From an uncultured bacterium (GTDB taxonomy: Bacteria > Margulisbacteria > WOR-1 > O2-12-FULL-45-9), in the NCBI GenBank assembly GCA_964568455.1, contig CAZMPJ010000002.1, positions 21,769 through 85,768 on the forward strand: a stretch of 64,000 nt of DNA. Reading direction: 5' to 3'. Below the pieces are notes generated by a model. That model did no database searches. It was not told the origin of the DNA and worked only from the letters and a program-made list of their open reading frames with translations. How positions within the stretch are numbered: the first letter of the stretch is position 1; each line of letters opens with the position of its first letter. Positions 1-64,000 of the stretch are shown here, piece by piece. The translations under genes and the position numbers were made by a program.

Positions 1-1861
1 TGAAGCGCATGTTAGCCATAAAAGACTTTCCGGAGACCCTTATATTACTCATCCTCTAGCTGTTGCTCATGTTTTGGCGGAGATCAAGCAAGACGAACAA
101 GTATTAGCTGCGGCCTTGTTGCATGATGTGGTGGAGGATGCAGATGTAACCAATCAAGAATTAGCTCAACTATTTGGCAAAGAAGTGGCCCATTTAGTAG
201 AAGGTGTAACCAAGCTTTCGCAGTTTAGTTTTATCAGTCGCGAAGTTCAGCAAGCAGAAAACTTCCGCAAAATGTTTGTGGCTATGGGTGAAGATTTCAG
301 GATTATTCTTATTAAACTTGCTGACCGATTGCATAATATGCAGACTTTACAGTATTTACCCCCGGCTAAACAAAAAGCAACCTCCCTTGAAACCCGAGAA
401 ATTTTTGCGCCTTTGGCTCATCGTCTAGGTATGTGGCGGCTTAAATGGGAACTAGAAGATTATGCTTTTTTCTACTTAGAGCCAGATAAGTATGAAGAAA
501 TAAAAAGCAAAGTGGCAGAAAGCCGAACCGGACGCGAAGACTATATCCAAAAGTTTATCCAAGAAGTTACTGCCATGCTGAAAAAAGTTAATATTGAATG
601 CAGAATTTATGGCCGGCCCAAACATTTTTACAGTATTTACCATAAAATGGTTGACCAAAACATTGATTTTGATGAGATCTACGATTTAACTGCTGTGCGT
701 ATTATTGTAAAAAGCGTAAAAGAATGTTATGCGGTTTTAGGGGTAGCGCACGCAGCCTGGAAACCGATTCCCGGACGATTTCGTGATTATATTGCTATGC
801 CAAAATCAAATGGCTACCAGTCATTGCATACTACTTTAATTGGCAGCCGGGGAAGGCCGGTGGAAGTGCAAATTCGCACCGAAGAAATGCATGCTATTTC
901 TGAGCATGGAATTGCAGCTCATTGGCGTTATAAAGAAGGGCCTACCGACGAAAAATTAGATAAAAGAATGTCCTGGTTTAGAGAAATGATGGAGTGGCAG
1001 CATGAGCTCAAAGACGCTAAAGACTTTATGGATAGTTTGAAAGTAGGCCTTTTTGATGATGAAGTCTTTGTTTTTACCCCCAAAGGAGATGTTTACAGTT
1101 TGCCCATTGATGCTACCCCGATTGATTTTGCTTATCGGGTGCATACAGAGGTGGGGCATCGCTCAATTGGAGCCAGGGTTAATGGCCGCATTGTACCGCT
1201 AAACCATGAGTTGAGCAGCGGAAATATTGTAGAAATTTTAACCGGTAAAAAAGATAATCCTTCGCGCGATTGGCTGCGTTTTGTCAAAACTCCGGGAGCC
1301 AGGGTTAAAATTCGTAATTGGTTTAAGAAACATAAGATTATTATTAAGCCGGAAGAAAGCATATCTGTTCCCGCGCCCAAAAAGCAGGTTGTTCCAGCGT
1401 TAGGAAAAACGCGAAAAAAATCAAAAAGTGGAGTCAAGGTTACCGGGTTGAGTAATGTTTTAATTAAAATTTCCAAATGCTGTAATCCTATACCAGGAGA
1501 TAAAATTACTGGTTACGTGACTCAAGGACGAGGAATTGCTATCCACCGCAGTAAATGTAAGAACGTAAAAATCGAAAAGATCGCAAAAGACAAATTTGTG
1601 CCGGTAGAGTGGGAAGTAAATAAAGACTTGTTCTATTCAGTAGAACTTTATATAGAAGCTTTTGATCGGGTGGGGATATTTAAAGATATCTTGGGTCAGG
1701 TGGCAGAAACGAAAACTAATGTTTCAGCTGCCAAAGTTACTACTAAACGCGGCAGCAGCGCTATGGTTAAATTGAGTGTGGATGTTAAAGATGTTAAGCA
1801 TTTAAACCAAGTAATTATTGCCATTCAAAAAGTCTCTGATGTCTATAATGTACATCGTTAA
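1..1861 (+). CDS. rel: bifunctional (p)ppGpp synthetase/hydrolase RelA/SpoT family, 5' end outside window
   Basis: HD motif (HPLAVA..LLHDVVED) at the start, RelA_SpoT synthetase region, TGS- and ACT-like C-terminus. The frame is open back to position 2, so the gene is truncated by the window edge. Confidence 0.85.
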   Translation, partial: EAHVSHKRLSGDPYITHPLAVAHVLAEIKQDEQVLAAALLHDVVEDADVTNQELAQLFGKEVAHLVEGVTKLSQFSFISREVQQAENFRKMFVAMGEDFRIILIKLADRLHNMQTLQYLPPAKQKATSLETREIFAPLAHRLGMWRLKWELEDYAFFYLEPDKYEEIKSKVAESRTGREDYIQKFIQEVTAMLKKVNIECRIYGRPKHFYSIYHKMVDQNIDFDEIYDLTAVRIIVKSVKECYAVLGVAHAAWKPIPGRFRDYIAMPKSNGYQSLHTTLIGSRGRPVEVQIRTEEMHAISEHGIAAHWRYKEGPTDEKLDKRMSWFREMMEWQHELKDAKDFMDSLKVGLFDDEVFVFTPKGDVYSLPIDATPIDFAYRVHTEVGHRSIGARVNGRIVPLNHELSSGNIVEILTGKKDNPSRDWLRFVKTPGARVKIRNWFKKHKIIIKPEESISVPAPKKQVVPALGKTRKKSKSGVKVTGLSNVLIKISKCCNPIPGDKITGYVTQGRGIAIHRSKCKNVKIEKIAKDKFVPVEWEVNKDLFYSVELYIEAFDRVGIFKDILGQVAETKTNVSAAKVTTKRGSSAMVKLSVDVKDVKHLNQVIIAIQKVSDVYNVHR

Positions 1862-1882
1862 ATAGCCGTGTTATAATAAATT

Positions 1883-2590
1883 ATGCCTGCTCGTACGCAA
1901 AAAATTCTTGAAAATATAGCGGCAAATAGCCGAATTGCGTCGGCTTATATGTTCTTGGGACCGCCTCAAAGCGGAAAACAAGTTGCAGCAGAGTCTTTTT
2001 CCGAAACTCTTAAATGCAGTAAGCAAGATCAGTTTGTGCTAAGCCCGGATGGGGCCAGCATTAAAATTAATCAGATAAAAGATTTGCAAAGTATAGTTCG
2101 TTACGGCCCATCAATCAGTCCTTATTTTGTGGTAATTATTAAAAAAGCAGATAGCTTAACTGACCAGGCGGTAGCTGCCTTACTTAAGACGCTAGAAGAG
2201 CCTCCGAAAGGTGTGGTTTTTATCCTTTTAGTGGAAAGAGAAGATAAAATCCCGGCAACCATTCACTCTCGCTGCCAAAAGATAGTTTTTTCCGAAGCAG
2301 TGGTGAGTTGGCAGGAAAAAGAAGAATGGAAAAGTTTTTATAAAGCTTTGGGGCAAATACAAAATAAAAGAAAAAGCGAATGTTTGCTCTTAGCCAAAGA
2401 ATTAGCCGGTCATAAAGATGAAATTGAAGAAATGCTTTATGATTTTGCTTGTTTTTCCCGCTATAGCTTGCTTAAGGAAAAATTTGCTAGAATAATACTG
2501 GATACAGTGCGCTTTATAAAGCGTCGGGCCAATCTTAAGGTGGCTTTAGACGTGATGTGTTTGCATTTGGGGGAAAATTATGCCGGATAA
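1883..2590 (+). CDS. holB: DNA polymerase III delta' subunit
   Basis: N-terminal AAA+-like GPPQSGK motif, ALLKTLEEPP, and the SRCQ sensor motif typical of delta'. It sits directly upstream of yaaT as in Bacillus. Confidence 0.7.
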   Translation: MPARTQKILENIAANSRIASAYMFLGPPQSGKQVAAESFSETLKCSKQDQFVLSPDGASIKINQIKDLQSIVRYGPSISPYFVVIIKKADSLTDQAVAALLKTLEEPPKGVVFILLVEREDKIPATIHSRCQKIVFSEAVVSWQEKEEWKSFYKALGQIQNKRKSECLLLAKELAGHKDEIEEMLYDFACFSRYSLLKEKFARIILDTVRFIKRRANLKVALDVMCLHLGENYAG

Positions 2591-3284
2591 AAAGAGTAAC
2601 AATGCAATAGAATTAAGAAAGTTTAAAAGACTCTGTCCTATTATTGGCTATAAACAAGAGTCAATTAAAGTAGGGGCGGCGGTTATTATCCAAACGGATC
2701 GTGGAATTGAATTTGGTAAAATCTTAAAACTAAAAAAGGGAATTGGTCAGGGGCCAAAAGATGTTAGGCTGAAAAAAATAATCCGTTATGCTACTGCTGA
2801 AGATTTGGAAAAAGTTAAAGCGCTGCCTGATCTTGAACAAAAGGCTTTTCAAGTTGCCCAACAGAAAGCCCTGGAACATGAATTGCCAATTAAGATTGTT
2901 GAGAGTGAATATCTTTTTGATACCAATCGTGCAATTGTTTATTATAAGGTTGCCAGCGGGAAAAAAGTAAAAAATATGCGGGATTTATCTCGCGACTTAT
3001 CAACCACTATTAAGGCCCGGGTAGACCTGAGGCAGGTTTCTCCCCGGGATGAAGCTCGGTTTATTGGAGGTTTGGGGCATTGCGGAAGAAATCTTTGCTG
3101 CAGTTCCTGGCTTGAAAAACCCCGGCACGTAACGGTTAAAATGGTTAAAGAGCAGGGGCTTAGCTTGTCACCCACCAAAACCTCAGGCATGTGTGGTAGG
3201 CTTATGTGTTGTTTGGAGTATGAGCATGAAAAAAAATCTAGTAGGAAAGGGGGCAGGACAATAAATGACCAGGGTAGAAATTAG
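2580..3284 (+). CDS. ricT: PSP1 C-terminal domain protein (YaaT/RicT-like)
   Basis: Cys-rich GRNLCC...MCGRLMCCLEYEHE motif of the PSP1/YaaT family. Conserved holB-yaaT synteny. Confidence 0.7.
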   Translation: MPDKKSNNAIELRKFKRLCPIIGYKQESIKVGAAVIIQTDRGIEFGKILKLKKGIGQGPKDVRLKKIIRYATAEDLEKVKALPDLEQKAFQVAQQKALEHELPIKIVESEYLFDTNRAIVYYKVASGKKVKNMRDLSRDLSTTIKARVDLRQVSPRDEARFIGGLGHCGRNLCCSSWLEKPRHVTVKMVKEQGLSLSPTKTSGMCGRLMCCLEYEHEKKSSRKGGRTINDQGRN

Positions 3285-3459
3285 AAGAAAAGAAGACTTA
3301 GAAAGAGCTTTGAGAAAGTTTAAAACCAAAATTAAAAAAGAAGGAATCATTGACGAAATCAAGAAACGCGAATTTTACGAAAAGCCTTCTCAGAAAAGAC
3401 GAAAACGCGCAGAAGCCGCTCGTCGAAGGGAACTAAAACGCCGTAGAGAGGCTGAATGA
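3265..3459 (+). CDS. rpsU: 30S ribosomal protein S21
   Basis: 64 aa, highly basic, RREFYEKPSQKRRKR motif characteristic of bS21. Confidence 0.8.
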   Translation: MTRVEIRRKEDLERALRKFKTKIKKEGIIDEIKKREFYEKPSQKRRKRAEAARRRELKRRREAE

Positions 3460-4532
3460 AGGTATTAGATCGCTATATTTCGATTGAGATAATTGGCCCC
3501 TTTTTAATAGGGGTGGTGGGGTTTGTCATGGTAATGACGGTTGATTTACTGTTTACTATGGCTGACCTCATTATTAATAAAGGGGTTCCGCTTTGGGCCG
3601 TGCTCAAGCTTTTAGTTTACAAATTACCCTCTATTATGGTGCTTACTTTTCCGGTATCAACTTTATTTGCTACTGCTATGGCTTTAGGCCGTTTTTCTAA
3701 AAATAATGAGATTGTGGCTTTGCGCACTTCCGGGGTTACTATGTTTCGTATTGCCCTGCCGATTTTAGCTATTGGACTTTTAGTTAGCCTAGCTTCTTTT
3801 ATTACTAACGAAAAAATTGTTCCCCACGCCAATCATGTGGCCACCAATATTATCCGGCAGATTATTTACAAGCGACCTCTTCCAGAAGTAAAAGAAAACA
3901 TCTTTTTTAAAGATGCTTATGATCGCTTTTATTATGCTAAGCGCGTAGATATGAAAAACAAGACTATAGACGGCGTAATGGTTTATGAGGTTGTTGGTGA
4001 AAAATTTCCTCGTGTTATTTTAGCAGACAAAGCCCGTTTTGAGGGCCGTATTTGGGAGCTAGAAAACGGCACTCTCCATAAATATGACCAAGAAGGTTTT
4101 CTAAAATACGAGGCTTCTTTTTCCGATATAAAGCTTAATGTTTCTGAAGATGTGCTGGAGTTTTCTAAAAATAAAAACGCAGAAGAAATGAATTCGGGTG
4201 AGCTTTCCGGGATGATTGGTATGCTGGAGAGTGGAGGAGTAAAAACCAACGCCTTGCGCACCGAATTATTTATGAAATATTCTGTGCCTATTACTTGTCT
4301 GGTTTTTGCCTTAGTAGGAATACCTTTTTCTCTGCCTTCTCCTCGGTCGGGTCGGACCTGGGGTTTGATTGTAACTATAGTTTTTATGTTTACTTTTTAT
4401 GTTTTTGCTTCGGTATTTAGGTCGTTGGGGAGGGGTGGTATTGTGAGTCCATTTTTTGCGGCGTTTACCCCGCAGCTGACCTTTGCCGCAATTGGAGGGA
4501 TATTGCTTTTTAAGGAGGGGTGGTATAAATAA
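3456..4532 (+). CDS. LptF/LptG family LPS export permease (YjgP/YjgQ)
   Basis: About 358 aa. Transmembrane segments at both ends flank a periplasmic beta-jellyroll-like middle region. Paralogous to the ORF at 12487-13584. Confidence 0.6.
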   Translation: MKVLDRYISIEIIGPFLIGVVGFVMVMTVDLLFTMADLIINKGVPLWAVLKLLVYKLPSIMVLTFPVSTLFATAMALGRFSKNNEIVALRTSGVTMFRIALPILAIGLLVSLASFITNEKIVPHANHVATNIIRQIIYKRPLPEVKENIFFKDAYDRFYYAKRVDMKNKTIDGVMVYEVVGEKFPRVILADKARFEGRIWELENGTLHKYDQEGFLKYEASFSDIKLNVSEDVLEFSKNKNAEEMNSGELSGMIGMLESGGVKTNALRTELFMKYSVPITCLVFALVGIPFSLPSPRSGRTWGLIVTIVFMFTFYVFASVFRSLGRGGIVSPFFAAFTPQLTFAAIGGILLFKEGWYK

Positions 4533-6868
4533 TGAAAAACCCATCTGCTCTAAGGGAAAGCGCTAAACTTTCTTTAGGCCAAGAGGATTATCGCCTGGCT
4601 CAAAAGGGTTTTATGCAAGCCATCAAACTTTGCCCCCGTCTTCTTCCAGAAGTTATCTTGGATTATGAAAAGGAAATAGAAAAACACCCGGAAAAAATAG
4701 GAATTTGGCTTTCTTTGGCCGGTTTTAAGGTGCAGATCGGTGAAATTGATAATGCCGTCTTAGAACTGGAAGAAGCGCTGGAAAAACACGATAAAAATAT
4801 TGAAGCTTACAACTTGCTGGGTAAAATTTATATAAAACAGGAACGCATTGACGATGCCATTATCCTTTTGGAAAAATCGGTAAGGCAAGGGATAAAAGAT
4901 ATTTCCTTAGCGGAAATTTTAGCTGGAGCTTATTTAGAAAAAGGCAGAATAAAAGAAGCAACGCAGTTTTATAATGAAGTTTTAAAATACCGTCCGAGCG
5001 ATAAAAATATTTTACGAGTACTAGGTGATTTATATACTCGCTTAGAAGAATATCATAAGGCGGCAGAGTGTTATCAAAACATGTTCTCTGATGACCCAGA
5101 GGTTGGCCGCGAAGTAATTCAGCGTTTAGAGGAATTATTAAAAAAAAGGGAAGGCAGTATTTATATCCGGGAAATATTGTCTGATATTTATATGAAATCG
5201 CTTAAGCCGGAAGAAGCAATAGATAAATTAAAAGAAATTGTAAGATTAGATCATACTAGGTTGGAAGATGTTACCGTTCGCCTAAAAGGTGTGTTGCGCA
5301 ATTATCCTGGACACCCAAAAACAAGTTTGGCTTTGGCAGAAGTTTTGCGCATGCAAGGCAATTACAGCGAAGCTTCTGAAGTTTACCGTACTTTGGCCAA
5401 GGATAACCCCGATTATATGGGAAGAGCGATTGCTGGTTATCAGGATATTTTAGATCTTTGTCCAGAACAAGCCTTGGCCCGGCCTTATTTAGCCGAAAGT
5501 TATCTTTTTCAAAAACAAGTAAAAAGCGCTTTACAAGAATTTGACCAGATGGTTAAGTATGATCCAAATAATGCTGACATGGTTATTCGCCGTGCTAGAG
5601 AAATCTCAAAAAGCCAGCCTCAACTTTTATATGCCCATTATGTTTTAGGTCGGGCTTACCTGGCTAAAGGAGACTTGCAAAGGGCACTGGTTGAGGCAGA
5701 AAGCATTCTTGCTGTAGACAAAAAATTTATTGAAGCTTATTTGCTTATTGGCGAAACGTATTATCAAATGAAAATGTCAAGAAAAGCTTGTGAAACTCTT
5801 CGCCAGGCATTGGCCATTGATCCCTACAACCGTTTAGTGCAGGAAAAATATAAAGAAGTTAAAGAAAAAGAGTTGGACCTGGAAATAGCTTCTTTAAAAG
5901 AAAAAGTTTCTCAAGATCAATGGAAAATGGCGTTCCATCTTGATTTAGCCAAGCTTTATCTGCAAAAAGGAGAAGAGGAAACCGCCATCAGGGAATTACA
6001 GTTGGCTTTAAAAGAAAAATCCCGCGCGCCTTTTGCTTATAATTTATTAGGTTGTATTTATCGCGGACAGGGTAGATATGATTTGGCTGCCGCTCAATTT
6101 AACCGTGCTTTAGAAATTGCGCCCAAAGAATTAGCCGAGTTTTCTCGCTCAGTTAAATTTAATATTGGTACCACGCATGAAGCCCTGGGCCAGCTGAAAA
6201 AGGCTTTAAAAATATATGAGTCTATTTTGCAAGAAAACATTGATTTTGGGAATTTAAAAAACAAAGTTAAATATTTAAAATCTACCAGTCTGCAAAGTAT
6301 GCGTAATCGCGGGCTTTTGGCAGTGGTCTCTTATTTTGGCCGGGACGACATTGTTGCAATGTGGGGTAGAGAGGTAAAAACAGGCCGTGGTAAAAAAGAA
6401 GAAGTAAGCTTATCCTTTGGGCAAAATCATAATACAGATGGTTATGATCTTTTTATGAAAGGAATGTACAAAGCTGCCTTGGAAGAATTTCAATTAGCCG
6501 TGCAGCTCGATACTAAATTTGCCAACGGTTTGAATAATTGGGCGATTGCTCTAGCTAAAGAAGGCCGTTTTAATGACGCTAAATCAAAACTTGAAAAGGC
6601 AGTGGATATTAGCCCTAGTTCACCTGTTTTTCGCAATAATCTGGGTTTGGTTTATTTTATTTTGGGCCATTTAAAAAGTGCAAAAAAGGAAATCGAAAAA
6701 GCTTATGCCATTGATCCGGATTCTTCTGCCATTGCGATTAATCTAGGAGATGTTTGTTATTTGAAAGGGGATATCGAAACCGCACTTAAGCTTTACCAAA
6801 AAGTAGGTAAGTTTGATATGTTATCTGAAATTGCGGAGCGAAGATTAATTCACAAAACTTCTAATTAA
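4532..6868 (+). CDS. TPR-repeat protein (778 aa)
   Basis: Many 34-aa TPR-like repeats (A..Y...G.....A...). Translationally coupled between the lptF-like gene and lptD. Confidence 0.55.
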   Translation: MKNPSALRESAKLSLGQEDYRLAQKGFMQAIKLCPRLLPEVILDYEKEIEKHPEKIGIWLSLAGFKVQIGEIDNAVLELEEALEKHDKNIEAYNLLGKIYIKQERIDDAIILLEKSVRQGIKDISLAEILAGAYLEKGRIKEATQFYNEVLKYRPSDKNILRVLGDLYTRLEEYHKAAECYQNMFSDDPEVGREVIQRLEELLKKREGSIYIREILSDIYMKSLKPEEAIDKLKEIVRLDHTRLEDVTVRLKGVLRNYPGHPKTSLALAEVLRMQGNYSEASEVYRTLAKDNPDYMGRAIAGYQDILDLCPEQALARPYLAESYLFQKQVKSALQEFDQMVKYDPNNADMVIRRAREISKSQPQLLYAHYVLGRAYLAKGDLQRALVEAESILAVDKKFIEAYLLIGETYYQMKMSRKACETLRQALAIDPYNRLVQEKYKEVKEKELDLEIASLKEKVSQDQWKMAFHLDLAKLYLQKGEEETAIRELQLALKEKSRAPFAYNLLGCIYRGQGRYDLAAAQFNRALEIAPKELAEFSRSVKFNIGTTHEALGQLKKALKIYESILQENIDFGNLKNKVKYLKSTSLQSMRNRGLLAVVSYFGRDDIVAMWGREVKTGRGKKEEVSLSFGQNHNTDGYDLFMKGMYKAALEEFQLAVQLDTKFANGLNNWAIALAKEGRFNDAKSKLEKAVDISPSSPVFRNNLGLVYFILGHLKSAKKEIEKAYAIDPDSSAIAINLGDVCYLKGDIETALKLYQKVGKFDMLSEIAERRLIHKTSN

Positions 6869-9136
6869 ATGAAACATTCATTGATTATATTTTGTATCTT
6901 GTTTCTTGCTTCTTGTGTTTTAGCCGAAGAAATCCCAGTAAACATCAAAGCCGAAACCTTAAAATACATTGAAGATACTGGAGTTATTCACGCCACCGGT
7001 TCGGTTGAGGTTTACTTAAAAGACGCTTATATCAAGTCTGATTCCCTTTTTATTGATCCCAATACTAATATTGCAACTGCAGAGGGAAATGTTTATTTAA
7101 TTACCAAAAAACACCGAGCTAAAGCAGGCTATTTTACTTATAACATTAGTACCGAAGTTTCTTCCTTTGTTAGTTTTGAGGGGGTTGCCGGCCCAGGCCT
7201 TCATCTGAGGGTAGGCAAGCTGGAAGAAAGAAATAAAAATTATTTTGGCGAACAGGGATTTATTACTACTTGTGATTATGAAGAAGAGCATTATTATAAT
7301 GTTGCCCAAAAAGTTGAATATTATCCTGAAGATAAAATTATTGGCTATAACGTTACTACTTATGTGGGTAGGGTGCCTATTTTTTGGACACCCTATTTAA
7401 TCTATGATATCAACGAGAAGCAAAAAACTAACTGGCAGATTGGCCATAACGGTGTTGAAGGTGATTATGTTAAATCAAGCTGGCGATATCCTTTAGGCAT
7501 CCTTTACCTGGATTATATGGAAAAAAAGGGTTTTGGTAAAGGGACTAGTCTTGATTATGCGATTGCGGGGTTTGGGTTGGGAAGCCTTTATTTATATCAT
7601 TTGCAGGAAAATGATACTAATACTACTGACTGGATAACCAAAATCAGGCATGCAAAACAGCTTGATGCCAATACCAAACTCAATTTTAACCATGATTACA
7701 TAGTTACTTATTTAATTCCTTCCGGCAGGCGTGACCAAACTGCGGTTAATATTAATTTAAATCATAAAAGTGATTCGAAATGGAACATTAAAATGGATAG
7801 TCTTGATGATCGTATGGGTTCCTTGGGTAAATATACGTTAGGACTAAATCATTATTACGACAAAGCCACTACTAATTATTACTATGATTATAATTATTTA
7901 AAAAAAGATCCGGAATGGAGAAGACTTAGCCAGCGGTTTTATCATCGAAGACCTTTGGGCTTTAGCAATGGTAATTTTACTACTCGAATTAACTATTCCA
8001 GCAATAAGGCTAGTGAAGGGGCGCCGGCTGACCAGATCATGGAGCCAATGGTAGAATTTACTGGTAAGGAGAAATATTTTTCCTGGAAATTAACCGAAAA
8101 CTTGTATGTGGATGTAGACGGAGCAGAATATCAAGACGATGCCGACCACCAATATTTAGAAAAACTGCCAGAACTGGATATTAATTTAAATTCTTACAAT
8201 ACTCCGTTTTTTAGATTAAGGCCTTCTTTTGGTTATGGTTATTATCACGAAGTAAAATATTTAGCTGCCATGCGTGGCAACCGTGACTTTGCTACTTCAA
8301 GATACCGAGGTACTTTGAATGCGGATAAGAATTTTCGAGTGGGCCGATGGTCAAGGTTAACTTTGCGAGCAGGCATCGACCAATTTCAATATGGGCCTGG
8401 AGACCAATTATACGCTTATCGTGAAGGAGTAAATTTAAGGACAAATGCGGGAGGATTTTTCCGCAATAACATCGACTATAAAAAAGGCTATACCAATGGT
8501 AATACTCCTTTTTTGTTTGACCAAATCGGTACCCGCTATAATAGCATAAACGAAAAAATGACTTTTTATTATCTCAGTAATTTTAACTGGAGTACCACCG
8601 GCGGATATAATTGGCAAACCTATAAATGGTTTGATGTGATGACCAGTCTTTTAATCCGACCCAACAGTGTTTTTTATTGGAGTCTAAGGACTGGTTGGGA
8701 TCTTGAAAACACGGTTTATAAGGATTTGGTTCAACGTTTTACCGTAAATCCGGCTAGTTATCTGGGGTTGCAGTTTGCCACGGTTTCCAGTTTAAATAAT
8801 GGTGAAATGAGATCAGGCAGTATTTTATATAATTTTAAATTGCTTGAAGGGCAAAAAAATGAGTGGAAAGTACAACTTAGGCAGGTGCTGGATACTACCT
8901 CAAGAGAATTTAAGCTGCGTGATATAATGGTGGTTAAAGATTTACATTGTTGGCGGCTAACCTATACTTATTCAGATTACAGAAAAGAATTCAGCTTAAA
9001 AGTTAGCTTAGATGCTTTTCCTGATGATCCAGTTGGTTTTGCTACCGGCAAAGGTTTTCATTATGAGGGTGCGGAAAGAAGACTTAATGAGATGAAAAAT
9101 GAATTAAAACCCGAAGGATCAATTAAAAGGTATTAA
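6869..9136 (+). CDS. lptD: LPS assembly outer membrane protein LptD
   Basis: Signal peptide. OstA-like N-terminal region (IKAETLKYIEDTGVIHATGSVEVY..IKSDSLFID). The VPIFWTPYL motif matches the conserved LptD GPVPIFYSPY segment. Beta-rich 755-aa protein. Confidence 0.65.
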   Translation: MKHSLIIFCILFLASCVLAEEIPVNIKAETLKYIEDTGVIHATGSVEVYLKDAYIKSDSLFIDPNTNIATAEGNVYLITKKHRAKAGYFTYNISTEVSSFVSFEGVAGPGLHLRVGKLEERNKNYFGEQGFITTCDYEEEHYYNVAQKVEYYPEDKIIGYNVTTYVGRVPIFWTPYLIYDINEKQKTNWQIGHNGVEGDYVKSSWRYPLGILYLDYMEKKGFGKGTSLDYAIAGFGLGSLYLYHLQENDTNTTDWITKIRHAKQLDANTKLNFNHDYIVTYLIPSGRRDQTAVNINLNHKSDSKWNIKMDSLDDRMGSLGKYTLGLNHYYDKATTNYYYDYNYLKKDPEWRRLSQRFYHRRPLGFSNGNFTTRINYSSNKASEGAPADQIMEPMVEFTGKEKYFSWKLTENLYVDVDGAEYQDDADHQYLEKLPELDINLNSYNTPFFRLRPSFGYGYYHEVKYLAAMRGNRDFATSRYRGTLNADKNFRVGRWSRLTLRAGIDQFQYGPGDQLYAYREGVNLRTNAGGFFRNNIDYKKGYTNGNTPFLFDQIGTRYNSINEKMTFYYLSNFNWSTTGGYNWQTYKWFDVMTSLLIRPNSVFYWSLRTGWDLENTVYKDLVQRFTVNPASYLGLQFATVSSLNNGEMRSGSILYNFKLLEGQKNEWKVQLRQVLDTTSREFKLRDIMVVKDLHCWRLTYTYSDYRKEFSLKVSLDAFPDDPVGFATGKGFHYEGAERRLNEMKNELKPEGSIKRY

Positions 9137-9777
9137 TGAGAAATAAATTTTTTATATTCTTTATATTGTTGGTTTTTGTTGGGGGTTGTGCTAAGACAGT
9201 TACTCCTTTAGTAACTTTTGGAGAACAGATGATTGTAACGGTAACCATGCGGGGCACGATTGATGTTATTAATAGTCGCTATTTCTTGGTTTTGAGTTCC
9301 AGTTCCAGCCTAAATGTTCCTCTTCCTCCGCCGGATAATGTGGAATATGAAATGATTGAACCGGGCACGGAGCCAGTGCAAGGATCAGAAGAAGCTTATT
9401 ACACAGATTATTATTCTACCTGGAGCGGCTATTTAATTGCTGAGCCGGGTGGTTATTATCTTGTGCCTGGTCCATTTGTGCAAGGTCAAATTACTACTAG
9501 AGAATCTTTGGCTTTTATCGACCAGATCAATAATACTTTAACTTACAGTTTTGACGTAAGCAAGATATTTGGCACTACTGTTCCAGATGATATTTATTTT
9601 GATGTAGTCAGTGTTGATTGGCCAGATGGCCAGAAAAAACTATCGCAGGATCATTTAACTTCAACCAATGCTTATATTTCCAAAATTTCTGGTTCAATTA
9701 TTGAAATAGATGATGGAATAGATAGCGAGCTGGCAGCTGATCTTGATATAATAAGCTGCAAAGCAGAGATGCAATGA
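9136..9777 (+). CDS. hypothetical lipoprotein
   Basis: Signal peptide with a lipobox-like FVGGC. No recognisable domain. Confidence 0.4.
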   Translation: MRNKFFIFFILLVFVGGCAKTVTPLVTFGEQMIVTVTMRGTIDVINSRYFLVLSSSSSLNVPLPPPDNVEYEMIEPGTEPVQGSEEAYYTDYYSTWSGYLIAEPGGYYLVPGPFVQGQITTRESLAFIDQINNTLTYSFDVSKIFGTTVPDDIYFDVVSVDWPDGQKKLSQDHLTSTNAYISKISGSIIEIDDGIDSELAADLDIISCKAEMQ

Positions 9778-11138
9778 TGAGTATATTATCAGCTATTTTA
9801 TTAGCCTTAGCTTTTCCAAAAACTGCTTGGTTTTGGCTGGCTTGGGTTGCCTTGGTCCCGTTTTTTATAGTTTTATTTAAAACTTCTTCCTGGAAACAAG
9901 CTTTAGGCCGGGGTTTTGTTTTTGGTTTAGTTTTTTTTGGTATAAATTTATTCTGGATTAACACGCTTAACCGTTTTGTGGGTTATTGGGCGATACTGGG
10001 TTGGTTGGCCTTGATTGTTTTTCAGGCTTTATTCCTAGCTCTATTTGCCTTTTTAGCTTATTTCATAATAAGCAATGTGCAGAAAAAAACAATTAAATTA
10101 ATTGGCATTGCTTTAGTTTGGGTGGGGGTTGAATATCTACGAGCTTTGGGAATATTTGGTATAACTGGGGGTGGAGTGGGTTATACGCAAGCGCCTTTTA
10201 CACTTTTAATTCAAATTGCTTTTTTTACTTCGGTTTACGGGATAAGTTTTCTAGTGGTTTTATTTAATGCTGCTTTAGCCGCTTTTATTTTAAACCGTAA
10301 AAACTGGCTGGCATTACTGATTGCCATTGTTTTAATTGGGGCTTGCGTTGGTTATAGTGGCCAAGTTTTAGATCAAGATAAAACTGATTATATTGAATTA
10401 GCTTTAATCCAGCCCAATATTGATCAAATAGAAAAAATGAATCCAGCCAGTATTGGTAAGGTTTTTAAAGTCCACAAAGAGCTTAGTTTGCAGGCGGCAA
10501 AATCAAATCCTCAAGTCATTATCTGGCCGGAAACTTCCGTGTTTACTTATTTATTAAAAGACCAGGGTTATTTTGGAAGATTAAAAAAACTAGCGGCTAC
10601 GACCGAGGCTTGGCTAATTATTGGGACTCCTCATTATGAAAAATCAAACCAGTCTTATAATGCTATTGTTTCTATTTCCCCTTCCGGAGAAGTTGTTTCC
10701 ACTTATTATAAGCAGCACTTGGTGCCTTTTGGTGAATACTTGCCTTTTAGAAAAATATTATTCCCTTTGCTTAAAAGTGTGGGTTATTTTAATTATGACT
10801 ATGCTGAGGGAAAAAAATATAATAATTTAAAAGTTGACAATTTAAATTTAACTGTTTCTATTTGTTTTGAGTCAACCTTTCCCTGGTTAATTAAAAAAAG
10901 GGTGGGCCCGGATACTGATTTTATCTTAAATTTAACAAACGATGCCTGGTTTGATGATTCTTCTGCTCTTTATCAGCATTTGGATTCTAATATTTTCCGG
11001 GCAGTAGAAAACCGCAAGTATTTTGTGCAAGTAGGCAACACGGGGATCACTACTCTTATTGATCCTTACGGGAGAGTTTTACAGAAAACACAAGTTAATG
11101 AGCAGAAGGTGCTACAGATTAAGATACCGCTTCGCTAA
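9774..11138 (+). CDS. lnt: apolipoprotein N-acyltransferase
   Basis: Multi-TM N-terminus plus a CN-hydrolase domain carrying the E (WPETS), K and C (ICFEST) catalytic residues. Confidence 0.75.
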   Translation: MMSILSAILLALAFPKTAWFWLAWVALVPFFIVLFKTSSWKQALGRGFVFGLVFFGINLFWINTLNRFVGYWAILGWLALIVFQALFLALFAFLAYFIISNVQKKTIKLIGIALVWVGVEYLRALGIFGITGGGVGYTQAPFTLLIQIAFFTSVYGISFLVVLFNAALAAFILNRKNWLALLIAIVLIGACVGYSGQVLDQDKTDYIELALIQPNIDQIEKMNPASIGKVFKVHKELSLQAAKSNPQVIIWPETSVFTYLLKDQGYFGRLKKLAATTEAWLIIGTPHYEKSNQSYNAIVSISPSGEVVSTYYKQHLVPFGEYLPFRKILFPLLKSVGYFNYDYAEGKKYNNLKVDNLNLTVSICFESTFPWLIKKRVGPDTDFILNLTNDAWFDDSSALYQHLDSNIFRAVENRKYFVQVGNTGITTLIDPYGRVLQKTQVNEQKVLQIKIPLR

Positions 11139-11477
11139 AATTATCGCCGCATAATTATCTATTGGTTCTGAGATGATGCGTAAACTTTCGGGGATAAATT
11201 TCCAGATTCCTTTTGGTTGATTCTCTTGCCAATATAATTTACGAGCTTCTAAGGTAGAGTTTTTTTCAGAAATAAGCTCTATTTCAATATTACTCAAACT
11301 TTTTATAATTTCTTTGCCCGAAGCACTGTTTCCCATAATGATTTTATGGTTTGACTGTTTTCTGATTAAATCTAATATGTCAGAGCGAGGAACTATTTTA
11401 TGTTCAATAATTTTGCCACTGTTTTCTACTAGGGCAATTCCGCATTTTTCACTTCCCGGATCAATAGCTAATATCAT
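11112..11477 (-). CDS. RNase H-fold nuclease (YqgF/RuvC-like)
   Basis: N-terminal ILAIDPGSEKCGIALV motif typical of YqgF/RuvC-fold resolvase-like proteins. 121 aa. Confidence 0.4.
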   Translation of the reverse strand: MILAIDPGSEKCGIALVENSGKIIEHKIVPRSDILDLIRKQSNHKIIMGNSASGKEIIKSLSNIEIELISEKNSTLEARKLYWQENQPKGIWKFIPESLRIISEPIDNYAAIILAKRYLNL

Positions 11478-12490
11478 TGGTAGTAAATCTTAAAATCAAT
11501 TTCCAAGGGGCCGATGGAAAAGGTTTTTTGTCGGGCCATAGTTTTTAAGATAACTCCCTTGTTGTACATTTTGATTTTTTTAGACAAATCAAATATTTCA
11601 GAATAGGGGATGCTGCCGATTGAGCCGTCTGATCCGGGAACAATGCCTGCTTCTTTAGCGATAGCATGGGTATTAGCTAGTAATTGTTTGATTAGTTGTT
11701 CGATTTCAGGAGTGGAAAGATTGGCCGGTATAGTAAGGCTGGCAATTTCTTCGTTTTTTGTGTAAATCAAACTATTTTTTTCTATTTCAAAACGAACATT
11801 AGCCGACTCACCCCATAAAGTGTTTTGACTGACTACCACTTTAACAATGTTTTCTCCGCTGCGAGTTTGGAGCAGTGCCACCGTATTATTAAAATCTTTT
11901 GGTTCAATGATAATCAAAGGTTTGTCTGATTCAAAGCCTAGCCCTCTGATATAAAAATCTGCAGCAGAAAGAATTTGTTTTAGTCCGCTTTCCAGTTTGT
12001 CTTTTTCTGGCCCGGCCTGGATAACGGAAGTGATTAAAACATCGTCCACCCTAAATAATACCGAACCTTCTCTTGAAAGTTTAATTTCTTTTTCCAGGCT
12101 TTTTTTGGTTTTATGTAGTTGGTTAATATCTTTTTGGGATTTTTCCAGTTCTTTTTTGCTTTTTTCCAATTCTTGATCAATTTGTTCTTTCTCGGCTATT
12201 TTTTCTTTTATTTCAGCTTGTTGAGTTTGCAGAGTGTTTTTTAGTTGATCCAATCCAAAAAATGCGGTGCGCGCGTCTTGAGATACCGCCAAGATGATTG
12301 ATATGGTAATTAAAGTAATCAAGATCCCGGTTAAAACAGTAAAAATAATAGCAGTATATCTTGGCCTTAGTTTTAAAAAAGAAAGTCTTTTTCTGCCAAT
12401 TGAGCGTCCAATATAATCGCCAATATAAGCAATTGCCGCGCTAACTATTATCAGCAAAAGTATAATTCTGGTTCCAAAACTAAAAATCAT
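11474..12490 (-). CDS. membrane-anchored coiled-coil protein, unknown function
   Basis: N-terminal TM helix, a long heptad-rich region (QELEKSKKELEKSQKDINQL), and a C-terminal globular domain. Co-oriented directly downstream of lptB and the lptG-like gene. Confidence 0.4.
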   Translation of the reverse strand: MIFSFGTRIILLLIIVSAAIAYIGDYIGRSIGRKRLSFLKLRPRYTAIIFTVLTGILITLITISIILAVSQDARTAFFGLDQLKNTLQTQQAEIKEKIAEKEQIDQELEKSKKELEKSQKDINQLHKTKKSLEKEIKLSREGSVLFRVDDVLITSVIQAGPEKDKLESGLKQILSAADFYIRGLGFESDKPLIIIEPKDFNNTVALLQTRSGENIVKVVVSQNTLWGESANVRFEIEKNSLIYTKNEEIASLTIPANLSTPEIEQLIKQLLANTHAIAKEAGIVPGSDGSIGSIPYSEIFDLSKKIKMYNKGVILKTMARQKTFSIGPLEIDFKIYYQ

Positions 12491-13584
12491 TGTATTGTAG
12501 CCTTGGTTAGAATTCGCCAGCCTACAAAGGCGGTAATAAAATTGGGCATCCAGGCTGCCAGAAAGGGGGAGATGACTTTTAATTCCCCAATAGCTATGCT
12601 AATAAAAGTAACAATGTAGTAAAAGAAAATTACTATTATAGAAAGTCCCAGGCCCATTGAAGAAGATGAGCGCCGGGGAGAAAGTCCCAAAGGAGCTCCC
12701 AACAAGGCAAAAACCAAACAGGCAAAGGGCAGGGCTGTCTTAATATTAAGCTGGATCTTAAAATCAGTGACATCGGTCCCCATTTTTTCTTTTAAAGCGA
12801 TAAACTTTCTTAGTTCTCTAATGGTCATTTCGTCTGGATTGCGATCGCCAATATAAAAGTCGGCCGGAGTATATTTAATAGCAATGGATTGTTCTTCGAA
12901 TTTAATTAAATGTTTATACTCTCCGCTTTCCGCGATCACATAAATGATGCCGTCTTCAAATTTCCAGGTATTATCTTTTGACTGCCACTTAGCTTGCTTG
13001 GCAGTCAAAATTTGGCTAAGTTTCCCATCACTAAATTCCTGCACAATAACATCATTCATGGTGCTGCCGGTAATATTTTCCGCGTAAAAAATGCGTTTTA
13101 AAACCCCGTTTTTGAGTTCCGGCACAAAAACATTATTTTGTATTTTAGGGCTGTGCTTAGTTGAAGTCTCAAGCAGTAAGTTTTTGGATGCCTTGTTTGA
13201 TTCCGGTACCACAATTTCCGAAAAAGCCAGGTTGGTTAACGAAACCAGCAAGCCTAAAAATAATACTGGATACATTAGGCGAGTAAGGGAGATACCAGAA
13301 GCTCTAAAAGCCACAACCTCGCTATTGGCAGAGAGCCTGCCAAAGGCTAGCAAAGCAGCCAGTAGCATTGCCATGGGAAAGATATAAATTACAATGCTAG
13401 GAAGCCGATAAATAAAAATTTGCAATGCTACTAAAAGTGGCATGCCTCTTAAAATTACTGCCCGAACCAGTTCAAATAGGATCATGCTGGCAGAAAGGAT
13501 GGCGGTAAAGGAGCCTAAACCGAAAATAAAAGGTTCAAACAATTCTTTGAAAATATAGCGGTCGATGATCTTGATTTTAATCAA
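12487..13584 (-). CDS. LptF/LptG family LPS export permease
   Basis: 365 aa, YjgP/YjgQ-like topology. Translationally coupled to lptB. Confidence 0.65.
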   Translation of the reverse strand: MIKIKIIDRYIFKELFEPFIFGLGSFTAILSASMILFELVRAVILRGMPLLVALQIFIYRLPSIVIYIFPMAMLLAALLAFGRLSANSEVVAFRASGISLTRLMYPVLFLGLLVSLTNLAFSEIVVPESNKASKNLLLETSTKHSPKIQNNVFVPELKNGVLKRIFYAENITGSTMNDVIVQEFSDGKLSQILTAKQAKWQSKDNTWKFEDGIIYVIAESGEYKHLIKFEEQSIAIKYTPADFYIGDRNPDEMTIRELRKFIALKEKMGTDVTDFKIQLNIKTALPFACLVFALLGAPLGLSPRRSSSSMGLGLSIIVIFFYYIVTFISIAIGELKVISPFLAAWMPNFITAFVGWRILTKATIQ

Positions 13585-14303
13585 AGTTCAAAATTCTCCC
13601 CAAGATAAAATTTCTTGGCTTCAACCGATTTTGAAACTTCTTCGGAATTACCAGAAGTCATAATCTGGCCTTTGTGCATGATATAAGAGCGGTCAGTAAT
13701 GGCCAGGGTTTCTCGTACGTTATGGTCGGTAATTAAAACGCCAATACCTTTTGATTTTAAATGGCGCACAATTCCTTGCAAGTCAGCCACTGATTTAGGA
13801 TCAATTCCGGTAAAAGGTTCGTCTAGTAGCAGGAAAGCAGGGTCAGTGGCTAAGGCTCTAGCGATTTCCACTCTTCTTTGTTCTCCACCTGATAAAGTAT
13901 AAGCTTTTTGTTTTCTAAGAGAGGTTACGCCCAGCTCGTCCAGCAGGGCTACAAGCTTCTTTTCATATTCATCTTTTCTAACTTCTGGCATGAGTTCCCA
14001 AAGCACTAGGATGTTTTCTTCAACTGTTAGTTTTCTAAAAATAGATGGTTCCTGGGGAAGATAGCCAATGCCCATGTGAGCGCGGCGGTGCATAGGAAGT
14101 TTTGTGATTTCATGATCGCCCAAATAAATTCTGCCGGTGTTAGGTCTAACTAATCCCACCGCCATGTAGAAAGTAGTGGTTTTCCCTGCTCCGTTTGGCC
14201 CCAGTAATCCGACAATTTCTCCTTGTCTTACTTCAATTGAAACATCATTAACTACAGTCTTTTTGCCGTAAGTCTTCATTAAATGTTCTGTTTTTATATG
14301 CAT
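13581..14303 (-). CDS. lptB: LPS export ABC transporter ATP-binding protein LptB
   Basis: Walker A GPNGAGKTT, ABC signature LSGGEQRR, Walker B LLLDEP. About 240 aa, typical LptB size. Confidence 0.8.
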   Translation of the reverse strand: MHIKTEHLMKTYGKKTVVNDVSIEVRQGEIVGLLGPNGAGKTTTFYMAVGLVRPNTGRIYLGDHEITKLPMHRRAHMGIGYLPQEPSIFRKLTVEENILVLWELMPEVRKDEYEKKLVALLDELGVTSLRKQKAYTLSGGEQRRVEIARALATDPAFLLLDEPFTGIDPKSVADLQGIVRHLKSKGIGVLITDHNVRETLAITDRSYIMHKGQIMTSGNSEEVSKSVEAKKFYLGENFEL

Positions 14304-14311
14304 AATTTCTC

Positions 14312-15325
14312 CTAGGTATTAGTAAATTTTATCAACTCTTCCAATTTCTTATTTGCTGCGCCAGAATCAACTGACTCTGCTGCCAACTTAAAACCTTCTT
14401 TTAAATTCTTAGCCTTGCCAGCTGCATAAATTGCTGCAGCAGCGTTCATTAAAACTATATTCCTTTTAGCACCTTTTTCTTGGCCTTTTAAAATTCCAAG
14501 AGCAATTTTGGCGTTTTCTTCTTTTGAGCCGCCTAGGATTTCAGAAAGTTTGGCTTTTTTTACACCAAAATCTTCTGGTTTAATTTCATAAGTTTTAATT
14601 TTGCCGTCTTTTAATTCTGAAACTTTAGTTTTATCTGAAATTGTGATTTCATCCAATCCATCTTTGCCATGAACTACCAAGGCATGTTTGATTCCTAAAT
14701 TTCCTAAAACTTTAGCCATTGTTTCAGTCAAATCAGCACTAAAAACACCTAGGACTTGTGCGGCAGCGTGGGCAGGGTTGGTTAATGGTCCTAAAATATT
14801 AAAAACAGTTCTAATGCCAGTTTCTTTCCTAGCTGGCATAGCATATTTCATGGCCGCATGGAATTTTGGTGCAAAAATAAAGCCAATACCAACTTCATTT
14901 ATGCATTCTTCAACTTTTTTCGGTTCAAGATCAACTTTTACACCTAAAGCTTCGAGCACATCAGCTGATCCGCATTTAGAAGAGACTGATCGATTGCCAT
15001 GTTTCGCAACTGGAACTCCAGCACCAGCAACTACTAGGGCTGAAATAGTGGAAATGTTGATAGTTCCAGATTTATCTCCACCAGTTCCGCAAGTATCAAC
15101 TAGATTTTTTTGTTGAGGGTAAATATTAGCAGCATGCTCACGCATTTTTTCTGCACAGCCAGTAATTTCATCTATAGTTTCGCCTTTCATCCTTAAAGCA
15201 GTAATAAAAGCAGCGATTTGAGAGGGAGTAGCTTCCCCTTCCATTATAGTATCCATAGTTAAGGCGGCTTCTTCGCGAGTTAAATTTTTGTTTTCAACCA
15301 CTTTTTTAATTGCTTGTTTAATCAT
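14312..15325 (-). CDS. trpD: anthranilate phosphoribosyltransferase
   Basis: Full-length similarity to TrpD, including the GTGGD motif and the characteristic N-terminal helix. Confidence 0.85.
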
Positions 15326-15377
15326 ATTTTCTCCTAAAAAGAATGAAATTTCTTTTTCAAGTTATCGATATTATTAT

Positions 15378-15405
15378 AGCCCCTCGACAAGCTCGGGGCA
15401 AGCTG
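15378..15405. repeat. GC-rich dispersed repeat copy 1 (CCCCTCGAC-aag-CTCGGGGCAAGCT)
   Basis: Near-identical to the reverse complement of 38699-38730. The core is shared with 50708-50756. Confidence 0.55.
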
Positions 15406-15432
15406 AAGAACCAATTTAAGGCAACTATTTAT

Positions 15433-16509
15433 ATGAAAATTACAACAAGATTGCACCCATCTAGAACACTTGTCACTAGGCAAATTCGCCAGGCAGTAAG
15501 AGATGGTAAATCGCTTTGTATGTTTGGCCTGCCGGGAATAGGAAAAACAGCTTTAGCAAAAGAAATTGCCGGCGAAATAGGCTTGCCAGAAAAATCATTT
15601 GTTAATCGTAAAGCAGACTGGGGAATGGATGCTTGGCTTGGGCCGTCGAGGGATGTTTTTGAGGCGGCTCCACAAAGAGGCAAAAATGGACCAAAAGTAT
15701 TATTTTTAGATGATATTTATCCTTCTTTAATTTTTAATGGTCGTGATCAAATCAGAGCCCTTATTAGTAGTGGCTGGCAAATGATTTTTGTGCATTCCAA
15801 CCTTGGTAGAGGTATCCTTACTGAACTTTCCGAAGAAGCCGGGCTTGAAACTTTTATCCTTCCTCCGGCAGATGTTGACGAATTTGTGAGCGACTTAAAA
15901 AGTTCGCTTCCTCGATCTTGGCAATCTTTGGTTAACATAATATTAAGCAAATATAATTTACCTGGTTTTTCTGATGAAACATTGAAGACATTACATGCAC
16001 TTAGCGGAGGCAATTACATGGTTGCCCAAATTCTTTTACATGTTTTGTCTAAAGCTCCTTCACAACTAGAAATTAAAAGAGAATATGAAACAGAAGGCGG
16101 TTCTCGTGAATGGGGAAGGAAGGTTGTTCTGCTAAGGCATGAAGAAGATTTTGTTGCTGGCAAAGGGGTTGAAGAGTTGGATGTGCGGTCTCTTCATGAA
16201 GAAATAAAGGAACTTGCTCTTAATGAAGCTCCGGCTGACGCTGACTGTGCTCCCGCTCCACAAGAGGGTGTTTGCTCTAATTTTGAATCCGATTTTAGAG
16301 CGCTCGATTCCTATAGTTTAATGTCTCGCGGTGTTTTTATTCAGTCCCTAATACAAGGGATAGATCTGGCTACTGTTGCTGGTTTTCACCTAGAGGTCCA
16401 AAGCAGTATCAGCCGTTGGTTAAGTTATGGCTTGCTTACTCAAGTAGATGAAGTTATTACTTTTAGAGGAGAGTTAATCAAGCAAGCGTTTCTGGAACAG
16501 GTATATTAA
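15433..16509 (+). CDS. P-loop NTPase, unknown function
   Basis: Walker A GLPGIGKT and a Walker B-like LFLDD. The start was moved to the ATG at 15433. The upstream ORF extension to 15343 overlaps a repeat element and looks non-native. Confidence 0.4.
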
Positions 16510-16562
16510 CTTCCTTTTCTTTTGAATTCAAACTTCTTTTATGCTACTATTTCGATAGTATC

Positions 16563-17414
16563 GTGAAAAAACTTACCTTTCAACAAATTATCGATAATTT
16601 GAATCAATTCTGGGCTGATTATGGCTGTGTTATTCGCCAACCTTATGATATTGAAAAAGGTGCAGCTACTATGTCGCCGGCTACATTTTTTGGAGCTTTA
16701 GGATCTAAACCCTGGCAAGTAGCTTATATTGATCCGGTCAGACGTCCAGCTGACGGTCGTTACGGAGAAAATCCCAATCGTTTATTTCATTATTTTCAAT
16801 ACCAGGTTATTCTTAAACCTTCGCCTTTAGAAGTGCAAAAAACTTACTTAGATTCTTTGCGTGCAATTGGTATTGAACCAAAAAAGCATGATGTTAGATT
16901 TGTAGAAGATAACTGGGAATCACCAACCTTGGGGGCGTGGGGTACTGGTTGGGAAGTCTGGGCCGAAGGTATGGAAGTTACTCAATTTACTTATTTTCAA
17001 GAATGTGGTGGTTATCCTTGTAAACCAGTTTCAGTTGAATTAACTTATGGTTTAGAACGCTTAGCCATGTTTATCCAAAAAGTAGACAGTGTCTATGATA
17101 TTCAGTGGAATGACAAGGTTAAATATGGTGATATTTATCTTCCTCAAGAAAGACAACATTCCAAATACAATTTTGAAGCTGCGGATATTGAAAGCTTAAC
17201 TTTATTATTTGGTCTTTATGAAAAAGAAGCAGATCGCTTGCTTAAACAAGAACTAGTTTTACCGGCTTATGACTATGTTTTAAAATGTTCTCATGCTTTT
17301 AATATTTTAGATGCTCGGGGAGCGGTTTCAGTGACTGAGCGAATGGCTTATATTTTAAGAATTAGAAAATTAGCTAGGAGATGTGCAAAAGTATATGTTG
17401 AAGGCACTGCTTGA
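16563..17414 (+). CDS. glyQ: glycine--tRNA ligase alpha subunit
   Basis: Strongly conserved GlyQ sequence ([17 protein letters not shown]). GTG start. Confidence 0.85.
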
Positions 17415-19416
17415 AATAGGTTGTGAAGAAATCCCAGCACGGTTTATGCCGGGATTTTTACAAGATTTAAAAAAACAAGCCCAAGAAAAGCTTGAACGGG
17501 AAAAATTATCTTTTTCCAGCATCCAAACTTTGGGTACGTATCGACGTTTAACCCTTGTAATTGAAGGCTTAGCCAAAAAACAACCAGATGAATCATTAGA
17601 AATAAAAGGTCCTCCAGCTGAATTCGCTTTTGATGGTGCCGGAAAGCCTACTAAGGCAGCTGCTGGTTTTGCCAGAAGCCAGGGAGCAACTTTAGACGAT
17701 CTAGAAGTACGCACTTTAGGCAGTAAAAACTATGTTTTTGCTAAAGTGACTAGAAAAGGACAATCAGCAGCTAAGGTTTTAGCAAAATTGTTTCCCGAAA
17801 TCATTAGTTCTTTATATCAACCTTTGTCTATGAGGTGGGGGAGTCAAGACTTTAAGTTTATCCGGCCAATTCATTCTATCTTAGCCCTTTGCGGAGACAA
17901 AATTGTTAAGTTTGAGCTAGCTGGCATCAAAACGTCCAATAATCTGAAGATTAAAATTCAAACTTATAAACAGCAATTAAAGAAAAAAGGCATAATAGTT
18001 GATCAAGATGAAAGAAAAGCTTTAATTAAGAAGCAAGTTGAGGCTGCGGCGAAGAAAGTTGGAGCCAAGGCTTTAGTTCAAGAAGATTTATTGGAAGAAG
18101 TTAACTTTTTGGTTGAAAATCCTATTGCTTATGTAGGCAAAATTGATAAAAGTTTCTTGAGTCTGCCGCAAAAAGTTTTAATCACCTCCATGAAAAAGAA
18201 TCAAAAGTATTTTCCTCTAGTAGACAGTAAAGAGAAGTTAGTGGAAAAATTTGTCTTGGTTTCCGATGGCTGTAAGAATAAAGGTATTGTAGAAGGCAAT
18301 CAAAAGGTTTTAACTGCCCGACTTTCAGATGCCAAGTTTTTCTTTGAAGAAGATAAAAAACAACCTTTGCAAATGTATACAGCTGACCTGGATAAAATTG
18401 AATTTTTTAAAGGTTTGGGAAGTTTAGCGCAAAAAGTTGAGCGTATGCAAAAGCTTTCTCTTTGGATTGCCAAAAGATTAAATCAAGACGGACCAAAAAC
18501 ACCAATTATTGAAAGAATCTGCCAGCTTTGCAAAGCTGATCTTTCTACCCGTATGGTTTATGAGTTTCCTGTGTTGCAAGGGATTATGGGCAGAGAATAT
18601 GCTTTGCTTTCAAAAGAAGATCCTAGGGTTGCTCAAGGGATTGCCGAGCATTATTTGCCTCGTTTTGCTGACGATAAGTTGCCTGAATCAAAAGAGGGTA
18701 TGATTGTAGCTTTAGCCGACCGGATTGATTCTATTGTTGGTTGTTTTAGTATTGGAAAAATTCCCAGTGGATCTCAAGATCCTTATGCTCTGCGCAGGGC
18801 CGTGCATGGAATTATACGTATTATTATTGAGAATAAATTAGATTTGCTTTTAGATGAAGTAATTGAGCATAGTTATAAATTATATGAATCAAGAAATCCG
18901 CTAGGAAATGTACAAAATCAGATTTTAGCTTTTATGGCTAGCCGAGTTAAACCGATTTTGCTTGAGAAAGGCATCCGCTATGATGTGGTGGATGCGGTTT
19001 TATCTGGATTCAATGATATTTTAGATGTTTTTGCCAAAGCCAAACAAATAAATGGTTTGATTTCAGAAAAATGGTTTGTGGGAGTGGTTAAATCAGCTGA
19101 TCGGGTTTCTCGTATTGCTAAAGGAGCCAAGGAAGAAGCGATTGATGAGGCGGCTTTTGTTGAAACTGCCGAGAAAAAGCTTTATGAACTTTATATGAAA
19201 GTTAATTGGGAAGTAGGGGAAGCGATTAACAAAGAAGAATGGCAAAAAGCCATTAAGCCGTTGGCGGAACTGACCGATCCAATTGAATTGTTTTTTGAAA
19301 AGGTAATGGTTATGCATAAAGATGAAAAACTGAAGAAAAATCGCTTGGCGCTTTTAAAAGCAATTGAAAAAATGTATTTGGGAATAGCAGACTTTAGGAG
19401 GATCGTGTTGCAATGA
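17383..19416 (+). CDS. glyS: glycine--tRNA ligase beta subunit
   Basis: [11 protein letters not shown]-terminus and length typical of GlyS. The start is either the GTG at 17383 or the ATG at 17395. Confidence 0.85.
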
Positions 19417-20210
19417 AGCGTTATTTATTAATTTCCCTATTACTATGTTTATTTGTTTCTCCAGTTTTTGCTTCCTATATTAGCTTAAACACTTCAGTTA
19501 CGGCTAAAGTGGTAGGCAATCAACTAAAAGTCTTAGTTACCGCGGTTAATAAGGGCGATGAAGCAGCTTACAGTGTCCAAGCCGAATTGCGGGCTGGTGG
19601 CAAAAAAATACTAGCGGAAAAAGTTCAAAAATTAGGAGTAAATCAAACTTATAAAGGTTATGCGACTTTTAATTTAAAGCTTGATAAGGCTGGTCATTAC
19701 CCCTTGGTAATAGTTATGCATTATGCTGATGCAAACCAGTATCCTTTTTCAGCTTTAACCATTCAGACCTTTGCTTATAAGGCTCAAGATATGCCTAGAG
19801 ACCTTTTTGGCCGCATGAAAGCGACTACTTTTTGGGAAAATGGCAGTATTGAATTAACTTTAAAAAATAGCAGCAATGTTAGTCTCAAAGCCAAAGCTGA
19901 TTTAGTGGTTCCCAAAGAAATAACTGTGTTGGGTAATGTAAAAGATATTACTCTTGCTGCCAGAGTGTCAGATAAAGTTAGATTTGACTTGGAAAATTTT
20001 TCCGCTTTAAGCGGCAGTAATTATCAGGTTTACGCGGTTAGCGAATATAATAAAGATAACTTGCATTATACTGTGATTACGCCGGGGATGATCAAAATCA
20101 TGGAAAGAAAAAGTCTTTTGGGAATTGATTATCAATATTTATTAGTGTTTTTAATTGTCTTAGTGGTAGTATTTATCCTTTTTCAAGTATTTAAAAGTGA
20201 AAAGAAATAA
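19413..20210 (+). CDS. hypothetical secreted protein with C-terminal TM anchor
   Basis: Signal peptide, beta-rich body, C-terminal hydrophobic helix. Translationally coupled into the downstream glycosylation cluster. Confidence 0.35.
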   Translation: MKRYLLISLLLCLFVSPVFASYISLNTSVTAKVVGNQLKVLVTAVNKGDEAAYSVQAELRAGGKKILAEKVQKLGVNQTYKGYATFNLKLDKAGHYPLVIVMHYADANQYPFSALTIQTFAYKAQDMPRDLFGRMKATTFWENGSIELTLKNSSNVSLKAKADLVVPKEITVLGNVKDITLAARVSDKVRFDLENFSALSGSNYQVYAVSEYNKDNLHYTVITPGMIKIMERKSLLGIDYQYLLVFLIVLVVVFILFQVFKSEKK

Positions 20211-22242
20211 TTTAATTGATTTAACCGTACTGGTTTTTGTCTTTTTATTCTTGCTCTCATTTTTTGAGCCTGGTCTTTTACTTTCAAAAACCATTACCGC
20301 CGGAGGGGATACTTGTTCTCATTACCCAACCGCGGTTTACATGAAAGAAGTGTTTTTCCCAAACTTTAGAATAATGGGTTGGGATATGGGTAATTACGCT
20401 GGATTTCCGGTTTTTTATCATTATTTTCCTTTAACTTTTGTGTTGATGGCTGTTTTAAATTTTGTGATACCCATGCAAGTTTCTTTTAAATTAATTTCAG
20501 TCTTAGGCATTTTTCTTTTGCCGTTGTGTACTTATTTTAGTTTTAAGTTTTTAAAATATAAATTTCCCATTCCTATTATTGCTTCCACTTTTAGCTTGGC
20601 TTTTCTTTTTATGGAAGCTAATTCCATGTGGGGAGGCAATATTCCTAGCACCTTAGCTGGCGAATATTCTTATGGCCTGGGCCTGTCTTTAATAGTTCTT
20701 TTCTTTGGTACTCTTTATAGTGGGATCGAAAATAAGAATAAGATTATTGTAAATGCTGTCTTGGTGGCTTTAATTGCTTTTTGTCATGGCTATACTTTAA
20801 TTTTTTCCGGAGTACTGGGCTTGTTTTTTGTTTTTAATTTAAAAGACTTTTGGGTTAATTTTAAATATTTATTCAAAGTATATGGGTTAGCCGGACTCTT
20901 AATCTCTTTTTGGTTTATCCCTTTTCTGTTTAATGTTCCTTGGGTAACTAGTTATGTAACCCGCTGGTATATTTCTTCAATTTGGAGAGCCATCCCTCTT
21001 ATTTTGATCCCTTTCTTTGTTTTAGCGATTGTTTCTTTTTTCTTAAATCTATTTGACCGCCGGACCCGTTATTTTGCCTATGCTATTTTTGCCAGCTTAA
21101 TTTTGTATTATTTAAGCCCTAATATTGGCATGCTGGATATTCGCTGGCTCCCGTTTGTGCAGCTTTTTTCTGTAATCTTTTCTGCCACAATTTTAGCGGT
21201 TTTCTTAAATGAAATAAATATTCCGCAATTTTTGCCTTTTATCATTTATCTAATGGTTGCTTTGTGGATTATTCCTAATGTAACTTATATAAAAGGTTGG
21301 ATTAAGTGGAATTATAATGGCTTTGAAAAAAAAGCCGCCTGGTCGCTGTTTAAGCAGATAAATGGTTATTTAGAAGAAACTGGTCCAGGTAGGGTGGTGT
21401 ATGAGCATTCGCCTGATCATAATGTATTTGGCAGTGAGCGGGCTTTTGAAAATCTACCTTATTTTGCTAAGCGTGATACCCTGGAAGGACTTTACATGCA
21501 GTCTTCTATTAGTTCGCCTTTTGTATTTTATATCCAGTCCGCAGTATCAAAAGTTCATTCTGGTCCTTTTCCACAATATAAATATACCCGCTTAAACTTG
21601 CCAGTGGCAATTCCTTTGCTGGAAAAATTTAATGTTACCCATTACATTGTTAAAAGTGATGTAGCCAAAAAGCAGGCTAAGCAAGTTCCCGAATTAAAGC
21701 TGGAAAAACAATTTGGTGAATATGAAATCTATCGTTTAACCACTAATGATGGTAGCTATGTAATGCCAGTTGATTTTGAGCCAGTTTTGTTTGAAACCGA
21801 TGATTGGAAAATGGATTTCTTCAATTGGTTTAGATCGGGCAGGACGCTGGATGTTCCTTTGGTGTATGCTCCTGATTCAGATGAGGGAAGGTTTAAGCAA
21901 AAAGCAGATGAATTATTTGAAGTTGAAAAAATTCCTATTAAAAAACCTCAAGCGGAAATAAGTGAAAAAATTGGCAAGGAAGATATTGAATTTTCTACTA
22001 ATTTAGTTGGCTATCCTCATCTAATCAAGGTTTCCTACCATCCCAACTGGCAGGTTGAGGGGGCTGATCAAATTTATTTAGTTTCTCCTTCCTTTATGCT
22101 GGTTTATCCAAACCAGGAGCAGGTGCGCTTGTATTTTGGTAAGACGATTTATAACTATACGGGGGAGGCTTTAAGCCTGATTGGATTAACAATTATGCTG
22201 TTTTCTGGTATAATTTTTGTTATCAATGCTAGGAAAACCTGA
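20197..22242 (+). CDS. large polytopic membrane protein (putative GT-C-like glycosyltransferase)
   Basis: About 12 or more TM helices in the N-terminal 400 aa, then a soluble C-terminal domain and a final TM helix. It lies upstream of a GtrB-like GT2. Confidence 0.35.
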   Translation: MKRNNLIDLTVLVFVFLFLLSFFEPGLLLSKTITAGGDTCSHYPTAVYMKEVFFPNFRIMGWDMGNYAGFPVFYHYFPLTFVLMAVLNFVIPMQVSFKLISVLGIFLLPLCTYFSFKFLKYKFPIPIIASTFSLAFLFMEANSMWGGNIPSTLAGEYSYGLGLSLIVLFFGTLYSGIENKNKIIVNAVLVALIAFCHGYTLIFSGVLGLFFVFNLKDFWVNFKYLFKVYGLAGLLISFWFIPFLFNVPWVTSYVTRWYISSIWRAIPLILIPFFVLAIVSFFLNLFDRRTRYFAYAIFASLILYYLSPNIGMLDIRWLPFVQLFSVIFSATILAVFLNEINIPQFLPFIIYLMVALWIIPNVTYIKGWIKWNYNGFEKKAAWSLFKQINGYLEETGPGRVVYEHSPDHNVFGSERAFENLPYFAKRDTLEGLYMQSSISSPFVFYIQSAVSKVHSGPFPQYKYTRLNLPVAIPLLEKFNVTHYIVKSDVAKKQAKQVPELKLEKQFGEYEIYRLTTNDGSYVMPVDFEPVLFETDDWKMDFFNWFRSGRTLDVPLVYAPDSDEGRFKQKADELFEVEKIPIKKPQAEISEKIGKEDIEFSTNLVGYPHLIKVSYHPNWQVEGADQIYLVSPSFMLVYPNQEQVRLYFGKTIYNYTGEALSLIGLTIMLFSGIIFVINARKT

Positions 22243-23161
22243 ACTCTCTATAGTTATCCCGATTAATAATGAAGAAGGCTCACTGGAGATTCTTTATGAT
22301 TGTCTTTCTACTGTTTTAGTTAACCTTAACCTTTCTTATGAACTGATCATGGTTGATGACGGCAGTACGGATAATTCTTTAAAGATTTTGCAGAACTTAA
22401 ACCAAAAAGACCATCGAGTAAAAGTGATTAGTTTTTCCCGAAATTTTGGCCACATGATTGCGCTGTCAGCTGGCCTTGATTCTGCCCAGGGAGATGCAGT
22501 TATTACCATGGACGCTGACTTACAACACCCACCAGAAATGCTTCCTCAATTAATTGAAAGATGGAAAAACGGAGCAGAAATTGTCAGCGCGATTAGAAAA
22601 GGGACAGAGGGTGCAAGTTTTCTAAAACAAAAGACTTCATCCATGTTTTATTGGTTAATTAATAAGATTGGCAAAATTAATTTGCCGGCTAACTCTGCTG
22701 ATTTCCGCTTGTTGGACCGTAAAGTAGTAGATACTTTAAAAAATACTCGGGAGCGTTCCAGGTTTTTGCGAGGACTTATTAGTTGGGTAGGCTACAGCCA
22801 AGAATTTATTCCTTATATTGCCGGACCCAGAAAAATTGGGCAAACCAAATATTCTTTTTCTAAAATGTTTGCTTTTGCCGTAGATGGAATTACTTCTTTT
22901 TCTACTTTTCCCTTAAGAGTGGCTACCTATTTAGGTTTGTTGACTGCTTTTATCAGTTTTTTATATATTCTTTATGCTATTTACATTAGAATTTTTACTA
23001 ATCAAGCAATTGCCGGTTGGACCTCAGTTTTAGTTGCAGTCCTTTTTATCGGCGGTATCCAATTAATCTTTCTTGGTATCATTGGCGAATATCTAGGCCG
23101 GGTTTTTGAAGAAACCAAACAACGTCCGCTTTATATTATAAAAAATAAAATTGGATTTTAA
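22217..23161 (+). CDS. GT2 polyprenyl-phosphate glycosyltransferase (GtrB/dolichyl-phosphate mannosyltransferase-like)
   Basis: LSIVIPINNEEGSL...VDDGSTDNS, a DAD-containing GT-A fold, and two C-terminal TM helices typical of GtrB/CsbB. Confidence 0.7.
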   Translation: MLSMLGKPELSIVIPINNEEGSLEILYDCLSTVLVNLNLSYELIMVDDGSTDNSLKILQNLNQKDHRVKVISFSRNFGHMIALSAGLDSAQGDAVITMDADLQHPPEMLPQLIERWKNGAEIVSAIRKGTEGASFLKQKTSSMFYWLINKIGKINLPANSADFRLLDRKVVDTLKNTRERSRFLRGLISWVGYSQEFIPYIAGPRKIGQTKYSFSKMFAFAVDGITSFSTFPLRVATYLGLLTAFISFLYILYAIYIRIFTNQAIAGWTSVLVAVLFIGGIQLIFLGIIGEYLGRVFEETKQRPLYIIKNKIGF

Positions 23162-25248
23162 TGCTAAAATCGCTAAGCCAAGTTCTGGAAAATTATAAAC
23201 AGTTGTTTTCTTCGTTTAAGAAGCTGGATTTTAATAAGATCGCCTTCTGGCTGGTTATTGTGGCTGTTGTTTACTATATAATAGTCTTTTCGCTTTACAC
23301 AATATTATTGCAAGAAGTGTTTTGGACTCAGGCTTTTGATTCAGGTATTGATGATCAGGGTATTTGGCTACTTTCGCGTTTTATGAACCCTTTTGTAACC
23401 GTTCGCGGATTAAATCTTTTTGGTGATTCAATCACATTTTACCATGTGTTTATCGCGCCTTTTTTCTGGTTGTGGAATAATATAAATGTTTTATACATAA
23501 TCCAGACAATTTTTATTGCTCTTGGAGCGATCCCTTTATTTTTATTTGCCAAGGAGCGTTTAAATAGTCCTTTCCTTGCTATTTCAGTGGCTTTGTCTTT
23601 TTTGCTTTATCCTGCCTTGCAGAATCTTAATTTGGACCAGTACCATTCTGAGGCAATAACTGTATTTTTTATGATTTTGACGCTTTTCTTCTTGCTGAAG
23701 AAAAATTTCCCATTATTTTATGTTTTTCTTATAATTAGTTTGCTGGGTAAAGACGAAGTAGCTGCGACAGGTGTTTTTATTGGCTTGTTTTTAATCATCT
23801 TTAAAAAAGAATTTCGCCATGGCAGCGTTGCTTTGATAATCAGTGGCATCTGGTTCTTATTGTGCTCAAAATTATTAACGCCTTTTTTTAATGGCATAAG
23901 CGTTTTTGCACCTCAGCCATTAACATATTCGCATTGGTTTAGAGGCCTAATGTCAAATCTTTTTAATTTTAATTTTTATTGGCACAATATTTTTCACTGG
24001 GAGAGTTTGGTTTATTATTTTCATTTGTTAATTCCTTTGGCGTTTATCCCCTTGCTGGGCGGGTCAATTTTATTTTTATTAATTCCTTCAATTGCTGTTA
24101 ATGTTTTGAGCGGTACTGGGTATTTACGCTCAGTTTTTTATCATTATAACTATGTCCAGTCGGCTATTATCTTTTTTGCCTTAATAGAAGGATTAAATTT
24201 CTTAAAGAACAAAAGTTATAGTATTGGGTTAATAAATCGCAAGAAAACACTTGTTTTAGCTTTTGTTGTTTTGCTTTTTGCGTTGATTTCAAATGCCATG
24301 CTTAGCAACTTTCCTTTATATAAGCAGTGGGCTATGTTGAAAGAGAAAATAGTTTATCTTAATTCAAGCGAGGTTCAAATAAAAAAAGAAGCATTAAAAT
24401 TTATTCCAGCCCAAGCTAATGTTTCTGCTTCTTATTCTTTTGTGCCCCAGCTTTCCCATCGCCAGGAAATTTATATGTTTCCCAATCCATTTATTCCGGC
24501 ATTATGGGGGCAATGGTTTCAAGAAGGGAAGGGTATTCCTCCAGCCAAGGGGCATGTGGATTTTATTATTGTTGATTTGGGCAATCTAGGCAAGGAAGAT
24601 AGATTATTATTAGATTATTTAACTGGTGATGGCTTTTTTAAGATTATTTTTGAGCAAAGCTCAATTGTAGTGGCTGAAAAAACCTCAAAATGGGATACTT
24701 TTGATTACAGTCGAGAAAAATTTGATTCAGAAAAGAAGAATTACCGTAAAAAACGACAGAATCGTAAAAAGAAAACAGTTGGTGCTAATTTGCTGGAGAA
24801 TCCAGGATTTGAACAAGAATATGGCAATGTTCCCCAAATTTGGGAGCTGGTTGAATGGCAGGAGGAAGATGCCAACTGCTCTTTTTCTCTTGAGCCAAAA
24901 GTAAGGAAAAAAGGCAAAAATAGTGTGAAATTAGTGCATGATGGATTGGCGGATTCAAGATGGACGCAAAAATTATTTTTAAAGCCTAGTACCTACTACA
25001 AATTATCAGGCTGGATAAAAACAGAAAACATCCAAAATAAAGGAGCCGGAGCTTATATTCAAATTGATGGGGCAAATAAAAAGACCAGGGAATTATTTGG
25101 TACGAATGATTGGCAATATGTTGCAATAGAATTTAAAACCATGTTAGCCCAAAATGAAGTGACAGTTTTGTGTCGTTTGGGTAATTATGGAGCGCCTAAT
25201 AGTGGGACAGCTTATTTTGATGAGATTGAATTAAAGGAAATCTTATGA
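23161..25248 (+). CDS. polytopic membrane protein (DUF2079-like) with C-terminal carbohydrate-binding-module-like domain
   Basis: 695 aa. About 11 or more TM helices. The C-terminal roughly 150 aa beta-sandwich resembles CBM4/9 (SGWIKTENIQN...AYIQIDG). Paralog of the ORF at 25245-27332. Confidence 0.45.
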   Translation: MLKSLSQVLENYKQLFSSFKKLDFNKIAFWLVIVAVVYYIIVFSLYTILLQEVFWTQAFDSGIDDQGIWLLSRFMNPFVTVRGLNLFGDSITFYHVFIAPFFWLWNNINVLYIIQTIFIALGAIPLFLFAKERLNSPFLAISVALSFLLYPALQNLNLDQYHSEAITVFFMILTLFFLLKKNFPLFYVFLIISLLGKDEVAATGVFIGLFLIIFKKEFRHGSVALIISGIWFLLCSKLLTPFFNGISVFAPQPLTYSHWFRGLMSNLFNFNFYWHNIFHWESLVYYFHLLIPLAFIPLLGGSILFLLIPSIAVNVLSGTGYLRSVFYHYNYVQSAIIFFALIEGLNFLKNKSYSIGLINRKKTLVLAFVVLLFALISNAMLSNFPLYKQWAMLKEKIVYLNSSEVQIKKEALKFIPAQANVSASYSFVPQLSHRQEIYMFPNPFIPALWGQWFQEGKGIPPAKGHVDFIIVDLGNLGKEDRLLLDYLTGDGFFKIIFEQSSIVVAEKTSKWDTFDYSREKFDSEKKNYRKKRQNRKKKTVGANLLENPGFEQEYGNVPQIWELVEWQEEDANCSFSLEPKVRKKGKNSVKLVHDGLADSRWTQKLFLKPSTYYKLSGWIKTENIQNKGAGAYIQIDGANKKTRELFGTNDWQYVAIEFKTMLAQNEVTVLCRLGNYGAPNSGTAYFDEIELKEIL

Positions 25249-27332
25249 AAAATAAAATAATATTTTTTCGCTTCTTCCTTGTGCTGATAATTATCTTAAC
25301 TGGTTTGGCCATCTTTGCTGCCTGTCAAAATGCCCGTGTAAGTATTAGCGAAGGGCTGCCTTGGAGCGAAAACCCTGCCCAATACAATCAGGTAATGTGG
25401 AATTTGGTCCATCACGGAAATCTTGCCTGCTCAACCTACTCAACTCCTTGCTTTCTAAGCGGCAAATTTGACCTACTCTTTTTTCTGATTGCTCCAATTT
25501 ACGCTCTTCATCCAGGGATGACCATGCTACTCGCTATTGGTATTTTCTTTCTGTGGGTCACAGCCATTATTATTTACCTGACGGCTTTCCAAATTACGAA
25601 AAATAGTTTTGTTTCTTTTCTTATAGCCTTACTTTTTTTCCTTTATCAACCCGCAATAAATCTTTCCCTGATTAGTTTTAGAGATTCTCACTTGACTGTT
25701 CCTTTCATTGCTTTGGGGCTTCTTTTTTTTCTAAGAAAAAATTTCTGGCCGATGATGCTTTTTCTGATTCTGGCCGCTTTCAGCCGGGAGGATGCCCCCT
25801 TATTGTTGCTTGGTTTTTCATTTGTTGCGCTAGTTTACCGACGAAAATTAAAATGGGTTCTGGCTCCTGGAACCTTTGGAATGGTTTATTTCCTAATAAT
25901 CTATTTATGGATTATGCCTTGGCTTAACAGTCTGCCTCTTCCTTTTGAGCAGGTATTCAGGCCAGATGTGGCTTCAGTTGGAGGGATTGGCGGGCCAAAT
26001 TTTGCTACCTATGGCCATTTTGGCAACACGCCCTTAAGTGTGCTAATCGGTTTCTTTTTGCACTTCGACCGTGTCATTGCCCTGTGGTCCCGGCCGGAAG
26101 TCGCAACATTTTTAAAAAATCTGCTGTCACCGTTTTTTTATTTGCCGGTTTTTTCGATTTTTGCCTATATTCCCTTCAGCGAATATATAGTTACCACTCT
26201 TTCGGACAGAAATTATTTTGCCAGCATACACCATCATTACTTTGCTCCCATCATGCCTTTTCTGTTTGCTGGACTTGCAGGGACACTTGGCGCAATTTCC
26301 AGTTTTATCGACCGCTTCCGGAAATTTCGTTTTTCAAAATTACACCTAGGTACACTGATCATTATTGGACTGCTCCTACTAATGATTTGGAACCAAAAAA
26401 ATAATGTGGAATTTTTCGTGCGCGGTTTTGAGGCTAGACCCAAGCCCTCACCAATACAACTGCTTTCGGCAAAAATACCTACCGAGGCGGACGTAACCGC
26501 GCAATTTGGCTTGATGCAGTTTTTATCGTCACGAGAAAAATTATTCGTGCTTACCTCGTATCCCAAAACCACTTATATTGCCATTGATACCACTGGCAAT
26601 ACCTGGCCAATGGCAAAAGAAGATTATGAGGCAGACCTTAAACGAATTTTATGCTTCGGTGATTACGGCTTGATCGATTCATCGGGTAACAATATTTACG
26701 TTTTCAAAAAGGGATCTCCACCGGACCATCATGCTGAAGTTTTTCGCAAGCTTTTTCCTAAGGCAGGGGAGAATGAATACGCCCGGTTGGTTCGCATTCA
26801 TAAATCAAAGCTTAGGCGTTTGGCGCAGCTAACTCAAGCAGTACCCAATTTGATAAAAAACAGCAGTTTTGAGGATTTTAGTAAAGATCAACCTAATGAC
26901 TGGACAATGCGAAATTGGCAGGAACCAGATCGCAATTTCGTTTATGCTGTTACCTCAGTTGAAAGTTATGCTGGAAAATATTCGGTTATACTCGACCACT
27001 CTCAGGGCATGGCTGACTCACGCTGGTGGCAAGAAGTCAGCGTGCAGCCCAATACTTGTTATGAACTGTCCGGATGGATCAAGGCTAAAGATGTTAAAGC
27101 TTTTGGTTCCGGTGCGCGATTGGAAATTGAGGCGTTGGGAGTGGCTACTCAAAGTATCTTCGGCAATAGCGACTGGAGAAGGGTAAAAGCTGACCTACGC
27201 ACGAAAAAGGATCAAAATAAAATTATCGTTCAATGCCGATTGGGTGGTTCCGGCTCGCCAACCCAAGGATTTGCCTTTTTTGATGATATCAGCCTGAAGA
27301 AAGCAATTGCGCCAATGGAATTAGAAAACTGA
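25245..27332 (+). CDS. paralogous polytopic membrane protein with C-terminal CBM-like domain
   Basis: 695 aa. Clear paralogy to the ORF at 23161-25248 in both the membrane and C-terminal domains (ADSRW.QE....P.T.Y.LSGWIK). Confidence 0.45.
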   Translation: MKNKIIFFRFFLVLIIILTGLAIFAACQNARVSISEGLPWSENPAQYNQVMWNLVHHGNLACSTYSTPCFLSGKFDLLFFLIAPIYALHPGMTMLLAIGIFFLWVTAIIIYLTAFQITKNSFVSFLIALLFFLYQPAINLSLISFRDSHLTVPFIALGLLFFLRKNFWPMMLFLILAAFSREDAPLLLLGFSFVALVYRRKLKWVLAPGTFGMVYFLIIYLWIMPWLNSLPLPFEQVFRPDVASVGGIGGPNFATYGHFGNTPLSVLIGFFLHFDRVIALWSRPEVATFLKNLLSPFFYLPVFSIFAYIPFSEYIVTTLSDRNYFASIHHHYFAPIMPFLFAGLAGTLGAISSFIDRFRKFRFSKLHLGTLIIIGLLLLMIWNQKNNVEFFVRGFEARPKPSPIQLLSAKIPTEADVTAQFGLMQFLSSREKLFVLTSYPKTTYIAIDTTGNTWPMAKEDYEADLKRILCFGDYGLIDSSGNNIYVFKKGSPPDHHAEVFRKLFPKAGENEYARLVRIHKSKLRRLAQLTQAVPNLIKNSSFEDFSKDQPNDWTMRNWQEPDRNFVYAVTSVESYAGKYSVILDHSQGMADSRWWQEVSVQPNTCYELSGWIKAKDVKAFGSGARLEIEALGVATQSIFGNSDWRRVKADLRTKKDQNKIIVQCRLGGSGSPTQGFAFFDDISLKKAIAPMELEN

Positions 27333-27336
27333 ACTT

Positions 27337-28320
27337 CTATTCTTTTTTCGCTTTCCGGGTCATCAAATCCGAAATCGCTTTATAAGCGTCCTTTTCTTCG
27401 TATAACAATTTGTAAACTTCTTGAGTGATTGGCAGTTCAACTTTATATTTTTTACCCAAAGCTAAAGCAGCTTTACAAGTAGTAACTCCTTCGGCCACTT
27501 CATCCATATTAGATAAAATTTCGGCTAACTTTTTGCCTTTGGCAATCTTTTCTCCAACCATATGATTTCTTGAAAGTTTGCTAGAGCAGGTTGTGATTAA
27601 ATCGCCCATACCAGAAAGCCCAGCAAAAGTTTCAGACTTTGCGCCTAAAGCTATGCCCAATCGGGTGATTTCTGCAATACCCCGGATCAACAGCCCAGCT
27701 TTAGCATTGTTGCCCAGGTTTAAGCCATCAGCAACGCCAGCAGCAATAGCAATAATATTTTTTAAAGCGCCTCCCAGCTGGACTCCGGTTGCATCAGAAC
27801 TGGTATAAACCCTAAAGCATTCTTGTATTAAGGCTTTTTGTACGCTTTTGGCGGTTTCTAAATCGTCCGAGGCTACAGTGGCTGCAGCGGGAAGCCCTTT
27901 GGCAATTTCTTTGGATAAATTCGGACCAGAAAGGCTGGCCAATTTTTTAACTTTTAATTCCTGCTCTAATATATTAAGCGGCAGATCCAGAGTTTTTTCT
28001 TCTATGCCTTTGTTGGCTGCAATTACAATGGCGTTCGGATTAATAAAATCTTTTGCTTGTTTGGCAATGTTACGTAGAAATTGAGTTGGTACCACAAACA
28101 CGATTAAGTCTGCGTCAAGGCCTGGTTTTAATTCAGAGGTTGGCTCGATATTTTCAGCTAATTGAAATCCAGGCAGATATTTTTTGTTTTCTTTAAATTT
28201 TTTAATTTCCTTTACCAACTCTTTTTCGTAAATCCACAGGCTGACCTCGTGTTTGTTTTCTGCAAAAAGGATAGAAAGGGTGGTGCCCCAGGCTCCGGCG
28301 CCAATTACAAAGACTTTCAT
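27337..28320 (-). CDS. gpsA: NAD(P)H-dependent glycerol-3-phosphate dehydrogenase
   Basis: N-terminal GAGAWGT Rossmann motif. Full-length GpsA similarity. Confidence 0.85.
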   Translation of the reverse strand: MKVFVIGAGAWGTTLSILFAENKHEVSLWIYEKELVKEIKKFKENKKYLPGFQLAENIEPTSELKPGLDADLIVFVVPTQFLRNIAKQAKDFINPNAIVIAANKGIEEKTLDLPLNILEQELKVKKLASLSGPNLSKEIAKGLPAAATVASDDLETAKSVQKALIQECFRVYTSSDATGVQLGGALKNIIAIAAGVADGLNLGNNAKAGLLIRGIAEITRLGIALGAKSETFAGLSGMGDLITTCSSKLSRNHMVGEKIAKGKKLAEILSNMDEVAEGVTTCKAALALGKKYKVELPITQEVYKLLYEEKDAYKAISDLMTRKAKKE

Positions 28321-28907
28321 AAGCTTTTCTCTCCTATTTTTCTTTCAGTTCCACTTAGCAAACGTTTAATATTAGGAATATGACGGGCAATGATGATAAT
28401 GCTGATTAATCCGGCTGCTAAGCTGTAGGGCAGCGGTCGGCCAAAAGCAAGAAGAGCAATAGTTACTATTATAGGTGTAATAATAGAAGCCAGAGAAACA
28501 TAGCGGCTTATATAGATTATTAAAGCTGCAATGGCAACTGCGCCAACAAAGATATCGGGGGCTATTCCAAGTAAAATTCCCAGGCCAGTGGCAGCTCCCC
28601 GGCCGCCTTTAAATTTAAGATAAACCGGATAAGTATGACCAATTACCGCAGCTATCCCAGCTAAAATGATTAACCATGGGTTTAATCCTAGTTGAATGGC
28701 TAAATAAACCGGTAAAGTGCCTTTTAAAAGATCCAGTACAAAAACAATGGTTCCAGGCACAGGACCCAAGGTTCTAAATACGTTAGTGGCCCCAATATTG
28801 CCGGATCCAAACTTGCGGATATCAATATTCAAAACTTTTGATATCAAATATCCGAAGGGAATGGAGCCGATTAGATAAGCTGCTATTAAAATAATTATGA
28901 TAAACAT
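28317..28907 (-). CDS. plsY: glycerol-3-phosphate acyltransferase PlsY
   Basis: GSGNIGATN motif, multi-TM, about 195 aa. The start was moved to the internal Met (MFIIIIL). The upstream extension of the ORF is low-complexity. Confidence 0.8.
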   Translation of the reverse strand: MFIIIILIAAYLIGSIPFGYLISKVLNIDIRKFGSGNIGATNVFRTLGPVPGTIVFVLDLLKGTLPVYLAIQLGLNPWLIILAGIAAVIGHTYPVYLKFKGGRGAATGLGILLGIAPDIFVGAVAIAALIIYISRYVSLASIITPIIVTIALLAFGRPLPYSLAAGLISIIIIARHIPNIKRLLSGTERKIGEKSL

Positions 28908-28932
28908 AAAATTATTATTGTTATTATAGCTT

Positions 28933-29853
28933 TTAAGTATGACGCAGTAAAGGTTCTTCGCCTTCTGGCAAGTTAAACCATTGCAGGGCTTCACGATATG
29001 CTTTTTCTGGATTTTTATCTTTGGTAAGCAATTTTACTACCTCTTGCCATTCTGGTGTTTTTGCGATTAACTGGGGCTCATTACTTGAATCCAAGTGAAT
29101 TAAATTTTGAAAAAATAAATCTTCAAAAGTGTCTCTCATATAAGCAAAGTAACATCCAGAAATTAGACTATAAAATCTCACAACTTCTTCTTTTACTACT
29201 TTTCTTGTTCTTTCCCATGCCCGGTCACTAAAATTTCTTTCGCGAGATCTCTCGCCAATTACACAATAATAAGAAATGTCTGTATCTTCTGCTAACAATT
29301 CATGGCCTGCATAGCAACCGTCTAAGACCAAGATATTAAGACAATCAGGGTCAGGCCAGAAAAACATGTTTGTTTCTTGTTTTTTGGGGTCCCAGACACC
29401 TAATTTTTTATCAAAAGCATTGTTTCTTAAGAATGCCAGGGTTGTACTAGCTTTTTGCATGTTATACCAAAAGTCAGGATTCATAAGATTTGGCTTCCTA
29501 GCTTGACCCAGGGTATGAGTTTTTAAGTGTGCGATACGTTTTTTGCGCAAAAACCAATCCATCTGCATTATTCGCACAAAAGGTTGTATTTCAATGCCCA
29601 GCTGTCCGGTATTTAGGTAGTCGGCAAATTCTTTAACTAAGGTTGTTTTGCCTGTTCCAGCTGGTCCATCAAAACTTAAGACAACTAAACTTTCAGGTCC
29701 TTTCCTTGCGGCCAAAGCTTGATTATATATGCGTTGATATGTAAAGGCAGCCCTCTCGCTTGCTCCTGTGCCTCCCGCACGATAAGTTGGCCTTTCTAAT
29801 GCGCTTGTTGTTCCAATTTTTGTTATTCTCATATTGTAAGTTATTATCTGCAA
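28933..29853 (-). CDS. P-loop kinase-like protein (uridine kinase/pantothenate kinase superfamily-like)
   Basis: Walker A GPAGTGKTT about 70 aa from the N-terminus. The architecture resembles CoaA/PRK-family kinases. Weak call. Confidence 0.35.
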   Translation of the reverse strand: MQIITYNMRITKIGTTSALERPTYRAGGTGASERAAFTYQRIYNQALAARKGPESLVVLSFDGPAGTGKTTLVKEFADYLNTGQLGIEIQPFVRIMQMDWFLRKKRIAHLKTHTLGQARKPNLMNPDFWYNMQKASTTLAFLRNNAFDKKLGVWDPKKQETNMFFWPDPDCLNILVLDGCYAGHELLAEDTDISYYCVIGERSRERNFSDRAWERTRKVVKEEVVRFYSLISGCYFAYMRDTFEDLFFQNLIHLDSSNEPQLIAKTPEWQEVVKLLTKDKNPEKAYREALQWFNLPEGEEPLLRHT

Positions 29854-29929
29854 GATCAGCCAAAAATTTCATGTTTTCTGAATTCCTTTGCTTGAAAAAA
29901 TAGGTAGGATTTAGTATACTTTTGAGGTT

Positions 29930-30484
29930 ATGGCAATCTCCATCAATGAAATAAAACCAGGGATAACTGTTGAAATTGATAAACAGATTTTTAGATGCCT
30001 GGCCTACCATCATCAAAGAGCCGGCCAGCAAAGCTGGATTCGCATAAAGCTTAAAAATTTGCGCAGCGGAGCTATTATTGAAAAAACTTTTAAACCCGGC
30101 CAAAAATTTGAATCAGCCCATATTGATTATAAACAAATGCAATTCCTGTATTTTGATGAAGATTTCTTTCATTTTATGGATCAAACCACTTTTGAACAAG
30201 TTCAGATCCCAAAATCACTAATTAGTGATGATGCTAAATTTTTAAAAGAAGGCTTAATAGTTAACATTGCTTTTTATGAAAGCGAAGCTTTAGACATTAC
30301 TATTCCAGGTTCAGTAGAGCTAAAAGTAACCGAAACTTCCCCAGGATTTAAAGGGGATACGGTTTCAGGTGGCAAACCTGCGACTCTAGAAACCGGTTTG
30401 GTAGTCCAGGTTCCGTTTTTCATTAATGTTGGGGATGTTTTAAAGATCAGTACCAAAGAAGGCTCTTATGTTAGCCGAGCTTAG
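29930..30484 (+). CDS. efp: elongation factor P
   Basis: 184 aa with three-domain EF-P similarity (KPG.K..SAH motif region). Confidence 0.85.
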   Translation: MAISINEIKPGITVEIDKQIFRCLAYHHQRAGQQSWIRIKLKNLRSGAIIEKTFKPGQKFESAHIDYKQMQFLYFDEDFFHFMDQTTFEQVQIPKSLISDDAKFLKEGLIVNIAFYESEALDITIPGSVELKVTETSPGFKGDTVSGGKPATLETGLVVQVPFFINVGDVLKISTKEGSYVSRA

Positions 30485-30495
30485 GAGGAATTATT

Positions 30496-30939
30496 ATGGT
30501 TGATTGGGATTTAGTCAGGAAGTTAATTCAAGTTATAAAAGAAGAAGAGATTTCTGGTTTAGCGGTTGAAGAAAATGGAGTTAAATACGAAGTCCATCGT
30601 AATGCTAATGGTGCGATTATGACCAATTTTCCCGCTGTTCCTCCACCAACTTCTGCAGCAGCTCCTGCGTCAACTCCAACCGAATCTGAAGAAGAAGGGC
30701 TAGCGGCTATTACTTCTCCTATGGTTGGAACATTTTATAGTGCATCATCTCCAGAATCTCCTCCTTTTGTAGAGCCAGGACATGAGGTGGAACCAGGCAA
30801 AATAGTTTGTATTGTAGAAGCTATGAAGCTTTTTAATGAGATTGAATCAGAAATCAAGGGTAAAGTAATTAAAGTGTTGGTTGAAAACGGTCAACCCGTT
30901 GAATACGGACAAAAACTGATTCTAATCAAAAAAGCGTGA
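30496..30939 (+). CDS. accB: acetyl-CoA carboxylase biotin carboxyl carrier protein
   Basis: Pro/Ala-rich linker followed by a biotinyl domain with EAMKLFNEI (biotinylated Lys). Confidence 0.8.
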   Translation: MVDWDLVRKLIQVIKEEEISGLAVEENGVKYEVHRNANGAIMTNFPAVPPPTSAAAPASTPTESEEEGLAAITSPMVGTFYSASSPESPPFVEPGHEVEPGKIVCIVEAMKLFNEIESEIKGKVIKVLVENGQPVEYGQKLILIKKA

Positions 30940-32630
30940 ATACTTCATTATGGCAATTATCAGAGCCTAATAAAGAATTAGCTCAAGAGGTATCTTCGAA
31001 GTTTAATATTTCTCCTTTTATTGCCCAGATTTTAATTCACAGAGGCATAAAAAACCCGGACCAATTCTTGAATCCTCGCTTAAAAGACCTTTGTGATCCT
31101 ATGCAAATTCCCAACACAGAAAAAGCAGCTAAGAGAATTCTTTTAGCCAAAGAAAAAAATGAAAAAGTAGTGGTTTACGGTGATTACGATGTTGACGGTG
31201 TTACTGGCACAGCAATTTTAATCCACACTTTAAGGTTTTTAGGTATTAAAGCTGATTATTATATTCCGCATCGTTATGGAGAAGGTTATAGCTTATCTAT
31301 CGAAGCGATTGAAAAGTTGGCAGCGGATGGCGCGAATTTAATTTTAACGGTTGATTGCGGGATTTCTAATGTTAAAGAAATAAAAAAAGCCAAAGAGCTA
31401 GGCTTAGAAGTAGTGGTAACTGACCATCATAATATCCCAGAACAATTACCCGAGGCTTTTGCTTTGGTAAATCCAAAATTAATTTCCCAGGAACACCCTT
31501 CCCGCTATTTAGCTGGGGCAGGGGTGGCTTTTAAATTTGCCTGGGCGCTTTTAAAGGTGGCGGGGATTAAAGACGTTGAATTTTTATCTTCACTGCTTGA
31601 CTTAGCTGGTTTGGGAACTTTTTCTGATGTAGTGCCGCTAAAAGATGAAAATCGCGTTTTGGCCATTAACGGTTTAAAACAAATTAATGCACGCAAACGA
31701 CCAGGGATCAAAGCTTTACTTGAAGCTTCCGGGGTAAAAGGTGAAGTTAAAGTAAATAATATTTATTTTGCTTTGGCGCCACGCATCAATGCAGCTGGCC
31801 GATTGGAGCATGCTTCAAAGTCGGTTGAGCTTTTATTAACGGATGATTATGAACAAGCCCAAACTTTGGCCCAGGAGCTTAATCGTATTAATGTGAAGCG
31901 TCGGGATATTGGTAGTAGCATGCAAGAGGAGGCTTTTGCCCAAATTGATGATGATTATGTTGCAAAAAATAAGTTGGTTATTCTGCATGGCAGCGATTGG
32001 CATCCAGGGGTAATTGGTATTGTGGCTTCCAGGATTGTTGACCGTTACTCTCGTCCGGCAGTTTTGATAGGGGTTAATGAAGGGGTGGGGAGAGGTTCAG
32101 CGCGTTCCCTTAAAGGGGTCAACATGTATGAGTTGCTTAGCAATTGCAAAGATTTATTTACTGATTTTGGTGGGCATGAAGGGGCGGCTGGATTTGAAAT
32201 TGTCCCGGAAAAGATTCCTGAACTTAAAAAAAGATTGCAGGTAGCTATTGATGCAATGGTTTCATTTGATGATTTGAAAAATAAAGTTATAATTGATTTA
32301 GATTTAGAGCCAAAAGATATTGATTTTAGTCTAGTTAAAGCCTTAGAAGCTTTGGGTCCTTTTGGAGAAGGAAATCCTGTGCCAGTATTTAGGTCAAGAG
32401 GGGTAAAAGTTCAAGAAATGAAGACTGTGGGCAAACAAAACAAGCATTTAAAGATAAAATTCTTTAAACAGGATGTAGTGTTGGATGCGATTGGTTTTTC
32501 CATGGGAAGTTTTGAAAAAAAACTAACTTATAGCAAAAATTATGATATTGTTTATAACTTAGAGAGCAACGAGTGGAACGGCTTTGAACGTATCCAGCTT
32601 AATTTAATTGACATCAAGGAGGCTGAGTGA
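30936..32630 (+). CDS. recJ: single-stranded-DNA-specific exonuclease RecJ
   Basis: DHH motifs (DYDVDGVTG, VVTDHH) and a DHHA1 region (GGH..AAGF). Confidence 0.8.
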   Translation: MNTSLWQLSEPNKELAQEVSSKFNISPFIAQILIHRGIKNPDQFLNPRLKDLCDPMQIPNTEKAAKRILLAKEKNEKVVVYGDYDVDGVTGTAILIHTLRFLGIKADYYIPHRYGEGYSLSIEAIEKLAADGANLILTVDCGISNVKEIKKAKELGLEVVVTDHHNIPEQLPEAFALVNPKLISQEHPSRYLAGAGVAFKFAWALLKVAGIKDVEFLSSLLDLAGLGTFSDVVPLKDENRVLAINGLKQINARKRPGIKALLEASGVKGEVKVNNIYFALAPRINAAGRLEHASKSVELLLTDDYEQAQTLAQELNRINVKRRDIGSSMQEEAFAQIDDDYVAKNKLVILHGSDWHPGVIGIVASRIVDRYSRPAVLIGVNEGVGRGSARSLKGVNMYELLSNCKDLFTDFGGHEGAAGFEIVPEKIPELKKRLQVAIDAMVSFDDLKNKVIIDLDLEPKDIDFSLVKALEALGPFGEGNPVPVFRSRGVKVQEMKTVGKQNKHLKIKFFKQDVVLDAIGFSMGSFEKKLTYSKNYDIVYNLESNEWNGFERIQLNLIDIKEAE

Positions 32631-33907
32631 TGAAAGTATTAGTAATCGGTGCTGGTGGTCGTGAAGATGCCTTAGTTTGGAAGATAAATCAAAGCCCAAA
32701 AGTTAAAAAGATCTATTGTGCGCCGGGAAATGCAGGTACTGCGCAGTTAGCGGAAAATTTAAATATTAAAGCCGACGATGTTGCAGGTTTAAAAAAGTTT
32801 GCCAAAGAAAACAAGATTGATTTAACCGTGGTTGGTCCGGAAATTCCGCTGGTAGCTGGCATTGTGGACGAGTTTGCCAAAGAAGGCCTAAAAATATTTG
32901 GTCCCAATAAAGCAGCTGCCATGATTGAAGGCAGCAAAGTTTTTTCCAAAGATTTTATGCTGAAATATGAACTTCCTACTGCACAGGCTGGGATTTTTGA
33001 TAACTCCAAAGAAGCAATTGCTTATATTGAAGAAATGGGTGCGCCCATTGTGGTTAAAGCCGACGGTTTAGCTGCGGGTAAAGGCGTGATTGTGGCTAAA
33101 ACCAAGGAAGAGGCTATCGCTGCGGTAAAAGATATTATGGAAAAGAAGCAATTTGGAGAAGCTGGCAATAAAGTAGTTGTTGAAGAATGTTTAAAAGGCG
33201 AAGAAGCTTCAATCATTGCGATTACTGACGGAAAAACAGTTCTTTCTTTAGCTTCGTCTCAAGATCATAAACGAGTTTCTGATAATGATGAGGGTTTAAA
33301 CACCGGTGGAATGGGAGCTTACAGTCCTGCGCCGATTGTAACTGATCAATTAATGGAACAGATTGATCAAACGGTTTTAAAACCTTTTATTGCTGGCATG
33401 GAACAGGAAGGTATTGATTATAAAGGAGTAATTTACGCGGGGATTATGGTAACCAAAGAAGGGCCAAAAGTTTTAGAATTTAATGCTCGCTTTGGAGATC
33501 CAGAAACTCAACCAATTATGATGCGTATGCAAAGTGATATTGTGCCGATTTTTGAAGCAGTAATTGCTGGTAAATTAGCGGGGAAAAATATTGAGTGGAA
33601 AGATAAAGCTGCAGTTTGCGTGGTTTTAGCTTCGGGTGGTTATCCAGGTAAATATGAAAAGGGCATTCCAATTTCCGGCATTGAAAAAGTTGATCAATTA
33701 GACAATGCTTATGTGTTTCATGCTGGAACCAAGCTTTCGGGAAAAAATATTGTAACTTCCGGCGGAAGAGTTCTTGGAGTTACAGCTTTGGGTGATGGGA
33801 TCAAGTTTGCAATCCAAAATGCTTATCGGGCGGTTGACCTGATTAAATTCAAAGGTATGCACTATCGCAGGGATATTGGAAAGAAAGCATTAAAATATGA
33901 AAGGTGA
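32627..33907 (+). CDS. purD: phosphoribosylamine--glycine ligase
   Basis: Full-length PurD similarity (ATP-grasp). Confidence 0.85.
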   Translation: MMKVLVIGAGGREDALVWKINQSPKVKKIYCAPGNAGTAQLAENLNIKADDVAGLKKFAKENKIDLTVVGPEIPLVAGIVDEFAKEGLKIFGPNKAAAMIEGSKVFSKDFMLKYELPTAQAGIFDNSKEAIAYIEEMGAPIVVKADGLAAGKGVIVAKTKEEAIAAVKDIMEKKQFGEAGNKVVVEECLKGEEASIIAITDGKTVLSLASSQDHKRVSDNDEGLNTGGMGAYSPAPIVTDQLMEQIDQTVLKPFIAGMEQEGIDYKGVIYAGIMVTKEGPKVLEFNARFGDPETQPIMMRMQSDIVPIFEAVIAGKLAGKNIEWKDKAAVCVVLASGGYPGKYEKGIPISGIEKVDQLDNAYVFHAGTKLSGKNIVTSGGRVLGVTALGDGIKFAIQNAYRAVDLIKFKGMHYRRDIGKKALKYER

Positions 33908-33924
33908 GTAATTAGTAATAAGTA

Positions 33925-34476
33925 ATGAGAAAAGAAATTTTAGTTGTTACCTCTAATAAACACAAGCTTAAAGAAATTCGCAAGATCTTAAAATTAAAAG
34001 TTAAAGGCCAAAACTCTAATGTTAAAGAGGATAAAAGAACTTTTGAAGGCAACGCAATAAAAAAAGTTAAGGCCATTAAATTAAAACCTGGGCAAATTGC
34101 GATTGCGGATGATTCTGGGCTCATGGTTAATGCTTTAAATGGAAAACCGGGTGTTAAGTCAGCTAGGTTTGCCAGTCCTCCAACGCCAAACAATCTGTGT
34201 TCAAAATTATTAACAAAAATAAAGAATAAAAAAAATCGTTCTGCCAAGTTCGTTTGTGTAATAGCTATTGCTTATCCATCGGGAAAAATTAAAACTGTAA
34301 AAGGGGTTTGTCCTGGGAAGATTATTCATGAGATGAGGGGGAAGAGTGGGTTTGGTTATGATCCAGTGTTTGTGCCAAGAGGATATAAAAAATCTTTTGC
34401 GGAAATGAAATCTGCTATGAAAAATCGGTTAAGTCATCGAGGTAGGGCATTGAAAAAACTAAAAGCTATTTTATAA
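33925..34476 (+). CDS. rdgB: non-canonical purine NTP pyrophosphatase RdgB/HAM1
   Basis: ADDSGL, GFGYDP and SHRG motifs. Confidence 0.8.
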   Translation: MRKEILVVTSNKHKLKEIRKILKLKVKGQNSNVKEDKRTFEGNAIKKVKAIKLKPGQIAIADDSGLMVNALNGKPGVKSARFASPPTPNNLCSKLLTKIKNKKNRSAKFVCVIAIAYPSGKIKTVKGVCPGKIIHEMRGKSGFGYDPVFVPRGYKKSFAEMKSAMKNRLSHRGRALKKLKAIL

Positions 34477-35299
34477 TTTCCCCAGGATGTGAATGTAGCA
34501 GATAGACAATGCTTCCTACAATCAGAATTGCTCCTAAAACAAAAGTTGTACTTAATGTTTCACCCAAAAACAATATAGCTAAAGCAACTGACACTACAAT
34601 GGTAAACATGGAAATAGTTCCGCCTTCAACCACATTACAATATTTATAAGCATAGGTAAGTAAAAGCTGGGCAATGGTAGCAATTATAGCCATTGCGATT
34701 CCTAACATTAGTAGGTTGGCACTGGGAATGATTATTTTATTAATAGAAAAAAGACTGCCAAAAATAGTTCCACCAATCATTAAAGATAATGTTATGCCCC
34801 AAGAATTATCATATTTTCTAAGTTCCCTTATGCTAACTACTGCCATACCAGCTAAGATGGCAGAAAAAAGAGCATAGTTATAGCCAAAGTTCAAATTTGT
34901 AAACTCTGGCTGGATAATTAAATAAATACCAACGAAAGCGGTCAGTAAAGCAAAAAATGCTCCAGATTTTAATTCTTCTTTTAACCAGAAACTAGCAAAG
35001 AGCGTGGCAAAAATAGGATAAGTAAAAGAAAGTAAAACTGCGTCAGACAAGGGGATCATGGAAATGGCTTTAAAATAACAAGTAATAGCTGCGCCACCTA
35101 CTAATCCGCGGAAAATTAATAAAGGTTTATTTTTAAGGTCGAGTTTTATTTTGCCAATAACTAAAATTAATATGAGACCAGTTAATCCAACAAAAAAGCG
35201 GATGAAAACAATTTCTGCGGCAGGTAAATAAAAGGAAAGCACTTTGGCCATAAAAGCCATAATGCCGAATAATATTGAAGCGGTTAACATTGCCCACAT
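34466..35299 (-). CDS. EamA/DMT family transporter
   Basis: Ten TM helices with two EamA-like halves. Confidence 0.6.
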   Translation of the reverse strand: MWAMLTASILFGIMAFMAKVLSFYLPAAEIVFIRFFVGLTGLILILVIGKIKLDLKNKPLLIFRGLVGGAAITCYFKAISMIPLSDAVLLSFTYPIFATLFASFWLKEELKSGAFFALLTAFVGIYLIIQPEFTNLNFGYNYALFSAILAGMAVVSIRELRKYDNSWGITLSLMIGGTIFGSLFSINKIIIPSANLLMLGIAMAIIATIAQLLLTYAYKYCNVVEGGTISMFTIVVSVALAILFLGETLSTTFVLGAILIVGSIVYLLHSHPGEIIK

Positions 35300-35311
35300 A
35301 ATAAATTTAAA

Positions 35312-35384
35312 TGCGCCAGGGAGGACTTGAACCCCCAGCCTACTGGTTCGAAGCCAGACGCTCTATCCAATTGAGCTACTGGCG
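35312..35384 (-). tRNA. tRNA-Arg (anticodon TCG)
   Basis: Cloverleaf on the minus strand. Acceptor GCGCCAG/CTGGCGC, D-loop AGCTCAATTGGATAGAGC, anticodon loop CTTCGAA, T-loop GGTTCAAGTCC. Confidence 0.7.
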
Positions 35385-35420
35385 CATGTTTACATTATAG
35401 TACATTATTCATTGCAAAAA

Positions 35421-35462
35421 AATAATTATTTTGTTACAATAAAAAAAGAATAATTATTTTGT
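35421..35462 (+). promoter_or_regulatory. two 14-nt direct repeats (AATAATTATTTTGT) upstream of the hss operon
   Basis: Exact repeats at 35421-35434 and 35449-35462. The second abuts the AAGGAG RBS of hss. Confidence 0.35.
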
Positions 35463-35473
35463 AAGGAGAAAAA

Positions 35474-36967
35474 ATGTCAGAAAAAAAATATGTAAAGTTT
35501 GCAGGGAAAATATTGATTATTGGCTGCGGTTCGGTTTCGCAATGTGCTATCCCTCTGATTATCCGCCACATTGATGTTGATCCTAAGCGAGTTACTATTA
35601 TGGATTTTGTAGATAATAGCCATCGAGTAAAAGATTCACTGGCTAAAGGCGTTAAATATGTTAATGATCGAGTTACGCAAGATAATTATCAACAATTGCT
35701 GGCAAAATATGTTGGTAAGGGCGATTTAATTGTTGATTTAGCCTGGAACATTGATTGTATTGCTATAGTTAAATGGTGTCGGGATAATGAGGTGCTTTAT
35801 TGCAATACTTCGGTAGAAGAATGGGATCCGTATAAAGATGCAGAAAGAAATGATCCAGGGAAATATACATTATATTCAAGGCATATGGAAATTAGAAGAA
35901 AACTGGAAGAATGGGGCAATGAAAATGTTACTACTGCCATTGTTGACCATGGTGCTAATCCAGGATTGGTTTCTCATTTTACCAAACATGCTTTAATTGG
36001 TATTGCAAAAAAGATTCTTGCGGAAAAACCAAAAGACGAAAGGGTTGAACCATTAAAAGCGGCTTTAAAAGATAAAAACTTTGCAAAATTAGGCCAATTA
36101 ACCGGAACCAAAGTTATTCATATTTCAGAGCGTGATACCCAGATTACTGATAAACCAAAACAGGTCAATGAATTTGTAAACACCTGGAGTATTGAAGGCT
36201 TTTTTGAAGAAGGGGTGGCGCCGTCCGAATTGGGGTGGGGCACACACGAAAAATATATTCCAGAAGGAACTTATTTTCACAAAGTTGGTCCGCAAAACCA
36301 GATTTGCCTTAAAACTATTGGTATGAAAACCTGGGTAAGGTCTTGGGTTCCTTGTGGTGAAATTACTGGAATGGTGGTTCGCCATGGCGAAGCTTTTAGT
36401 ATTTCTGATCGCTTAACTGTTTGGGAAAACGGCAAAGCAGTTTATCGACCCACTGTCCATTATGCTTACTGTCCTTCTAATGCAGCGATCAATTCTTTGC
36501 ATGAACTGGAAATGCGCCAATTTAATCTGCAAGAGAAGCAAAGAATTATGAACGATGAAATTATTGATGGCGAAGACCAGCTTGGAGTTCTTCTAATGGG
36601 CCACGATTTTAAGTCCTGGTGGTGCGGCAGCTTGCTTGATATTCACAGTGCCAGAAAATTGGTTTTAGGACAACAAGCCACCACCATGCAGGTAGCTATA
36701 TCAGTTGTGTCAGCTGCAGTTTGGATGATTAAAAACCCAAAAAGAGGATTTTTAATGCCAGACGATGTTGATCATGAGGCAGTTTTAGAAGTAGCCATGG
36801 ATTATATTAAGCCTTTTGTTTCAAAAGCAGTTGATTGGACCCCGCTTAAAAATCTAAATAGTAAATTTACTAAATTTGATATCCCAATGCCAACTGAAGA
36901 AGATGTTTGGCAGTTTACTACTTTTTTGGTAGACCATAATATGCGCGCAAGAGCTAAAAAAATATGA
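35474..36967 (+). CDS. hss: homospermidine synthase
   Basis: Strong matches to bacterial HSS: ERDTQ, VNTWSIEGF, ELGWGT, VYRPTVHYAY, QLGVLLMGH, DWTPL. N-terminal Rossmann GCGSVS. Confidence 0.8.
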   Translation: MSEKKYVKFAGKILIIGCGSVSQCAIPLIIRHIDVDPKRVTIMDFVDNSHRVKDSLAKGVKYVNDRVTQDNYQQLLAKYVGKGDLIVDLAWNIDCIAIVKWCRDNEVLYCNTSVEEWDPYKDAERNDPGKYTLYSRHMEIRRKLEEWGNENVTTAIVDHGANPGLVSHFTKHALIGIAKKILAEKPKDERVEPLKAALKDKNFAKLGQLTGTKVIHISERDTQITDKPKQVNEFVNTWSIEGFFEEGVAPSELGWGTHEKYIPEGTYFHKVGPQNQICLKTIGMKTWVRSWVPCGEITGMVVRHGEAFSISDRLTVWENGKAVYRPTVHYAYCPSNAAINSLHELEMRQFNLQEKQRIMNDEIIDGEDQLGVLLMGHDFKSWWCGSLLDIHSARKLVLGQQATTMQVAISVVSAAVWMIKNPKRGFLMPDDVDHEAVLEVAMDYIKPFVSKAVDWTPLKNLNSKFTKFDIPMPTEEDVWQFTTFLVDHNMRARAKKI

Positions 36968-38082
36968 GCGACGGTATTGAAAATTTAATTAGACGTAAGG
37001 TTGAGCAGCAAGGCTCACCGCTTATGCTGATTAGCCGCAAAACTCTGCGCCAGCAATATGAGCGCTTTACCCGTTATCTTTCTATGGTTACTCCTTATTA
37101 CGCGATTAAAGCTAATCCTCACCCAGAAATCATCAAATACTTTATAAAACTGGGAGCAGGTTTTGACGTGGCTAGCGCTGCGGAAATGAATTTGGTGCTT
37201 AGCTTAGGAGCTGACCCTAAAAAAATTATTTTTGCTAATACAGTTAAATCTAATGAAGATATTGTGAAGGCTAACAGGAAAAAAGTACGCTTTATGACTT
37301 TTGATAATGAATCCGAACTTTATAAGATTGCTAAACATTGTTCTGGAGTCAGAGTTTTAGTCAGAATTAAAGTTAGCAATGACGGCAGCACGGTTGAATT
37401 GTCCCGCAAGTTTGGCGCTGATCCTGATCAAGCTATCTTCCTTTTAAAAAAAGCCAAATCATTGGGGCTTAAGCCAGCTGGAGTTTCTTTTCACGTAGGC
37501 TCACAATGTGTTAATTTGAAAAATTTTCTTCAAGCGTTAGATCTTTGCGGCACAATTTTTAATGAGGCTAAGGGCGTAGGCTTAAAGTTAGATACACTTG
37601 ATATTGGTGGAGGGTTTCCCATTCGTCATTTTGACAGTGACGACCATATGACTTTAAAAGAGATGGCTAGACATTTGCGCAAAAAAATGAAAAGGTTGTT
37701 TGATAAAGATACTAAGTTTATTGCGGAACCAGGAAGATATTTAGCTGGCCCTGCCGGAACCTTGGTTACTCGGGTAGTGGGAAGGACCTTTCGCAATAAT
37801 CGCAATTTTTATTATATTGATGACGGTATTTACGCGGATTTTTCCGGTATGATTTTTGATCATTGCCGCTATGAATTTAAAACTCTGCGCCGCGGCCAAA
37901 AATTCTTAAGCACTATTGCTGGACCTACTTGCGACTCTTTAGATATCCTTTCGCATAACGAAGATTTACCCGAGCTTGAAGTAGGTAATATTGTTTACGT
38001 AAAAAATATTGGAGCTTACTCTTGTGCCTCCGCGGTTCCTAATTTCAATGGTTTTAAGCCCGCGAAAATCATTATGGTATAA
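36964..38082 (+). CDS. PLP-dependent ornithine/basic-amino-acid decarboxylase (ODC family, fold type III)
   Basis: PYYAIKANP (PLP lysine), a GGGFP glycine loop, and the C-terminal beta-barrel domain. Translationally coupled to hss, supplying putrescine. Confidence 0.75.
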   Translation: MSDGIENLIRRKVEQQGSPLMLISRKTLRQQYERFTRYLSMVTPYYAIKANPHPEIIKYFIKLGAGFDVASAAEMNLVLSLGADPKKIIFANTVKSNEDIVKANRKKVRFMTFDNESELYKIAKHCSGVRVLVRIKVSNDGSTVELSRKFGADPDQAIFLLKKAKSLGLKPAGVSFHVGSQCVNLKNFLQALDLCGTIFNEAKGVGLKLDTLDIGGGFPIRHFDSDDHMTLKEMARHLRKKMKRLFDKDTKFIAEPGRYLAGPAGTLVTRVVGRTFRNNRNFYYIDDGIYADFSGMIFDHCRYEFKTLRRGQKFLSTIAGPTCDSLDILSHNEDLPELEVGNIVYVKNIGAYSCASAVPNFNGFKPAKIIMV

Positions 38083-38094
38083 AGGAGGATTTTT

Positions 38095-38583
38095 ATGCCA
38101 AAGAAAAAGAGTAAAAAGAAAACTTCTCGACAAGTTCGAAGTAAGAAGAAAACCGTTAAAAAAGCCTCAAAAAAAGTAAAAGCACTTAAACCCATTGCCG
38201 AAATAGAGCATTTTTTTGGAAAAATTAATGTTGCGGCTTTCAAGTTAAAAAAACCTTTAAAAATTGGTGATAAAATCCATATTAAAGGAGCCACTACTGA
38301 TTTTGTTCAGGGTATTGATTCAATGCAGATTAATCATAAAACTGTTACTAAAGCGGCCAAAGGAAAAGATATTGGCATAAGGGTTAAAGGAAAATGTCGG
38401 GTAGGGGATAAAGTATTTATTGCTGCAAAAGATGCAGGTATTACTGCAAAACCTAGTGCTCCCAATTTTATGTTTCCTATGATGCAGCCCACTAAACGTC
38501 CAGAATCGCCAAAGCCAATGAAAAAGCCGCAACCGCCTAAAAAATCGGGTGGATATGAAGAAACGAAGTTCTTAAGTTTCTAA
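38095..38583 (+). CDS. lysine-rich-tail protein with translation-factor-like beta-barrel domain
   Basis: The N-terminal 40 aa are about 50% Lys. A following G..V..G....G..I.I.G pattern resembles EF-Tu domain II-type beta-barrels. The C-terminus is Pro/Lys-rich. Confidence 0.3.
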   Translation: MPKKKSKKKTSRQVRSKKKTVKKASKKVKALKPIAEIEHFFGKINVAAFKLKKPLKIGDKIHIKGATTDFVQGIDSMQINHKTVTKAAKGKDIGIRVKGKCRVGDKVFIAAKDAGITAKPSAPNFMFPMMQPTKRPESPKPMKKPQPPKKSGGYEETKFLSF

Positions 38584-38601
38584 TTTATTCGGATTTTTAT
38601 T

Positions 38602-38676
38602 TGGGGCGGCCAGTGGGAATTGAACCCGCAATAACAGAATCACAATCTGTCGTGTTACCACTACACTATGGCCGCC
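38602..38676 (-). tRNA. tRNA-His (anticodon GTG) with encoded G-1 and CCA
   Basis: Minus strand. Anticodon loop TTGTGAT, an extra 5' G pairing with C73, and an encoded CCA. Confidence 0.8.
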
Positions 38677-38698
38677 ACGCTTTTATTATCATACCAAA

Positions 38699-38730
38699 AA
38701 GCTTGCCCCGAGCGCAAGTCGAGGGGTATA
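38699..38730. repeat. GC-rich dispersed repeat copy 2 (inverted orientation)
   Basis: AGCTTGCCCCGAGCGCAAGTCGAGGGGTATAA is the reverse complement of copy 1 except for the central spacer. Confidence 0.55.
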
Positions 38731-38739
38731 ATTAGGGCA

Positions 38740-39882
38740 ATGCGTTGGCTATCGATTACTTTATTATTATTTTTTGTGTATGGTTGCTCTATTCAACAAT
38801 CTTCTAGTGCTGATCTTCAAATTATCAGTTTAAGTGCGGACGGCGACACTATTACCACTAGTATTTATAATCAGGGTGACGGGGATGCGACTGATGCCAC
38901 GATTACTTTTAATTTAGATGAAATTTATTATGCTGATCCCAATAGTATAACTTCAACCATTAGTCTTTTGGCAGCGGGCGGATTTTTAACTGTTGAAACC
39001 ACAAACAGTTTAACTTCAGAAGGTGGGGTGGGTCAACATTATTTAAAAGCAGATACTGGGAGTGATACCAGCGCGCTTTATTACTATGATGGAGCTTATA
39101 CTAGTGCTTACAATTATATTAACAATAATAAAAGCACCTGGATTTCTACGATTAGGGATCGCTGTCAATTGTATTATAATTGGCCGGCGTCAGGTAACTA
39201 TAATATGCAATTGCTTGATGACATGACGAGTTTGGGTAGAAGAAGTACCAGGACTATTTTGGGAACCTCTACTTCGGTTCTATCTTTAGATCTAGAAGCC
39301 GCGGCAGATGGTTATTCTGCCTATTATTGGGATGGAGATCGCATTTCTTATAATACATCCCGCGAAATTGTTTATCATGAATATGTCCATGCTTTTCATC
39401 GGGAATATGTGGTGCAATATGGTAGCTGGAATAATGCACCTACCTGGTTTAAAGAAGGTATAGCTGTTTTTACTGCTGGTCAGGGCCCTAATCGAGTTAA
39501 ATACTATGCTTATCGCTATAAAAATAATTATGATTATACACAATATGAAACCCGCGAAGAAATTCTAGAAGGAGTTTGTGGTGGTAGCAGTCATACACAT
39601 GAGTCCAATGATTATGCTGGAGATTATTTAGCCATTCAATACATAATTGATAATTACAGTTATGCAACACTCCGAAGTATTATTTACGATAATGCTAATG
39701 GTGAAGATATCGAAGATGCGATTGTGGATAATTTGTCTAATGTTAGCAGTTGGACTTCTTTTAAAAGTAAACTTAGGTCTTATACCGATGATGTTTTAGA
39801 TGACTATTGGGATCATTTGACAAGTTCTTCTGTTTCTGCGGCTGATATTACTATGCCACCTGAATCAGAATTGATTGATTAA
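38740..39882 (+). CDS. secreted zinc metallopeptidase-like lipoprotein (peptidase MA-like, HExxH)
   Basis: Signal peptide with a lipobox-like FVYGC. HEYVHAFH followed by WFKEGIAVF is typical of MA-clan peptidases. The start was moved to 38740 because the ORF extension overlaps tRNA-His. Confidence 0.45.
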   Translation: MRWLSITLLLFFVYGCSIQQSSSADLQIISLSADGDTITTSIYNQGDGDATDATITFNLDEIYYADPNSITSTISLLAAGGFLTVETTNSLTSEGGVGQHYLKADTGSDTSALYYYDGAYTSAYNYINNNKSTWISTIRDRCQLYYNWPASGNYNMQLLDDMTSLGRRSTRTILGTSTSVLSLDLEAAADGYSAYYWDGDRISYNTSREIVYHEYVHAFHREYVVQYGSWNNAPTWFKEGIAVFTAGQGPNRVKYYAYRYKNNYDYTQYETREEILEGVCGGSSHTHESNDYAGDYLAIQYIIDNYSYATLRSIIYDNANGEDIEDAIVDNLSNVSSWTSFKSKLRSYTDDVLDDYWDHLTSSSVSAADITMPPESELID

Positions 39883-40457
39883 AACTGGTTAACAAATCCT
39901 AGAATTAACAAAAGTCTTTCGCTAAAATTACTGCCAGTAATAGGTTTTAAATTTCGCACCCCAACCATAAAATCACCCAGCCAAGCTTCTTTTCTTTCAA
40001 TGGCCACGGAAAAATCAACTAGGTTGCTGTTGGAAAACAAAGAAACATTAATCGGCATAATAAAGTTAAGGTTTTCCGCCAGCTCAATTTCAGATAGTAA
40101 ACCAAAATCAATTGGAGTGGTAAAACCTGTTTCAGGGGTATAAATAAACTGATAGCCAAAGATTGCGGTAGGTAAAATCATATGCCATTTTTCCAGTCCC
40201 AAAGCAAGTCTGTAACTAACAATGTAGGATGAGCTAAGCAAAATTGGATTATCTAAACTAATATAGGCAATTTCAATCGAAGTTCTTTCTTTAACCGGAT
40301 AACCCAGGGTTACAGCAGAAGAAAGTGATGTTAAATTAGCTGAAGGTAAAAGATCAAAAACATAGTAAAGCTTTTCTTCGCTTTCAAACTGGAAGCGGAA
40401 GGCAAGGGTTGAGGAGGCAATGGATATTATTAATATAAATACCAATAAGAATCGCAT
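39879..40457 (-). CDS. small outer-membrane beta-barrel-like protein
   Basis: Signal peptide, alternating hydrophobic beta-strand pattern, and a C-terminal Phe (NQF). Confidence 0.35.
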   Translation of the reverse strand: MRFLLVFILIISIASSTLAFRFQFESEEKLYYVFDLLPSANLTSLSSAVTLGYPVKERTSIEIAYISLDNPILLSSSYIVSYRLALGLEKWHMILPTAIFGYQFIYTPETGFTTPIDFGLLSEIELAENLNFIMPINVSLFSNSNLVDFSVAIERKEAWLGDFMVGVRNLKPITGSNFSERLLLILGFVNQF

Positions 40458-40476
40458 TGGACATATTGTAGCATAA

Positions 40477-40505
40477 TTGACTAAAAATAAGGCCTATGTT
40501 AAACT
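40477..40505 (+). promoter_or_regulatory. putative sigma70-type promoter for the tRNA array (TTGACT-N17-TAAACT)
   Basis: -35 element at 40477-40482 and -10-like element at 40500-40505, about 12 nt upstream of the first tRNA. Confidence 0.35.
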
Positions 40506-40516
40506 TTTTAGGTCAT

Positions 40517-40589
<73 letters not shown>

Positions 40590-40599
40590 TTTTTAATAT

Positions 40600-40674
40600 C
40601 GGGGTGTGGCTCAACTTGGCTAGAGCACCTGCTTTGGGAGCAGGGGGTTGCTGGTTCAAATCCAGTCACCCCGA
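40600..40674 (+). tRNA. tRNA-Pro (TGG)
   Basis: Anticodon loop TTTGGGA with G37, acceptor CGGGGTG/CACCCCG. Confidence 0.8.
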
Positions 40675-40682
40675 TTTTTTTG

Positions 40683-40757
40683 GGCGCCCGTAGCTCAGCT
40701 GGATAGAGCAACAGATTTCTAATCTGTAGGCCACAGGTTCGAATCCTGTCGGGTGCG
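40683..40757 (+). tRNA. tRNA-Arg (TCT)
   Basis: Anticodon loop TTTCTAA. D-loop AGCTCAGCTGGATAGAGC. Confidence 0.8.
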
Positions 40758-40765
40758 CGTTTAAT

Positions 40766-40846
40766 GGGCGAGTGGCGGAACTGGCAGACGCACTAGACTT
40801 AGGATCTAGCGGTTTATCCGTGGAGGTTCAAATCCTCTCTCGCCCA
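40766..40846 (+). tRNA. tRNA-Leu (TAG)
   Basis: Anticodon loop CTTAGGA and a long variable arm (class II). Confidence 0.75.
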
Positions 40847-40863
40847 TGTTATTATGTCAAAGT

Positions 40864-40936
<73 letters not shown>

Positions 40937-40938
40937 AT

Positions 40939-41011
40939 GCGCCACTAGCTCAACTGGCAGAGCAGGACACTCTTAATGTCAAGGTTATAGGTTCAACTCC
41001 TATGTGGCGCA
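40939..41011 (+). tRNA. tRNA-Lys (CTT), identity tentative
   Basis: Anticodon loop CTCTTAA with U33 and A37. There is a G-A mismatch at the base of the anticodon stem. The T-arm is ATAGG/CCTAT. Confidence 0.6.
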
Positions 41012-41035
41012 CTTTTTAATATTGCTGAATTGATT

Positions 41036-42190
41036 TTAGGGGTTTGACCAAGAAGCTCCATCCCATTTTGCAATATAAGCAAAGGGTGAAGTGACTTCCC
41101 AAGTAAAAGCTCCGCCAGCATATAAATTGCCAGAGCTGTTAAAAGCTAGTGTTTTTACGTAATCATTCAAGCCATCTCCTAGGGCAGACCAAGAAGATCC
41201 GTTCCACTTTGCAATACGGTTAACCGTAGTTGTTTCTGCGCTAGTAAAGTTTCCTCCAACATATAAATTTCCACCACTGTCAAAAGCCAGTGTATTTACA
41301 ATTCCATTTAAACCATCTCCCAGGGTAGACCAAACCAGGCCATTCCATTTGGCAATATAATTAGCGGAAAGACTGCCGGCAGTGGTAAAAACTCCGCCAA
41401 CGTATAAATTATCTGAACTATCAATAGCTAATGCATTTACATCTTGATTCAATCCTGCTCCTAGACCAAACCAAGATGATCCATCCCATTTTGCCACACG
41501 ATTAGCTGAAGTACTGCCGATAGCAGTAAAACTTCCTCCAATATATAAGTTTCCCGAGCTGTCAAAAGCCAGGGCATATACATTGGCAGAATTAATATTG
41601 CTAGATCCAACCGCAGACCAAGCAGCGGTGTTCCATTTAGCAAGATAAGCAGCTGAAACAGTACCGGCTGTAGTAAACCCTCCGCCAGCATATAAATTTC
41701 CAGCACTATCAAAAAGAAGACTTAGTACTGTTGAATCAAATCCAGCCCCTAAGGCAGACCAAGAAGAACCATTCCATTTAGCCGTGTAATTAAAAGCAGT
41801 GGTTAAAGTTGATTCCCAGGTAAAAGCTCCACCAGCGTGTAAATTGCCAGAACTGTCAAAAGCCAATGCGTTTACGTCTTTATCAAACCCATCTCCTAAG
41901 GCAGACCAGGTAGCTCCATCCCATTTGCCAATGTAATTAAGGGAAGTGGCCCCGGCTGTAACAAAAGAACCGCCAACATATAAATCTCCCGAACTATCAA
42001 AAGCAATTGCTTTGACAACACTATTTAAAGTAGAACCTGAACTTATGGTTGTAGTAGTACTAGTGGTGGTAGTTGTTGTGGTAGTGCCAGACTGTCCACA
42101 ACCTGTAGTATAAAAAACAAACAACAAACAACAAACAATAGCCAATATCAAAATACTAAATTTTTTCATAATAAATATTATAACATGCAA
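41036..42190 (-). CDS. surface lipoprotein with poly-Thr linker and about 7 beta-propeller-type repeats
   Basis: Signal peptide with Cys. A TTTTTTTTSTTTT linker. Repeated roughly 48-aa units (IAKWDGSSWSALG.G.N..VNALAFDSSGNLY.GG.FT). Confidence 0.5.
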   Translation of the reverse strand: MHVIIFIMKKFSILILAIVCCLLFVFYTTGCGQSGTTTTTTTTSTTTTISSGSTLNSVVKAIAFDSSGDLYVGGSFVTAGATSLNYIGKWDGATWSALGDGFDKDVNALAFDSSGNLHAGGAFTWESTLTTAFNYTAKWNGSSWSALGAGFDSTVLSLLFDSAGNLYAGGGFTTAGTVSAAYLAKWNTAAWSAVGSSNINSANVYALAFDSSGNLYIGGSFTAIGSTSANRVAKWDGSSWFGLGAGLNQDVNALAIDSSDNLYVGGVFTTAGSLSANYIAKWNGLVWSTLGDGLNGIVNTLAFDSGGNLYVGGNFTSAETTTVNRIAKWNGSSWSALGDGLNDYVKTLAFNSSGNLYAGGAFTWEVTSPFAYIAKWDGASWSNP

Positions 42191-42221
42191 AGAGATTTTT
42201 TAGGTATGTTATAATAAAAAT

Positions 42222-43424
42222 GTGAAACCAGAATTATTAATTCCAGCCGGAGATTTGGAAAAGCTTGAAACCGCAGTGCGGTTTGGGGCGGATGCGGTAT
42301 ATGTGGGGGGAGGGGATTTTTCTCTTCGGGCTGCACAAACCTCGTTTTCTCTTGATGATTTAAAAAAAGGGATTAAATTTGCTCATCAGCATAAAGTTAA
42401 AATCTATTTAGCCATTAATATCTTCGCTTTTGATGAAGACTTAAAACCCATGCTTGATTATTTAGACCAAGCAGTTAAACTGGGAATTGACGCGGCAATT
42501 ATTTCAGATCCTGGCTTTATATATATAGTAAAGCAGAAATATCCCAAACTAAAGATCCACTTAAGCACCCAGGCTAATAGTTTAAACTCTGAAACAGTTA
42601 AATTTTGGAAAGAGCAGGGAATTAAACGCATTGTCTTAGGCCGTGAATTAAGTTTAGACCAAATTAAAAACATTAGAAAAACGGTTCCAGATATAGAGCT
42701 TGAACTTTTTGTCCATGGTGCCATGTGTATGTCTTATTCTGGTCGTTGTCTGCTTTCAAAATTCATGACGGGGAGAAGTGCGAACCGAGGAGAATGTACT
42801 CATCCTTGCCGCTGGCAGTATCGTTTAAAAGAAATGGAGCGGCCGGATGAAGAATTTTTAATTGAGGAAGATGAACGCGGCACCTATATAATGAATTCAA
42901 AAGACCTTTGTATGATTGAGCATGTTGCTAAACTAATTGAAGCAGGTGTTAATTCATTTAAAATCGAAGGCCGCATGAAATCTGCCTACTATGTTTCTAT
43001 TGCCACTAAGATTTATCGCCAAGCCATTGATCAAAATCCAAAATATGATCCAGCTTGGAAATTCGAATTAGAAAATATTTCCCACCGCAATTATACGACT
43101 GGATTTTATTTAGATGAAGATGATCGGGAAAATGTTGGCGATAGCTCTTATCAGAGAAAATATGCTTTTGTTGGCGTAGTTGATGACTGCAACTCTAAAA
43201 AACAGGAATTAAAAGTTAAGGCCCGCAACTATTTTGCAGTTGGCGATGAGCTGGAGATAGTTGATCCAAAAATAGATGAAATCAGGCGGTTTAAAGTTCG
43301 AAAAGCTATTAATCAAGATGGTTTAGATGTGCAGAAAGTGCATAACCAGAATTATGTAAGCCTTACATATGATGGTAAGTACGACGTAAGTAAGTATTCA
43401 TTATTAAGAAGGAGAGTAAGTTGA
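42222..43424 (+). CDS. peptidase U32 family protein
   Basis: N-terminal PAGDLEKL..A...GADAVY(V/I)GG motif and a conserved central Cys-rich region. Confidence 0.8.
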   Translation: MKPELLIPAGDLEKLETAVRFGADAVYVGGGDFSLRAAQTSFSLDDLKKGIKFAHQHKVKIYLAINIFAFDEDLKPMLDYLDQAVKLGIDAAIISDPGFIYIVKQKYPKLKIHLSTQANSLNSETVKFWKEQGIKRIVLGRELSLDQIKNIRKTVPDIELELFVHGAMCMSYSGRCLLSKFMTGRSANRGECTHPCRWQYRLKEMERPDEEFLIEEDERGTYIMNSKDLCMIEHVAKLIEAGVNSFKIEGRMKSAYYVSIATKIYRQAIDQNPKYDPAWKFELENISHRNYTTGFYLDEDDRENVGDSSYQRKYAFVGVVDDCNSKKQELKVKARNYFAVGDELEIVDPKIDEIRRFKVRKAINQDGLDVQKVHNQNYVSLTYDGKYDVSKYSLLRRRVS

Positions 43425-44407
43425 AAACAGCAATTATTGGATCCCCGCAAGCAGGCCAGCAGGAATTATTTTGTCTTTTAACCCAGATAGATCTGGATAT
43501 GGTTAGGCAAAAACCATTGGATGTGCATTTGGGTATATGCGAGGTTAAAGATCCACGCATTGACCAATTGGTAAAAATATTTAATCCTAAAAAAATCACT
43601 TATGCCCGCATTGAGTATATGCTTTTGCCGGGTTTTAATCTTAAGCAAATGAAAAACGCAGATGAAATCTGCTGGGTTACTCTGCTAGAAAATGCAGAAG
43701 CTGATATTGCTAATTTTGTGGCCGAAATGATTATTTCTGACCTGATGCTAATTGAAAAACGACTGGAAAATATTGCTAAAGACCAGAAAAGAAAGTTTGA
43801 TCAGCAAAGGGAAAAAGAAAAACAATTCATGGAGCTTTGCAAAAAGCAATTAGATCAGGAAAAATCTTTGAGCCTTTTATCCTTTTCGCCAGAACAGGCA
43901 AAAGAGATTAAAACCTATCAATTTTTAACCATGAAGCCGATTATTATTGTAGTTAATGTGCCAGAGGATAAAATTAATGATTCAGCTATAACAGAAAACA
44001 TTATTTATCCAAGTGTGCAATTGAGCATTGGGCTGGAATCAGAAATTAATCAATTAGATCCAGCTGATCGCGGAGCTTTTATGCAGGAAATGGGGATTGA
44101 CCAGCCGGCAGTAGAGAAAATGTCGATCATGGCCTATGAGGGTCTGGGTTTAATTTCATTTTTTACCGTAGGGGAGGATGAGGTAAGGGCTTGGACTATT
44201 AGAAAAAACTCAACTGCAGCGCAAGCGGGTGGCGCCATTCATTCTGATATTGAAAAAGGCTTTGTGCGGGCAGAGATGTGTTGTTATCAAGATTTGCTGG
44301 CAGCGGGTTCAGAAGCAAAGTTAAAAGAAAAAGGTAAATACCACCTTAAAGGCCGCGATTATATTGTACAGGATGGCGATGTGTTAGCTTTTCGATTTAA
44401 TGTTTAG
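43421..44407 (+). CDS. YchF/OLA1-like protein with degenerate Walker A (pseudo-GTPase?)
   Basis: The C-terminal TGS domain is closely YchF-like (KGRDYIVQDGDVLAFRFNV). The N-terminal G1 position reads IIGSPQAGQQELF instead of GxPNVGKST. The protein is about 35 aa shorter than canonical YchF. Confidence 0.5.
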   Translation: MKTAIIGSPQAGQQELFCLLTQIDLDMVRQKPLDVHLGICEVKDPRIDQLVKIFNPKKITYARIEYMLLPGFNLKQMKNADEICWVTLLENAEADIANFVAEMIISDLMLIEKRLENIAKDQKRKFDQQREKEKQFMELCKKQLDQEKSLSLLSFSPEQAKEIKTYQFLTMKPIIIVVNVPEDKINDSAITENIIYPSVQLSIGLESEINQLDPADRGAFMQEMGIDQPAVEKMSIMAYEGLGLISFFTVGEDEVRAWTIRKNSTAAQAGGAIHSDIEKGFVRAEMCCYQDLLAAGSEAKLKEKGKYHLKGRDYIVQDGDVLAFRFNV

Positions 44408-44502
44408 CTTTGCTGAGAACAAAGATTTGAGATTTTGGGAATCCCGAAATATTCACGAAAGACCTAGGCGCTAAAACCCGAAGGAATTTTCTCAAAAACT
44501 CT

Positions 44503-44555
44503 AAAACCCAAATCATCCCGAACATTATTATAGTTTTTGGGAAGATTTGGGTTTT
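44503..44555 (+). promoter_or_regulatory. long imperfect hairpin within a structured 290-nt leader/intergenic region
   Basis: AAAACCCAAATCATCCCGAACA ... TTTTTGGGAAGATTTGGGTTTT forms a roughly 20-bp stem with one or two mismatches. Additional crossing complementarities lie on either side (CCCGAAAT/ATTTTCGGG and CACGAAA/TTTCGTG). Confidence 0.4.
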
Positions 44556-44701
44556 TGGATTTTCGGGCTGTTTCTTCGTGTTTTCGTGACTGTCAATCTA
44601 GTGAGCATTTCGTAATTTCGGATATTTGTGAATAAAAAACATTGAAATTTCTTAGAAAACCTGTCGAAATAGAAGTAGCAAAAGTAAAGGAGGAATTTAT
44701 C

Positions 44702-45208
44702 ATGGGAATAATTACGAATTCATTAACCAGTGCTTATTATTGTGCTAGGCGAGGGGTGCAGATTGTAAAAAAACAAAGCAATTATATGAAGGGTTTGCAT
44801 GCTTTTACTTGTTTATTTAGCCAGGCTTTGTTTTCACAAAAGGATATAACTATTAATGTTAAAAATAGGGAAATTAATTACGACGGTTATATTCCGGATT
44901 TCTGTAGAAGTGTATTGCCAAAAGGAATTACGCAGGCTTTAGAAAATAGGCAAATTGATGTAGTGCAAATAAGAGTTAAGAGCACAGTTGAAGATTCTTG
45001 TCCCGATGGAACCATTAAATATTTACTAAGGAATAGCTTCCGTGCTTTAGCCTTGCATGGCATAAAGGATATGTCGATTGAGTACAATCTTGCTAATCAA
45101 AGTGTAACCGGGCTTAACTTTTTTGTGGATGGTGTAGCGCAAATATCGCAAGCTCTGGGTGTTGAAAATGGGATTGTGATTGATATAGAGATTAGTCAAA
45201 GGAACTAA
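44702..45208 (+). CDS. hypothetical protein
   Basis: The start was moved to the ATG preceded by AAGGAGG. No recognisable motif. Translationally coupled (3-nt gap) to the downstream radical SAM gene. Confidence 0.35.
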   Translation: MGIITNSLTSAYYCARRGVQIVKKQSNYMKGLHAFTCLFSQALFSQKDITINVKNREINYDGYIPDFCRSVLPKGITQALENRQIDVVQIRVKSTVEDSCPDGTIKYLLRNSFRALALHGIKDMSIEYNLANQSVTGLNFFVDGVAQISQALGVENGIVIDIEISQRN

Positions 45209-45211
45209 CAA

Positions 45212-47176
45212 ATGTTTAGAGTTGCCCCCAAAACAGGAATAACCCCCCGTGGTAAGATTCTTTTTGCCAGTAGGATGACGGATCCTAAAGGCTTTGACAA
45301 GATATCTAGTAATTTGGGCTTCATGATACCTCCTTTACGAGACCATGGTTATGAAGTATTAGTTAGCCAAGCTAATGTGGGTCTTATGCGTAGTTCTGCG
45401 GGGTTTTTATTTATGGAAGATTTGCAAGCTGGAGAACGTTTTAGAGAAGACTTGGCGAGATCTGAAAAACAAGTGATTGAGACTATGCAAGAAGAAATAG
45501 ACGTTCATGAGCCGGATTTTGTGGCCTTTTCTGCATATGACATAAATGTTTTAAGTATTTTTAATATTGCTACTGCTTTAGCTAAAAGTAATCCCACGGT
45601 TGCGTTTGTTTTTGGCGGACATTTTATTACTATTAATCCGCAGGTGGTCAGAGATAATTTTACCGACTTTCCTAATATAATCATGATAAATGGAGAAGCC
45701 GAATTTGCTTTACCCCAAGCTTTAATGGCTTTTCAAGATTCCACAAAAATTGAATCACCAGGAATTTTTATTCAAAGGATGGATGCGCTTATTGGTGATA
45801 CTTTTGATCAGCGTGTAAGCCTTACCTCAGAAGAGCATGCTGGTTTAGAGTTTTATCTTGATGTGCAAGCAGACCAGTTAAGGTTTATGTTAACAGAATT
45901 TAATGAGCCAGGCGTTGATCTGTTTACTTCAAGAGGATGTTTTAGAGGTTGTTCTTATTGTGCTGCTAGTTCAGCCATAAGAAGTCGTTTTGTTACTTGG
46001 TCTGCGTCTTCTATTGTGGAACAAATTAGCCAGGCTTTTAGCTGGGCCAGAGAAAAAGTAGGTCTCCATAAATTAAATATTGGTTTGATAGATGATGATC
46101 GATTAAGATCACCTAGGATAATTAGCGAGCTTATGACGTTAATTAAAGCAAGCGACTTGCGCAACAAGATAAAATTGCATATGCAAGGATGCTTTTCTGG
46201 TTTAGTTGATGGAGAAGGGAATGTGCGAACAGATTTAATGGATGAAATGCAAGGTGTGGTTGGTTTAATAAATATTGGTGGGGATTTTTGGGACACAGAA
46301 GGACGTTTGCGAAATAGGGGTGGGGATGAAAGCAAGTTGTCTAATGCAAAAATTAGGGAAATTATAAAAGAGTTAGCCAAAAGAGAAATAGCGGCTCGCT
46401 TATATTGGCTTTTGGGTGACGAAAAAACAACCATTTCTGCCATGACCGAAACAGCTTTGTTTTTAAATGAGCTTTATCTTGATTTCGCTCCTTTTATAAA
46501 ACTTGATGTTCCTGAACCTGTTTTTCCCTATTCTGGCACTCCTCTTCGTCAGAGATTAGAAGCTTCAGCAGAAGGAAAAAAGCTTCTTAAGGTTGCCTCT
46601 CGGTTAGGTTCTTTTCCAATTTATGATTTTATTCTGCCTCCTGGAAAGTTAATCGCAAAGGTGTATAGGGATGTGTCTTTAAATTGTCATATGGTTGGGA
46701 GTGAAGTGACCCCTAGTGTTTTCGTAAATTATCTTTATCTCTTTAGCAAACAATGGCGTTCTAGGATGAGAGAAAATCAGAAAGATATATTAGATGAAGC
46801 TGTTGATTTATTGAAACAAGGTATTTCGGTTACACAAATAAGACAGTTCTTGCCGGAAATAGAAAAATTGCCTACCATTTTTAGGTTTGCCGAAGAAGAA
46901 CCTCGACAGTTTAGTATTGAAGAATTATTAGAAGCTTATCATGCCATGTTAAGTATTCCTGAATATTATGGTACACGTGAGCTTCTAAGGGCAGAAGAAT
47001 CAAGAAGAAACCCGATTTTAGCTAAATCGCACAGCGGCGAGATAGATCATAGAGGGAAAAAACTAAGAAAGAGACCCAACGACCCTTGTCCTTGTGCTAG
47101 TGGTAAAAAATATAAAAAGTGTTGTGGGGTGGGGAAAGTTGGAAAGAAAAAGAAGAAAAAGAAGAAGAAACAGTAA
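45212..47176 (+). CDS. B12-binding-domain radical SAM protein with C-terminal SEC-C zinc motif and poly-Lys tail
   Basis: Rossmann-like N-terminal domain. CxxxCxxC (CFRGCSYC) radical SAM cluster motif. C-terminal DPCPCASGKKYKKCCG matches the SecA SEC-C zinc-binding motif. Ends KKKKKKKKKQ. Confidence 0.55.
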   Translation: MFRVAPKTGITPRGKILFASRMTDPKGFDKISSNLGFMIPPLRDHGYEVLVSQANVGLMRSSAGFLFMEDLQAGERFREDLARSEKQVIETMQEEIDVHEPDFVAFSAYDINVLSIFNIATALAKSNPTVAFVFGGHFITINPQVVRDNFTDFPNIIMINGEAEFALPQALMAFQDSTKIESPGIFIQRMDALIGDTFDQRVSLTSEEHAGLEFYLDVQADQLRFMLTEFNEPGVDLFTSRGCFRGCSYCAASSAIRSRFVTWSASSIVEQISQAFSWAREKVGLHKLNIGLIDDDRLRSPRIISELMTLIKASDLRNKIKLHMQGCFSGLVDGEGNVRTDLMDEMQGVVGLINIGGDFWDTEGRLRNRGGDESKLSNAKIREIIKELAKREIAARLYWLLGDEKTTISAMTETALFLNELYLDFAPFIKLDVPEPVFPYSGTPLRQRLEASAEGKKLLKVASRLGSFPIYDFILPPGKLIAKVYRDVSLNCHMVGSEVTPSVFVNYLYLFSKQWRSRMRENQKDILDEAVDLLKQGISVTQIRQFLPEIEKLPTIFRFAEEEPRQFSIEELLEAYHAMLSIPEYYGTRELLRAEESRRNPILAKSHSGEIDHRGKKLRKRPNDPCPCASGKKYKKCCGVGKVGKKKKKKKKKQ

Positions 47177-47225
47177 CTTTTCACGCAATTTTTGCATTCT
47201 TTTTAATAAACTTAGTTTTTTTATC

Positions 47226-47254
47226 TTGACAAAAATATTAACTACCATGTATGC
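47226..47254 (+). promoter_or_regulatory. putative promoter (TTGACA -35) upstream of the pdaD operon
   Basis: Perfect TTGACA at 47226-47231, with a weak -10 candidate (GTATGC/TATAAA) 17-24 nt downstream. Confidence 0.3.
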
Positions 47255-47263
47255 TTATAAAAT

Positions 47264-47842
47264 ATGAGTATATTAGTACCAAAAAGAATTTTTTTAACTA
47301 AAGGGGTTGGCCGACATAAAGAAAGATTGGCTAGCTTTGAGATGGCGCTGCGGGATGCAGGTATTCAAGCAGTTAACTATGTTCAAGTTTCTAGTATTTT
47401 CCCTCCTGGTTGCAAACAAATTTCTAAAGATCAAGGTTTAAAATTAATTAAACCCGGAGAAATTTCTTTTATCGTCATGGCAAAAAATGCGACTGACGAA
47501 TCTCATCGCCTAATCTCTGCTTCGGTTGGCATGGCTATTCCTACTGATGTTACTTCTTATGGTTATCTAAGCGAACATCATGCAGAAGGGGCGACTGACG
47601 AAGAATGTGGTGAGTATGCCGAAGATATTGCCGCTCAAATGCTGGCAACTACTTTAGGCGTGCCTTTTGATGAAGACTCAAGTTGGGACGAAAGACAAGA
47701 TCAATGGAAACTTTCTGATCAAATTGTTAAAACTACTCATATAACCCAAAGTGCTATTGGCCAACGAGGAGGGTGGACTACTGTTGTAGCTGCGGCCGTG
47801 CTTTTGCTTGACCACCAAGTTCAAGATGAGCCTGCAAGTTAA
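47264..47842 (+). CDS. pdaD: pyruvoyl-dependent arginine decarboxylase
   Basis: ALRDAGIQAVNYVQVSS|IFPP matches the PdaD self-cleavage Ser-Ser site region. About 190 aa. Confidence 0.65.
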   Translation: MSILVPKRIFLTKGVGRHKERLASFEMALRDAGIQAVNYVQVSSIFPPGCKQISKDQGLKLIKPGEISFIVMAKNATDESHRLISASVGMAIPTDVTSYGYLSEHHAEGATDEECGEYAEDIAAQMLATTLGVPFDEDSSWDERQDQWKLSDQIVKTTHITQSAIGQRGGWTTVVAAAVLLLDHQVQDEPAS

Positions 47843-48536
47843 AGGATTCATTGAAACCTCTTTTTTAGATTGGGACGGCAAAATTGTTTCCACTCTTTAT
47901 GTTCCCGGCTGTAACTTTCGTTGTCCCTTTTGCCATAATTCTGGTTTAATTGAAAATCCAAATCATTATGATACTATTCCCTTGGAAAAAATTAAAAGTT
48001 TTATGTCAGAACATAAAGATTTTCTAGATGGGATTTGTTTAACCGGCGGAGAACCTTGTCTGCATAAAAATTCAGGATTAGACGACTTTTTAAAACAAAT
48101 TAAAGATTTGGGTTTTCAAATTAAATTTGATACCAATGGTACTGACCCGGAATATTTAAAAAAGTTAATTGATCAGCAGCTAATTGATTATGTTGCCATG
48201 GATATTAAGGGTCCACTGGATGAGCGTTATGACCGTTTAACCGGGATTAAAACTGATTTAGATAAAATTAAGCAAAGCATAAAAATTATTATGCAAAGCA
48301 ACCTTGCTTATGAATTTAGAACCACGGTAGTGCCTACGTTATTGGATAATAAAGATATGGAAGATATTGCTATTGAGCTAGAAGGCGCTAAAAAAATCGT
48401 GCTGCAGCAATTTGTAGCGGAAAATTGTTGGGACGAGGGCCTGCGGAAATTGAAACCTTATGAGAAGGAAAAATTAGAGGAAATGGTCAAGATCATGAAG
48501 CCTTATGTTTCCAATACCTTAATTAGGGGGGCGTGA
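47826..48536 (+). CDS. radical SAM activating-enzyme-like protein (NrdG/TIGR02495-like family)
   Basis: FLDWDGKIVSTLYVPGCNFRCPFCHN: an N-terminal CxxxCxxC located as in class III RNR / glycyl-radical activases. Start at the internal ATG 47826, overlapping the pdaD stop. Confidence 0.55.
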   Translation: MSLQVKGFIETSFLDWDGKIVSTLYVPGCNFRCPFCHNSGLIENPNHYDTIPLEKIKSFMSEHKDFLDGICLTGGEPCLHKNSGLDDFLKQIKDLGFQIKFDTNGTDPEYLKKLIDQQLIDYVAMDIKGPLDERYDRLTGIKTDLDKIKQSIKIIMQSNLAYEFRTTVVPTLLDNKDMEDIAIELEGAKKIVLQQFVAENCWDEGLRKLKPYEKEKLEEMVKIMKPYVSNTLIRGA

Positions 48537-49288
48537 TGAAGTATGTTTATGGTCCTGTTCCCAGTTGGCGGTTGGGTAGGTCGCTTGGGGTGGACTTGAT
48601 TTCCGGTGAGCATACTTGTTCTTTTAATTGCCTTTACTGTCAACTCGGTGAAACCAAAAATAAAACCAGGCAGAGGAAGGTTTTTAATTCGACCAAAGAT
48701 ATTATTAAAGATATAGAGCAATTGCCAGAAGTGGAGTTTGATTACATCACACTTTCTGGAACAGGTGAGCCAAGCTTAGGCTTAAACTTGGGTGAAGTGG
48801 TGCGAGAACTTAAAAAACGATTTGATAAACCAGTAGCGATTTTAACTAATGCAACTTTAATGTCTGATCCTAAAGTTCGCGAGCAACTTAGCAATTGTGA
48901 TTTAGTCATTGCCAAGTTAGACGCAGCGGAAGAGGGTTTATTGCAAATTATTAATCAGCCGGTTGAAGTTGATTTAGCGGCAATAATAGAGGGAATAAAA
49001 AAGTTTAACCAAGAATATCCTGGTAAACTGGCTTTGCAGATTATGTTTGTTGAGCAAAATAAGAATCAAGCAGCTGGATTAGCTAAATTGGCCAAAGAAA
49101 TCAATCCAGTTGAGGTGCAGATTAACACTCCGCTTAGACCTTGCGACATAAAACCTTTAGCCAAGGAAGAAATTGATAAAATTAAAAAATTATTTTCTCC
49201 TCTACAAGTTACTTCGGTTTATGATGCTGAAAGACCAAGGATTAAACCCTTGGACGAACAACAAACCAGGAAACGAAGGCCAAGATGA
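48533..49288 (+). CDS. radical SAM protein (GPVPSxRLGRSLG family)
   Basis: N-terminal YGPVPSWRLGRSLGVDL followed by CSFNCLYCQ (CxxxCxxC). ATGA overlap with the upstream gene. Confidence 0.55.
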   Translation: MMKYVYGPVPSWRLGRSLGVDLISGEHTCSFNCLYCQLGETKNKTRQRKVFNSTKDIIKDIEQLPEVEFDYITLSGTGEPSLGLNLGEVVRELKKRFDKPVAILTNATLMSDPKVREQLSNCDLVIAKLDAAEEGLLQIINQPVEVDLAAIIEGIKKFNQEYPGKLALQIMFVEQNKNQAAGLAKLAKEINPVEVQINTPLRPCDIKPLAKEEIDKIKKLFSPLQVTSVYDAERPRIKPLDEQQTRKRRPR

Positions 49289-49929
49289 TTAAAGAGAATG
49301 TACAAAAGATATTAGCTGAGTTGCCAGAAGGGGTGGGGTTGGTTGCAGCAGCGAAAACTCGTTCTTTACCAGAAATTCAAGAAGCAGTGGCAGCTGGAGT
49401 AAAAATTATTGGCGAAAATTATATTCAAGAAGCAGCGCAAATAGTTGGAGAGGTTGGGAAGTTGGCTAAATTGCACTTTATTGGCCATTTGCAAAAAAAT
49501 AAAGTTAAAAAAGCAGTAGAAATATTTGATTTAATTGAAACTGTTGATTCTTATGCACTGGCCCAAGAAATCGATAAGCGTTGCGGGCAGATTAATAAAA
49601 TCATGCCAATTTTAATTGAAATAAACAGTGGTCAGGAAGGTCAGAAGTCTGGGGTCCTGCCACAAGTAGCAGAAACTTTAATCAAACAAATTTCCGCGCT
49701 GAAAAATATTAAAATAATGGGTTTAATGACCATGGGGCCTCTTGCCAATTTCCGTCCTTGTTTTGTAGCAACTAAGAAGCTTTTTGATAAAGTTAAGGCG
49801 CTTGGTTTGCCTGGAGTAGAGATGCACTATCTTTCTATGGGCATGACCGATTCCTACAAAGTTGCGATTGAAGAAGGGGCTAATCTGGTTAGGATCGGCA
49901 CTAAGATTTTTGGACAAAGAATAAAATAG
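49285..49929 (+). CDS. yggS: YggS family pyridoxal phosphate homeostasis protein
   Basis: LVAAAKTRS (PLP-binding Lys), an alanine-racemase-N-like TIM barrel, about 214 aa. Confidence 0.75.
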   Translation: MIKENVQKILAELPEGVGLVAAAKTRSLPEIQEAVAAGVKIIGENYIQEAAQIVGEVGKLAKLHFIGHLQKNKVKKAVEIFDLIETVDSYALAQEIDKRCGQINKIMPILIEINSGQEGQKSGVLPQVAETLIKQISALKNIKIMGLMTMGPLANFRPCFVATKKLFDKVKALGLPGVEMHYLSMGMTDSYKVAIEEGANLVRIGTKIFGQRIK

Positions 49930-49964
49930 CGTGTATTTTTGCCCTCTTATTTTTAGACGGCCAC

Positions 49965-49993
49965 TTGAAAAAAAAGTGAAATTCTAGTATGAT
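49965..49993 (+). promoter_or_regulatory. putative sigma70-type promoter (TTGAAA-N17-TATGAT) for tRNA-Lys/tRNA-Phe
   Basis: -35 element at 49965-49970 and -10 element at 49988-49993, about 16 nt before tRNA-Lys. Confidence 0.45.
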
Positions 49994-50009
49994 TTTCAGG
50001 TCGTGTATT

Positions 50010-50082
50010 GACCGGCTAGCTCAGCTGGTAGAGCATCTGCCTTTTAAGCAGGTGGCCCTGGGTTCGAATCCCAGGCCGGTCA
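50010..50082 (+). tRNA. tRNA-Lys (TTT)
   Basis: Anticodon loop CTTTTAA. T-loop GGTTCGAATCC. Confidence 0.8.
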
Positions 50083-50086
50083 TAGT

Positions 50087-50159
<73 letters not shown>

Positions 50160-50191
50160 CTTTCGAATAAATTTCAAATGGGGAGAAGAAG

Positions 50192-50776
50192 ATGACTGCT
50201 AGATTTACTAAGGTTTGGCTGACTTTATTCGCAATCATTTTAATCTTTCTTGCCATCAATATTTTTATTTCCCATCGTAATCAGCCTGGCATCAAAGAAG
50301 TTTTAACTAAAAACAAAGTTTCCGCATCAGTAGATTTTTCTATGGTTATTACCAGTTTACTTGCCCTTTCTTTGGCTACTGTTTCAGTGGCAAAGGGTTA
50401 TGAAGTATTAAAAAGAAATAAAGACATGGCAGAGATGGTCTTAGACGAAGAAAGCGATCCTTATCATGATGAAAAAATGGAAGAATTGGATTTTACTATA
50501 AACGAATTACAAAAAGAGGTAGCAGAGTTTACTTCAAGTAGCGAAATTATCAAACGAGACAATGAAGAGTTAAAAAATCAAATTAAAAGAACAGCGCTGG
50601 AGTATGTTGAGATTAACAAGATGGAGCAAATGCTTAGAAAAAGTAATATTGCTTTAAGTAAAGAATGTGAAAATTTAAAATCTGAAAATGATAACTTATT
50701 GGCCGTCGCTCGGGGTAAGAAAAAAGCCCCTCGACTCGCTTCGCTTGCTCGGGGTAAAAGGAAAAGAAAAGCATGA
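50192..50776 (+). CDS. membrane protein with coiled-coil and basic C-terminal tail
   Basis: Two TM helices, a coiled-coil segment, and a C-terminal ARGKKKAPRLASLARGKRKRKA that is encoded by GC-rich repeat copy 3. Confidence 0.35.
   Translation: MTARFTKVWLTLFAIILIFLAINIFISHRNQPGIKEVLTKNKVSASVDFSMVITSLLALSLATVSVAKGYEVLKRNKDMAEMVLDEESDPYHDEKMEELDFTINELQKEVAEFTSSSEIIKRDNEELKNQIKRTALEYVEINKMEQMLRKSNIALSKECENLKSENDNLLAVARGKKKAPRLASLARGKRKRKA
50708..50756. repeat. GC-rich dispersed repeat copy 3 (GCTCGGGG ... CCCCTCGAC-N12-CTCGGGG)
   Basis: Shares the CCCCTCGAC and CTCGGGG cores with copies 1 and 2. Lies inside the 3' end of the ORF at 50192-50776. Confidence 0.5.
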
Positions 50777-51423
50777 GGAAAACAGTTCTTGTAGGGTTGT
50801 TAATATTATTTTTATCTGCTGCTTCTGGGGCGCAGTTTACTTTTCATCTTATTGATAATTTTGAAGATGGAACCTTTAACCGTGATCCTAAGTGGTGGCG
50901 CTTTGGCGACATTAAGCCAGAAATTGTTGGTAACGGTAGAGTAGAAGCTAAACGAGATCTGATTTCAGAATCTTGCGGCGATTATTCATTAAGGCTAACC
51001 GGAAAAACCAATGATTGGTATATTGGTGGAATTGGATCTGATATTGGAGTGGATGGCTCAAAGTTTTCTCGTTTTCAGATAGATATTTTTGGCCATAAAG
51101 ATTATAAAGGCAAATTAAAACTGGAAATCTTTGATGATGACAACATGAACTATTCCATTGAGCAAAACCCGCAAAAAGGATATGAGCCGGTTTATGATGA
51201 TAAGTGGGTGGCAGAGGTAAATGTTCAAGGCCGAGGCTTTACTCGGGTCTCTATCCCTTTTACCGCATTTAAAGATGCCAATCCTGGGATAGGAGACGAT
51301 ATTTGGAATCCTAATCAGGAAAATGGTTCAGGCGGACTAATGAAAATGCAGATGGTTATTATTTCTGAAGATCAAAAAGGCGATATAGATTGCCGGATTG
51401 ATAATCTTTTGCTGACTTACTAA
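50773..51423 (+). CDS. hypothetical secreted protein
   Basis: Signal peptide. No recognisable motif. Confidence 0.35.
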   Translation: MRKTVLVGLLILFLSAASGAQFTFHLIDNFEDGTFNRDPKWWRFGDIKPEIVGNGRVEAKRDLISESCGDYSLRLTGKTNDWYIGGIGSDIGVDGSKFSRFQIDIFGHKDYKGKLKLEIFDDDNMNYSIEQNPQKGYEPVYDDKWVAEVNVQGRGFTRVSIPFTAFKDANPGIGDDIWNPNQENGSGGLMKMQMVIISEDQKGDIDCRIDNLLLTY

Positions 51424-51445
51424 GTTTGATTAATAGGAGGCTTTT

Positions 51446-52909
51446 ATGAAAAAAATAATTTTGTTTCTACTCTTGGTAAGTGTTTTATCTATTAGCGCTT
51501 CTGCGGAAAAATATAATGTTATTGATAAGCAAGATATTAGTATTAAGGCTGGACCAACTGAGCCAGGAGAGGCACTTTCTTTGGTTTGGCTAGAAGCTTT
51601 CTTGTACCCAAAAAATGTTAAAGAAGACCGTGTGGTTGCCTTAGGGGTAAAGTTGCCTGGTAAAGCAGAAAGTATTTCTGCTTCTTTTGATTTTTTAGGA
51701 CACCCGATCTTTCTTACTTCTAATGATGGAAAAGATTGGAGCGCGGTTTATCAGCTTCCGCCAGGTATTGGCGAAGGGTTGCACGTGGTGCGTTATAGTA
51801 TTAAAGGAAAAAGAGGCACTATCCAGCGCACTTTAGATTTCTTTGTCAGCAAGCCAAGTAATTTAGTTAAGAATAAAGTTTCTGAAGGGGAAGTGGCAGA
51901 GCTTGCAGGTATTCCTTTAACCGTTGCTTCTACTTTTACTGCTCATGTTGATGGCTTAACCCGTATTCTTTATGCCGGACAAAAAATAACCGGTATTTCC
52001 AAAGTTCCTTGGTATAAAGTAGTTTTAGAAGATGGCAAAGAGACCTGGGTTCCTTCCACTTTAGTTAACGAGCCGGTGGAAGAATATTATCAATTAGGAT
52101 ATAAGCATTACACGAACAAGGATTTTGCAAAAGCAGTAGAATCTTACAGCACGGCTATTGCGATTGATCCAGAATTTGTCAAAGCCCATATGTGGCTGGC
52201 AAAAAGTTATTATAAATTAGGCAATTTGGACGCGGCGTATGATTCTATTTTAGAAGCGCTTAGCCTTGATAAAAATGATATGCCCAGCCGCTTGTTTGCC
52301 CAAACTTTGGCTCGAGAATTTTATGGGATAGCTAATCAAAAACTTAAACAAGCAAGATATAATGAAGCAATTTCTGCTTATCAAAAAGTAGTGGCTTTAA
52401 AGCCAACTTCTTATGCTTCCTGGATTGAACTGGGCAATAGTTACCAAAAATTAGGTTTTTATCAGGAAGCTAGGTCAGCTTGGAAAGAAGCGTTAAGAGC
52501 AGATCCGGAAAATCCTTCTGCTTATGCCTTGCTTAATATTAAGCATGACCAGGCGGCTTTAGCAATTCGTCCTCGGGTAAAAGAAGAAATCAAAATTGTA
52601 AAAGCACCTAGGGCAGTTCCAGCCGCAGTGGCAGATGATTCTTTGGCAGTGGTCAAAGCCAATAAAACTAAAAAAGGTACTAAGATTGAATCAGCTTTAA
52701 AATCAGTTATTACTTTAACTAAGTCGCTGGGTACTCCAGTGGTTGAAAAGGGTTGGGATGTAAAAAAATCAGGCAAAAAGTTTATGGTTTCTTATTTAGT
52801 GGAACAGGGTAGTGGGGCTCTTGAAGCTTTTGAATGGATGGTTGATGTTGATACTAAGCGCGTTTCTGCGAATAACGAAAATGCCCGGGTCCTAATGTCT
52901 CGTTGGTAA
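51446..52909 (+). CDS. secreted TPR-containing protein
   Basis: Signal peptide. TPR-like repeats in the central region (AY...Y..G....A...YQKA). Confidence 0.4.
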   Translation: MKKIILFLLLVSVLSISASAEKYNVIDKQDISIKAGPTEPGEALSLVWLEAFLYPKNVKEDRVVALGVKLPGKAESISASFDFLGHPIFLTSNDGKDWSAVYQLPPGIGEGLHVVRYSIKGKRGTIQRTLDFFVSKPSNLVKNKVSEGEVAELAGIPLTVASTFTAHVDGLTRILYAGQKITGISKVPWYKVVLEDGKETWVPSTLVNEPVEEYYQLGYKHYTNKDFAKAVESYSTAIAIDPEFVKAHMWLAKSYYKLGNLDAAYDSILEALSLDKNDMPSRLFAQTLAREFYGIANQKLKQARYNEAISAYQKVVALKPTSYASWIELGNSYQKLGFYQEARSAWKEALRADPENPSAYALLNIKHDQAALAIRPRVKEEIKIVKAPRAVPAAVADDSLAVVKANKTKKGTKIESALKSVITLTKSLGTPVVEKGWDVKKSGKKFMVSYLVEQGSGALEAFEWMVDVDTKRVSANNENARVLMSRW

Positions 52910-52913
52910 TCAT

Positions 52914-52986
52914 GCCGCTGTAGCTCAACTGGCAGAGCAACTGATTTGTAATCAGTAGGTTGTCGGTTCAATTCCGACCGGCGGCT
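52914..52986 (+). tRNA. tRNA-Thr (TGT)
   Basis: Anticodon loop TTTGTAA. Followed by a T8 run. Confidence 0.8.
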
Positions 52987-53795
52987 TTTTTTTGATCATA
53001 ACGATGTATTTTCATATGTACTCGTTTAAAACCTTGTAAATAGTCCACAACCGGCTCGGGAATAAACGGGCCGCTCATCCAGTTTCCAATTGCTATTCTT
53101 ATTTCTTCTGGATTTGTAAGAATTCCTCCGGAAAAAGTGGAAAGGACTGGAATATCAGGGTAATTAATTTCGAGTTGGTTGACTAAGGGTTTGGCCGTTG
53201 CTTCAATTTTTGCTAGTTTTTCTGAATGATATTTTAACCTTACTGGTATTGGATAGGCAGTAAAAGGAGCTTGGGCTATGACTTTTTGAGCCTTTTCCAA
53301 ATCTTTTTCTTTGATGGTTATGCATATGCCATCCTCATAAGGTGTTACAATTGCTTCGAAGTCAGCTGTTTGTGATAAGAAATCTATAATTGGGATAGGG
53401 CTGTTTTGAAAAGTTAAAAAAGAACATAAATTAGAACAAGTTAAATCAGCTAATTCTGCAAATTTTAATATAATTTCAAATGCAGCTTGATATCTAATAC
53501 TATTGGCCATAACCAAGGCAGTAAAGTTGCCAAAACTGCTGCCAACTATTAGATCCGGATTACCGTGCAAAGAAACATAATGTTCTCCTACAGCATGACT
53601 GGCAACAAAAACAGCAGTGTAACATTCTTTCCAGTTTTGATAAAAATCTTTGCTTTGGCAAAGATGAGCAAGGTTAACTCCTGTAGCTGCCTGAGCTGTT
53701 TTTAATCGTTGTTGTATGTCGGGAGCATTAAATAGCTCTTTTTTCATAGGCAAAGCTTTAAATCTAAGGCCTGGATATACATGCGCAACTTTCAT
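52968..53795 (-). CDS. FabD-like acyltransferase (malonyl-CoA:ACP transacylase-like, divergent)
   Basis: HVYPG start, GSSFG nucleophile-elbow motif (in place of GHSLG), and a conserved His in the C-terminal part. The 3' end overlaps tRNA-Thr by about 19 nt. Confidence 0.4.
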   Translation of the reverse strand: MKVAHVYPGLRFKALPMKKELFNAPDIQQRLKTAQAATGVNLAHLCQSKDFYQNWKECYTAVFVASHAVGEHYVSLHGNPDLIVGSSFGNFTALVMANSIRYQAAFEIILKFAELADLTCSNLCSFLTFQNSPIPIIDFLSQTADFEAIVTPYEDGICITIKEKDLEKAQKVIAQAPFTAYPIPVRLKYHSEKLAKIEATAKPLVNQLEINYPDIPVLSTFSGGILTNPEEIRIAIGNWMSGPFIPEPVVDYLQGFKRVHMKIHRYDQKKAAGRN

Positions 53796-53865
53796 AATAT
53801 ATTATCGTTATTTGTTTTAACCGATTTCAGTCCTATATGTTATAATTAATTTTACATTTGCTTAG

Positions 53866-54435
53866 GTGGGGATGAGGATTATGAAAATAAAAATCATAAA
53901 AGTAGGTAGTTTACAAACCAATTGCTATATTGTTAGCGAGGAGAAATCAAATCAGGCGATGGTGATTGATCCTGGGGCTGAAGCGGAAAAGATCTTGCTA
54001 GCAATTAAAGATTTAAACATTTGTGCTATAGTCATTACTCACGGTCATCCTGATCATTTTGGCGGTTTAGACCAAATAAAACAAGCAACCAATGCTCCCA
54101 TTTACATGAATCCGGAAGACAACTGGTTTTTAGTTCCAGAAAAAGAATTAAAAGATAACGATGAGCTTAAGTGCGGGGATTTAAATTTTAAAATTATCCA
54201 TACTCCAGGACATACACCTGGTTGTATTTGTTTGTACACTAAGGGTCATTTGTTCAGTGGAGACACTTTGTTCTATGATACTTATGGCAGAGTGGATTTA
54301 CCTGGAAGTTCTCCTAAAAAGATGAAACAATCATTAAAACGGCTGGGGACACTGCCAGATGATACAGTGGTTTATCCCGGTCATGGTGATTCAACCACAA
54401 TAAAAGACGAAAAGGAGCGAGGGACCATTGGCTAA
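53866..54435 (+). CDS. MBL-fold metallo-hydrolase
   Basis: HGHPDHFGG metal-binding motif. Confidence 0.7.
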   Translation: MGMRIMKIKIIKVGSLQTNCYIVSEEKSNQAMVIDPGAEAEKILLAIKDLNICAIVITHGHPDHFGGLDQIKQATNAPIYMNPEDNWFLVPEKELKDNDELKCGDLNFKIIHTPGHTPGCICLYTKGHLFSGDTLFYDTYGRVDLPGSSPKKMKQSLKRLGTLPDDTVVYPGHGDSTTIKDEKERGTIG

Positions 54436-55351
54436 TCTTTATCTTTTTTATGGCAGCGAAGATTATTTGATTGATCAACGCATTAAGCAGTTTAAAGCGC
54501 AAAATATTGAAAGATTAGACGGAAAAAGCGCGAGTAAAGAACAAATTTTAGAAACCTTGCAAGGCCAATCGCTTTTTGCTCAAGAAAAACTGGTTATTAT
54601 TGATAGTATTGATTTTAGAGAAGAAAAATGGAATGAAATTGTTCCCAGCTTAAAAAATCTTTCTTCTCAAACCACTCTGGTTATTGTTGCTAAAACCGCG
54701 CCAGCCCGCTCTAAACTAGTTAAGTTTATAAAAGAAAAAGGGGAGGTCTTGGAATTTAAGACTTTTGCTGATTGGGAAGAAGATCAGGTAATCCGTTGGA
54801 TTGAAAATCAGGTAAAAAAACAAGGCAAAAAGATTGAGCGCCAGGCGGCTGCTACCTTGCAAGAAGTTTGCGGCAAAGAGCTTAGAAAGCTTTGTTCTGA
54901 AATTGATAAATTAATCACTTTTATCGGGGCCAAAGATAAAATTGAAACCGAAGATGTCTTAACTTTGGCTTCTCCAGGAGAAACCAGCGTCTTTGCGCTG
55001 CTGGATGCTTTAACCGACAAAAATGCTAAAAATACTTTAAGTAATTTTATTAATATCTATAAAAATAAGGCAGACGTATTTCGCATGCTGGGATTACTAG
55101 CTCATCAGTACCGCATTATGCTTTTTGTAAAATCCACTCCTGTTAACCAGCGAAATCCTTTTAATATTGCCAAGCAAATTGGGGTTAGTCCTTATTTTGT
55201 AAAAAAATGCAGTCAGAAAATTAATAAGTTTAGCGAAGCAGAACTGCAAAAAGCCTTAGAACTCATCTTAGAAACCGATTTAAAGCTTAAAAGCGGCCAG
55301 TCTCAAGCTGCCAGTCTGGAATTGTTGCTTACTTCCTTGTGTGCTAAGTAA
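54428..55351 (+). CDS. holA: DNA polymerase III delta subunit
   Basis: LYLFYGSEDYL N-terminus and length typical of HolA. Confidence 0.65.
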   Translation: MANLYLFYGSEDYLIDQRIKQFKAQNIERLDGKSASKEQILETLQGQSLFAQEKLVIIDSIDFREEKWNEIVPSLKNLSSQTTLVIVAKTAPARSKLVKFIKEKGEVLEFKTFADWEEDQVIRWIENQVKKQGKKIERQAAATLQEVCGKELRKLCSEIDKLITFIGAKDKIETEDVLTLASPGETSVFALLDALTDKNAKNTLSNFINIYKNKADVFRMLGLLAHQYRIMLFVKSTPVNQRNPFNIAKQIGVSPYFVKKCSQKINKFSEAELQKALELILETDLKLKSGQSQAASLELLLTSLCAK

Positions 55352-55353
55352 AT

Positions 55354-56952
55354 ATGGAAAATAAAAAAACAAAAATATTAATTTTGTTTATTCTCTGCCT
55401 GGTATTATTCCTCTTAGTTGTAATCCGCTTGATCGATGTACAAATTATCCATCATGAGTTTTATCAGAAAAAATCGCAAAAGCAGCGCACTCGCATTATT
55501 GAGCGGGCGGCTCAGCGTGGTGATATTTTTGACCGCAATGGTAATTTACTGGCTACTACTATCGACACTTATTCTGCTTTTACTCATAAAAACGGGGTTT
55601 TTACCTGGATTAAGAGAAAGTTACCGCAAGCAACGGGTGAAAAGATCAAACAAAAGAATCCTGCTAAGATTGGTTTAATCAAAGAAAAGAAAAGGATTTA
55701 TCCTAAAGGTCAGTTAGCTTCCCAGCTTTTGGGATTTGTTGGCTTGGATAACGAGGGGCTTTCTGGGATTGAGCTTTCTTATGAAGAAAATTTAAAAGGT
55801 AAAGAAGGTAAAGTTATAACCGAAGGGGATCCAACCGGTAGGGAACTTTATGGCGCTGTCCGCGAAATTGAACCGGGTTCAGACGGAATGAATATTACTT
55901 TAACCATTGATGAAAATATACAGTATGTTGCTGAACGGGAACTTAAAAAGCAGATTAAAAAGTATCGAGCATTATCAGGTATGTGTATTGTCATGGACGC
56001 AGAAACCGGTGAAATTTTTGCGCTGGCTTCTCTGCCGGGCTTTGATCCTAATAGTTATAAAAAGTTTAATGCCAAACGCTGGCACCCGCGCTTTTTGGAT
56101 CCTTTTGAACCGGGTTCTACTTTTAAAGTGATTACCGTAGCCGCAGCTTTAGACGAAGGAGTAATTTCTCCTGAAACCATGTTAAAGAGTATGGATACTA
56201 TTACTGTGGGCGGAAAAGTGATTGGTAATGCGCATGAAATTGATTGGCCAGCCAGAAAAATTTCTGTTTCTAAGATGCTGGAAGAGTCGATTAACACAGG
56301 AATAGTTCAGGTTGGCTTAAAACTCGGTCCAGAAAAGTTTTACGCTAAGATTAAAGATTTTAATTTTGGTCAGCGTACTGGTTTTGGTTTATACGGTGAA
56401 TCAAGAGGGATTTTGCGTAATTGGAAACGCTGGTACAAGCCAGATATTGCTATGATTACCTTTGGTCAGAGCATTGCAGTAACTCCGATACAGCTTTTAG
56501 TAGCTTTTTCTGCTTTTGCTAATAACGGAGTAATGGTCAAGCCTTATTTAGTTAGAAAGATCGAAGGAATTGATAGTAAATTTGTTAAAGTAAATACCAG
56601 GAAAGAGATTGGTCGGGCGATTTCTAAAAAAGCGACAGAGCAAACTAAAGAATTGATGTTAAATGTTGTTAGGTTAGGTACGGGTAGGCCGGCCAGGATT
56701 ACTAGTTTTAAGGTGATGGGTAAAACCGGTACTGCGCAGAAGACCAGGCCAGGCGGCAAAGGTTATTTAAAAGATCATTACATTGCTTCTTTTATTGGCT
56801 TAGCACCCTTTGATGATCCAAAATTAATTTGTTTAGTTATTGTGGATGATCCCCGCGGTAAATATTGGGGCAGCACAGTTTGCGGTCCAGTATTTAAGAG
56901 TGTAATGGAATATTCACTGCGATACCTAAACGTTAAACCGGATATGATTTGA
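55354..56952 (+). CDS. peptidoglycan D,D-transpeptidase (PBP2/FtsI class)
   Basis: N-terminal TM helix, dimerisation domain, and transpeptidase motifs STFK, SIN, KTGT. Confidence 0.8.
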   Translation: MENKKTKILILFILCLVLFLLVVIRLIDVQIIHHEFYQKKSQKQRTRIIERAAQRGDIFDRNGNLLATTIDTYSAFTHKNGVFTWIKRKLPQATGEKIKQKNPAKIGLIKEKKRIYPKGQLASQLLGFVGLDNEGLSGIELSYEENLKGKEGKVITEGDPTGRELYGAVREIEPGSDGMNITLTIDENIQYVAERELKKQIKKYRALSGMCIVMDAETGEIFALASLPGFDPNSYKKFNAKRWHPRFLDPFEPGSTFKVITVAAALDEGVISPETMLKSMDTITVGGKVIGNAHEIDWPARKISVSKMLEESINTGIVQVGLKLGPEKFYAKIKDFNFGQRTGFGLYGESRGILRNWKRWYKPDIAMITFGQSIAVTPIQLLVAFSAFANNGVMVKPYLVRKIEGIDSKFVKVNTRKEIGRAISKKATEQTKELMLNVVRLGTGRPARITSFKVMGKTGTAQKTRPGGKGYLKDHYIASFIGLAPFDDPKLICLVIVDDPRGKYWGSTVCGPVFKSVMEYSLRYLNVKPDMI

Positions 56953-56962
56953 TTCTCTAAAC

Positions 56963-56985
56963 TGACCATATCTGGTCACTTTTTT
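56963..56985 (+). terminator. putative intrinsic terminator
   Basis: TGACCA-tatc-TGGTCA hairpin followed by CTTTTTT, immediately after the PBP stop. Confidence 0.4.
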
Positions 56986-57051
56986 CCCTCTCCCACGCTT
57001 AAATATACCTGGTAATAACGTTGCTATAACTATTATTAGGAGGATTTAACC

Positions 57052-57567
57052 ATGAATGAACTGATACCAATGGAACGGATTGAGAGTAAAATATTTATTA
57101 TTCGAGGCCAGAAAGTAATGATTGATAGAGATTTAGCTAAATTATATGAAGTTGAGACAAAATATTTAAATCGTCAAGTAAGGAGAAATAGAAAGCGGTT
57201 CCCTAAAGAATTTATGTTTCAGCTTAACAGAAGAGAGAGGGGTGAACTGGTGACAAATTGTCACCGGTTTGACAGTTTAAAGCATTCATCTTCTTTTCCC
57301 TTCGCTTTTACAGAGCATGGAGTTGCTATGTTAGCAGGTATATTGAAAAGTAAAAAAGCTATAGATATAAGCATTTACATTGTTAAAGCTTTTATTGCCT
57401 TGAAGAAATATATTTATACACACAAAGAATTTGCTAAAAGATTAAACTTGTTAGAACAAAAACACAAAAAACATGATGTTGAAATAGAGACGATTTTTGA
57501 AGCGATCAAGCAGCTTATTAAGGAAGAAGAGCAGCCGAAGAAAAGGTTTGGGTTTCAAATTGAGTAG
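57052..57567 (+). CDS. ORF6N (KilA-N-like) domain protein
   Basis: IRGQKVMIDRDLAKLYEVETKYLNRQVRRNRKRFPKEFMFQL matches the ORF6N DNA-binding domain consensus. Confidence 0.65.
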   Translation: MNELIPMERIESKIFIIRGQKVMIDRDLAKLYEVETKYLNRQVRRNRKRFPKEFMFQLNRRERGELVTNCHRFDSLKHSSSFPFAFTEHGVAMLAGILKSKKAIDISIYIVKAFIALKKYIYTHKEFAKRLNLLEQKHKKHDVEIETIFEAIKQLIKEEEQPKKRFGFQIE

Positions 57568-57590
57568 GGCGAGAGTCTTGAATCAATTAA

Positions 57591-58871
57591 TCATTCTGCG
57601 TCCAGGCAAAAACTCCAAGTGGCATGATGTTTTAGTAAAAATTGTTTAAAGCCTGCTTGATTTTCTGGTTTTAAGGCAACAGTAGTAAGAGCCCAGGTTA
57701 GCTTAGGATTGTCTAAGGACCAATGAGCAACGAGTACAGAGGGATCGGTTAGATCGGTGTGCTGATCAGGGGCTAATGCTTTTAAAAGCACTTGTTGTTG
57801 AAAAGGGGTTAATCCCAGCGATTGCATAAGAGCATCATTTTTTATTGATTCTTTTATTTCCTGTTGTTCTTGATCTGTTATTTCTTCTGGTAAATCATGC
57901 TTTCTAAATTCTTTTAAGGCTGCTATTAGTACAAATCCTTCATAGCAGTGCCAATCATAAATCCAGGTTGGTTTTATAGCGGACGAGAAAGCGCTGGCAA
58001 TAGCTTTTACATTAGGATCATGATCTTTGGCTGCATAAATCACTACTTGATAAGCGCCTAACGGGGGATCTAAGCTTAATTTAAGCGCGAATAATTTGTT
58101 GTCGGTAAAACAGGGCATTAAAGATTCCACCATTTCTAAACCTTTTTCCAGCGAGCCAGTAAAAACAACCCATTTGCCGGTTTCCATGTGTGTATCTTTT
58201 TGGACCCTGGTCAAACCGTTTTTGCTTTTTATATATACAAAAGAAGGATATAGATATATGGGAAACACCCCTTCTGTGTTTTTAGCTGACTGATATAATC
58301 TTTTAAAAGCAGCTATACCTGTTGTTAGTTGGTCTTGCTCAATAATATCTTCCAATTTGATTCCAGACCAGTCTGTTATTTCTTTAATAGCTCTTTTGCT
58401 TACTATATTTACGAAAAACCTGAAAGTAAGCATATGTCTTAAATTTTCAAATGGTTGAATAGCCCTTGTCTCACCATGAAATTTCTGATAAAAATTGTCA
58501 TTGCATAAGAACCAATCTGTGTAATTACGCTCTCCTCCTGCAAAACCAACCAATTCTTCGTTGCTAAGCCCGGCCAAAGCAGATTCAAAATTATGCCACA
58601 GTTCTGTTTTAAAGAGCCCGTTATTAAGTGCAAGAAGGGCGTCGGGACCAAGAACCATGTAACAGTTGTTAAAGGAAAATAGTGAAGGAATGGGCCGATC
58701 CGCCATAATAGTTGGAGCGTTGGAGCAAGCAGCAGCAGCTGCTGTTGTATTAGGCGCGCTTACCACAAAGGGTAGGGGCTTTTTTGCAATGGGTCTGTTG
58801 TGATTTGGCAAGCCAAACCCAAGCACAGCTACTGTTGTTGCAAAAAGAGCTCTTCCTCGTGTAATCAGCAT
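57591..58871 (-). CDS. hypothetical secreted protein (426 aa)
   Basis: N-terminal signal-like segment (RGRALFATTVAVLGFGL) and Ala-rich linker. No recognisable catalytic motif. Confidence 0.35.
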   Translation of the reverse strand: MLITRGRALFATTVAVLGFGLPNHNRPIAKKPLPFVVSAPNTTAAAAACSNAPTIMADRPIPSLFSFNNCYMVLGPDALLALNNGLFKTELWHNFESALAGLSNEELVGFAGGERNYTDWFLCNDNFYQKFHGETRAIQPFENLRHMLTFRFFVNIVSKRAIKEITDWSGIKLEDIIEQDQLTTGIAAFKRLYQSAKNTEGVFPIYLYPSFVYIKSKNGLTRVQKDTHMETGKWVVFTGSLEKGLEMVESLMPCFTDNKLFALKLSLDPPLGAYQVVIYAAKDHDPNVKAIASAFSSAIKPTWIYDWHCYEGFVLIAALKEFRKHDLPEEITDQEQQEIKESIKNDALMQSLGLTPFQQQVLLKALAPDQHTDLTDPSVLVAHWSLDNPKLTWALTTVALKPENQAGFKQFLLKHHATWSFCLDAE

Positions 58872-58940
58872 ATATTATTATCGTTATAAAAACAGATAAA
58901 TTTCAGGGGGATTTCTTTGTCCGGCCCAATCCATGCCTTA

Positions 58941-59037
58941 AATGACGAATTCCTCAATGACGAATGACGAATTAATGTTTCAATTGATCAATTGTTCAAT
59001 TGGAATTTCTTTCGTCATTCGAATTTCGTCATTGAAT
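58941..59037. promoter_or_regulatory. repeat/operator array: TGACGAA x3, CAATTG x3, TTCGTCA x2 forming a roughly 95-bp imperfect palindrome
   Basis: TGACGAA at 58943, 58958 and 58965. CAATTG at 58981, 58989 and 58997. TTCGTCA at 59011 and 59025. Lies between the divergent genes, just upstream of the hsdM promoter. Confidence 0.45.
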
Positions 59038-59057
59038 AATTAATCTCTTTCCATCTT

Positions 59058-59086
59058 TTGCTTCCCCCCATTTTATATATTATAAT
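59058..59086 (+). promoter_or_regulatory. putative sigma70-type promoter of the type I R-M operon (TTGCTT-N17-TATAAT)
   Basis: -35 element at 59058-59063 and perfect -10 at 59081-59086. RBS AAGGATGGGG lies ahead of the ATG at 59131. Confidence 0.45.
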
Positions 59087-59130
59087 GATTTATTGCTGAT
59101 TTTGGTATAAGGATGGGGAAAAATTAAAAG

Positions 59131-60585
59131 ATGTTTGAGCAATCATTTAAAAATATAGACAATATTCTCTGGAAAGACGCTGGGGTTTCGAGTGAGCTGG
59201 ATTATGTTGAACAAACTTCTTGGATTCTTTTTCTTAAATATCTTGATGATTTAGAAAAAGATAAAAAGACCGAAGCAGAGCTTGCCGGTAAAAAATATAA
59301 AAATATTATTGATCCCAGGTTTAGATGGGAAAACTGGGCAGTCCCCAAGGTTGCTGACGGGAAAATTGATCGCAAAGAAGCCCTTACAGGCGATGATTTA
59401 AAGGATTTTGTTGACCACAAACTTTTTCCTTATCTTAAAAGATTTAAAAGCAATGCTTATGAGCCTGATACGATAGAATATAAAATCGGTGAAATATTTA
59501 ATGAACTAAAAAACAAAATTCATAGTGGCCGTGTTTTACGTGATATTTTTAATGTTATTGACGACTTACATTTTCGCTCGCAAAAGGAGAAGTGTGAGCT
59601 TTCTCATCTTTATGAAGGCAAGATTAAAAATATGGGTAATGCTGGTCGTAATGGGGGAGAGTATTATACGCCGCGTCCGTTGATCAAAACCATTGTCAAA
59701 GTAGTGGCCCCTAAAATTGGTAACAAAATATATGATGGAGCCGTTGGCTCGGCAGGATTTTTAGTTGAAGCTTTTGAGTATCTTAAAGAAAGCAAGAATC
59801 TTTCTACCAAAGACTTAGAAACATTGCAGAAAAAGACCTTTTTTGGAAAAGAAAAAAAACCACTGGCTTATATTATTGGTATTATGAATATGATCCTTCA
59901 TGGTATTGAGGCACCGAATATTATCCGTAGGAATACGTTGGCCGAGAATATTTTGGATATTCAGGAAAAGGATCGCTACGATATTGTTTTGGCCAATCCT
60001 CCTTTTGGTGGTAAGGAACGTGCCGAAGTTCAGCACAATTTTCCTATTAAAACTGGCGAGACGGCTTTTCTCTTCTTACAGCACTTTATAAAGATTTTAA
60101 AGGCTGGAGGAAAAGGCGGCATAGTCATTAAAAATACGTTTCTTTCCAATACTGATAACGCGGCTGTTTCTCTGCGCAAGCTTTTGCTGGAAAGCTGTAA
60201 TCTTCATACCGTACTTGATTTACCGGGAGGGACTTTTCAAGGTGCTGGTGTCAAAACAGTAGTCCTCTTTTTTGAAAAAGGCAAGCCGACGAAGAAAGTT
60301 TGGTACTATCAGCTTAATCTGGATAGAAATTTGGGTAAAACCAATCCGCTTAACGAAAAGGACCTGGCGGAATTTTTGAAATTGCAAAAGAAAATGGCAA
60401 AATCGGAAAATTCGTGGTCAGTGAATGTGAAGGATATCGATCAAAAGACTTTTGACCTGTCGGTGAAGAATTCGAATAAGGGTGGGGAAGTTGCGTTGAG
60501 GGAGCCTAAGGAGGTTTTGGAGGAGATGAGGAAGTTGAATTACGAAAGTAAAAAGATTTTAGAAATGATTAGGAAGGATGTTTAG
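59131..60585 (+). CDS. hsdM: type I restriction-modification system methyltransferase subunit
   Basis: N-terminal HsdM_N region and NPPFGG catalytic motif. SAM-binding motif region (DGAVGSAGFL). Confidence 0.85.
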   Translation: MFEQSFKNIDNILWKDAGVSSELDYVEQTSWILFLKYLDDLEKDKKTEAELAGKKYKNIIDPRFRWENWAVPKVADGKIDRKEALTGDDLKDFVDHKLFPYLKRFKSNAYEPDTIEYKIGEIFNELKNKIHSGRVLRDIFNVIDDLHFRSQKEKCELSHLYEGKIKNMGNAGRNGGEYYTPRPLIKTIVKVVAPKIGNKIYDGAVGSAGFLVEAFEYLKESKNLSTKDLETLQKKTFFGKEKKPLAYIIGIMNMILHGIEAPNIIRRNTLAENILDIQEKDRYDIVLANPPFGGKERAEVQHNFPIKTGETAFLFLQHFIKILKAGGKGGIVIKNTFLSNTDNAAVSLRKLLLESCNLHTVLDLPGGTFQGAGVKTVVLFFEKGKPTKKVWYYQLNLDRNLGKTNPLNEKDLAEFLKLQKKMAKSENSWSVNVKDIDQKTFDLSVKNSNKGGEVALREPKEVLEEMRKLNYESKKILEMIRKDV

Positions 60586-60590
60586 ATGAC

Positions 60591-61841
60591 ATGGCAAAAC
60601 AAAATAAACAAGAGTATCTAAAAAGCAACCTAAGAACTAAAAAGGTGTTTTATTATCGCGATGATAAAGAGGGGATAGACGTTTTGTCTCGTGAAGTGTT
60701 TAAAAGGAAGTTCCTTGAAATTCATTATCCTTTTAATAGAAATGGTAATCAAAAATACAAATTCATAGGATCTATTGAGTTCCATGGAGTCTCTCCGAGG
60801 AATATAAATGGCATATATAAAGCCGTAAATTATGGGCTTGGCTTTACAAAAAACCTGAGCCCCATAATTTATAGTTTAGAAAAATTCCCTTCAATAATTA
60901 AAATTGTAATTTCCCAAAATGTTAAATCAAAGATAATGAAAGATGCTGTAGTTTTTAGTGTAAAAGATTTGGAGGGCATATTTAACACAATTAAACCTTT
61001 AAAGGAAGTTCAATCTTCGGAATTAAAAAGAGTTGCTAGTAACACGCTATCTGAGGTTTTCCCTGGAAAAATAAAACATAGGGCCCGATCATATAATAAA
61101 GGTGAATTGGCTTTGTTTATTAAAGACAAAAAGGTTTCTTCTGCGGGACTCTCCGACACAGATGTTAGTAGATTGATAGAAATAATTCCTGAAAAGATTA
61201 AAGAAGAGAAAGTCGTCTATAGGGCTGAGGAGAAAATTAGATTTATAAAACTTGAAAGGGTTAAAAATGAATTCCTGAGAATAGTAAATCAAAAAACAGA
61301 CACTAAAAAACTTGAGGAGAAGTGCCAACTATTCTTTGCAAAAAATAGCTGGATTCTCTCTAACATCTTATCTATGCCTGTTGTATTTCTTAATGGCAAG
61401 GCTTATGTTGGAGGGAAAGGATGTGATAACAAAGGAGGAAAAGAAGCGGACTTTTTATTTAGAAATAAATTAACAAAGAATGTATTTATAGTTGAGATTA
61501 AAACTCCTCTAAAGAAAATTATTGATGGTGATGCTCCGTATAGAATGCCCAATATTTTTAGTATGGGAAAAGAACTGACTGGAGGAATCGTTCAGGTCTT
61601 AAATCAGAGAGACAGCTTACAAAAGGAGTTTTACTCTATATCAAAAGGCAAGTTTAAGGCGCTCAATCCGAAGTGCGTGTTACTGATTGGTCGACTCAAA
61701 GGCTTAAAAAAGGAACAACTGGAGTCCTTTGAGTTGTTTAGAAGCAACATTAATGATTGCGAAATTATTACATACGATGAGCTTCTTGCAAGAACTAACT
61801 TAGTGTTAGGGCAATTCGTTGATAAAAAAAAGAAAAAGTAA
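60591..61841 (+). CDS. Shedu-like (DUF4263-type) PD-(D/E)xK nuclease-domain protein embedded in the type I R-M operon
   Basis: The C-terminal third carries D...(FIV)EIK (EADFLF..NVFIVEIKTP), VQVLNQ, CVLLIGRL and ...IITYDELL, matching the DUF4263 nuclease core and C-terminal signature. The N-terminal roughly 250 aa has no recognisable similarity. Confidence 0.45.
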   Translation: MAKQNKQEYLKSNLRTKKVFYYRDDKEGIDVLSREVFKRKFLEIHYPFNRNGNQKYKFIGSIEFHGVSPRNINGIYKAVNYGLGFTKNLSPIIYSLEKFPSIIKIVISQNVKSKIMKDAVVFSVKDLEGIFNTIKPLKEVQSSELKRVASNTLSEVFPGKIKHRARSYNKGELALFIKDKKVSSAGLSDTDVSRLIEIIPEKIKEEKVVYRAEEKIRFIKLERVKNEFLRIVNQKTDTKKLEEKCQLFFAKNSWILSNILSMPVVFLNGKAYVGGKGCDNKGGKEADFLFRNKLTKNVFIVEIKTPLKKIIDGDAPYRMPNIFSMGKELTGGIVQVLNQRDSLQKEFYSISKGKFKALNPKCVLLIGRLKGLKKEQLESFELFRSNINDCEIITYDELLARTNLVLGQFVDKKKKK

Positions 61842-62970
61842 AAAATCTGATTGGCAAACAAAAAAACTCGAAGACTCTATAGAAAAAGTCGTGTACCCAA
61901 ATAAAATCCCAAGGAAGAAATTTTTAGTATCAGGTATATTCCCTGTTATTTCGCAAGAGGCTGATTTTATAAATGGATATTGGGATGATGCGGCGGATGT
62001 GTTCAAAGTTGGCGCTCCTGTTATTATCTTTGGTGATCATACGCAAGTCTTAAAGTATGTTGACCATGATTTTGTTTTAGGCGCGGATGGGGTAAAAATC
62101 TTAAAGCCCAAAAAGTTTTTAGGTGCGAGGTTCTTTTATTATTTTCTGCAAAGCATTGATTTAAAAAATTTAGGGTATGCTAGACATTACAGATTGCTGA
62201 AAGAAATTGAAATTTCATACCCTGAATCCCTCTCCGAACAATGCCACATCGTAAAGAAATTAGATAAAATCTTTGCCGATATCGAAAAAGCCAAACAGAA
62301 CGCCCAAAAGAATCTCCAAAACGCCCGCGAGTTTTTTGAATCATATTTGCAGGGTACGTTGGCCAAACCAGGTAAAGGGTGGGGGGAAAAGAGGTTGGGG
62401 GATGTGTTTGAGATTCAAAGAGGGGGTTCCCCGAGGCCTATTCAGAAATATTTGACAGATGATGAGAATGGTATTAACTGGATTAAGATTGGAGATACAC
62501 AGGGGATCTCTAAATATATTTATAAAACAAGGCAGAAAATTAAACCAGAAGGTGTAAGGCGATCAAGATTGGTAAAAGAGGGGGATTTTATCCTTTCAAA
62601 CTCAATGAGTTTTGGAAGACCATACATAATGAAAACAACCGGGTGCATTCATGACGGCTGGCTGCTTTTAAGGGAAAAAACAGAAACGGTTGATAAGAAT
62701 TATTTATACTTCATGCTTGGATCAAGTTTAGTATTCAGGCAATTCGATAAACTTGCAGCAGGTTCAACTGTGAGAAATCTAAATATAGGTTTAGTAAAAA
62801 GCGTAATTATTCCTATTCCTCCACTCTCAGAACAAAAGCGTATCGTTGCCAAGCTCGATGCCCTTTCTGCCAAAACCAAAAAGCTGGAAGTAATTTATCA
62901 ACAGAAACTGGCCGATCTGGAAGAATTGAAAAAAGCGGTACTTAATAAGGCGTTTGCGGGGGAATTATAG
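61819..62970 (+). CDS. hsdS: type I restriction-modification system specificity subunit
   Basis: Two target-recognition domains separated by the conserved LSEQCHIVKKLDKIFADIEKAK helix and ending with LSEQKRIVAKLDALSAKTKKLE. TTG start lies inside an A-rich tract. Confidence 0.75.
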   Translation: MIKKRKSKKSDWQTKKLEDSIEKVVYPNKIPRKKFLVSGIFPVISQEADFINGYWDDAADVFKVGAPVIIFGDHTQVLKYVDHDFVLGADGVKILKPKKFLGARFFYYFLQSIDLKNLGYARHYRLLKEIEISYPESLSEQCHIVKKLDKIFADIEKAKQNAQKNLQNAREFFESYLQGTLAKPGKGWGEKRLGDVFEIQRGGSPRPIQKYLTDDENGINWIKIGDTQGISKYIYKTRQKIKPEGVRRSRLVKEGDFILSNSMSFGRPYIMKTTGCIHDGWLLLREKTETVDKNYLYFMLGSSLVFRQFDKLAAGSTVRNLNIGLVKSVIIPIPPLSEQKRIVAKLDALSAKTKKLEVIYQQKLADLEELKKAVLNKAFAGEL

Positions 62971-62976
62971 TATTAT

Positions 62977-64000
62977 ATGGATATGAACGAAGCCGAAACA
63001 CGAGCCGAATATATTGACCCAAAGCTCAAAGCGAGTGGGTGGGGTGAAGTAGAAGGATCAAAAATCCTACGTGAACATCGTTTTACTGAAGGTAGGATCA
63101 AAATAGGTGGAAAGCGTGGTAAAGAGGAAATTGCTGACTATCTCCTGGTATACAAAAATCAAAAACTAGCAGTTGCTGAAGCTAAGAAATTGGAGTTACC
63201 CGTTGAGGAAGGGGTGGCTCAGGCAAAAACATACGCGGAAAAGTTAGGGATTCCTTATGCCTATTCAACCAATGGCAAAGAAATTTACGAAATCAATATG
63301 ATTACTGGACAAGAAGGTCCAATTGATAGATTTCCAGATCCAGAAGAGCTGTGGAATAAGATTTATGCTGATCATAATGATTGGAAAAAGAAATTCTCTA
63401 CAATCCCGTTTGAAGATGTTGGAGGCACAAAAACGGTTCGCTATTATCAAGAAATAGCGGTTAATAATGTCCTTGATGCCATTGCCGAAGAAAAACAGCG
63501 GGTTCTACTTACAATGGCTACTGGAACAGGCAAAACTTTTATTGCTTTTCAGATAGCGTGGAAACTTTTTCAAACGCGTTGGAACTTAAAACGCGATGGC
63601 GAAAGACGACCAAGAATATTATTCCTGGCTGATCGCAATATTTTAGCTGATCAAGCCTTCAATTCTTTTTCACCCTTTCCAGAAGACGCTTTAGAGCGCA
63701 TAAAACCGTTAGATATTCGCAAAAAGGGAAGTGTCCCAACTAGCGGTAATATATTCTTCACTATCTTTCAAACTTTTATGAGTGGGCCTAATAATACGTC
63801 TTATTATGGCGATTACCCCAAGGACTTTTTTGACATCATTATTATTGATGAGTGTCATCGTGGTGGAGCTAATGATGAATCAAACTGGCGGGATATTATG
63901 GAGTATTTCTCTCCGGCAGTTCAGATTGGTTTAACTGCTACACCAAAAAGAAAAGATAATATTGATACCTATCGGTATTTTGGCGAGCCAGTCTATATTT
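62977..64000 (+). CDS. hsdR: type I restriction enzyme R subunit, 3' end outside window
   Basis: N-terminal HsdR_N region (AETRAEYIDPKL..GW) and DEAD-like helicase motif I (MATGTGKT). Motif II DECHRG follows at about 63841. Confidence 0.8.
   Translation, partial: MDMNEAETRAEYIDPKLKASGWGEVEGSKILREHRFTEGRIKIGGKRGKEEIADYLLVYKNQKLAVAEAKKLELPVEEGVAQAKTYAEKLGIPYAYSTNGKEIYEINMITGQEGPIDRFPDPEELWNKIYADHNDWKKKFSTIPFEDVGGTKTVRYYQEIAVNNVLDAIAEEKQRVLLTMATGTGKTFIAFQIAWKLFQTRWNLKRDGERRPRILFLADRNILADQAFNSFSPFPEDALERIKPLDIRKKGSVPTSGNIFFTIFQTFMSGPNNTSYYGDYPKDFFDIIIIDECHRGGANDESNWRDIMEYFSPAVQIGLTATPKRKDNIDTYRYFGEPVYI

What the first reader, a model, noticed from the sequence alone, without database searches (positions are those of the whole stretch)
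43421..44407. YchF-like protein with a degenerate P-loop
The C-terminal TGS domain is a near-canonical YchF signature (KGRDYIVQDGDVLAFRFNV). At the G1/Walker A position it reads IIGSPQAGQQELF instead of GxPNVGKST, so both the Lys and Ser/Thr needed for nucleotide binding are missing. The protein is also about 35 aa shorter than YchF. This looks like a pseudo-ATPase/GTPase derivative of a universally conserved translation-associated factor.
Basis: seen in the sequence. Interest (0 to 1): 0.55.

Follow-up and report, generated by a model that had tools for sequence, protein, structure and literature searches.

The report
Catalytically dead YchF paralogue (Margulisbacteria)
This gene encodes a well-conserved second copy of the ribosome-associated ATPase YchF that keeps the fold and the RNA/ribosome-binding parts but has lost every residue needed to hydrolyse ATP; related genomes also carry a normal YchF.

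Summary
ORF 43421-44407 (+) encodes a 328-aa protein that aligns end to end with YchF and has a near-canonical C-terminal TGS domain. It reads GSPQAGQQELF where YchF has GLPNVGKSTLF. The switch-I Thr, the Walker B DxxG, switch II and the loop carrying the catalytic His114 are also missing.

It is not an error or a pseudogene. The identical protein occurs in at least six independent assemblies. More than 110 homologues from Margulisiibacteriota, WOR-1 and Saganbacteria share GxPQxGQQ[QE]LF, and the Gln codons vary synonymously.

It is a paralogue. A fully canonical ychF lies 3.8 kb away on the same contig in one Margulis MAG, and on the same 1.58-Mb contig in another. Between those two genomes the dead copies are 62% identical and the canonical copies 60%, so the dead copy is under equally strong selection.

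A rough tree nests the family inside a divergent YchF-like clade in which Walker A Ser is Lys/Arg and the Walker B Asp is lost.

The G-like fold (pLDDT 92, TM 0.85 to YchF), the basic coiled-coil tip, the NxxE motif and the TGS domain are retained.

Most likely role (inferred): a hydrolysis-independent ribosome/RNA-binding factor. It is a new variant of a known kind, of moderate interest.

The parts
43421..44407 (+). Gene for the 328-aa YchF-like pseudo-ATPase (TTG start, TAG stop)
   Evidence: ORF list and sequence. End-to-end alignment to YchF 1jal. Pfam PF06071 only. TIGR00092 scores 204 bits, below the cut-off of 279. AF2 model pLDDT 92.3, TM 0.85 to YchF/OLA1 structures.
43410..43414 (+). 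Shine-Dalgarno-like AGGAG, 6 nt upstream of the TTG start
   Evidence: Read directly from the sequence. The start is supported by homologues that begin MK[IVT]xI[IL]G.
43439..43471 (+). Remnant of G1/Walker A: residues 7-17, GSPQAGQQELF (YchF has GLPNVGKSTLF)
   Evidence: G7 and G12 are invariant; P9, Q10, Q13, Q14, L16 and F17 are at least 90% conserved in the family. Gln codons vary CAA/CAG between members.
43622..43636 (+). Remnant of G3/Walker B: residues 68-72, LLPGF (YchF has DIAGL). The switch II segment that should follow is deleted.
   Evidence: The family consensus is LLPDF. The window protein and P0002 lack a further 13 aa that other members keep.
43685..43918 (+). Helical (coiled-coil) domain, residues 89-166, with a conserved basic tip (K120, K123, R124, K125, R130, K132, K134)
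   Evidence: DSSP of the model gives helices 89-120 and 124-145. K/R frequency is 82-99% at positions 120, 123, 124, 125 and 132. In the alignment K120 and K123 fall opposite E. coli K149 and K152. These belong to the basic tip that contacts 23S rRNA H62 (PMC11814078).
43955..43966 (+). Retained G4-type motif NVPE (YchF has NVNE, the NxxE motif), residues 179-182
   Evidence: N179 is invariant and E182 is at least 90% conserved in the family.
44150..44404 (+). C-terminal TGS / YchF-GTPase_C domain, residues 244-328
   Evidence: PF06071, E 1.2e-36, full-length match 1-84/84. It is the most conserved domain of the family, with 77.7% mean pairwise identity.
42222..43424 (+). Upstream peptidase-U32-family gene whose stop overlaps the TTG start by 4 nt (context only, probably co-transcribed)
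   Evidence: Pfam PF01136 and PF16325. The same arrangement is seen in independent assemblies. A U32 gene is also adjacent, but divergently oriented, in L084. It is absent next to other family members.

Best explanation
The gene encodes a conserved pseudo-ATPase paralogue of YchF that is specific to the Margulisbacteria lineage.

Shown:
- It has the three-domain YchF architecture: a G-like domain, an inserted coiled coil and a C-terminal TGS domain.
- The Walker A Lys and Ser/Thr, the switch-I Thr, the Walker B Asp/Gly, switch II and the loop carrying catalytic His114 are all substituted or deleted.
- It is under purifying selection as strong as that on the canonical YchF.
- In at least two related genomes it coexists with a fully canonical YchF.

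Inferred:
- It cannot hydrolyse ATP or GTP by the canonical mechanism, and probably does not bind Mg-nucleotide.
- It works as a nucleotide-independent, non-switching binder of the ribosome or of RNA. This rests on the parts that stayed most constrained: the basic tip of the coiled coil (the 23S rRNA H62 contact in E. coli YchF) and the TGS domain with the cleft between the two.
- It could modulate, or compete with, what canonical YchF does on the large subunit.
For: Architecture and fold:
- End-to-end alignment to YchF.
- AF2 model with pLDDT 92.3 and pTM 0.87, keeping all six core strands.
- Foldseek TM 0.79-0.88 to OsYchF1, E. coli YchF on the 50S, H. influenzae and T. thermophilus YchF, and human OLA1.

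Loss of the catalytic kit:
-.
- Pfam MMR_HSR1 is not detected, whereas it is in the canonical Margulis YchF.
- TIGR00092 scores 204-230 bits for the family against 447-455 for the canonical paralogue.

Selection:
- More than 120 clusters at 54-85% identity share GxPQxGQQ[QE]LF.
- Gln codons vary synonymously.
- Between the same two genomes the dead copies are 62.4% identical and the canonical copies 59.6%.
- The identical protein occurs in at least six assemblies.

Paralogy:
- A canonical ychF lies on the same 12-kb contig (L003).
- Both copies lie on the same 1,578,413-bp contig.
- The dead copy is only 33% identical to the canonical copy of its own genome.
- In the NJ tree all canonical YchFs, including the Margulis ones, group at 100% bootstrap to the exclusion of the family.

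Retained binding parts:
- The basic tip has 82-99% K/R at five positions. It matches the H62-binding tip of E. coli YchF, whose helical domain is required for function (PMC11814078).
- TGS is the most conserved domain (77.7%), whereas in the canonical paralogues the G domain is (79.0%).
Against: - No experiment or structure shows ribosome or RNA binding for this family. That part is an inference from conserved surfaces.
- G4 (N179 invariant, E182 at least 90%) and a G5-like SAxLExE are retained. The substituted P-loop is itself nearly invariant (PQxGQQ). Both facts could mean that some ligand is still bound in the old nucleotide pocket.
- The N-terminal G-like part is still 65.6% identical on average. 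That is more than a mere scaffold might need.
- Coexistence with canonical YchF is shown in two relatives, not in the window's own genome.
- The tree is a simple neighbour-joining tree on corrected p-distances. Nesting inside the GK[KR]T clade has only 75% bootstrap.
Confidence: 0.62

Rival explanations
1. The old nucleotide pocket is not dead but re-tooled. The invariant PQxGQQ loop, together with the retained NxxE and G5-like motifs, binds a nucleotide or nucleotide-like ligand (ATP, ADP, adenosine or (p)ppGpp) without Mg2+ and without hydrolysis. The protein would then be a ligand sensor on the ribosome (a 'class II' pseudo-GTPase).
For: - The substituted P-loop is as conserved as a functional motif: G7 and G12 invariant; P9, Q10, Q13, Q14 at least 90%.
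- N179 of NxxE is invariant and E182 is at least 90% conserved.
- The sister clade shows perfect co-variation. All 24 representatives with Walker A Ser replaced by Lys/Arg/His/Gln have also lost the Walker B Asp. That looks like a coordinated redesign of the Mg2+ site, not decay.
- YchF homologues can bind ppGpp (PDB 7y9i, listed).
Against: - Walker A Lys, the residue most generally required for phosphate binding in P-loop NTPases (established knowledge), is Gln.
- Switch I and switch II are deleted.
- No profile recognises a GTPase domain.
- Asn of G4 also has a structural role in GTPase folds, so its retention is not specific evidence for base binding.
Confidence: 0.22
2. In the window's own genome this is the only YchF homologue. 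The universal factor itself would then have lost its ATPase, with orthologue replacement by the dead copy after loss of the canonical gene.
For: - No second YchF-like sequence in the 64-kb window (tblastn).
- The window protein is the most reduced form of the family: 328 aa, a further 13-aa deletion, and LLPGF in place of LLPDF.
- No canonical YchF with the contig length of the 1.77-Mb contig that carries family member P0030 appeared among the 120 best canonical hits. This is a weak negative.
Against: - Canonical ychF is present together with the dead copy in both relatives where this could be checked.
- Canonical YchFs named Margulisiibacteriota or Saganbacteria are numerous.
- 64 kb is a small part of a genome.
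Confidence: 0.12
3. Artefact or decaying pseudogene: a sequencing or assembly error, or a recently inactivated ychF copy drifting neutrally.
For: None beyond the absence of the canonical motifs.
Against: - Identical 328-aa protein in at least six independent assemblies.
- Intact ORF with a Shine-Dalgarno sequence.
- More than 120 homologue clusters, with 44 invariant columns in a 47-sequence sample of them.
- Same divergence as the canonical paralogue between the same genomes.
- Synonymous variation at the Gln codons.
- High-confidence fold.
Confidence: 0.01

Closest known systems
YchF / OLA1 (TIGR00092, COG0012; Obg family, TRAFAC class P-loop NTPases)
   Same: - Same three-domain architecture and fold (TM 0.79-0.88).
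- 31% identity over the full length to H. influenzae YchF.
- Near-canonical TGS/YchF_C domain.
- NxxE in place of NKxD.
- Basic tip on the coiled coil.
   Different: - Walker A Lys and Ser/Thr, the switch-I Thr, Walker B DxxG, switch II and the His114 loop are all missing.
- 35 aa shorter.
- Below the TIGR00092 cut-off.
- Coexists with a canonical YchF as a distant paralogue, 33% identical within one genome.
- Not in the uvrD-ychF-rpsF-ssb-rpsR-rplI context of the canonical Margulis gene.
Divergent YchF-like clade with GK[K/R/H/Q]T Walker A and L-x-P in place of DxxG (metagenomic; Verrucomicrobiota, Gemmatimonadetes, Elusimicrobia, 'Theseobacter'; annotated either 'YchF' or 'DUF933 domain-containing protein')
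   Same: - Closest relatives by score, at 41-46% identity.
- The family nests inside this clade in the NJ tree (75% bootstrap).
- Shared GxPQxG, LLTG, PKKTTYA and LLPD motifs, and the shared loss of Walker B Asp and switch II.
   Different: - That clade keeps the Walker A Lys and, in 22 of 25 non-Ser/Thr representatives (the 24 K/R/H/Q ones plus the GKEE Margulis member P0121), the catalytic His.
- The Margulis family has lost both.
- TIGR00092 scores 242-280 bits in that clade against 204-230 in the Margulis family.
PseudoGTPases (GTPase-fold domains that lack nucleotide-binding or catalytic motifs, e.g. the p190RhoGAP pG1/pG2 domains, PMC5593906)
   Same: A GTPase fold kept under selection while the G motifs are lost.
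   Different: The described examples are eukaryotic, mostly small-GTPase-like domains. This is a bacterial Obg-family (TRAFAC) protein. None of the full-text searches combining YchF or DUF933 with such terms found a paper describing such a YchF.
DRG/Rbg (Obg-family, TGS-containing GTPases) and the archaeal 'YchF-related putative GTPase' PRK09602
   Same: G domain plus TGS domain. Weak structural or profile similarity: Rbg2 in 7nrc at TM 0.45, PRK09602 at E 0.057.
   Different: Much more distant than YchF proper, so not candidates for membership.

Membership tests
YchF/OLA1 (TIGR00092) | Three-domain architecture: G domain with an inserted alpha-helical coiled coil and a C-terminal TGS domain | tested here: met
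   End-to-end alignment. AF2 secondary structure. Foldseek TM 0.79-0.88 to nine YchF/OLA1 entries.
YchF/OLA1 (TIGR00092) | G1 / Walker A GxxxxGK[ST] | tested here: not met
   GSPQAGQQE in the window. The Lys position is Gln in about 113 of 117 family members, and there is no GK[ST] anywhere in the protein.
YchF/OLA1 (TIGR00092) | G2 switch-I Thr (PFCTIEPN) and G3 / Walker B DxxG followed by switch II | tested here: not met
   The switch-I position reads RQKPLDVH, with no Thr or Ser. G3 reads LLPGF and the switch II segment is deleted.
YchF/OLA1 (TIGR00092) | Catalytic His114 (E. coli numbering) in the loop after beta4 | tested here: not met
   The 12-residue segment aligned to NDDIVHVAGK is deleted in every sampled family member. 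His114 was identified from the H114A chain 8kie_y.
YchF/OLA1 (TIGR00092) | G4 NxxE (the YchF-specific replacement of NKxD) | tested here: met
   NVPE at residues 179-182. N179 is invariant and E182 is at least 90% conserved.
YchF/OLA1 (TIGR00092) | Curated whole-protein score (NCBIfam equivalog cut-off 279.2 bits) and Pfam MMR_HSR1 plus YchF-GTPase_C | tested here: not met
   204.2 bits. Only PF06071 is found. The canonical Margulis paralogue scores 455 bits and has MMR_HSR1.
YchF/OLA1 (TIGR00092) | ATP binding and ribosome-stimulated ATP hydrolysis | not testable with these tools
   Needs biochemistry. The sequence predicts no canonical hydrolysis.
YchF/OLA1 (TIGR00092) | Single-copy orthologue of the universal ychF gene | tested here: not met
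   In two related genomes a canonical ychF is present as well. The family groups outside the canonical clade. Not testable for the window's own genome.
PseudoGTPase / pseudo-NTPase (concept) | GTPase-type fold retained | tested here: met
   pLDDT 92.3, with core strands at 2-7, 36-42, 62-68, 82-88, 174-179 and 198-201. Foldseek hits.
PseudoGTPase / pseudo-NTPase (concept) | One or more G motifs required for binding or hydrolysis are missing, and the protein is under purifying selection | tested here: met
   G1, G2, G3 and the catalytic His are lost. Divergence equals that of the canonical paralogue. The family is conserved.
PseudoGTPase / pseudo-NTPase (concept) | Experimentally shown lack of nucleotide binding (class i) or of hydrolysis only (class ii) | not testable with these tools
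   No biochemical data, and no paper found.

The most novel reading that the evidence does not exclude
The Margulis GQQ family and its GK[K/R]T sister clade together form an unrecognised, ancient paralogous lineage of YchF ('YchF2'), present beside the canonical factor.

In this lineage the Mg2+/gamma-phosphate machinery was redesigned stepwise rather than lost at random:
- First, Ser became Lys/Arg together with loss of the Walker B Asp.
- Then Lys became Gln together with deletion of the His loop.

On this reading the proteins bind a different or Mg-free ligand such as (p)ppGpp or ADP. They would act as non-hydrolysing sensors or antagonists at the YchF site of the 50S subunit (uL14/bL19/H62), for example as constitutive anti-association or hibernation-type factors.
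Probability: 0.2. Interest if true: 0.7.

Novelty: new variant of a known kind. Interest (0 to 1): 0.45.

Why it matters
- YchF/OLA1 is one of the few universally conserved NTPases, and its role is still debated. A natural ATPase-less version that evolves as slowly as the real one says that part of what the YchF scaffold does needs no nucleotide hydrolysis. It also offers a ready-made separation-of-function variant for testing what the coiled-coil tip and the TGS domain do on the ribosome.
- Bacterial pseudo-GTPases are hardly described.
- There is a practical point for annotation. These paralogues are labelled either 'DUF933 domain-containing protein' or 'ribosome-binding ATPase YchF'.
- Members of the sister clade score right at the TIGR00092 cut-off (279.7 against 279.2 bits). 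They can therefore be mistaken for, or counted as duplicates of, a gene widely used as a single-copy phylogenetic marker. That last point rests on my own knowledge of marker sets and was not tested here.

Tried and rejected
1. Sequencing error, frameshift or shifted P-loop. Rejected.
2. Sole, degenerated orthologue. This was my working idea until the tblastn showed a canonical ychF on the same contig in L003. The same-contig result confirmed it.
3. Conserved operon as a clue to function. Neighbourhoods differ: leuD/leuB in L001; a histidine kinase and dTDP-sugar isomerase in L091; a Na/H exchanger in L093. U32 peptidase is adjacent only in the window lineage and in L084. No stable partner gene emerged.
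4. GTDB genome scan for taxonomic breadth. It is therefore not a census. L005 is labelled 'Proteobacteria bacterium', which may be a binning or naming issue.
5. Attempt to find the canonical YchF of the window's own organism by looking up candidate canonical proteins. The samples differ from those that carry the window's gene, so this stays unresolved.
6. First tree attempt with Biopython's BLOSUM distance calculator timed out. It was redone with numpy distances.
7. Literature. No paper combined YchF with pseudoGTPase or with Margulisbacteria, and the five papers that mention DUF933 do not, by title and abstract, concern such proteins (I did not read them).
8. Rfam scan of 42000-46000. Only sub-threshold miRNA-precursor look-alikes on the downstream hairpin.
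9. No single remaining query could have settled co-occurrence in the sister clade.
Full report
**Observation.**
The ORF at 43421-44407 (+) is real and encodes 328 aa. It starts at a TTG six bases after an AGGAG, and the start overlaps the stop of an upstream peptidase-U32-family gene by 4 nt. The N-terminus is MKTAIIGSPQAGQQELF and the C-terminus KGRDYIVQDGDVLAFRFNV.

Pfam recognises only the YchF C-terminal/TGS domain (PF06071, residues 244-327, E 1.2e-36) and no GTPase domain. The NCBIfam YchF equivalog TIGR00092 scores 204 bits, below its cut-off of 279.

phmmer against PDB sequences aligns residues 2-328 with residues 4-363 of H. influenzae YchF (1jal, E 7e-50). In that alignment GSPQAGQQELF sits opposite GLPNVGKSTLF. 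The protein has no GK[ST] or DxxG anywhere, and the other two frames around the P-loop are closed.

**What else is missing.**
A family alignment with H. influenzae YchF as reference shows further losses:
- The switch-I segment PFCTIEPN is replaced by a shorter RQKPLDVH with no Thr.
- DIAGL (Walker B/G3) is LLPGF, and the switch II segment GASKGEGLGNKF is deleted.
- The 12-residue loop NDDIVHVAGK is deleted. It contains the catalytic His114 of E. coli YchF, the residue mutated in the H114A complex 8kie.

These deletions, plus about 7 residues after G4, account for the 35-residue shortfall.

Two motifs are retained. One is the YchF-type G4 motif NxxE (NVPE; N179 invariant, E182 at least 90%). 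The other is a G5-like SAxLExE.

**Not an artefact, not a pseudogene.**
- The identical 328-aa protein is encoded on contigs assembled independently from at least six samples, each time behind the same U32 gene where the contig reaches that far.
- The large protein search returned more than 120 clusters at 54-85% identity, mostly 341 aa. They are named 'DUF933 domain-containing protein' from Candidatus Margulisiibacteriota, WOR-1 or Saganbacteria, or 'ribosome-binding ATPase YchF' by JGI. None has a precomputed GTPase-domain hit.
- In these proteins the motif is GxPQxGQQ[QE]LF. The Lys position is Gln in about 113 of 117, with a few His or Arg.
- One WOR-1 member, found as a cluster representative, has GKEE.
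- The Gln codons vary between CAA and CAG among members.
- A 47-sequence alignment has 44 invariant columns and 70% mean column identity.

**It is a paralogue.**
While testing synteny I found that locus L003 carries two YchF-like genes on the same strand. L003 is a Margulisiibacteriota MAG contig of 12 kb. The GQQ-type gene is at 4109-5131. A fully canonical YchF is at 8925-10010, with GLPNVGKSS, PFCTIDPN, DIAGLVKGASRGEGLGNKF, IVHVEG and NVDE.

Using that canonical protein as a query returned many canonical YchFs named Margulisiibacteriota or Saganbacteria. One of them (P0350) lies on the same 1,578,413-bp JGI contig as the GQQ-type P0077. The canonical copy is at 0.90 Mb and the GQQ-type copy at 1.45 Mb.

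Within a genome the two copies are only 33% identical. Between these two genomes the GQQ copies are 62.4% identical and the canonical copies 59.6%. The dead copy therefore evolves no faster than the universal factor.

The 64-kb window holds no second YchF. Whether the window's own genome has one could not be tested.

**Origin.**
The exhaustive representative search found 9051 relatives. At 50% identity the Margulis family collapses into essentially one full-length cluster (plus a few short fragment representatives). The next-best hits (41-46% identity, 335-369 aa) are divergent YchF-like proteins.

Many of these have GK[K/R/H/Q]T in Walker A and L-x-P in place of DxxG, but keep the His loop. 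Named examples come from Verrucomicrobiota, 'Theseobacter', Gemmatimonadetes and Elusimicrobia.

Among 140 representatives, all 24 with a non-Ser/Thr residue (K/R/H/Q) after the Lys lack the Walker B Asp. Of the 115 with Ser/Thr, 109 have Asp.

A neighbour-joining tree with 100 bootstraps gives:
- GQQ+GKEE family: 100%.
- Family plus GK[KR]T clade: 75%.
- All canonical YchFs (Margulis, Nitrospirota, Firmicutes, Haemophilus): 100%.

TIGR00092 scores fall in the same order: 447-455 for canonical Margulis, 336-362 for divergent proteins with intact motifs, 242-280 for GK[KR]T, and 204-230 for GQQ.

The family thus looks like the end-member of a stepwise erosion, or redesign, within an older paralogous lineage. 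It is not a recent duplicate of the Margulis ychF. The tree method is crude, so this is provisional.

**Structure and what stayed constrained.**
AlphaFold2 with the family alignment gives a confident model (pLDDT 92.3, pTM 0.87). It has the six core strands of the G fold, a long two-helix coiled coil (89-120 and 124-145) and the TGS domain. Foldseek matches nine YchF/OLA1 entries (15 chains/rows) with TM 0.79-0.88, including E. coli YchF on the 50S subunit. The next class of hit (Rbg2) is at TM 0.45.

Mean pairwise identity by domain:

| Domain | GQQ family | Canonical Margulis-type YchF |
|---|---|---|
| G or G-like, N part | 65.6% | 79.0% |
| Helical | 49.8% | 49.7% |
| G or G-like, C part | 55.9% | 61.6% |
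| TGS | 77.7% | 69.9% |

The strongest constraint has moved from the G domain to the TGS domain.

The tip of the coiled coil is conserved and basic, with K/R at 82-99% of members at positions 120, 123, 124, 125 and 132. In E. coli YchF the equivalent tip (K149, K152, K156, K159) contacts 23S rRNA helix H62. The helical domain docks on uL14/bL19 and is required for function (PMC11814078).

**Mechanism (inference).**
With Walker A Lys/Ser, the switch-I Thr, the Walker B Asp, switch II and the catalytic His all gone, canonical Mg-ATP binding and hydrolysis are not expected. P-loop mutants P11/N12 already make E. coli YchF ATPase-deficient (PMC8138138).

The parts that bind the ribosome or RNA are kept. 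I therefore consider a hydrolysis-independent, non-switching ribosome/RNA-binding factor the most likely role. It would act beside, or against, canonical YchF. I put the identity as a conserved pseudo-ATPase paralogue at about 0.85-0.9, and the ribosome/RNA-binding mode of action at about 0.5.

The main rival is that the nearly invariant PQxGQQ loop, with the retained NxxE, still binds a ligand without Mg2+. The coordinated changes in the sister clade keep this open.

**Context.**
There is no conserved operon. The U32 gene is adjacent in the window lineage, where it is translationally coupled, and in L084, where it is divergent.

The canonical Margulis ychF, by contrast, sits in a conserved uvrD-ychF-(...)-rpsF-ssb-ssb-rpsR-rplI-uvrC block.

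**Known or new.**
No curated family separates these proteins. Full-text searches for YchF with pseudoGTPase or Margulisbacteria, for DUF933, and for bacterial pseudoGTPases turned up no paper that, by title and abstract, describes such proteins.

I rate it a new variant of a known kind. It is of moderate interest, because a canonical YchF coexists and the more dramatic reading (the universal factor itself inactivated) is not supported.

Noticed in passing
Proteins P0124-P0261; loci L008 10001-11059, L011 1200-2279, L029 10001-11044: A sister clade of YchF-like proteins from several phyla has Walker A GK[K/R/H/Q]T. All 24 such representatives also lack the Walker B Asp (L-x-P instead of DxxG), while 109 of the 115 representatives with GK[S/T] keep it. 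Most of this clade still keep the catalytic His. This looks like a coordinated redesign of the Mg2+ site.
   Followed up: partly
L083 1970-10321; L095-L102 (e.g. L095 998-7086): The canonical ychF of Margulisbacteria sits in a conserved block: uvrD - ychF - (small genes) - rpsF - ssb - ssb - rpsR - rplI - uvrC, with two tandem ssb genes. The dead paralogue is never in this context.
   Followed up: partly
window 42222-43424 (+); L084 4677-5870 (-): A peptidase-U32-family gene (PF01136 plus PF16325) overlaps the start of the YchF-like gene by 4 nt in the window. A U32 gene is also the divergent neighbour of the family member on the 1.58-Mb JGI contig, but not next to five other members. U32 proteins include rRNA and tRNA hydroxylation factors (my own knowledge), so a link to the ribosome is conceivable but unsupported.
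   Followed up: partly
window 44405-44645 (+): The 234-nt spacer downstream of the gene folds into one long imperfect hairpin (MFE -72.4 kcal/mol, z = -4.5 against shuffles). Rfam gives only sub-threshold matches to miRNA-precursor models, meaning a generic long hairpin. There is no second copy in the window.
   Followed up: partly
window 45212-47176 (+): A 654-aa protein with weak B12-binding and radical-SAM matches carries a C-terminal SEC-C zinc motif followed by a run of ten Lys (…GKVGKKKKKKKKKKQ).
   Followed up: no
window 36964-38082 (+) and 47264-47842 (+): Two unrelated basic-amino-acid decarboxylases lie within 11 kb: a PLP-dependent Orn/DAP/Arg decarboxylase and a pyruvoyl-dependent arginine decarboxylase. 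The latter is followed by a small radical-SAM/4Fe-4S activase-like gene at 47808-48536.
   Followed up: no
window 41036-42190 (-): A 384-aa predicted secreted or lipoprotein has a poly-Thr/Ser linker (TTTTTTTSTTTT) followed by highly regular beta-propeller repeats (…AFDSSGNLY.GG.F…KW.G..WS.LG…).
   Followed up: no
proteins: Annotation is inconsistent. The dead paralogues are called 'DUF933 domain-containing protein' (NCBI) or 'ribosome-binding ATPase YchF' (JGI). A GKHT-type relative scores 279.7 bits against the TIGR00092 cut-off of 279.2 and is named 'redox-regulated ATPase YchF'. Such paralogues could be miscounted where ychF is used as a single-copy marker.
   Followed up: no
L093 6606-10759: Next to one family member lies what looks like a mobile or defence island: HTH plus M78 peptidase, a Beta_protein family gene, a phage P4 cII-like gene, an MT-A70 methyltransferase and a BglII-type endonuclease.
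   Followed up: no
L005 893-1915: A typical family member (54% identical, GLPQAGQQEFF) sits in a MAG labelled 'Proteobacteria bacterium' (LacPavin). Either the label or bin is wrong, or the family reaches beyond Margulisbacteria.
   Followed up: no

Follow-up and report, generated by a model that had tools for sequence, protein, structure and literature searches.

A pdaD–radical SAM–yggS operon in a Margulisbacteria contig and its possible origin in a DUF134-linked gene cluster

We analyzed a locus of radical SAM genes around a gene for a pyruvoyl-dependent arginine decarboxylase (pdaD) in a 64-kb window of a 232.8-kb contig from an uncultured WOR-1 bacterium. The locus consists of two separate units: ORF A with gene B (44702–47176) and pdaD–D–E–yggS (47264–49929). 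On the explanation that we favor, to which we give about an even chance, the two units are independent of each other and the second, an operon under shared regulation, is what remains of a DUF134-linked cluster that is found in related genomes. No sign of an agmatine-modifying pathway was found in gene content and synteny.

Results

Gene content and layout of the locus

All genes listed in an earlier, sequence-only reading of this DNA are present, together with one more, ORF A, upstream of B (Table 1). They are real genes rather than chance ORFs, because identical copies occur on eight metagenome contigs and homologs exist at 50 to 92% identity. ORF A starts at an ATG preceded by AGGAGG and lies 3 nt upstream of B, while B is separated from pdaD by a gap of 87 nt that holds a promoter-like site. 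This site matches the consensus at 10 of 12 positions, a consensus match that is not significant alone, and suggests that C–F may form a separate, near-leaderless transcript. The genes from pdaD to yggS are tightly coupled, as the sequence-only reading had stated: C and D overlap by 17 nt when the sequence is read with D starting at ATG 47826 (also the start of a 100%-identical database protein, P0121), D and E by 4 nt (GTGA) or 1 nt (TGATG) depending on start choice, and E and F by 4 nt (ATGA). Transcription of the operon would start at this promoter-like site, and its genes would be translationally coupled. Two tRNA genes directly 3' of yggS mark its end.

Table 1 Features of the locus and of the polyamine gene pair in the window
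Feature	Position	Strand	Description
Saccharopine-dehydrogenase-type + Orn/DAP/Arg-decarboxylase-type genes	35474–38082	+	Pfam domains
ORF A	44702–45208	+	Hypothetical protein, 168 aa
B	45212–47176	+	654 aa; predicted cobalamin-type (class B) radical SAM, C-terminal SEC-C + poly-Lys tail
Promoter-like site	47226–47255	+	TTGACA-18-TATGCT, ends 8 nt before pdaD ATG
C (PdaD)	47264–47842	+	Pyruvoyl-dependent arginine decarboxylase
D	47826–48536 (alternative start 47808)	+	NrdG2-family radical SAM, 236 aa
E	48533–49288 (alternative start 48536)	+	Minimal radical SAM
F (YggS)	49285–49929	+	YggS/PLPHP pyridoxal-phosphate homeostasis protein
tRNA-Lys(ttt) + tRNA-Phe(gaa)	50009–50160	+	Directly 3' of yggS

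ORF A and B form an orphan pair

No Pfam, NCBIfam or PADLOC family matched ORF A, which is 62–63% identical to the ORF at the same position in the closest relative (locus L001); no credible relative of it adjoins the more distant homologs of B. In B, the SEC-C motif noticed earlier was confirmed (PF02810, residues 623–639, 30.3 bits versus a cut-off of 20.4), with the SEC-C tail confined to the three closest homologs, while the B12-binding (29.1 versus 32.1 bits) and Radical_SAM (22.7 versus 29.5 bits) domains fall below Pfam gathering thresholds. The CxxxCxxC motif (C243/C247/C250) is invariant, and the best 16 PDB fold matches to an AlphaFold model (pLDDT 78) are all cobalamin-dependent radical SAM enzymes, comprising OxsB, TokK, CysS, TsrM, MgmA and AprD4. 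By this motif and the fold of the model, B is a predicted class B (cobalamin-binding) radical SAM enzyme. It has in common with OxsB, TokK, CysS, TsrM and MgmA the CxxxCxxC motif and, by fold, an N-terminal Rossmann (B12) domain followed by the radical SAM barrel, at 11–15% identity. Unlike the known class B enzymes, it carries a C-terminal SEC-C zinc motif and poly-Lys tail and belongs to a tiny family: a search of 1.84 billion representatives gave only seven related clusters at E ≤ 1e-30. Models of characterized subfamilies (KedN5, HpnR, ApyD, TIGR04013 and others) gave 17–33 bits against cut-offs of 250–750, placing B in none of them. The SecA-like zinc finger and poly-Lys tail would probably tether B to an acidic partner, for example RNA, the ribosome or a membrane.

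The sequence-only reading had counted B as a member of the decarboxylase locus, and one could go further and regard A, B, pdaD, D, E and yggS as a single biosynthetic pathway with three radical SAM enzymes, given that the six genes are adjacent on the same strand in the window and its near-identical copies. However, five unrelated genes part B from pdaD in L001, where the order is A-B-FHA-DUF134-DUF5320-NifX-NifX-PdaD-D-E-YggS and the genes are 84–92% identical to ours. Just 2 of 84 loci (the window's own contig and L001) have B and D no more than 3 kb apart, and more distant homologs of B occur in unrelated gene contexts with none of C–F nearby. A single six-gene pathway is therefore effectively refuted by synteny already, and we hold it to be highly improbable. 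ORF A and B, which sit between ychF and the pdaD block, are a lineage-restricted orphan pair without a link to pdaD.

PdaD and YggS resemble characterized relatives

PdaD scored above the cut-offs of PF01862 (196.1 versus 22.7 bits) and TIGR00286 (119.4 versus 106.95) and just under that of the bacterial-type model NF009064 (192.1 versus 207). Alignment to Methanocaldococcus jannaschii PvlArgDC (MJ0316; 1n2m/2qqd) places VNYVQVSSIFPP opposite VNLIRISSIMPP and the Glu of LSEHH with MEYE, so that both proteins have the Ser-Ser self-cleavage site (S43–S44 in PdaD) and equivalents of the catalytic Asn47 and Glu109. PdaD differs in being ~25 residues longer and in having Glu in place of Asp35. Its catalytic positions are invariant across 15 orthologs; over 15 genomes PdaD shows 83% column identity, and it is 75–92% identical across Margulis- and Saganbacteria. 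An earlier suggestion that it might be a pseudo-decarboxylase serving a radical enzyme fails on this evidence: PdaD is predicted to self-cleave at Ser43/Ser44, yielding a pyruvoyl group, and then to make agmatine. A saccharopine-dehydrogenase-type and decarboxylase-type gene pair lies 9 kb upstream of pdaD, and we infer that it encodes carboxy(nor)spermidine dehydrogenase and decarboxylase (CASDH/CASDC), presumably in a polyamine route downstream of agmatine/putrescine, as in known pathway architecture; the agmatine from PdaD would feed polyamine synthesis through this pair. Since its catalytic residues and overall sequence are conserved and polyamine genes occur in the window, PdaD appears to be an ordinary enzyme. 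One difference from known PdaD systems is that, in this phylum, a radical SAM gene often comes next.

The product of gene F scored 161 bits on the YggS model TIGR00044 (cut-off 106.25) and aligns over its full length to PLPHP structures, including Escherichia coli YggS (1w8g) and PipY (5nlc), with the PLP lysine retained (VAAAKT opposite VAVTK of PLPHP 7ygf). Its sole notable difference from these proteins is the recurring position beside D and E, and it would act as the usual PLP-homeostasis protein.

D belongs to the NrdG2 family and E to no characterized family

Profile searches of the radical SAM proteins, which the sequence-only reading had asked for, assigned one of the three to a known family: D, which scored 198.6 bits on the NrdG2 equivalog model TIGR02495 (cut-off 131.15), while E, like B, was left without a characterized one. 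D carries CNFRCPFC (CxxxCxxC) and LTGGEP (GGEP), and PflA-AE (3c8f) is the nearest solved structure by sequence; with NrdG2 proteins and PflA-AE it shares CxxxCxxC(H)N, GGEP and a similar size, and it differs from them in a clade-specific two-residue insertion after GGEP. The only D homologs found near a gene for a class III ribonucleotide reductase (RNR), NrdD, are archaeal. One of them, in locus L042, shares 53% identity with D across the entire protein and directly follows an NrdH-like thioredoxin, with an NrdD gene (TIGR02487, 423 bits) ~5 kb upstream; in archaeal locus L081, NrdD, a Trx-like gene and the D homolog stand in a row.

These matches raise the possibility that D is a genuine NrdG activase whose nrdD partner lies elsewhere in the genome, that E is unrelated and that the operon merely clusters persistent housekeeping genes (polyamines, dNTP supply, PLP homeostasis) with no common pathway. 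The commonest neighbors of D, thioredoxin and a flavoprotein disulfide reductase, fit this account, since some class III RNRs are known to use thioredoxin as reductant, as do the other, housekeeping contexts of D (Def, MiaA, Map, TrmO and Thi4). However, in the 80-odd bacterial loci examined no NrdD was found up to 10 kb from D, and only the two archaeal loci have one. Several genomes encode at least two D paralogs (L029 and L039 in MEUD01, L020 and L030 in JABMQY01, L031 and L080 in JAFGHC01, L034 and L051 in JBDRLW01), while one RNR needs one activase. No subgroup of D is closer than any other to the NrdD-linked archaeal genes (44–51%), and in the DUF134 cluster described below D is an integral gene with a conserved place (D-Pyr_redox_2-E). 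We therefore consider a purely NrdG role unlikely, though the most credible of the alternatives. The earlier statement that the window has no class III RNR or other glycyl-radical enzyme holds: none of its eight ORFs ≥560 aa qualifies as NrdD, and the glycyl-radical motif is absent from every open frame ≥300 aa.

E scored 53 bits on Radical_SAM and exceeded the cut-off of no NCBIfam model (best 49 bits versus 380). It has a family-specific N-terminal motif, GPVPSWRLGRSLG, no auxiliary cluster motif and, besides CxxxCxxC, only two other Cys. The names given to its 3,722 homologs do not go beyond 'radical SAM protein' and 'wyosine synthetase', and no PDB entry matched E by sequence. The model (pLDDT 93.6) has a generic radical SAM core with TM scores of 0.6–0.65 to TYW1, NifB, viperin and PflAE; E has in common with TYW1, NifB and viperin the partial TIM barrel and CxxxCxxC, at 15–18% identity, and differs in having no second cluster motif, NifX domain or flavodoxin domain. 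The TYW1/wyosine synthetase label (from JGI) is unsupported, since E scored 21 bits on TIGR03972 (cut-off 317.95), and the sequence lacks a motif for the second Fe-S cluster of that family. E is a widespread minimal radical SAM protein that maps to no characterized family.

D and E are associated with a DUF134-linked cluster

In relatives, D and/or E occur amid genes for DUF134, NifX-like, Trx, Pyr_redox_2, methyltransferase, CbiA-Fer4 and NifU proteins (loci L003, L010–12, L020–22, L029, L031, L034, L142 and L176–180), with DUF134, NifX-like and CbiA-Fer4 genes beside D/E orthologs in L001, L010, L020–22, L029, L034, L142 and L176–180. The cluster typically runs DUF134, DUF5320, two NifX-like genes, thioredoxin, DnaJ-like, methyltransferase, D, Pyr_redox_2, E, MinD/CbiA-type Fe-S ATPases and NifU. 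This setting, the paralogs and the lack of a neighboring NrdD in bacteria set D apart from NrdG2 proteins. Of the 84 loci, 29 have Pyr_redox_2 among the neighbors of D, 19 have Trx, 17 PdaD and 13 CbiA-Fer4. D and E are thus associated more consistently with the DUF134/NifX-like/thioredoxin/Pyr_redox_2/MinD-Fe-S cluster than with pdaD. In a neighbor-joining tree, PdaD-adjacent and NifX/CbiA-context copies of D are intermixed in one Margulis clade (62–68% identity); both represent a single gene whose cluster has been rearranged. DUF134, NifX and CbiA genes are absent from the window, which keeps the D–E part alone, so the cluster context is borrowed from relatives.

Linkage to pdaD is limited to a single phylum

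Among the 29 loci with a D at least 56% identical to ours, 15 have PdaD no more than 3 kb from D, as do 2 of the remaining 55, and D is directly downstream of PdaD in 16 of 43 PdaD loci of Margulis type. Neither D nor E was found near any of 18 PdaD loci from other lineages at 60–66% identity. The synteny anticipated by the sequence-only reading thus recurs, rearranged, in related genomes, but pdaD–D adjacency is confined to Margulis- and Saganbacteria and to ~40–50% of the loci there. Relatives have shuffled orders, including YggS-D-E-PdaD (L030/L035), E-PdaD-D (L141), YggS-E-PdaD (L144) and PdaD-E. YggS and D are at most 3 kb apart in 11 of 84 loci from at least four phyla (5/55 and 6/29), and another pyruvoyl enzyme, PanD, within 3 kb of D in 9 of 55 loci, from Omnitrophota, Planctomycetia, Desantisbacteria, Clostridia and NPL-UPA2; two clostridial loci (L048 and L066) have the order Def-YggS-D-...-Trx-PanD-E.

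These neighborhoods allow a generalized form of the earlier idea of a new modification pathway, in which D and E, with YggS as partner, modify, repair or derivatize pyruvoyl decarboxylases or their amine products (agmatine, beta-alanine). The frequency of PdaD–D adjacency, the recurrence of the gene set in five shuffled orders and the proximity of PanD and YggS to D all speak for it. Against it, D and E are missing from the surroundings of PdaD in over half of the loci of Margulis type and in all 18 more distant ones, and a third pyruvoyl enzyme, AdoMetDC, was found only once. The PanD loci also hold Pyr_redox_2, Thi4 and Def and may therefore be housekeeping operons, the loci are phylogenetically non-independent, and no chemistry is proposed; to our knowledge, every known pyruvoyl group forms autocatalytically. 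The literature that we searched has no link between pyruvoyl decarboxylases and radical SAM enzymes. We regard such a role as doubtful, less probable than an NrdG function for D.

Discussion

The proposal of an agmatine- or arginine-derived modification pathway lost ground: D and E go more regularly with the DUF134 cluster than with pdaD, the pdaD link does not extend beyond one phylum, and the putative CASDH/CASDC pair offers PdaD an ordinary role. An agmatine-linked function for the pdaD–yggS operon is possible but unlikely. On the operon-remnant explanation, pdaD stands at the DUF134 end of the cluster in Margulis- and Saganbacteria, and in the window's lineage only pdaD-D-E would remain of it, joined by yggS, so that co-transcription would reflect shared regulation and ancestral synteny rather than an agmatine-modifying pathway.

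As a counterpoint to synteny decay, the linkage of D/E to pdaD survives rearrangements within the phylum (L030, L035, L141, L144 and L104), which hints at selection beyond inherited order. The occurrence of D near PanD and YggS in other phyla is likewise not predicted by pure synteny decay.

The DUF134 cluster, defined here from related loci, is an undescribed cluster from anaerobes with D and E as its signature radical SAM pair. Judging solely from its domain content, D and E most likely act in metal, Fe-S or thiol-redox biology, and D may possibly activate a class III RNR in addition.

Gene content of the locus

Positions 44702-49929 are filled by six ORFs (A-F), all on the forward strand, and profile searches bore out the families that the sequence-only reading had assigned to the genes it listed, a list from which A was absent. 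A 232.8-kb JGI metagenome contig, Ga0115653_1000030, matches the window, and the source names of homologues point to Margulisiibacteriota/Saganbacteria. The start of D coincides with that of a 100%-identical database protein (P0121). Read from the DNA, the ends of neighbouring genes overlap by 17 nt (C/D), 4 or 1 nt (D/E) and 4 nt (E/F), and a gap of 87 nt separates B from C. Together with partial conservation in related loci, these overlaps uphold the proposal that C-F (pdaD-D-E-yggS) are a coupled unit.

Main features of the window, with positions in nucleotides and best profile matches
Feature	Position	Strand	Length (aa)	Remarks
A, hypothetical	44702-45208	+	168	AGGAGG precedes ATG
B, B12-type radical SAM	45212-47176	+	654	
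C, PdaD	47264-47842	+	192	PF01862 PvlArgDC, 196 bits
D, NrdG2-type radical SAM	47826-48536	+	236	TIGR02495 NrdG2, 198.6 bits (cut-off 131)
E, minimal radical SAM	48533/48536-49288	+	250-251	Radical_SAM, 53 bits; every NCBIfam model far below cut-off
F, YggS	49285-49929	+	214	TIGR00044 YggS, 161 bits
Three envelope-type genes	50192-52909			After yggS
YchF-like gene	43421-44407			
Long hairpin	44438-44618			Central inverted-repeat arms 44495-44528 and 44530-44563
Dehydrogenase-decarboxylase pair	35474-38082			9 kb 5' of pdaD
Six-tRNA cluster	40517-41012			
Repeat-protein gene	41036-42190	-	384	Just after the tRNA cluster
Membrane-protein block	20197-27332			

No riboswitch or other known RNA was detected in or around the cluster, where only tRNAs reached the gathering score. 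A defence system was also rejected, as PADLOC matches were only at a generic radical SAM/viperin level (18-44 bits). Elsewhere in the window, the repeat-protein gene encodes a predicted lipoprotein-like protein in which a poly-Thr linker leads into some ten repeats (FDSSGNLYVGGxFT...AKWNGSSWSALG), which looks like a beta-propeller-type repeat protein. The membrane-protein block comprises a PTPS_related membrane protein and, one ORF later, two tandem 695-aa DUF2079 paralogs, and looks like an envelope glycosylation-type block.

A and B as a separate unit

The best-supported reading of the locus is that A+B and pdaD-D-E-yggS are two units, with A+B as an orphan pair inserted between ychF and the pdaD block. 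The closest relative (L001, GCA_974502175.1; 62-95% identity to the window's genes) has the order U32, YchF, A, B, FHA, DUF134, DUF5320, NifX-like, NifX-like, PdaD, D, E, YggS, so that five genes intervene between B and pdaD. Of 84 D loci, just two have B within 3 kb of D, one on the window's own contig and the other in L001, and A is conserved in L001 only. More distant B homologues (32-37% identical) occur without the SEC-C tail and in unrelated contexts, one beside a type I restriction-modification system and another among glycine-cleavage genes. The earlier placement of B in one pathway with the pdaD genes therefore falls away. We also considered and rejected a role for A as a RiPP precursor or a conserved partner acting with B, since the ORFs 5' of the distant B homologues are unrelated to it (22-23% identity).

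B itself is a rare new subfamily of class-B radical SAM enzymes with a SecA-like tail. Its SEC-C domain scored above threshold (30.3 versus 20.4), and its B12-binding and Radical_SAM domains each fell below Pfam gathering; the latter two assignments are supported by local matches to class-B methyltransferase models, an invariant CxxxCxxC and the predicted fold (AlphaFold pLDDT 78), for which the 16 best PDB matches were all cobalamin-dependent radical SAM enzymes (OxsB, TokK, CysS, TsrM, MgmA and AprD4). Because an initial word-index search was probably swamped by poly-Lys and SEC-C words, we searched again with HMMER, exhaustively and with the low-complexity tail removed, and identified 7 representative clusters among 1.84 billion at E≤1e-30; beyond these, similarity was only to generic class-B radical SAM enzymes.

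A TTGACA-18-TATGCT match, by consensus only, stops 8 nt short of the pdaD ATG and would fit a separate C-F transcript. No Shine-Dalgarno sequence is evident at 47226-47266, before pdaD, which together with the short distance from the putative -10 element suggests that pdaD may be translated from an mRNA with little or no leader.

On the other side of A, the ychF-A intergenic region holds an imperfect hairpin of about 180 nt (RNA fold -65.5 kcal/mol, z = -5.2), present as a single copy in the window. In L001 the equivalent spacer is 77 nt long and lacks it. The hairpin could represent an inserted MITE-like element, a regulatory element or a terminator. The product of the adjacent YchF-like gene has a Pfam match to the C-terminal YchF domain alone (TIGR00092 204 versus a cut-off of 279), and has an N-terminal GSPQAGQQ at the usual Walker A P-loop position. 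Its conservation in L001 is 95%, and it may be a YchF paralog deficient in nucleotide binding.

PdaD is intact and has a possible polyamine role

In an alignment to M. jannaschii structures, PdaD has retained the Asn, both serines of the cleavage pair (Ser-Ser, S43-S44) and an equivalent of Glu109, with Asp35 replaced by Glu, and these positions are invariant across 15 orthologues that are 75-92% identical. The suggestion of a pseudo-decarboxylase serving as a radical-enzyme partner is ruled out by these residues, retained beyond the Ser-Ser site, and by strong purifying selection; judged from its sequence, PdaD is an ordinary intact enzyme. The saccharopine-dehydrogenase-type and Orn/DAP/Arg-decarboxylase-type genes upstream overlap at their ends and have the architecture of a carboxy(nor)spermidine dehydrogenase and decarboxylase (CASDH/CASDC-type) pair of a spermidine route, from which we infer that a conventional polyamine role is available to PdaD. 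Among the window ORFs scanned, neither an agmatinase nor an agmatine deiminase was recognised. The analysis gave no sign of agmatine use by D or E, and the idea of an agmatine pathway is left without support.

Identity of D and E

The evidence on whether D is an RNR activase (NrdG2) points both ways. Its equivalog HMM score is above the cut-off, and it shares 53% identity, across its whole length, with a homologue in an archaeal locus (L042, 1214-7726) where a class III RNR, NrdD (TIGR02487, 423 bits), lies about 5 kb 5' and an NrdH-like thioredoxin directly precedes the D homologue; a second archaeal locus (L081, 1-2245) holds NrdD, a thioredoxin-like gene and a D homologue. These two are the sole NrdD-linked members among 80 D-family loci. 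However, NrdD is near D in none of the bacterial loci examined, several genomes carry at least two D paralogs, and all D subgroups are equally far from the NrdD-linked genes (44-51% identity). Every subgroup also passes TIGR02495 (179-227 bits), so the model does not discriminate among them. Within the window, NrdD is absent from the eight ORFs of at least 560 aa and a C-terminal glycyl-radical motif from all open frames of at least 300 aa; the two scans agree with the absence noted from the sequence and gave no sign of a hidden NrdD or other glycyl-radical enzyme there.

Searches detect 3722 homologues of E, whose names go no further than 'radical SAM protein' or (JGI) 'wyosine synthetase', and assignment to TYW1 was rejected (21 versus 318 bits). 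A PDB relative was not found by sequence. The confidently predicted structure (pLDDT 93.6) matched TYW1, NifB, viperin and PflAE about equally (TM 0.6-0.65, 15-18% identity), indicating a generic radical SAM core only, and the fold search thus gave no specific family.

Conservation of gene neighbourhoods

A scan of metagenomes returned 80 PdaD loci, 43 of which had PdaD at least 68% identical and enough downstream sequence. D directly followed PdaD in 16 of these 43, and D or E lay within 1.5 kb in 18. Some remaining PdaD loci are in unrelated contexts, and one (L098) reads DUF134-x-PdaD with envelope genes immediately after. For PdaD of other lineages (60-66% identity), D, E or YggS was nearby in 0 of 18 loci. 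The full C-D-E-F set was confined to the window's contigs and three loci (L001, L030 and L035).

Using D as the anchor, with one genome per GTDB species, we retrieved 80 loci with homologues 44-73% identical from Margulis/Saganbacteria, Thermoplasmata and other archaea, Clostridia, Omnitrophota, Planctomycetia, Desantisbacteria and Nitrospirota. Neighbour clustering with Pfam labelling identified recurrent families within 7 kb: a Pyr_redox_2 flavoprotein (445 aa; 29 loci), thioredoxin (19), PdaD (17), CbiA/ParA-Fer4 ATPases (13), DUF134, NifX-like, YggS, MiaA and PanD (11 each), methyltransferase and DsbD_TM (10 each), and Def and Thi4 (9 each). Within 3 kb, the neighbours differed between D at least 56% identical to the window's (29 loci) and D below 56% (55 loci): PdaD 15/29 versus 2/55, E 14/29 versus 4/55, YggS 6/29 versus 5/55, DUF134 10/29 versus 0/55 and PanD 0/29 versus 9/55. 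Overall, E was within 6 kb of D in 25/84 loci.

Two context types were distinguished. The first (T1), also seen from the E side (L003, L176-180), runs Zip, DUF134, DUF5320, two NifX-like, Trx, DnaJ-like, methyltransferase, D, Pyr_redox_2, E, a further methyltransferase or radical SAM/BATS gene, two or three CbiA-Fer4, NifU and metallo-beta-lactamase. The second (T2), that of the window, runs DUF134, small ORF, PdaD, D, optional E, YggS or YibE_F, then the same three envelope-type genes that follow the window's yggS; shuffled forms are YggS-D-E-PdaD (L030, L035), E-PdaD-D (L141), YggS-E-PdaD (L144) and PdaD-E (L104). Neighbour joining places the T1 and T2 copies of D intermixed in a single clade (62-68% identity), indicating that the pdaD-adjacent and cluster-embedded D are the same gene in a rearranging neighbourhood. 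Other contexts are Thi4-PanD-Pyr_redox_2-D-Def (Omnitrophota/Planctomycetia), Def-YggS-D-MetE-radical SAM-Trx-PanD-E and E-Lgt-DsbD-Trx-Pyr_redox_2-Trx-D (both Clostridia), and, for a second Margulis D paralog, a site between aconitase genes and ZnPep2-MiaA.

The large conserved cluster (L176, 1-12771; also L177-L180, L003, L010, L029 and L034) consists of DUF134, DUF5320, two NifX-like, thioredoxin, DnaJ-like, methyltransferase, CGGC-domain protein, D-type radical SAM, Pyr_redox_2, E-type radical SAM, radical SAM/BATS (HydE/BioB-like), three CbiA/MinD-Fer4 ATPases, DUF2099, NifU_N, rubrerythrin and metallo-beta-lactamase. A literature search found no description of it.

Interpretation

We propose that pdaD-D-E-yggS, putatively co-transcribed, is what remains of a larger undescribed cluster linked to DUF134 and to metal, Fe-S or thiol-redox functions; in this phylum the cluster has pdaD at one end. 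Of the sequence-only reading, the coupled, semi-conserved four-gene unit and the lack of a nearby nrdD stand; B membership and the pseudo-decarboxylase do not, and the agmatine pathway finds no support. An improbable alternative is that D+E, a two-enzyme module conserved across at least 5 phyla, works with amine-forming enzymes that have a carbonyl cofactor (PdaD or PanD, both pyruvoyl decarboxylases, plus the PLP protein YggS), modifying or repairing them or derivatising agmatine or beta-alanine. It is kept alive by the persistence of the PdaD/D/E/YggS set through rearrangements and by the recurrence of D beside PanD, another pyruvoyl decarboxylase, and YggS in other phyla; however, the supporting loci are phylogenetically non-independent and also hold other housekeeping genes. 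AdoMetDC, considered as a third recurrent pyruvoyl neighbour, occurred at one locus only. A literature search found no description of a link between pyruvoyl enzymes and radical SAM chemistry; were this alternative true, it would be the first, and the 'NrdG2' annotation of this D clade would be wrong.

The novelty of the locus is an undescribed arrangement of known enzyme families, plus the rare class-B subfamily, and the orphan B is a target in its own right. Database entries in their thousands carry the name 'anaerobic RNR activase' for D-type proteins and 'wyosine synthetase' for E-type ones. Gene context speaks for both belonging, in bacteria at least, to an unstudied DUF134/NifX-like/thioredoxin/MinD-Fe-S cluster common in uncultured anaerobes (among them Margulisbacteria, Omnitrophota, Clostridia and Thermoplasmata). 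As a small four-gene piece of that cluster, pdaD-D-E-yggS is a tractable entry to the functions of D and E.

Follow-up and report, generated by a model that had tools for sequence, protein, structure and literature searches.

A predicted Shedu nuclease gene between hsdM and hsdS of a probable EcoAI-like type I restriction-modification operon

Introduction

The closest described systems are the solved Shedu nucleases: the type 1A enzyme of B. cereus (PDB 8ti8/8ti9; Gu et al., Mol Cell 2025; bioRxiv 10.1101/2023.08.10.552793) and E. coli SduA (PDB 8ps4/8ps6; Loeff et al., Cell 2025; bioRxiv 10.1101/2023.08.10.552762). In type 1 Shedu proteins, N-terminal domains without structural homologues are the norm (10.1101/2023.08.10.552793; 10.1101/2023.08.10.552762). 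In the census of Gu et al., type I-IV restriction-modification (R-M) systems contain 602 of the 5,499 Shedu genes, and Patescibacteria are not among the main phyla named there (10.1101/2023.08.10.552793). The arrangement described here, with a Shedu gene embedded in a type I R-M operon, was also reported by these authors. Literature searches revealed no functional study of an R-M-nested Shedu protein. The Shedu family, its nuclease mechanism, its unclassifiable N-terminal sensor domains and its nesting in R-M loci have all been published.

E. coli SduA is described as a single-component system, whereas the gene analyzed in this work lies within a type I R-M operon. Another stand-by nuclease genetically linked to type I R-M is the anticodon nuclease PrrC of the EcoprrI type Ic locus, which belongs to an unrelated family (ABC-ATPase plus tRNase).

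Results and discussion

Gene organization of the locus

The window (the whole stretch of DNA analyzed, 64,000 nt) ends with four co-oriented genes, with the following features:

59131..60585, + strand: hsdM, type I R-M methyltransferase subunit (484 aa; Pfam and PADLOC)
60591..61841, + strand: sduA (ORF X), predicted Shedu immune nuclease of type 1 architecture (416 aa plus stop, ATG start)
60591..61010, + strand: Shedu N-terminal domain, residues 1-140 (beta-rich and basic; AF2 pLDDT about 90)
61011..61298, + strand: alpha-helical linker, residues 141-236 (AF2 helices)
61299..61841, + strand: DUF4263/SduA_C PD-(D/E)xK nuclease domain, residues 237-416 (alignment to 8ti8, homologue conservation)
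61819..62970, + strand: hsdS, specificity subunit with two target-recognition domains (383 aa, probable TTG start)
62977..64000, + strand: hsdR, restriction/translocase subunit, N-terminal 341 aa only (gene cut by the window end)

The gene order and spacings claimed in the first-pass annotation are borne out by the ORF coordinates, with 5 nt between hsdM and sduA, a 23-nt overlap of sduA with hsdS, and 6 nt between hsdS and hsdR. The overlap depends on the proposed TTG start of hsdS and is plausible, because no other start codon precedes the conserved DWQTKKLED stretch at the N-terminus. The 3' end of hsdM contains a Shine-Dalgarno-like sequence (AGGAAGGA) 12 nt ahead of the sduA ATG. Matches to promoter and terminator consensus sequences were not more common in the operon than in shuffled sequences, and an internal promoter or terminator separating sduA from the hsd genes was therefore rejected. 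The GC content of sduA is 0.329 vs 0.376-0.395 for the hsd genes.

The three hsd genes encode the subunits of a type I system. HsdM matches the Pfam families N6_Mtase (1.3e-61) and HsdM_N (6e-09), as well as the PADLOC model MTase_I PDLC03021 over its full length (5.1e-159). HsdS matches Methylase_S in two stretches (2.3e-28), in line with two target-recognition domains, and PADLOC Specificity_I (2.5e-88). The 341 residues of HsdR present in the window contain ResIII (9.6e-40) and HSDR_N, and align with positions 1-330 of the 768-position NCBIfam profile for the EcoAI/FtnUII family R subunit (1.6e-131); the score of 440 bits is below the 550-bit cut-off because the gene is cut at base 64000. 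Locus L081, the closest syntenic relative, encodes an 82%-identical HsdR of the full 768 aa with Helicase_C and EcoEI_R_C. From these profile matches, the host operon of sduA is probably an EcoAI-like type I R-M system (family IB), with hsdR seen in part only.

The nuclease domain of the sduA product

The Pfam gathering score of PF14082 (27 bits) was used as the threshold for Shedu membership. Residues 240-399 of the sduA product match PF14082 (SduA_C) with 86.7 bits (2.5e-24), covering profile positions 2-159 of 159. This strong match upholds the earlier assignment of the C-terminal region to DUF4263, and the motifs on which it was based (D..FIVEIK, LLIGRL and EIITYDELL) are all present in the translation. 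In addition, 18 PADLOC SduA models match the protein (best 4.7e-63), one of which (PDLC00384) spans residues 73-404. The fold of the nuclease domain is closer to the solved Shedu structures than to other PD-(D/E)xK enzymes. These results support the identification of the sduA product as a predicted Shedu (DUF4263/SduA_C) PD-(D/E)xK nuclease.

The nuclease motifs were assigned by alignment with 8ti8 onto the B. cereus motif residues given by Gu et al. (10.1101/2023.08.10.552793): E242 (motif I), D287 (II), E302/K304 (III) and Q335 (IV). All five residues are invariant across 40 homologues. The loop carrying motif II (residues 263-296) has pLDDT values <50 in the AF2 model and is predicted to be flexible. 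The active site is intact, and the protein is predicted to be catalytically competent.

We also considered that sduA might be a degenerate or domesticated passenger, encoding an inactive nuclease or having a non-defence role, such as regulation of the R-M operon. Decay does occur in the nested position, as a related nested Shedu gene (locus L023) is split into pieces of 254 aa and 122 aa. In contrast, sduA is a full-length ORF with a good ribosome-binding site, retains all catalytic motif residues and family-invariant N-terminal residues, and its product is 70-71% identical to intact homologues over 97-99% of its length. A passenger role is thus most improbable.

The N-terminal domain and linker

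The AF2 models show a type 1 architecture (called type I by Loeff et al.) with a beta-rich domain (residues 1-140), helices within residues 142-232 (142-156, 172-179, 189-198 and 201-232) and the nuclease (239-410). This tripartite organization with a low-confidence motif II loop matches those described for E. coli SduA and B. cereus Shedu, and E. coli SduA has a helical linker at the same position (10.1101/2023.08.10.552762). However, phmmer detected no sequence similarity between E. coli SduA and the sduA product at E<=1. The match between their N-terminal domains is not significant, and a DNA-end clamp role for the domain encoded here would be a prediction by analogy. The sPC4/Whirly fold, which marks type 1A, was not found in this domain.

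In the first-pass annotation, the N-terminal region was said to resemble nothing recognizable. This description holds for the first ~236 aa, which gave no Pfam match, no PDB sequence match and no PDB fold match. The implied novelty does not: the region is a conserved module of an established, large Shedu subfamily, whose 599 homologues from Patescibacteria, Bacteroidota and some archaea keep the full-length architecture and in many cases already carry the name 'Shedu immune nuclease family protein'. The N-terminal domain has a conserved signature (P47, K55-Y56, G74 and G82-x-G84-F-T86), and it carries a net positive charge in 75 of 75 homologues. A profile search against 1.84 billion representatives returned only 215 matching cluster representatives, and all ten of the distant matches tested carry SduA_C. 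On these grounds, a modular sensor shared with other effectors was rejected. The N-terminal domain is presumed to be the sensor or regulatory domain of the sduA product.

Genomic context and relationship to the type I enzyme

Most related loci have no type I R-M genes nearby: such genes were found at 11-13 of 79 loci (about 14%), and about 66 of the 79 lack them within 8 kb. Therefore, the subfamily does not show the obligate type I R-M linkage of PrrC. Among the neighbouring ORFs, 379 of 423 are singletons, and recurrence at the level of Pfam families was limited to type I R-M, AAA_15/AAA_21, serine recombinases, SLATT and T4SS. A divergent ORF of 426 aa has no PADLOC, Pfam or NCBIfam match. 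Close relatives are found next to MmeI and a recombinase, in an island with MunI, a methyltransferase and TIR, or with an integrase and McrBC. Thus, the defence settings anticipated for the homologues were indeed found, including type I R-M. The hsdM-X-hsdS context was rejected as a conserved signature of the subfamily, since nesting is facultative, its position within R-M operons differs between loci, and the nested members are dispersed across the Shedu tree. In L001, the nearest genome relative, the Shedu gene lacks this nesting.

Given the number of loci without type I genes and the prevalence of singleton neighbours, which point to autonomy, the sduA product is quite likely an autonomous single-gene Shedu nuclease, whose gene was inserted at the hsdM-hsdS junction of the EcoAI-like operon. 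After this insertion in a low-GC bacterium, taken here to belong probably to the Patescibacteria (CPR), sduA would share the transcript of the operon and be translationally coupled to the hsd genes, so that two independent DNA-targeting defences would be expressed together and mobilizable together. By homology to the solved Shedu enzymes, the DUF4263 domains may form a tetramer, whereas the basic N-terminal domains would restrain the nuclease and sense a nucleic-acid feature of infection. Activation would then lead to DNA nicking or cleavage, with substrate and trigger presumed to be like those of the solved enzymes.

Alternatively, the Shedu protein and the type I enzyme may cooperate as a functionally coupled composite, which appears rather unlikely. 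In one version, HsdR would cut unmodified DNA and the free ends would be sensed and processed by Shedu, a second blow preventing repair or recombination of phage DNA. E. coli SduA is reported to sense free DNA ends, and type I cleavage would make such ends; Gu et al. have proposed that Shedu may complement R-M activity (10.1101/2023.08.10.552793). In another version, Shedu would be a guard released once a phage anti-restriction protein puts the type I enzyme out of action. Its precedent is PrrC, which is silenced by the linked EcoprrI and switched on by an anti-restriction factor of T4 (PMC1484252, PMC2610378). However, prrC is described as always linked to an R-M locus (PMC3458546), unlike this Shedu subfamily, and the solved Shedu enzymes act as single proteins (10.1101/2023.08.10.552762).

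The context of sduA bears on cooperation in both directions. The gene is tightly nested and apparently translationally coupled, type I R-M counts, for this alternative, as the sole recurrent neighbour of the subfamily, the M-x-S-R order recurs in a 70%-identical relative (L081) and at two archaeal loci (L061 and L072), and an M-S-x-R cassette moves between phyla as a unit. Against this, about 85% of subfamily members lack nearby type I genes, nested members are interleaved on the tree with free-standing ones of the same architecture, and the variable insertion position weighs against a relationship of fixed stoichiometry or assembly. It is quite unlikely that hsdM-sduA-hsdS-hsdR is a true composite, in which the N-terminal domain would read HsdR-made DNA ends or translocation intermediates, or Shedu would stay latent until released by anti-restriction proteins. 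In the first case, restriction and Shedu would deliver a two-step kill; in either case, the cassette would be one composite rather than two co-located systems. The composite module suggested in the first-pass annotation was based solely on nesting; the location of the gene between hsdM and hsdS is real, but such nesting is published and facultative.

The locus is one more ordinary instance of a recurrent, non-obligate and published arrangement, and matters little as a discovery. It adds a probable Patescibacteria member to a Shedu subfamily in which the N-terminal domain has neither a solved structure nor a known trigger. As orthologous cassettes exist in other phyla, it is also of some use as a clean natural case for asking if R-M-nested Shedu cooperates with restriction. 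L081 holds an extra unrelated gene of 471 aa at the same position, with no PADLOC match and no precomputed Pfam match on record, which suggests that the hsdM-hsdS junction is tolerant of insertions.

A Shedu nuclease gene within a type I restriction-modification operon

The 3' end of the window is occupied by four co-oriented genes, placed by the ORF map as follows:

59131-60585, hsdM, 484 aa, co-oriented with the next three genes
60591-61841, ORF X (sduA), 416 aa, ATG start, same orientation as the hsd genes
61819-62970, hsdS, 383 aa, TTG start, same orientation
62977 onwards, cut at the window end (64000), hsdR, 341 aa visible, same orientation

The three hsd products were identified by Pfam, PADLOC and NCBIfam, with HsdR belonging to the EcoAI/FtnUII (type IB-like) family. 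The spacings read in the first-pass annotation are borne out: the ATG of ORF X lies five bases after the hsdM stop codon, ORF X overlaps hsdS by 23 nt, and 6 nt separate hsdS from hsdR. A Shine-Dalgarno-like AGGAAGGA is located inside the end of hsdM ahead of ORF X, and TTG is the sole start codon upstream of the conserved HsdS N-terminal stretch. Across 56900-64000, neither promoter-like nor terminator-like matches exceed the frequency seen in shuffled sequence. From the tight spacing, the Shine-Dalgarno-like site and these shuffle-level matches, co-transcription of ORF X with the hsd genes can reasonably be inferred. The Shedu gene has a lower GC content (0.329) than the flanking hsd genes (0.376-0.395).

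The earlier assignment of the C-terminal region to DUF4263/Shedu was confirmed by profile searches. Pfam SduA_C (PF14082) matches residues 240-399 over the whole profile at E 2.5e-24, scoring 86.7 bits where the gathering threshold is 27. ORF X is also matched by 18 PADLOC SduA models, the best of which (PDLC00384, 4.7e-63) spans residues 73-404, so that part of the N-terminal region already falls within an existing Shedu model. The motif residues of Bacillus cereus Shedu are given by Gu et al. (bioRxiv 10.1101/2023.08.10.552793, published in Mol Cell 2025) as E204, D249, E264/K266 and Q295; in an alignment with its structure (PDB 8ti8) they correspond to E242, D287, E302/K304 and Q335 of ORF X, all invariant across a 40-sequence alignment of homologs. 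D287 lies on a long loop (263-296) with pLDDT below 50 in the structure model, resembling in this respect the mobile "motif II loop", in which Gu et al. see the regulatory switch; the B. cereus enzyme is autoinhibited by its own N-terminal and linker domains (Gu et al.). ORF X is thus a Shedu nuclease whose active site is intact.

The N-terminal region

The structure model divides ORF X into three parts:

residues 1-140, beta-rich domain (pLDDT about 90)
residues ~142-232, helical linker
C-terminal to the linker, nuclease domain

The N-terminal part was described in the first-pass annotation as resembling nothing recognisable, and this held in Pfam, in a profile search of PDB sequences (nothing at E ≤ 10) and in Foldseek. 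It is not an orphan, since among 599 homologs of ORF X the full-length ones (410-440 aa) align throughout this region. Their identity to ORF X is 55-71% in Patescibacteria metagenomes and 34-39% in Bacteroidota, and "Shedu immune nuclease family protein" is already the name of many of them. The closest belong to MAGs of Parcubacteria and Nomurabacteria, which together with the GC content of the window (37.9%) suggests that the stretch derives from a Patescibacteria (CPR) genome. The major Shedu N-terminal classes other than 1A are novel folds without PDB homologs (Gu et al.), and an unrecognisable N-terminal domain is therefore the normal state for Shedu.

A profile of residues 1-236 matched only 215 proteins among 1.84 billion cluster representatives. 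The more distant matches (455-590 aa) have only profile positions of about 66-236 in common, and SduA_C was present in all ten of those tested. No homologs turned up outside Shedu; the module was thus found only on the Shedu nuclease, and its shuffling as a sensor onto other effectors was not seen. Several N-terminal positions are conserved (P47, K55-Y56, G74 and G82-x-G84-F-T86), and the net charge of the 1-140 domain is positive in 75 of 75 homologs, a consistency absent from the linker and nuclease of the same set. The conserved positions and the charge suggest that this domain may bind nucleic acid.

Genomic contexts of related Shedu genes

Shedu genes nested in restriction-modification loci are a published, recurrent pattern, as 602 of the 5,499 Shedu genes whose genomic context was available lie within R-M systems, types I, II, III and IV among them, and Shedu has been suggested to complement R-M or BREX activity (Gu et al.). 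We fetched 80 genomic loci encoding relatives of ORF X, and their ORFs were searched with iteratively built HMMs seeded by the HsdM, HsdS and HsdR of the window. Type I genes were found within 8 kb of the Shedu gene in 11-13 of the 79 loci counted (about 14%), sharing its orientation everywhere except at locus L025. The gene orders (M, S, R for the hsd genes, x for Shedu) included:

M-x-S-R: L061, L072 and L023 (Shedu split in L023)
M-S-x-R: L014, L015, L016, L055 and L068
M-S-R-x: L011
x-M-S-R: L060
R-S-M-x: L066

In L023 (5980-8441, a Paceibacterota MAG), the Shedu gene is in pieces of 254 and 122 aa, through either decay of this copy or a fault of the assembly.

The nested members are scattered on a neighbour-joining tree, and the nearest genome relative of the window protein (L001, Parcubacteria) is not nested. 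With such varied positions and so few type I loci, hsdM-X-hsdS was rejected as a conserved context of the subfamily. Defence contexts as such were found, as expected in the first-pass annotation. Among close metagenomic relatives, L081, the closest syntenic one, has the order hsdM-[471-aa gene]-sduA-hsdS-hsdR (HsdM 78% and HsdR 82% identical to those of the window, the latter a full 768-aa protein). A second Shedu gene adjoins a serine recombinase and an enzyme of the MmeI type, a third shares an island with MunI, a TIR protein and several methylases, and a fourth is near an integrase and McrBC. The extra L081 gene (709-2124, + strand) has no precomputed Pfam match on record and no PADLOC match, and could be a further passenger or defence gene, as yet uncharacterised, that occupies the hsdM-hsdS junction.

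Clustering of three neighbours per side (423 ORFs, 379 clusters) left the type I subunits alone as clearly recurrent. This agrees with a separate count of Pfam domains in 129 neighbours, in which N6_Mtase, HsdM_N and Methylase_S had six members each. Next in frequency came AAA_15, serine recombinases, AAA_21, SLATT_5, RhuM and conjugative-transfer proteins, a set typical of defence islands or mobile elements.

ORF X is most likely an autonomous Shedu nuclease co-expressed with the type I system. Repeated, independent insertion of such a defence gene at type I operon junctions that tolerate it would fit the varied positions, the scattered tree, the different contexts of relatives and the lower GC of the Shedu gene. 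Functional coupling to the type I enzyme, in which Shedu would act on the DNA ends that HsdR makes or guard against anti-restriction, seems unlikely. The type I association at about 14% of loci, regarded as strongly enriched, leans towards cooperation. So does the hsdM-hsdS-sduA-hsdR cassette of L014, L015, L016 and L068, whose DNA is about 90% identical across Balneolales, Kangiella (Gammaproteobacteria), Seonamhaeicola (Flavobacteriia) and Cyclobacterium (Cytophagia), with divergence limited to the hsdS target-recognition regions; this indicates that the whole cassette moves as a unit and was recently transferred between phyla. PrrC/EcoprrI is the textbook case of a latent nuclease tied to a type I locus, but prrC is described as always R-M-linked (PMC3458546), unlike this Shedu subfamily. 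The composite module proposed in the first-pass annotation is possible, but beyond the gene order we found no support for it.

Surroundings of the operon

Several further features were observed in the window:

58938-59041, imperfect palindrome of ~95 nt, intergenic between hsdM and a divergent ORF
57591-58871, - strand, this divergent ORF, 426 aa
57052-57567, + strand, ORF6N-domain protein, 171 aa
55354-56952, apparent penicillin-binding transpeptidase, read from the translation only
40517-41012, cluster of six tRNA genes (Gly, Pro, Arg, Leu, Gly, Lys) within 500 bp

The palindrome comprises three direct copies of AATGACGAAT (58941, 58956, 58963), two inverted copies of TTTCGTCATT (59010, 59024) and a central TTCAATTG-type palindrome. 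The 10-mer is present four times in the window, where 0.1 occurrences would be expected, and folding of the palindrome as DNA gives a z-score of -4.1. The element could serve the hsd operon as an operator, act in recombination as a site, or be what is left of a small mobile element. The 426-aa ORF has no Pfam, NCBIfam or PADLOC match; it resembles the neighbouring genes in GC3 (0.311), and its first ~55 aa, Ala/Thr-rich and of low complexity, seem to be an over-extension. In the 171-aa protein, Pfam finds the ORF6N domain at 2.4e-30, and PADLOC matches it to the candidate defence family PDC-S05 (1.3e-58). Its gene lies 1.5 kb ahead of the type I operon and forms with it a small defence islet directly downstream of the apparent housekeeping gene at 55354-56952. 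The whole window has a GC content of 37.9% and carries 11 tRNA genes.
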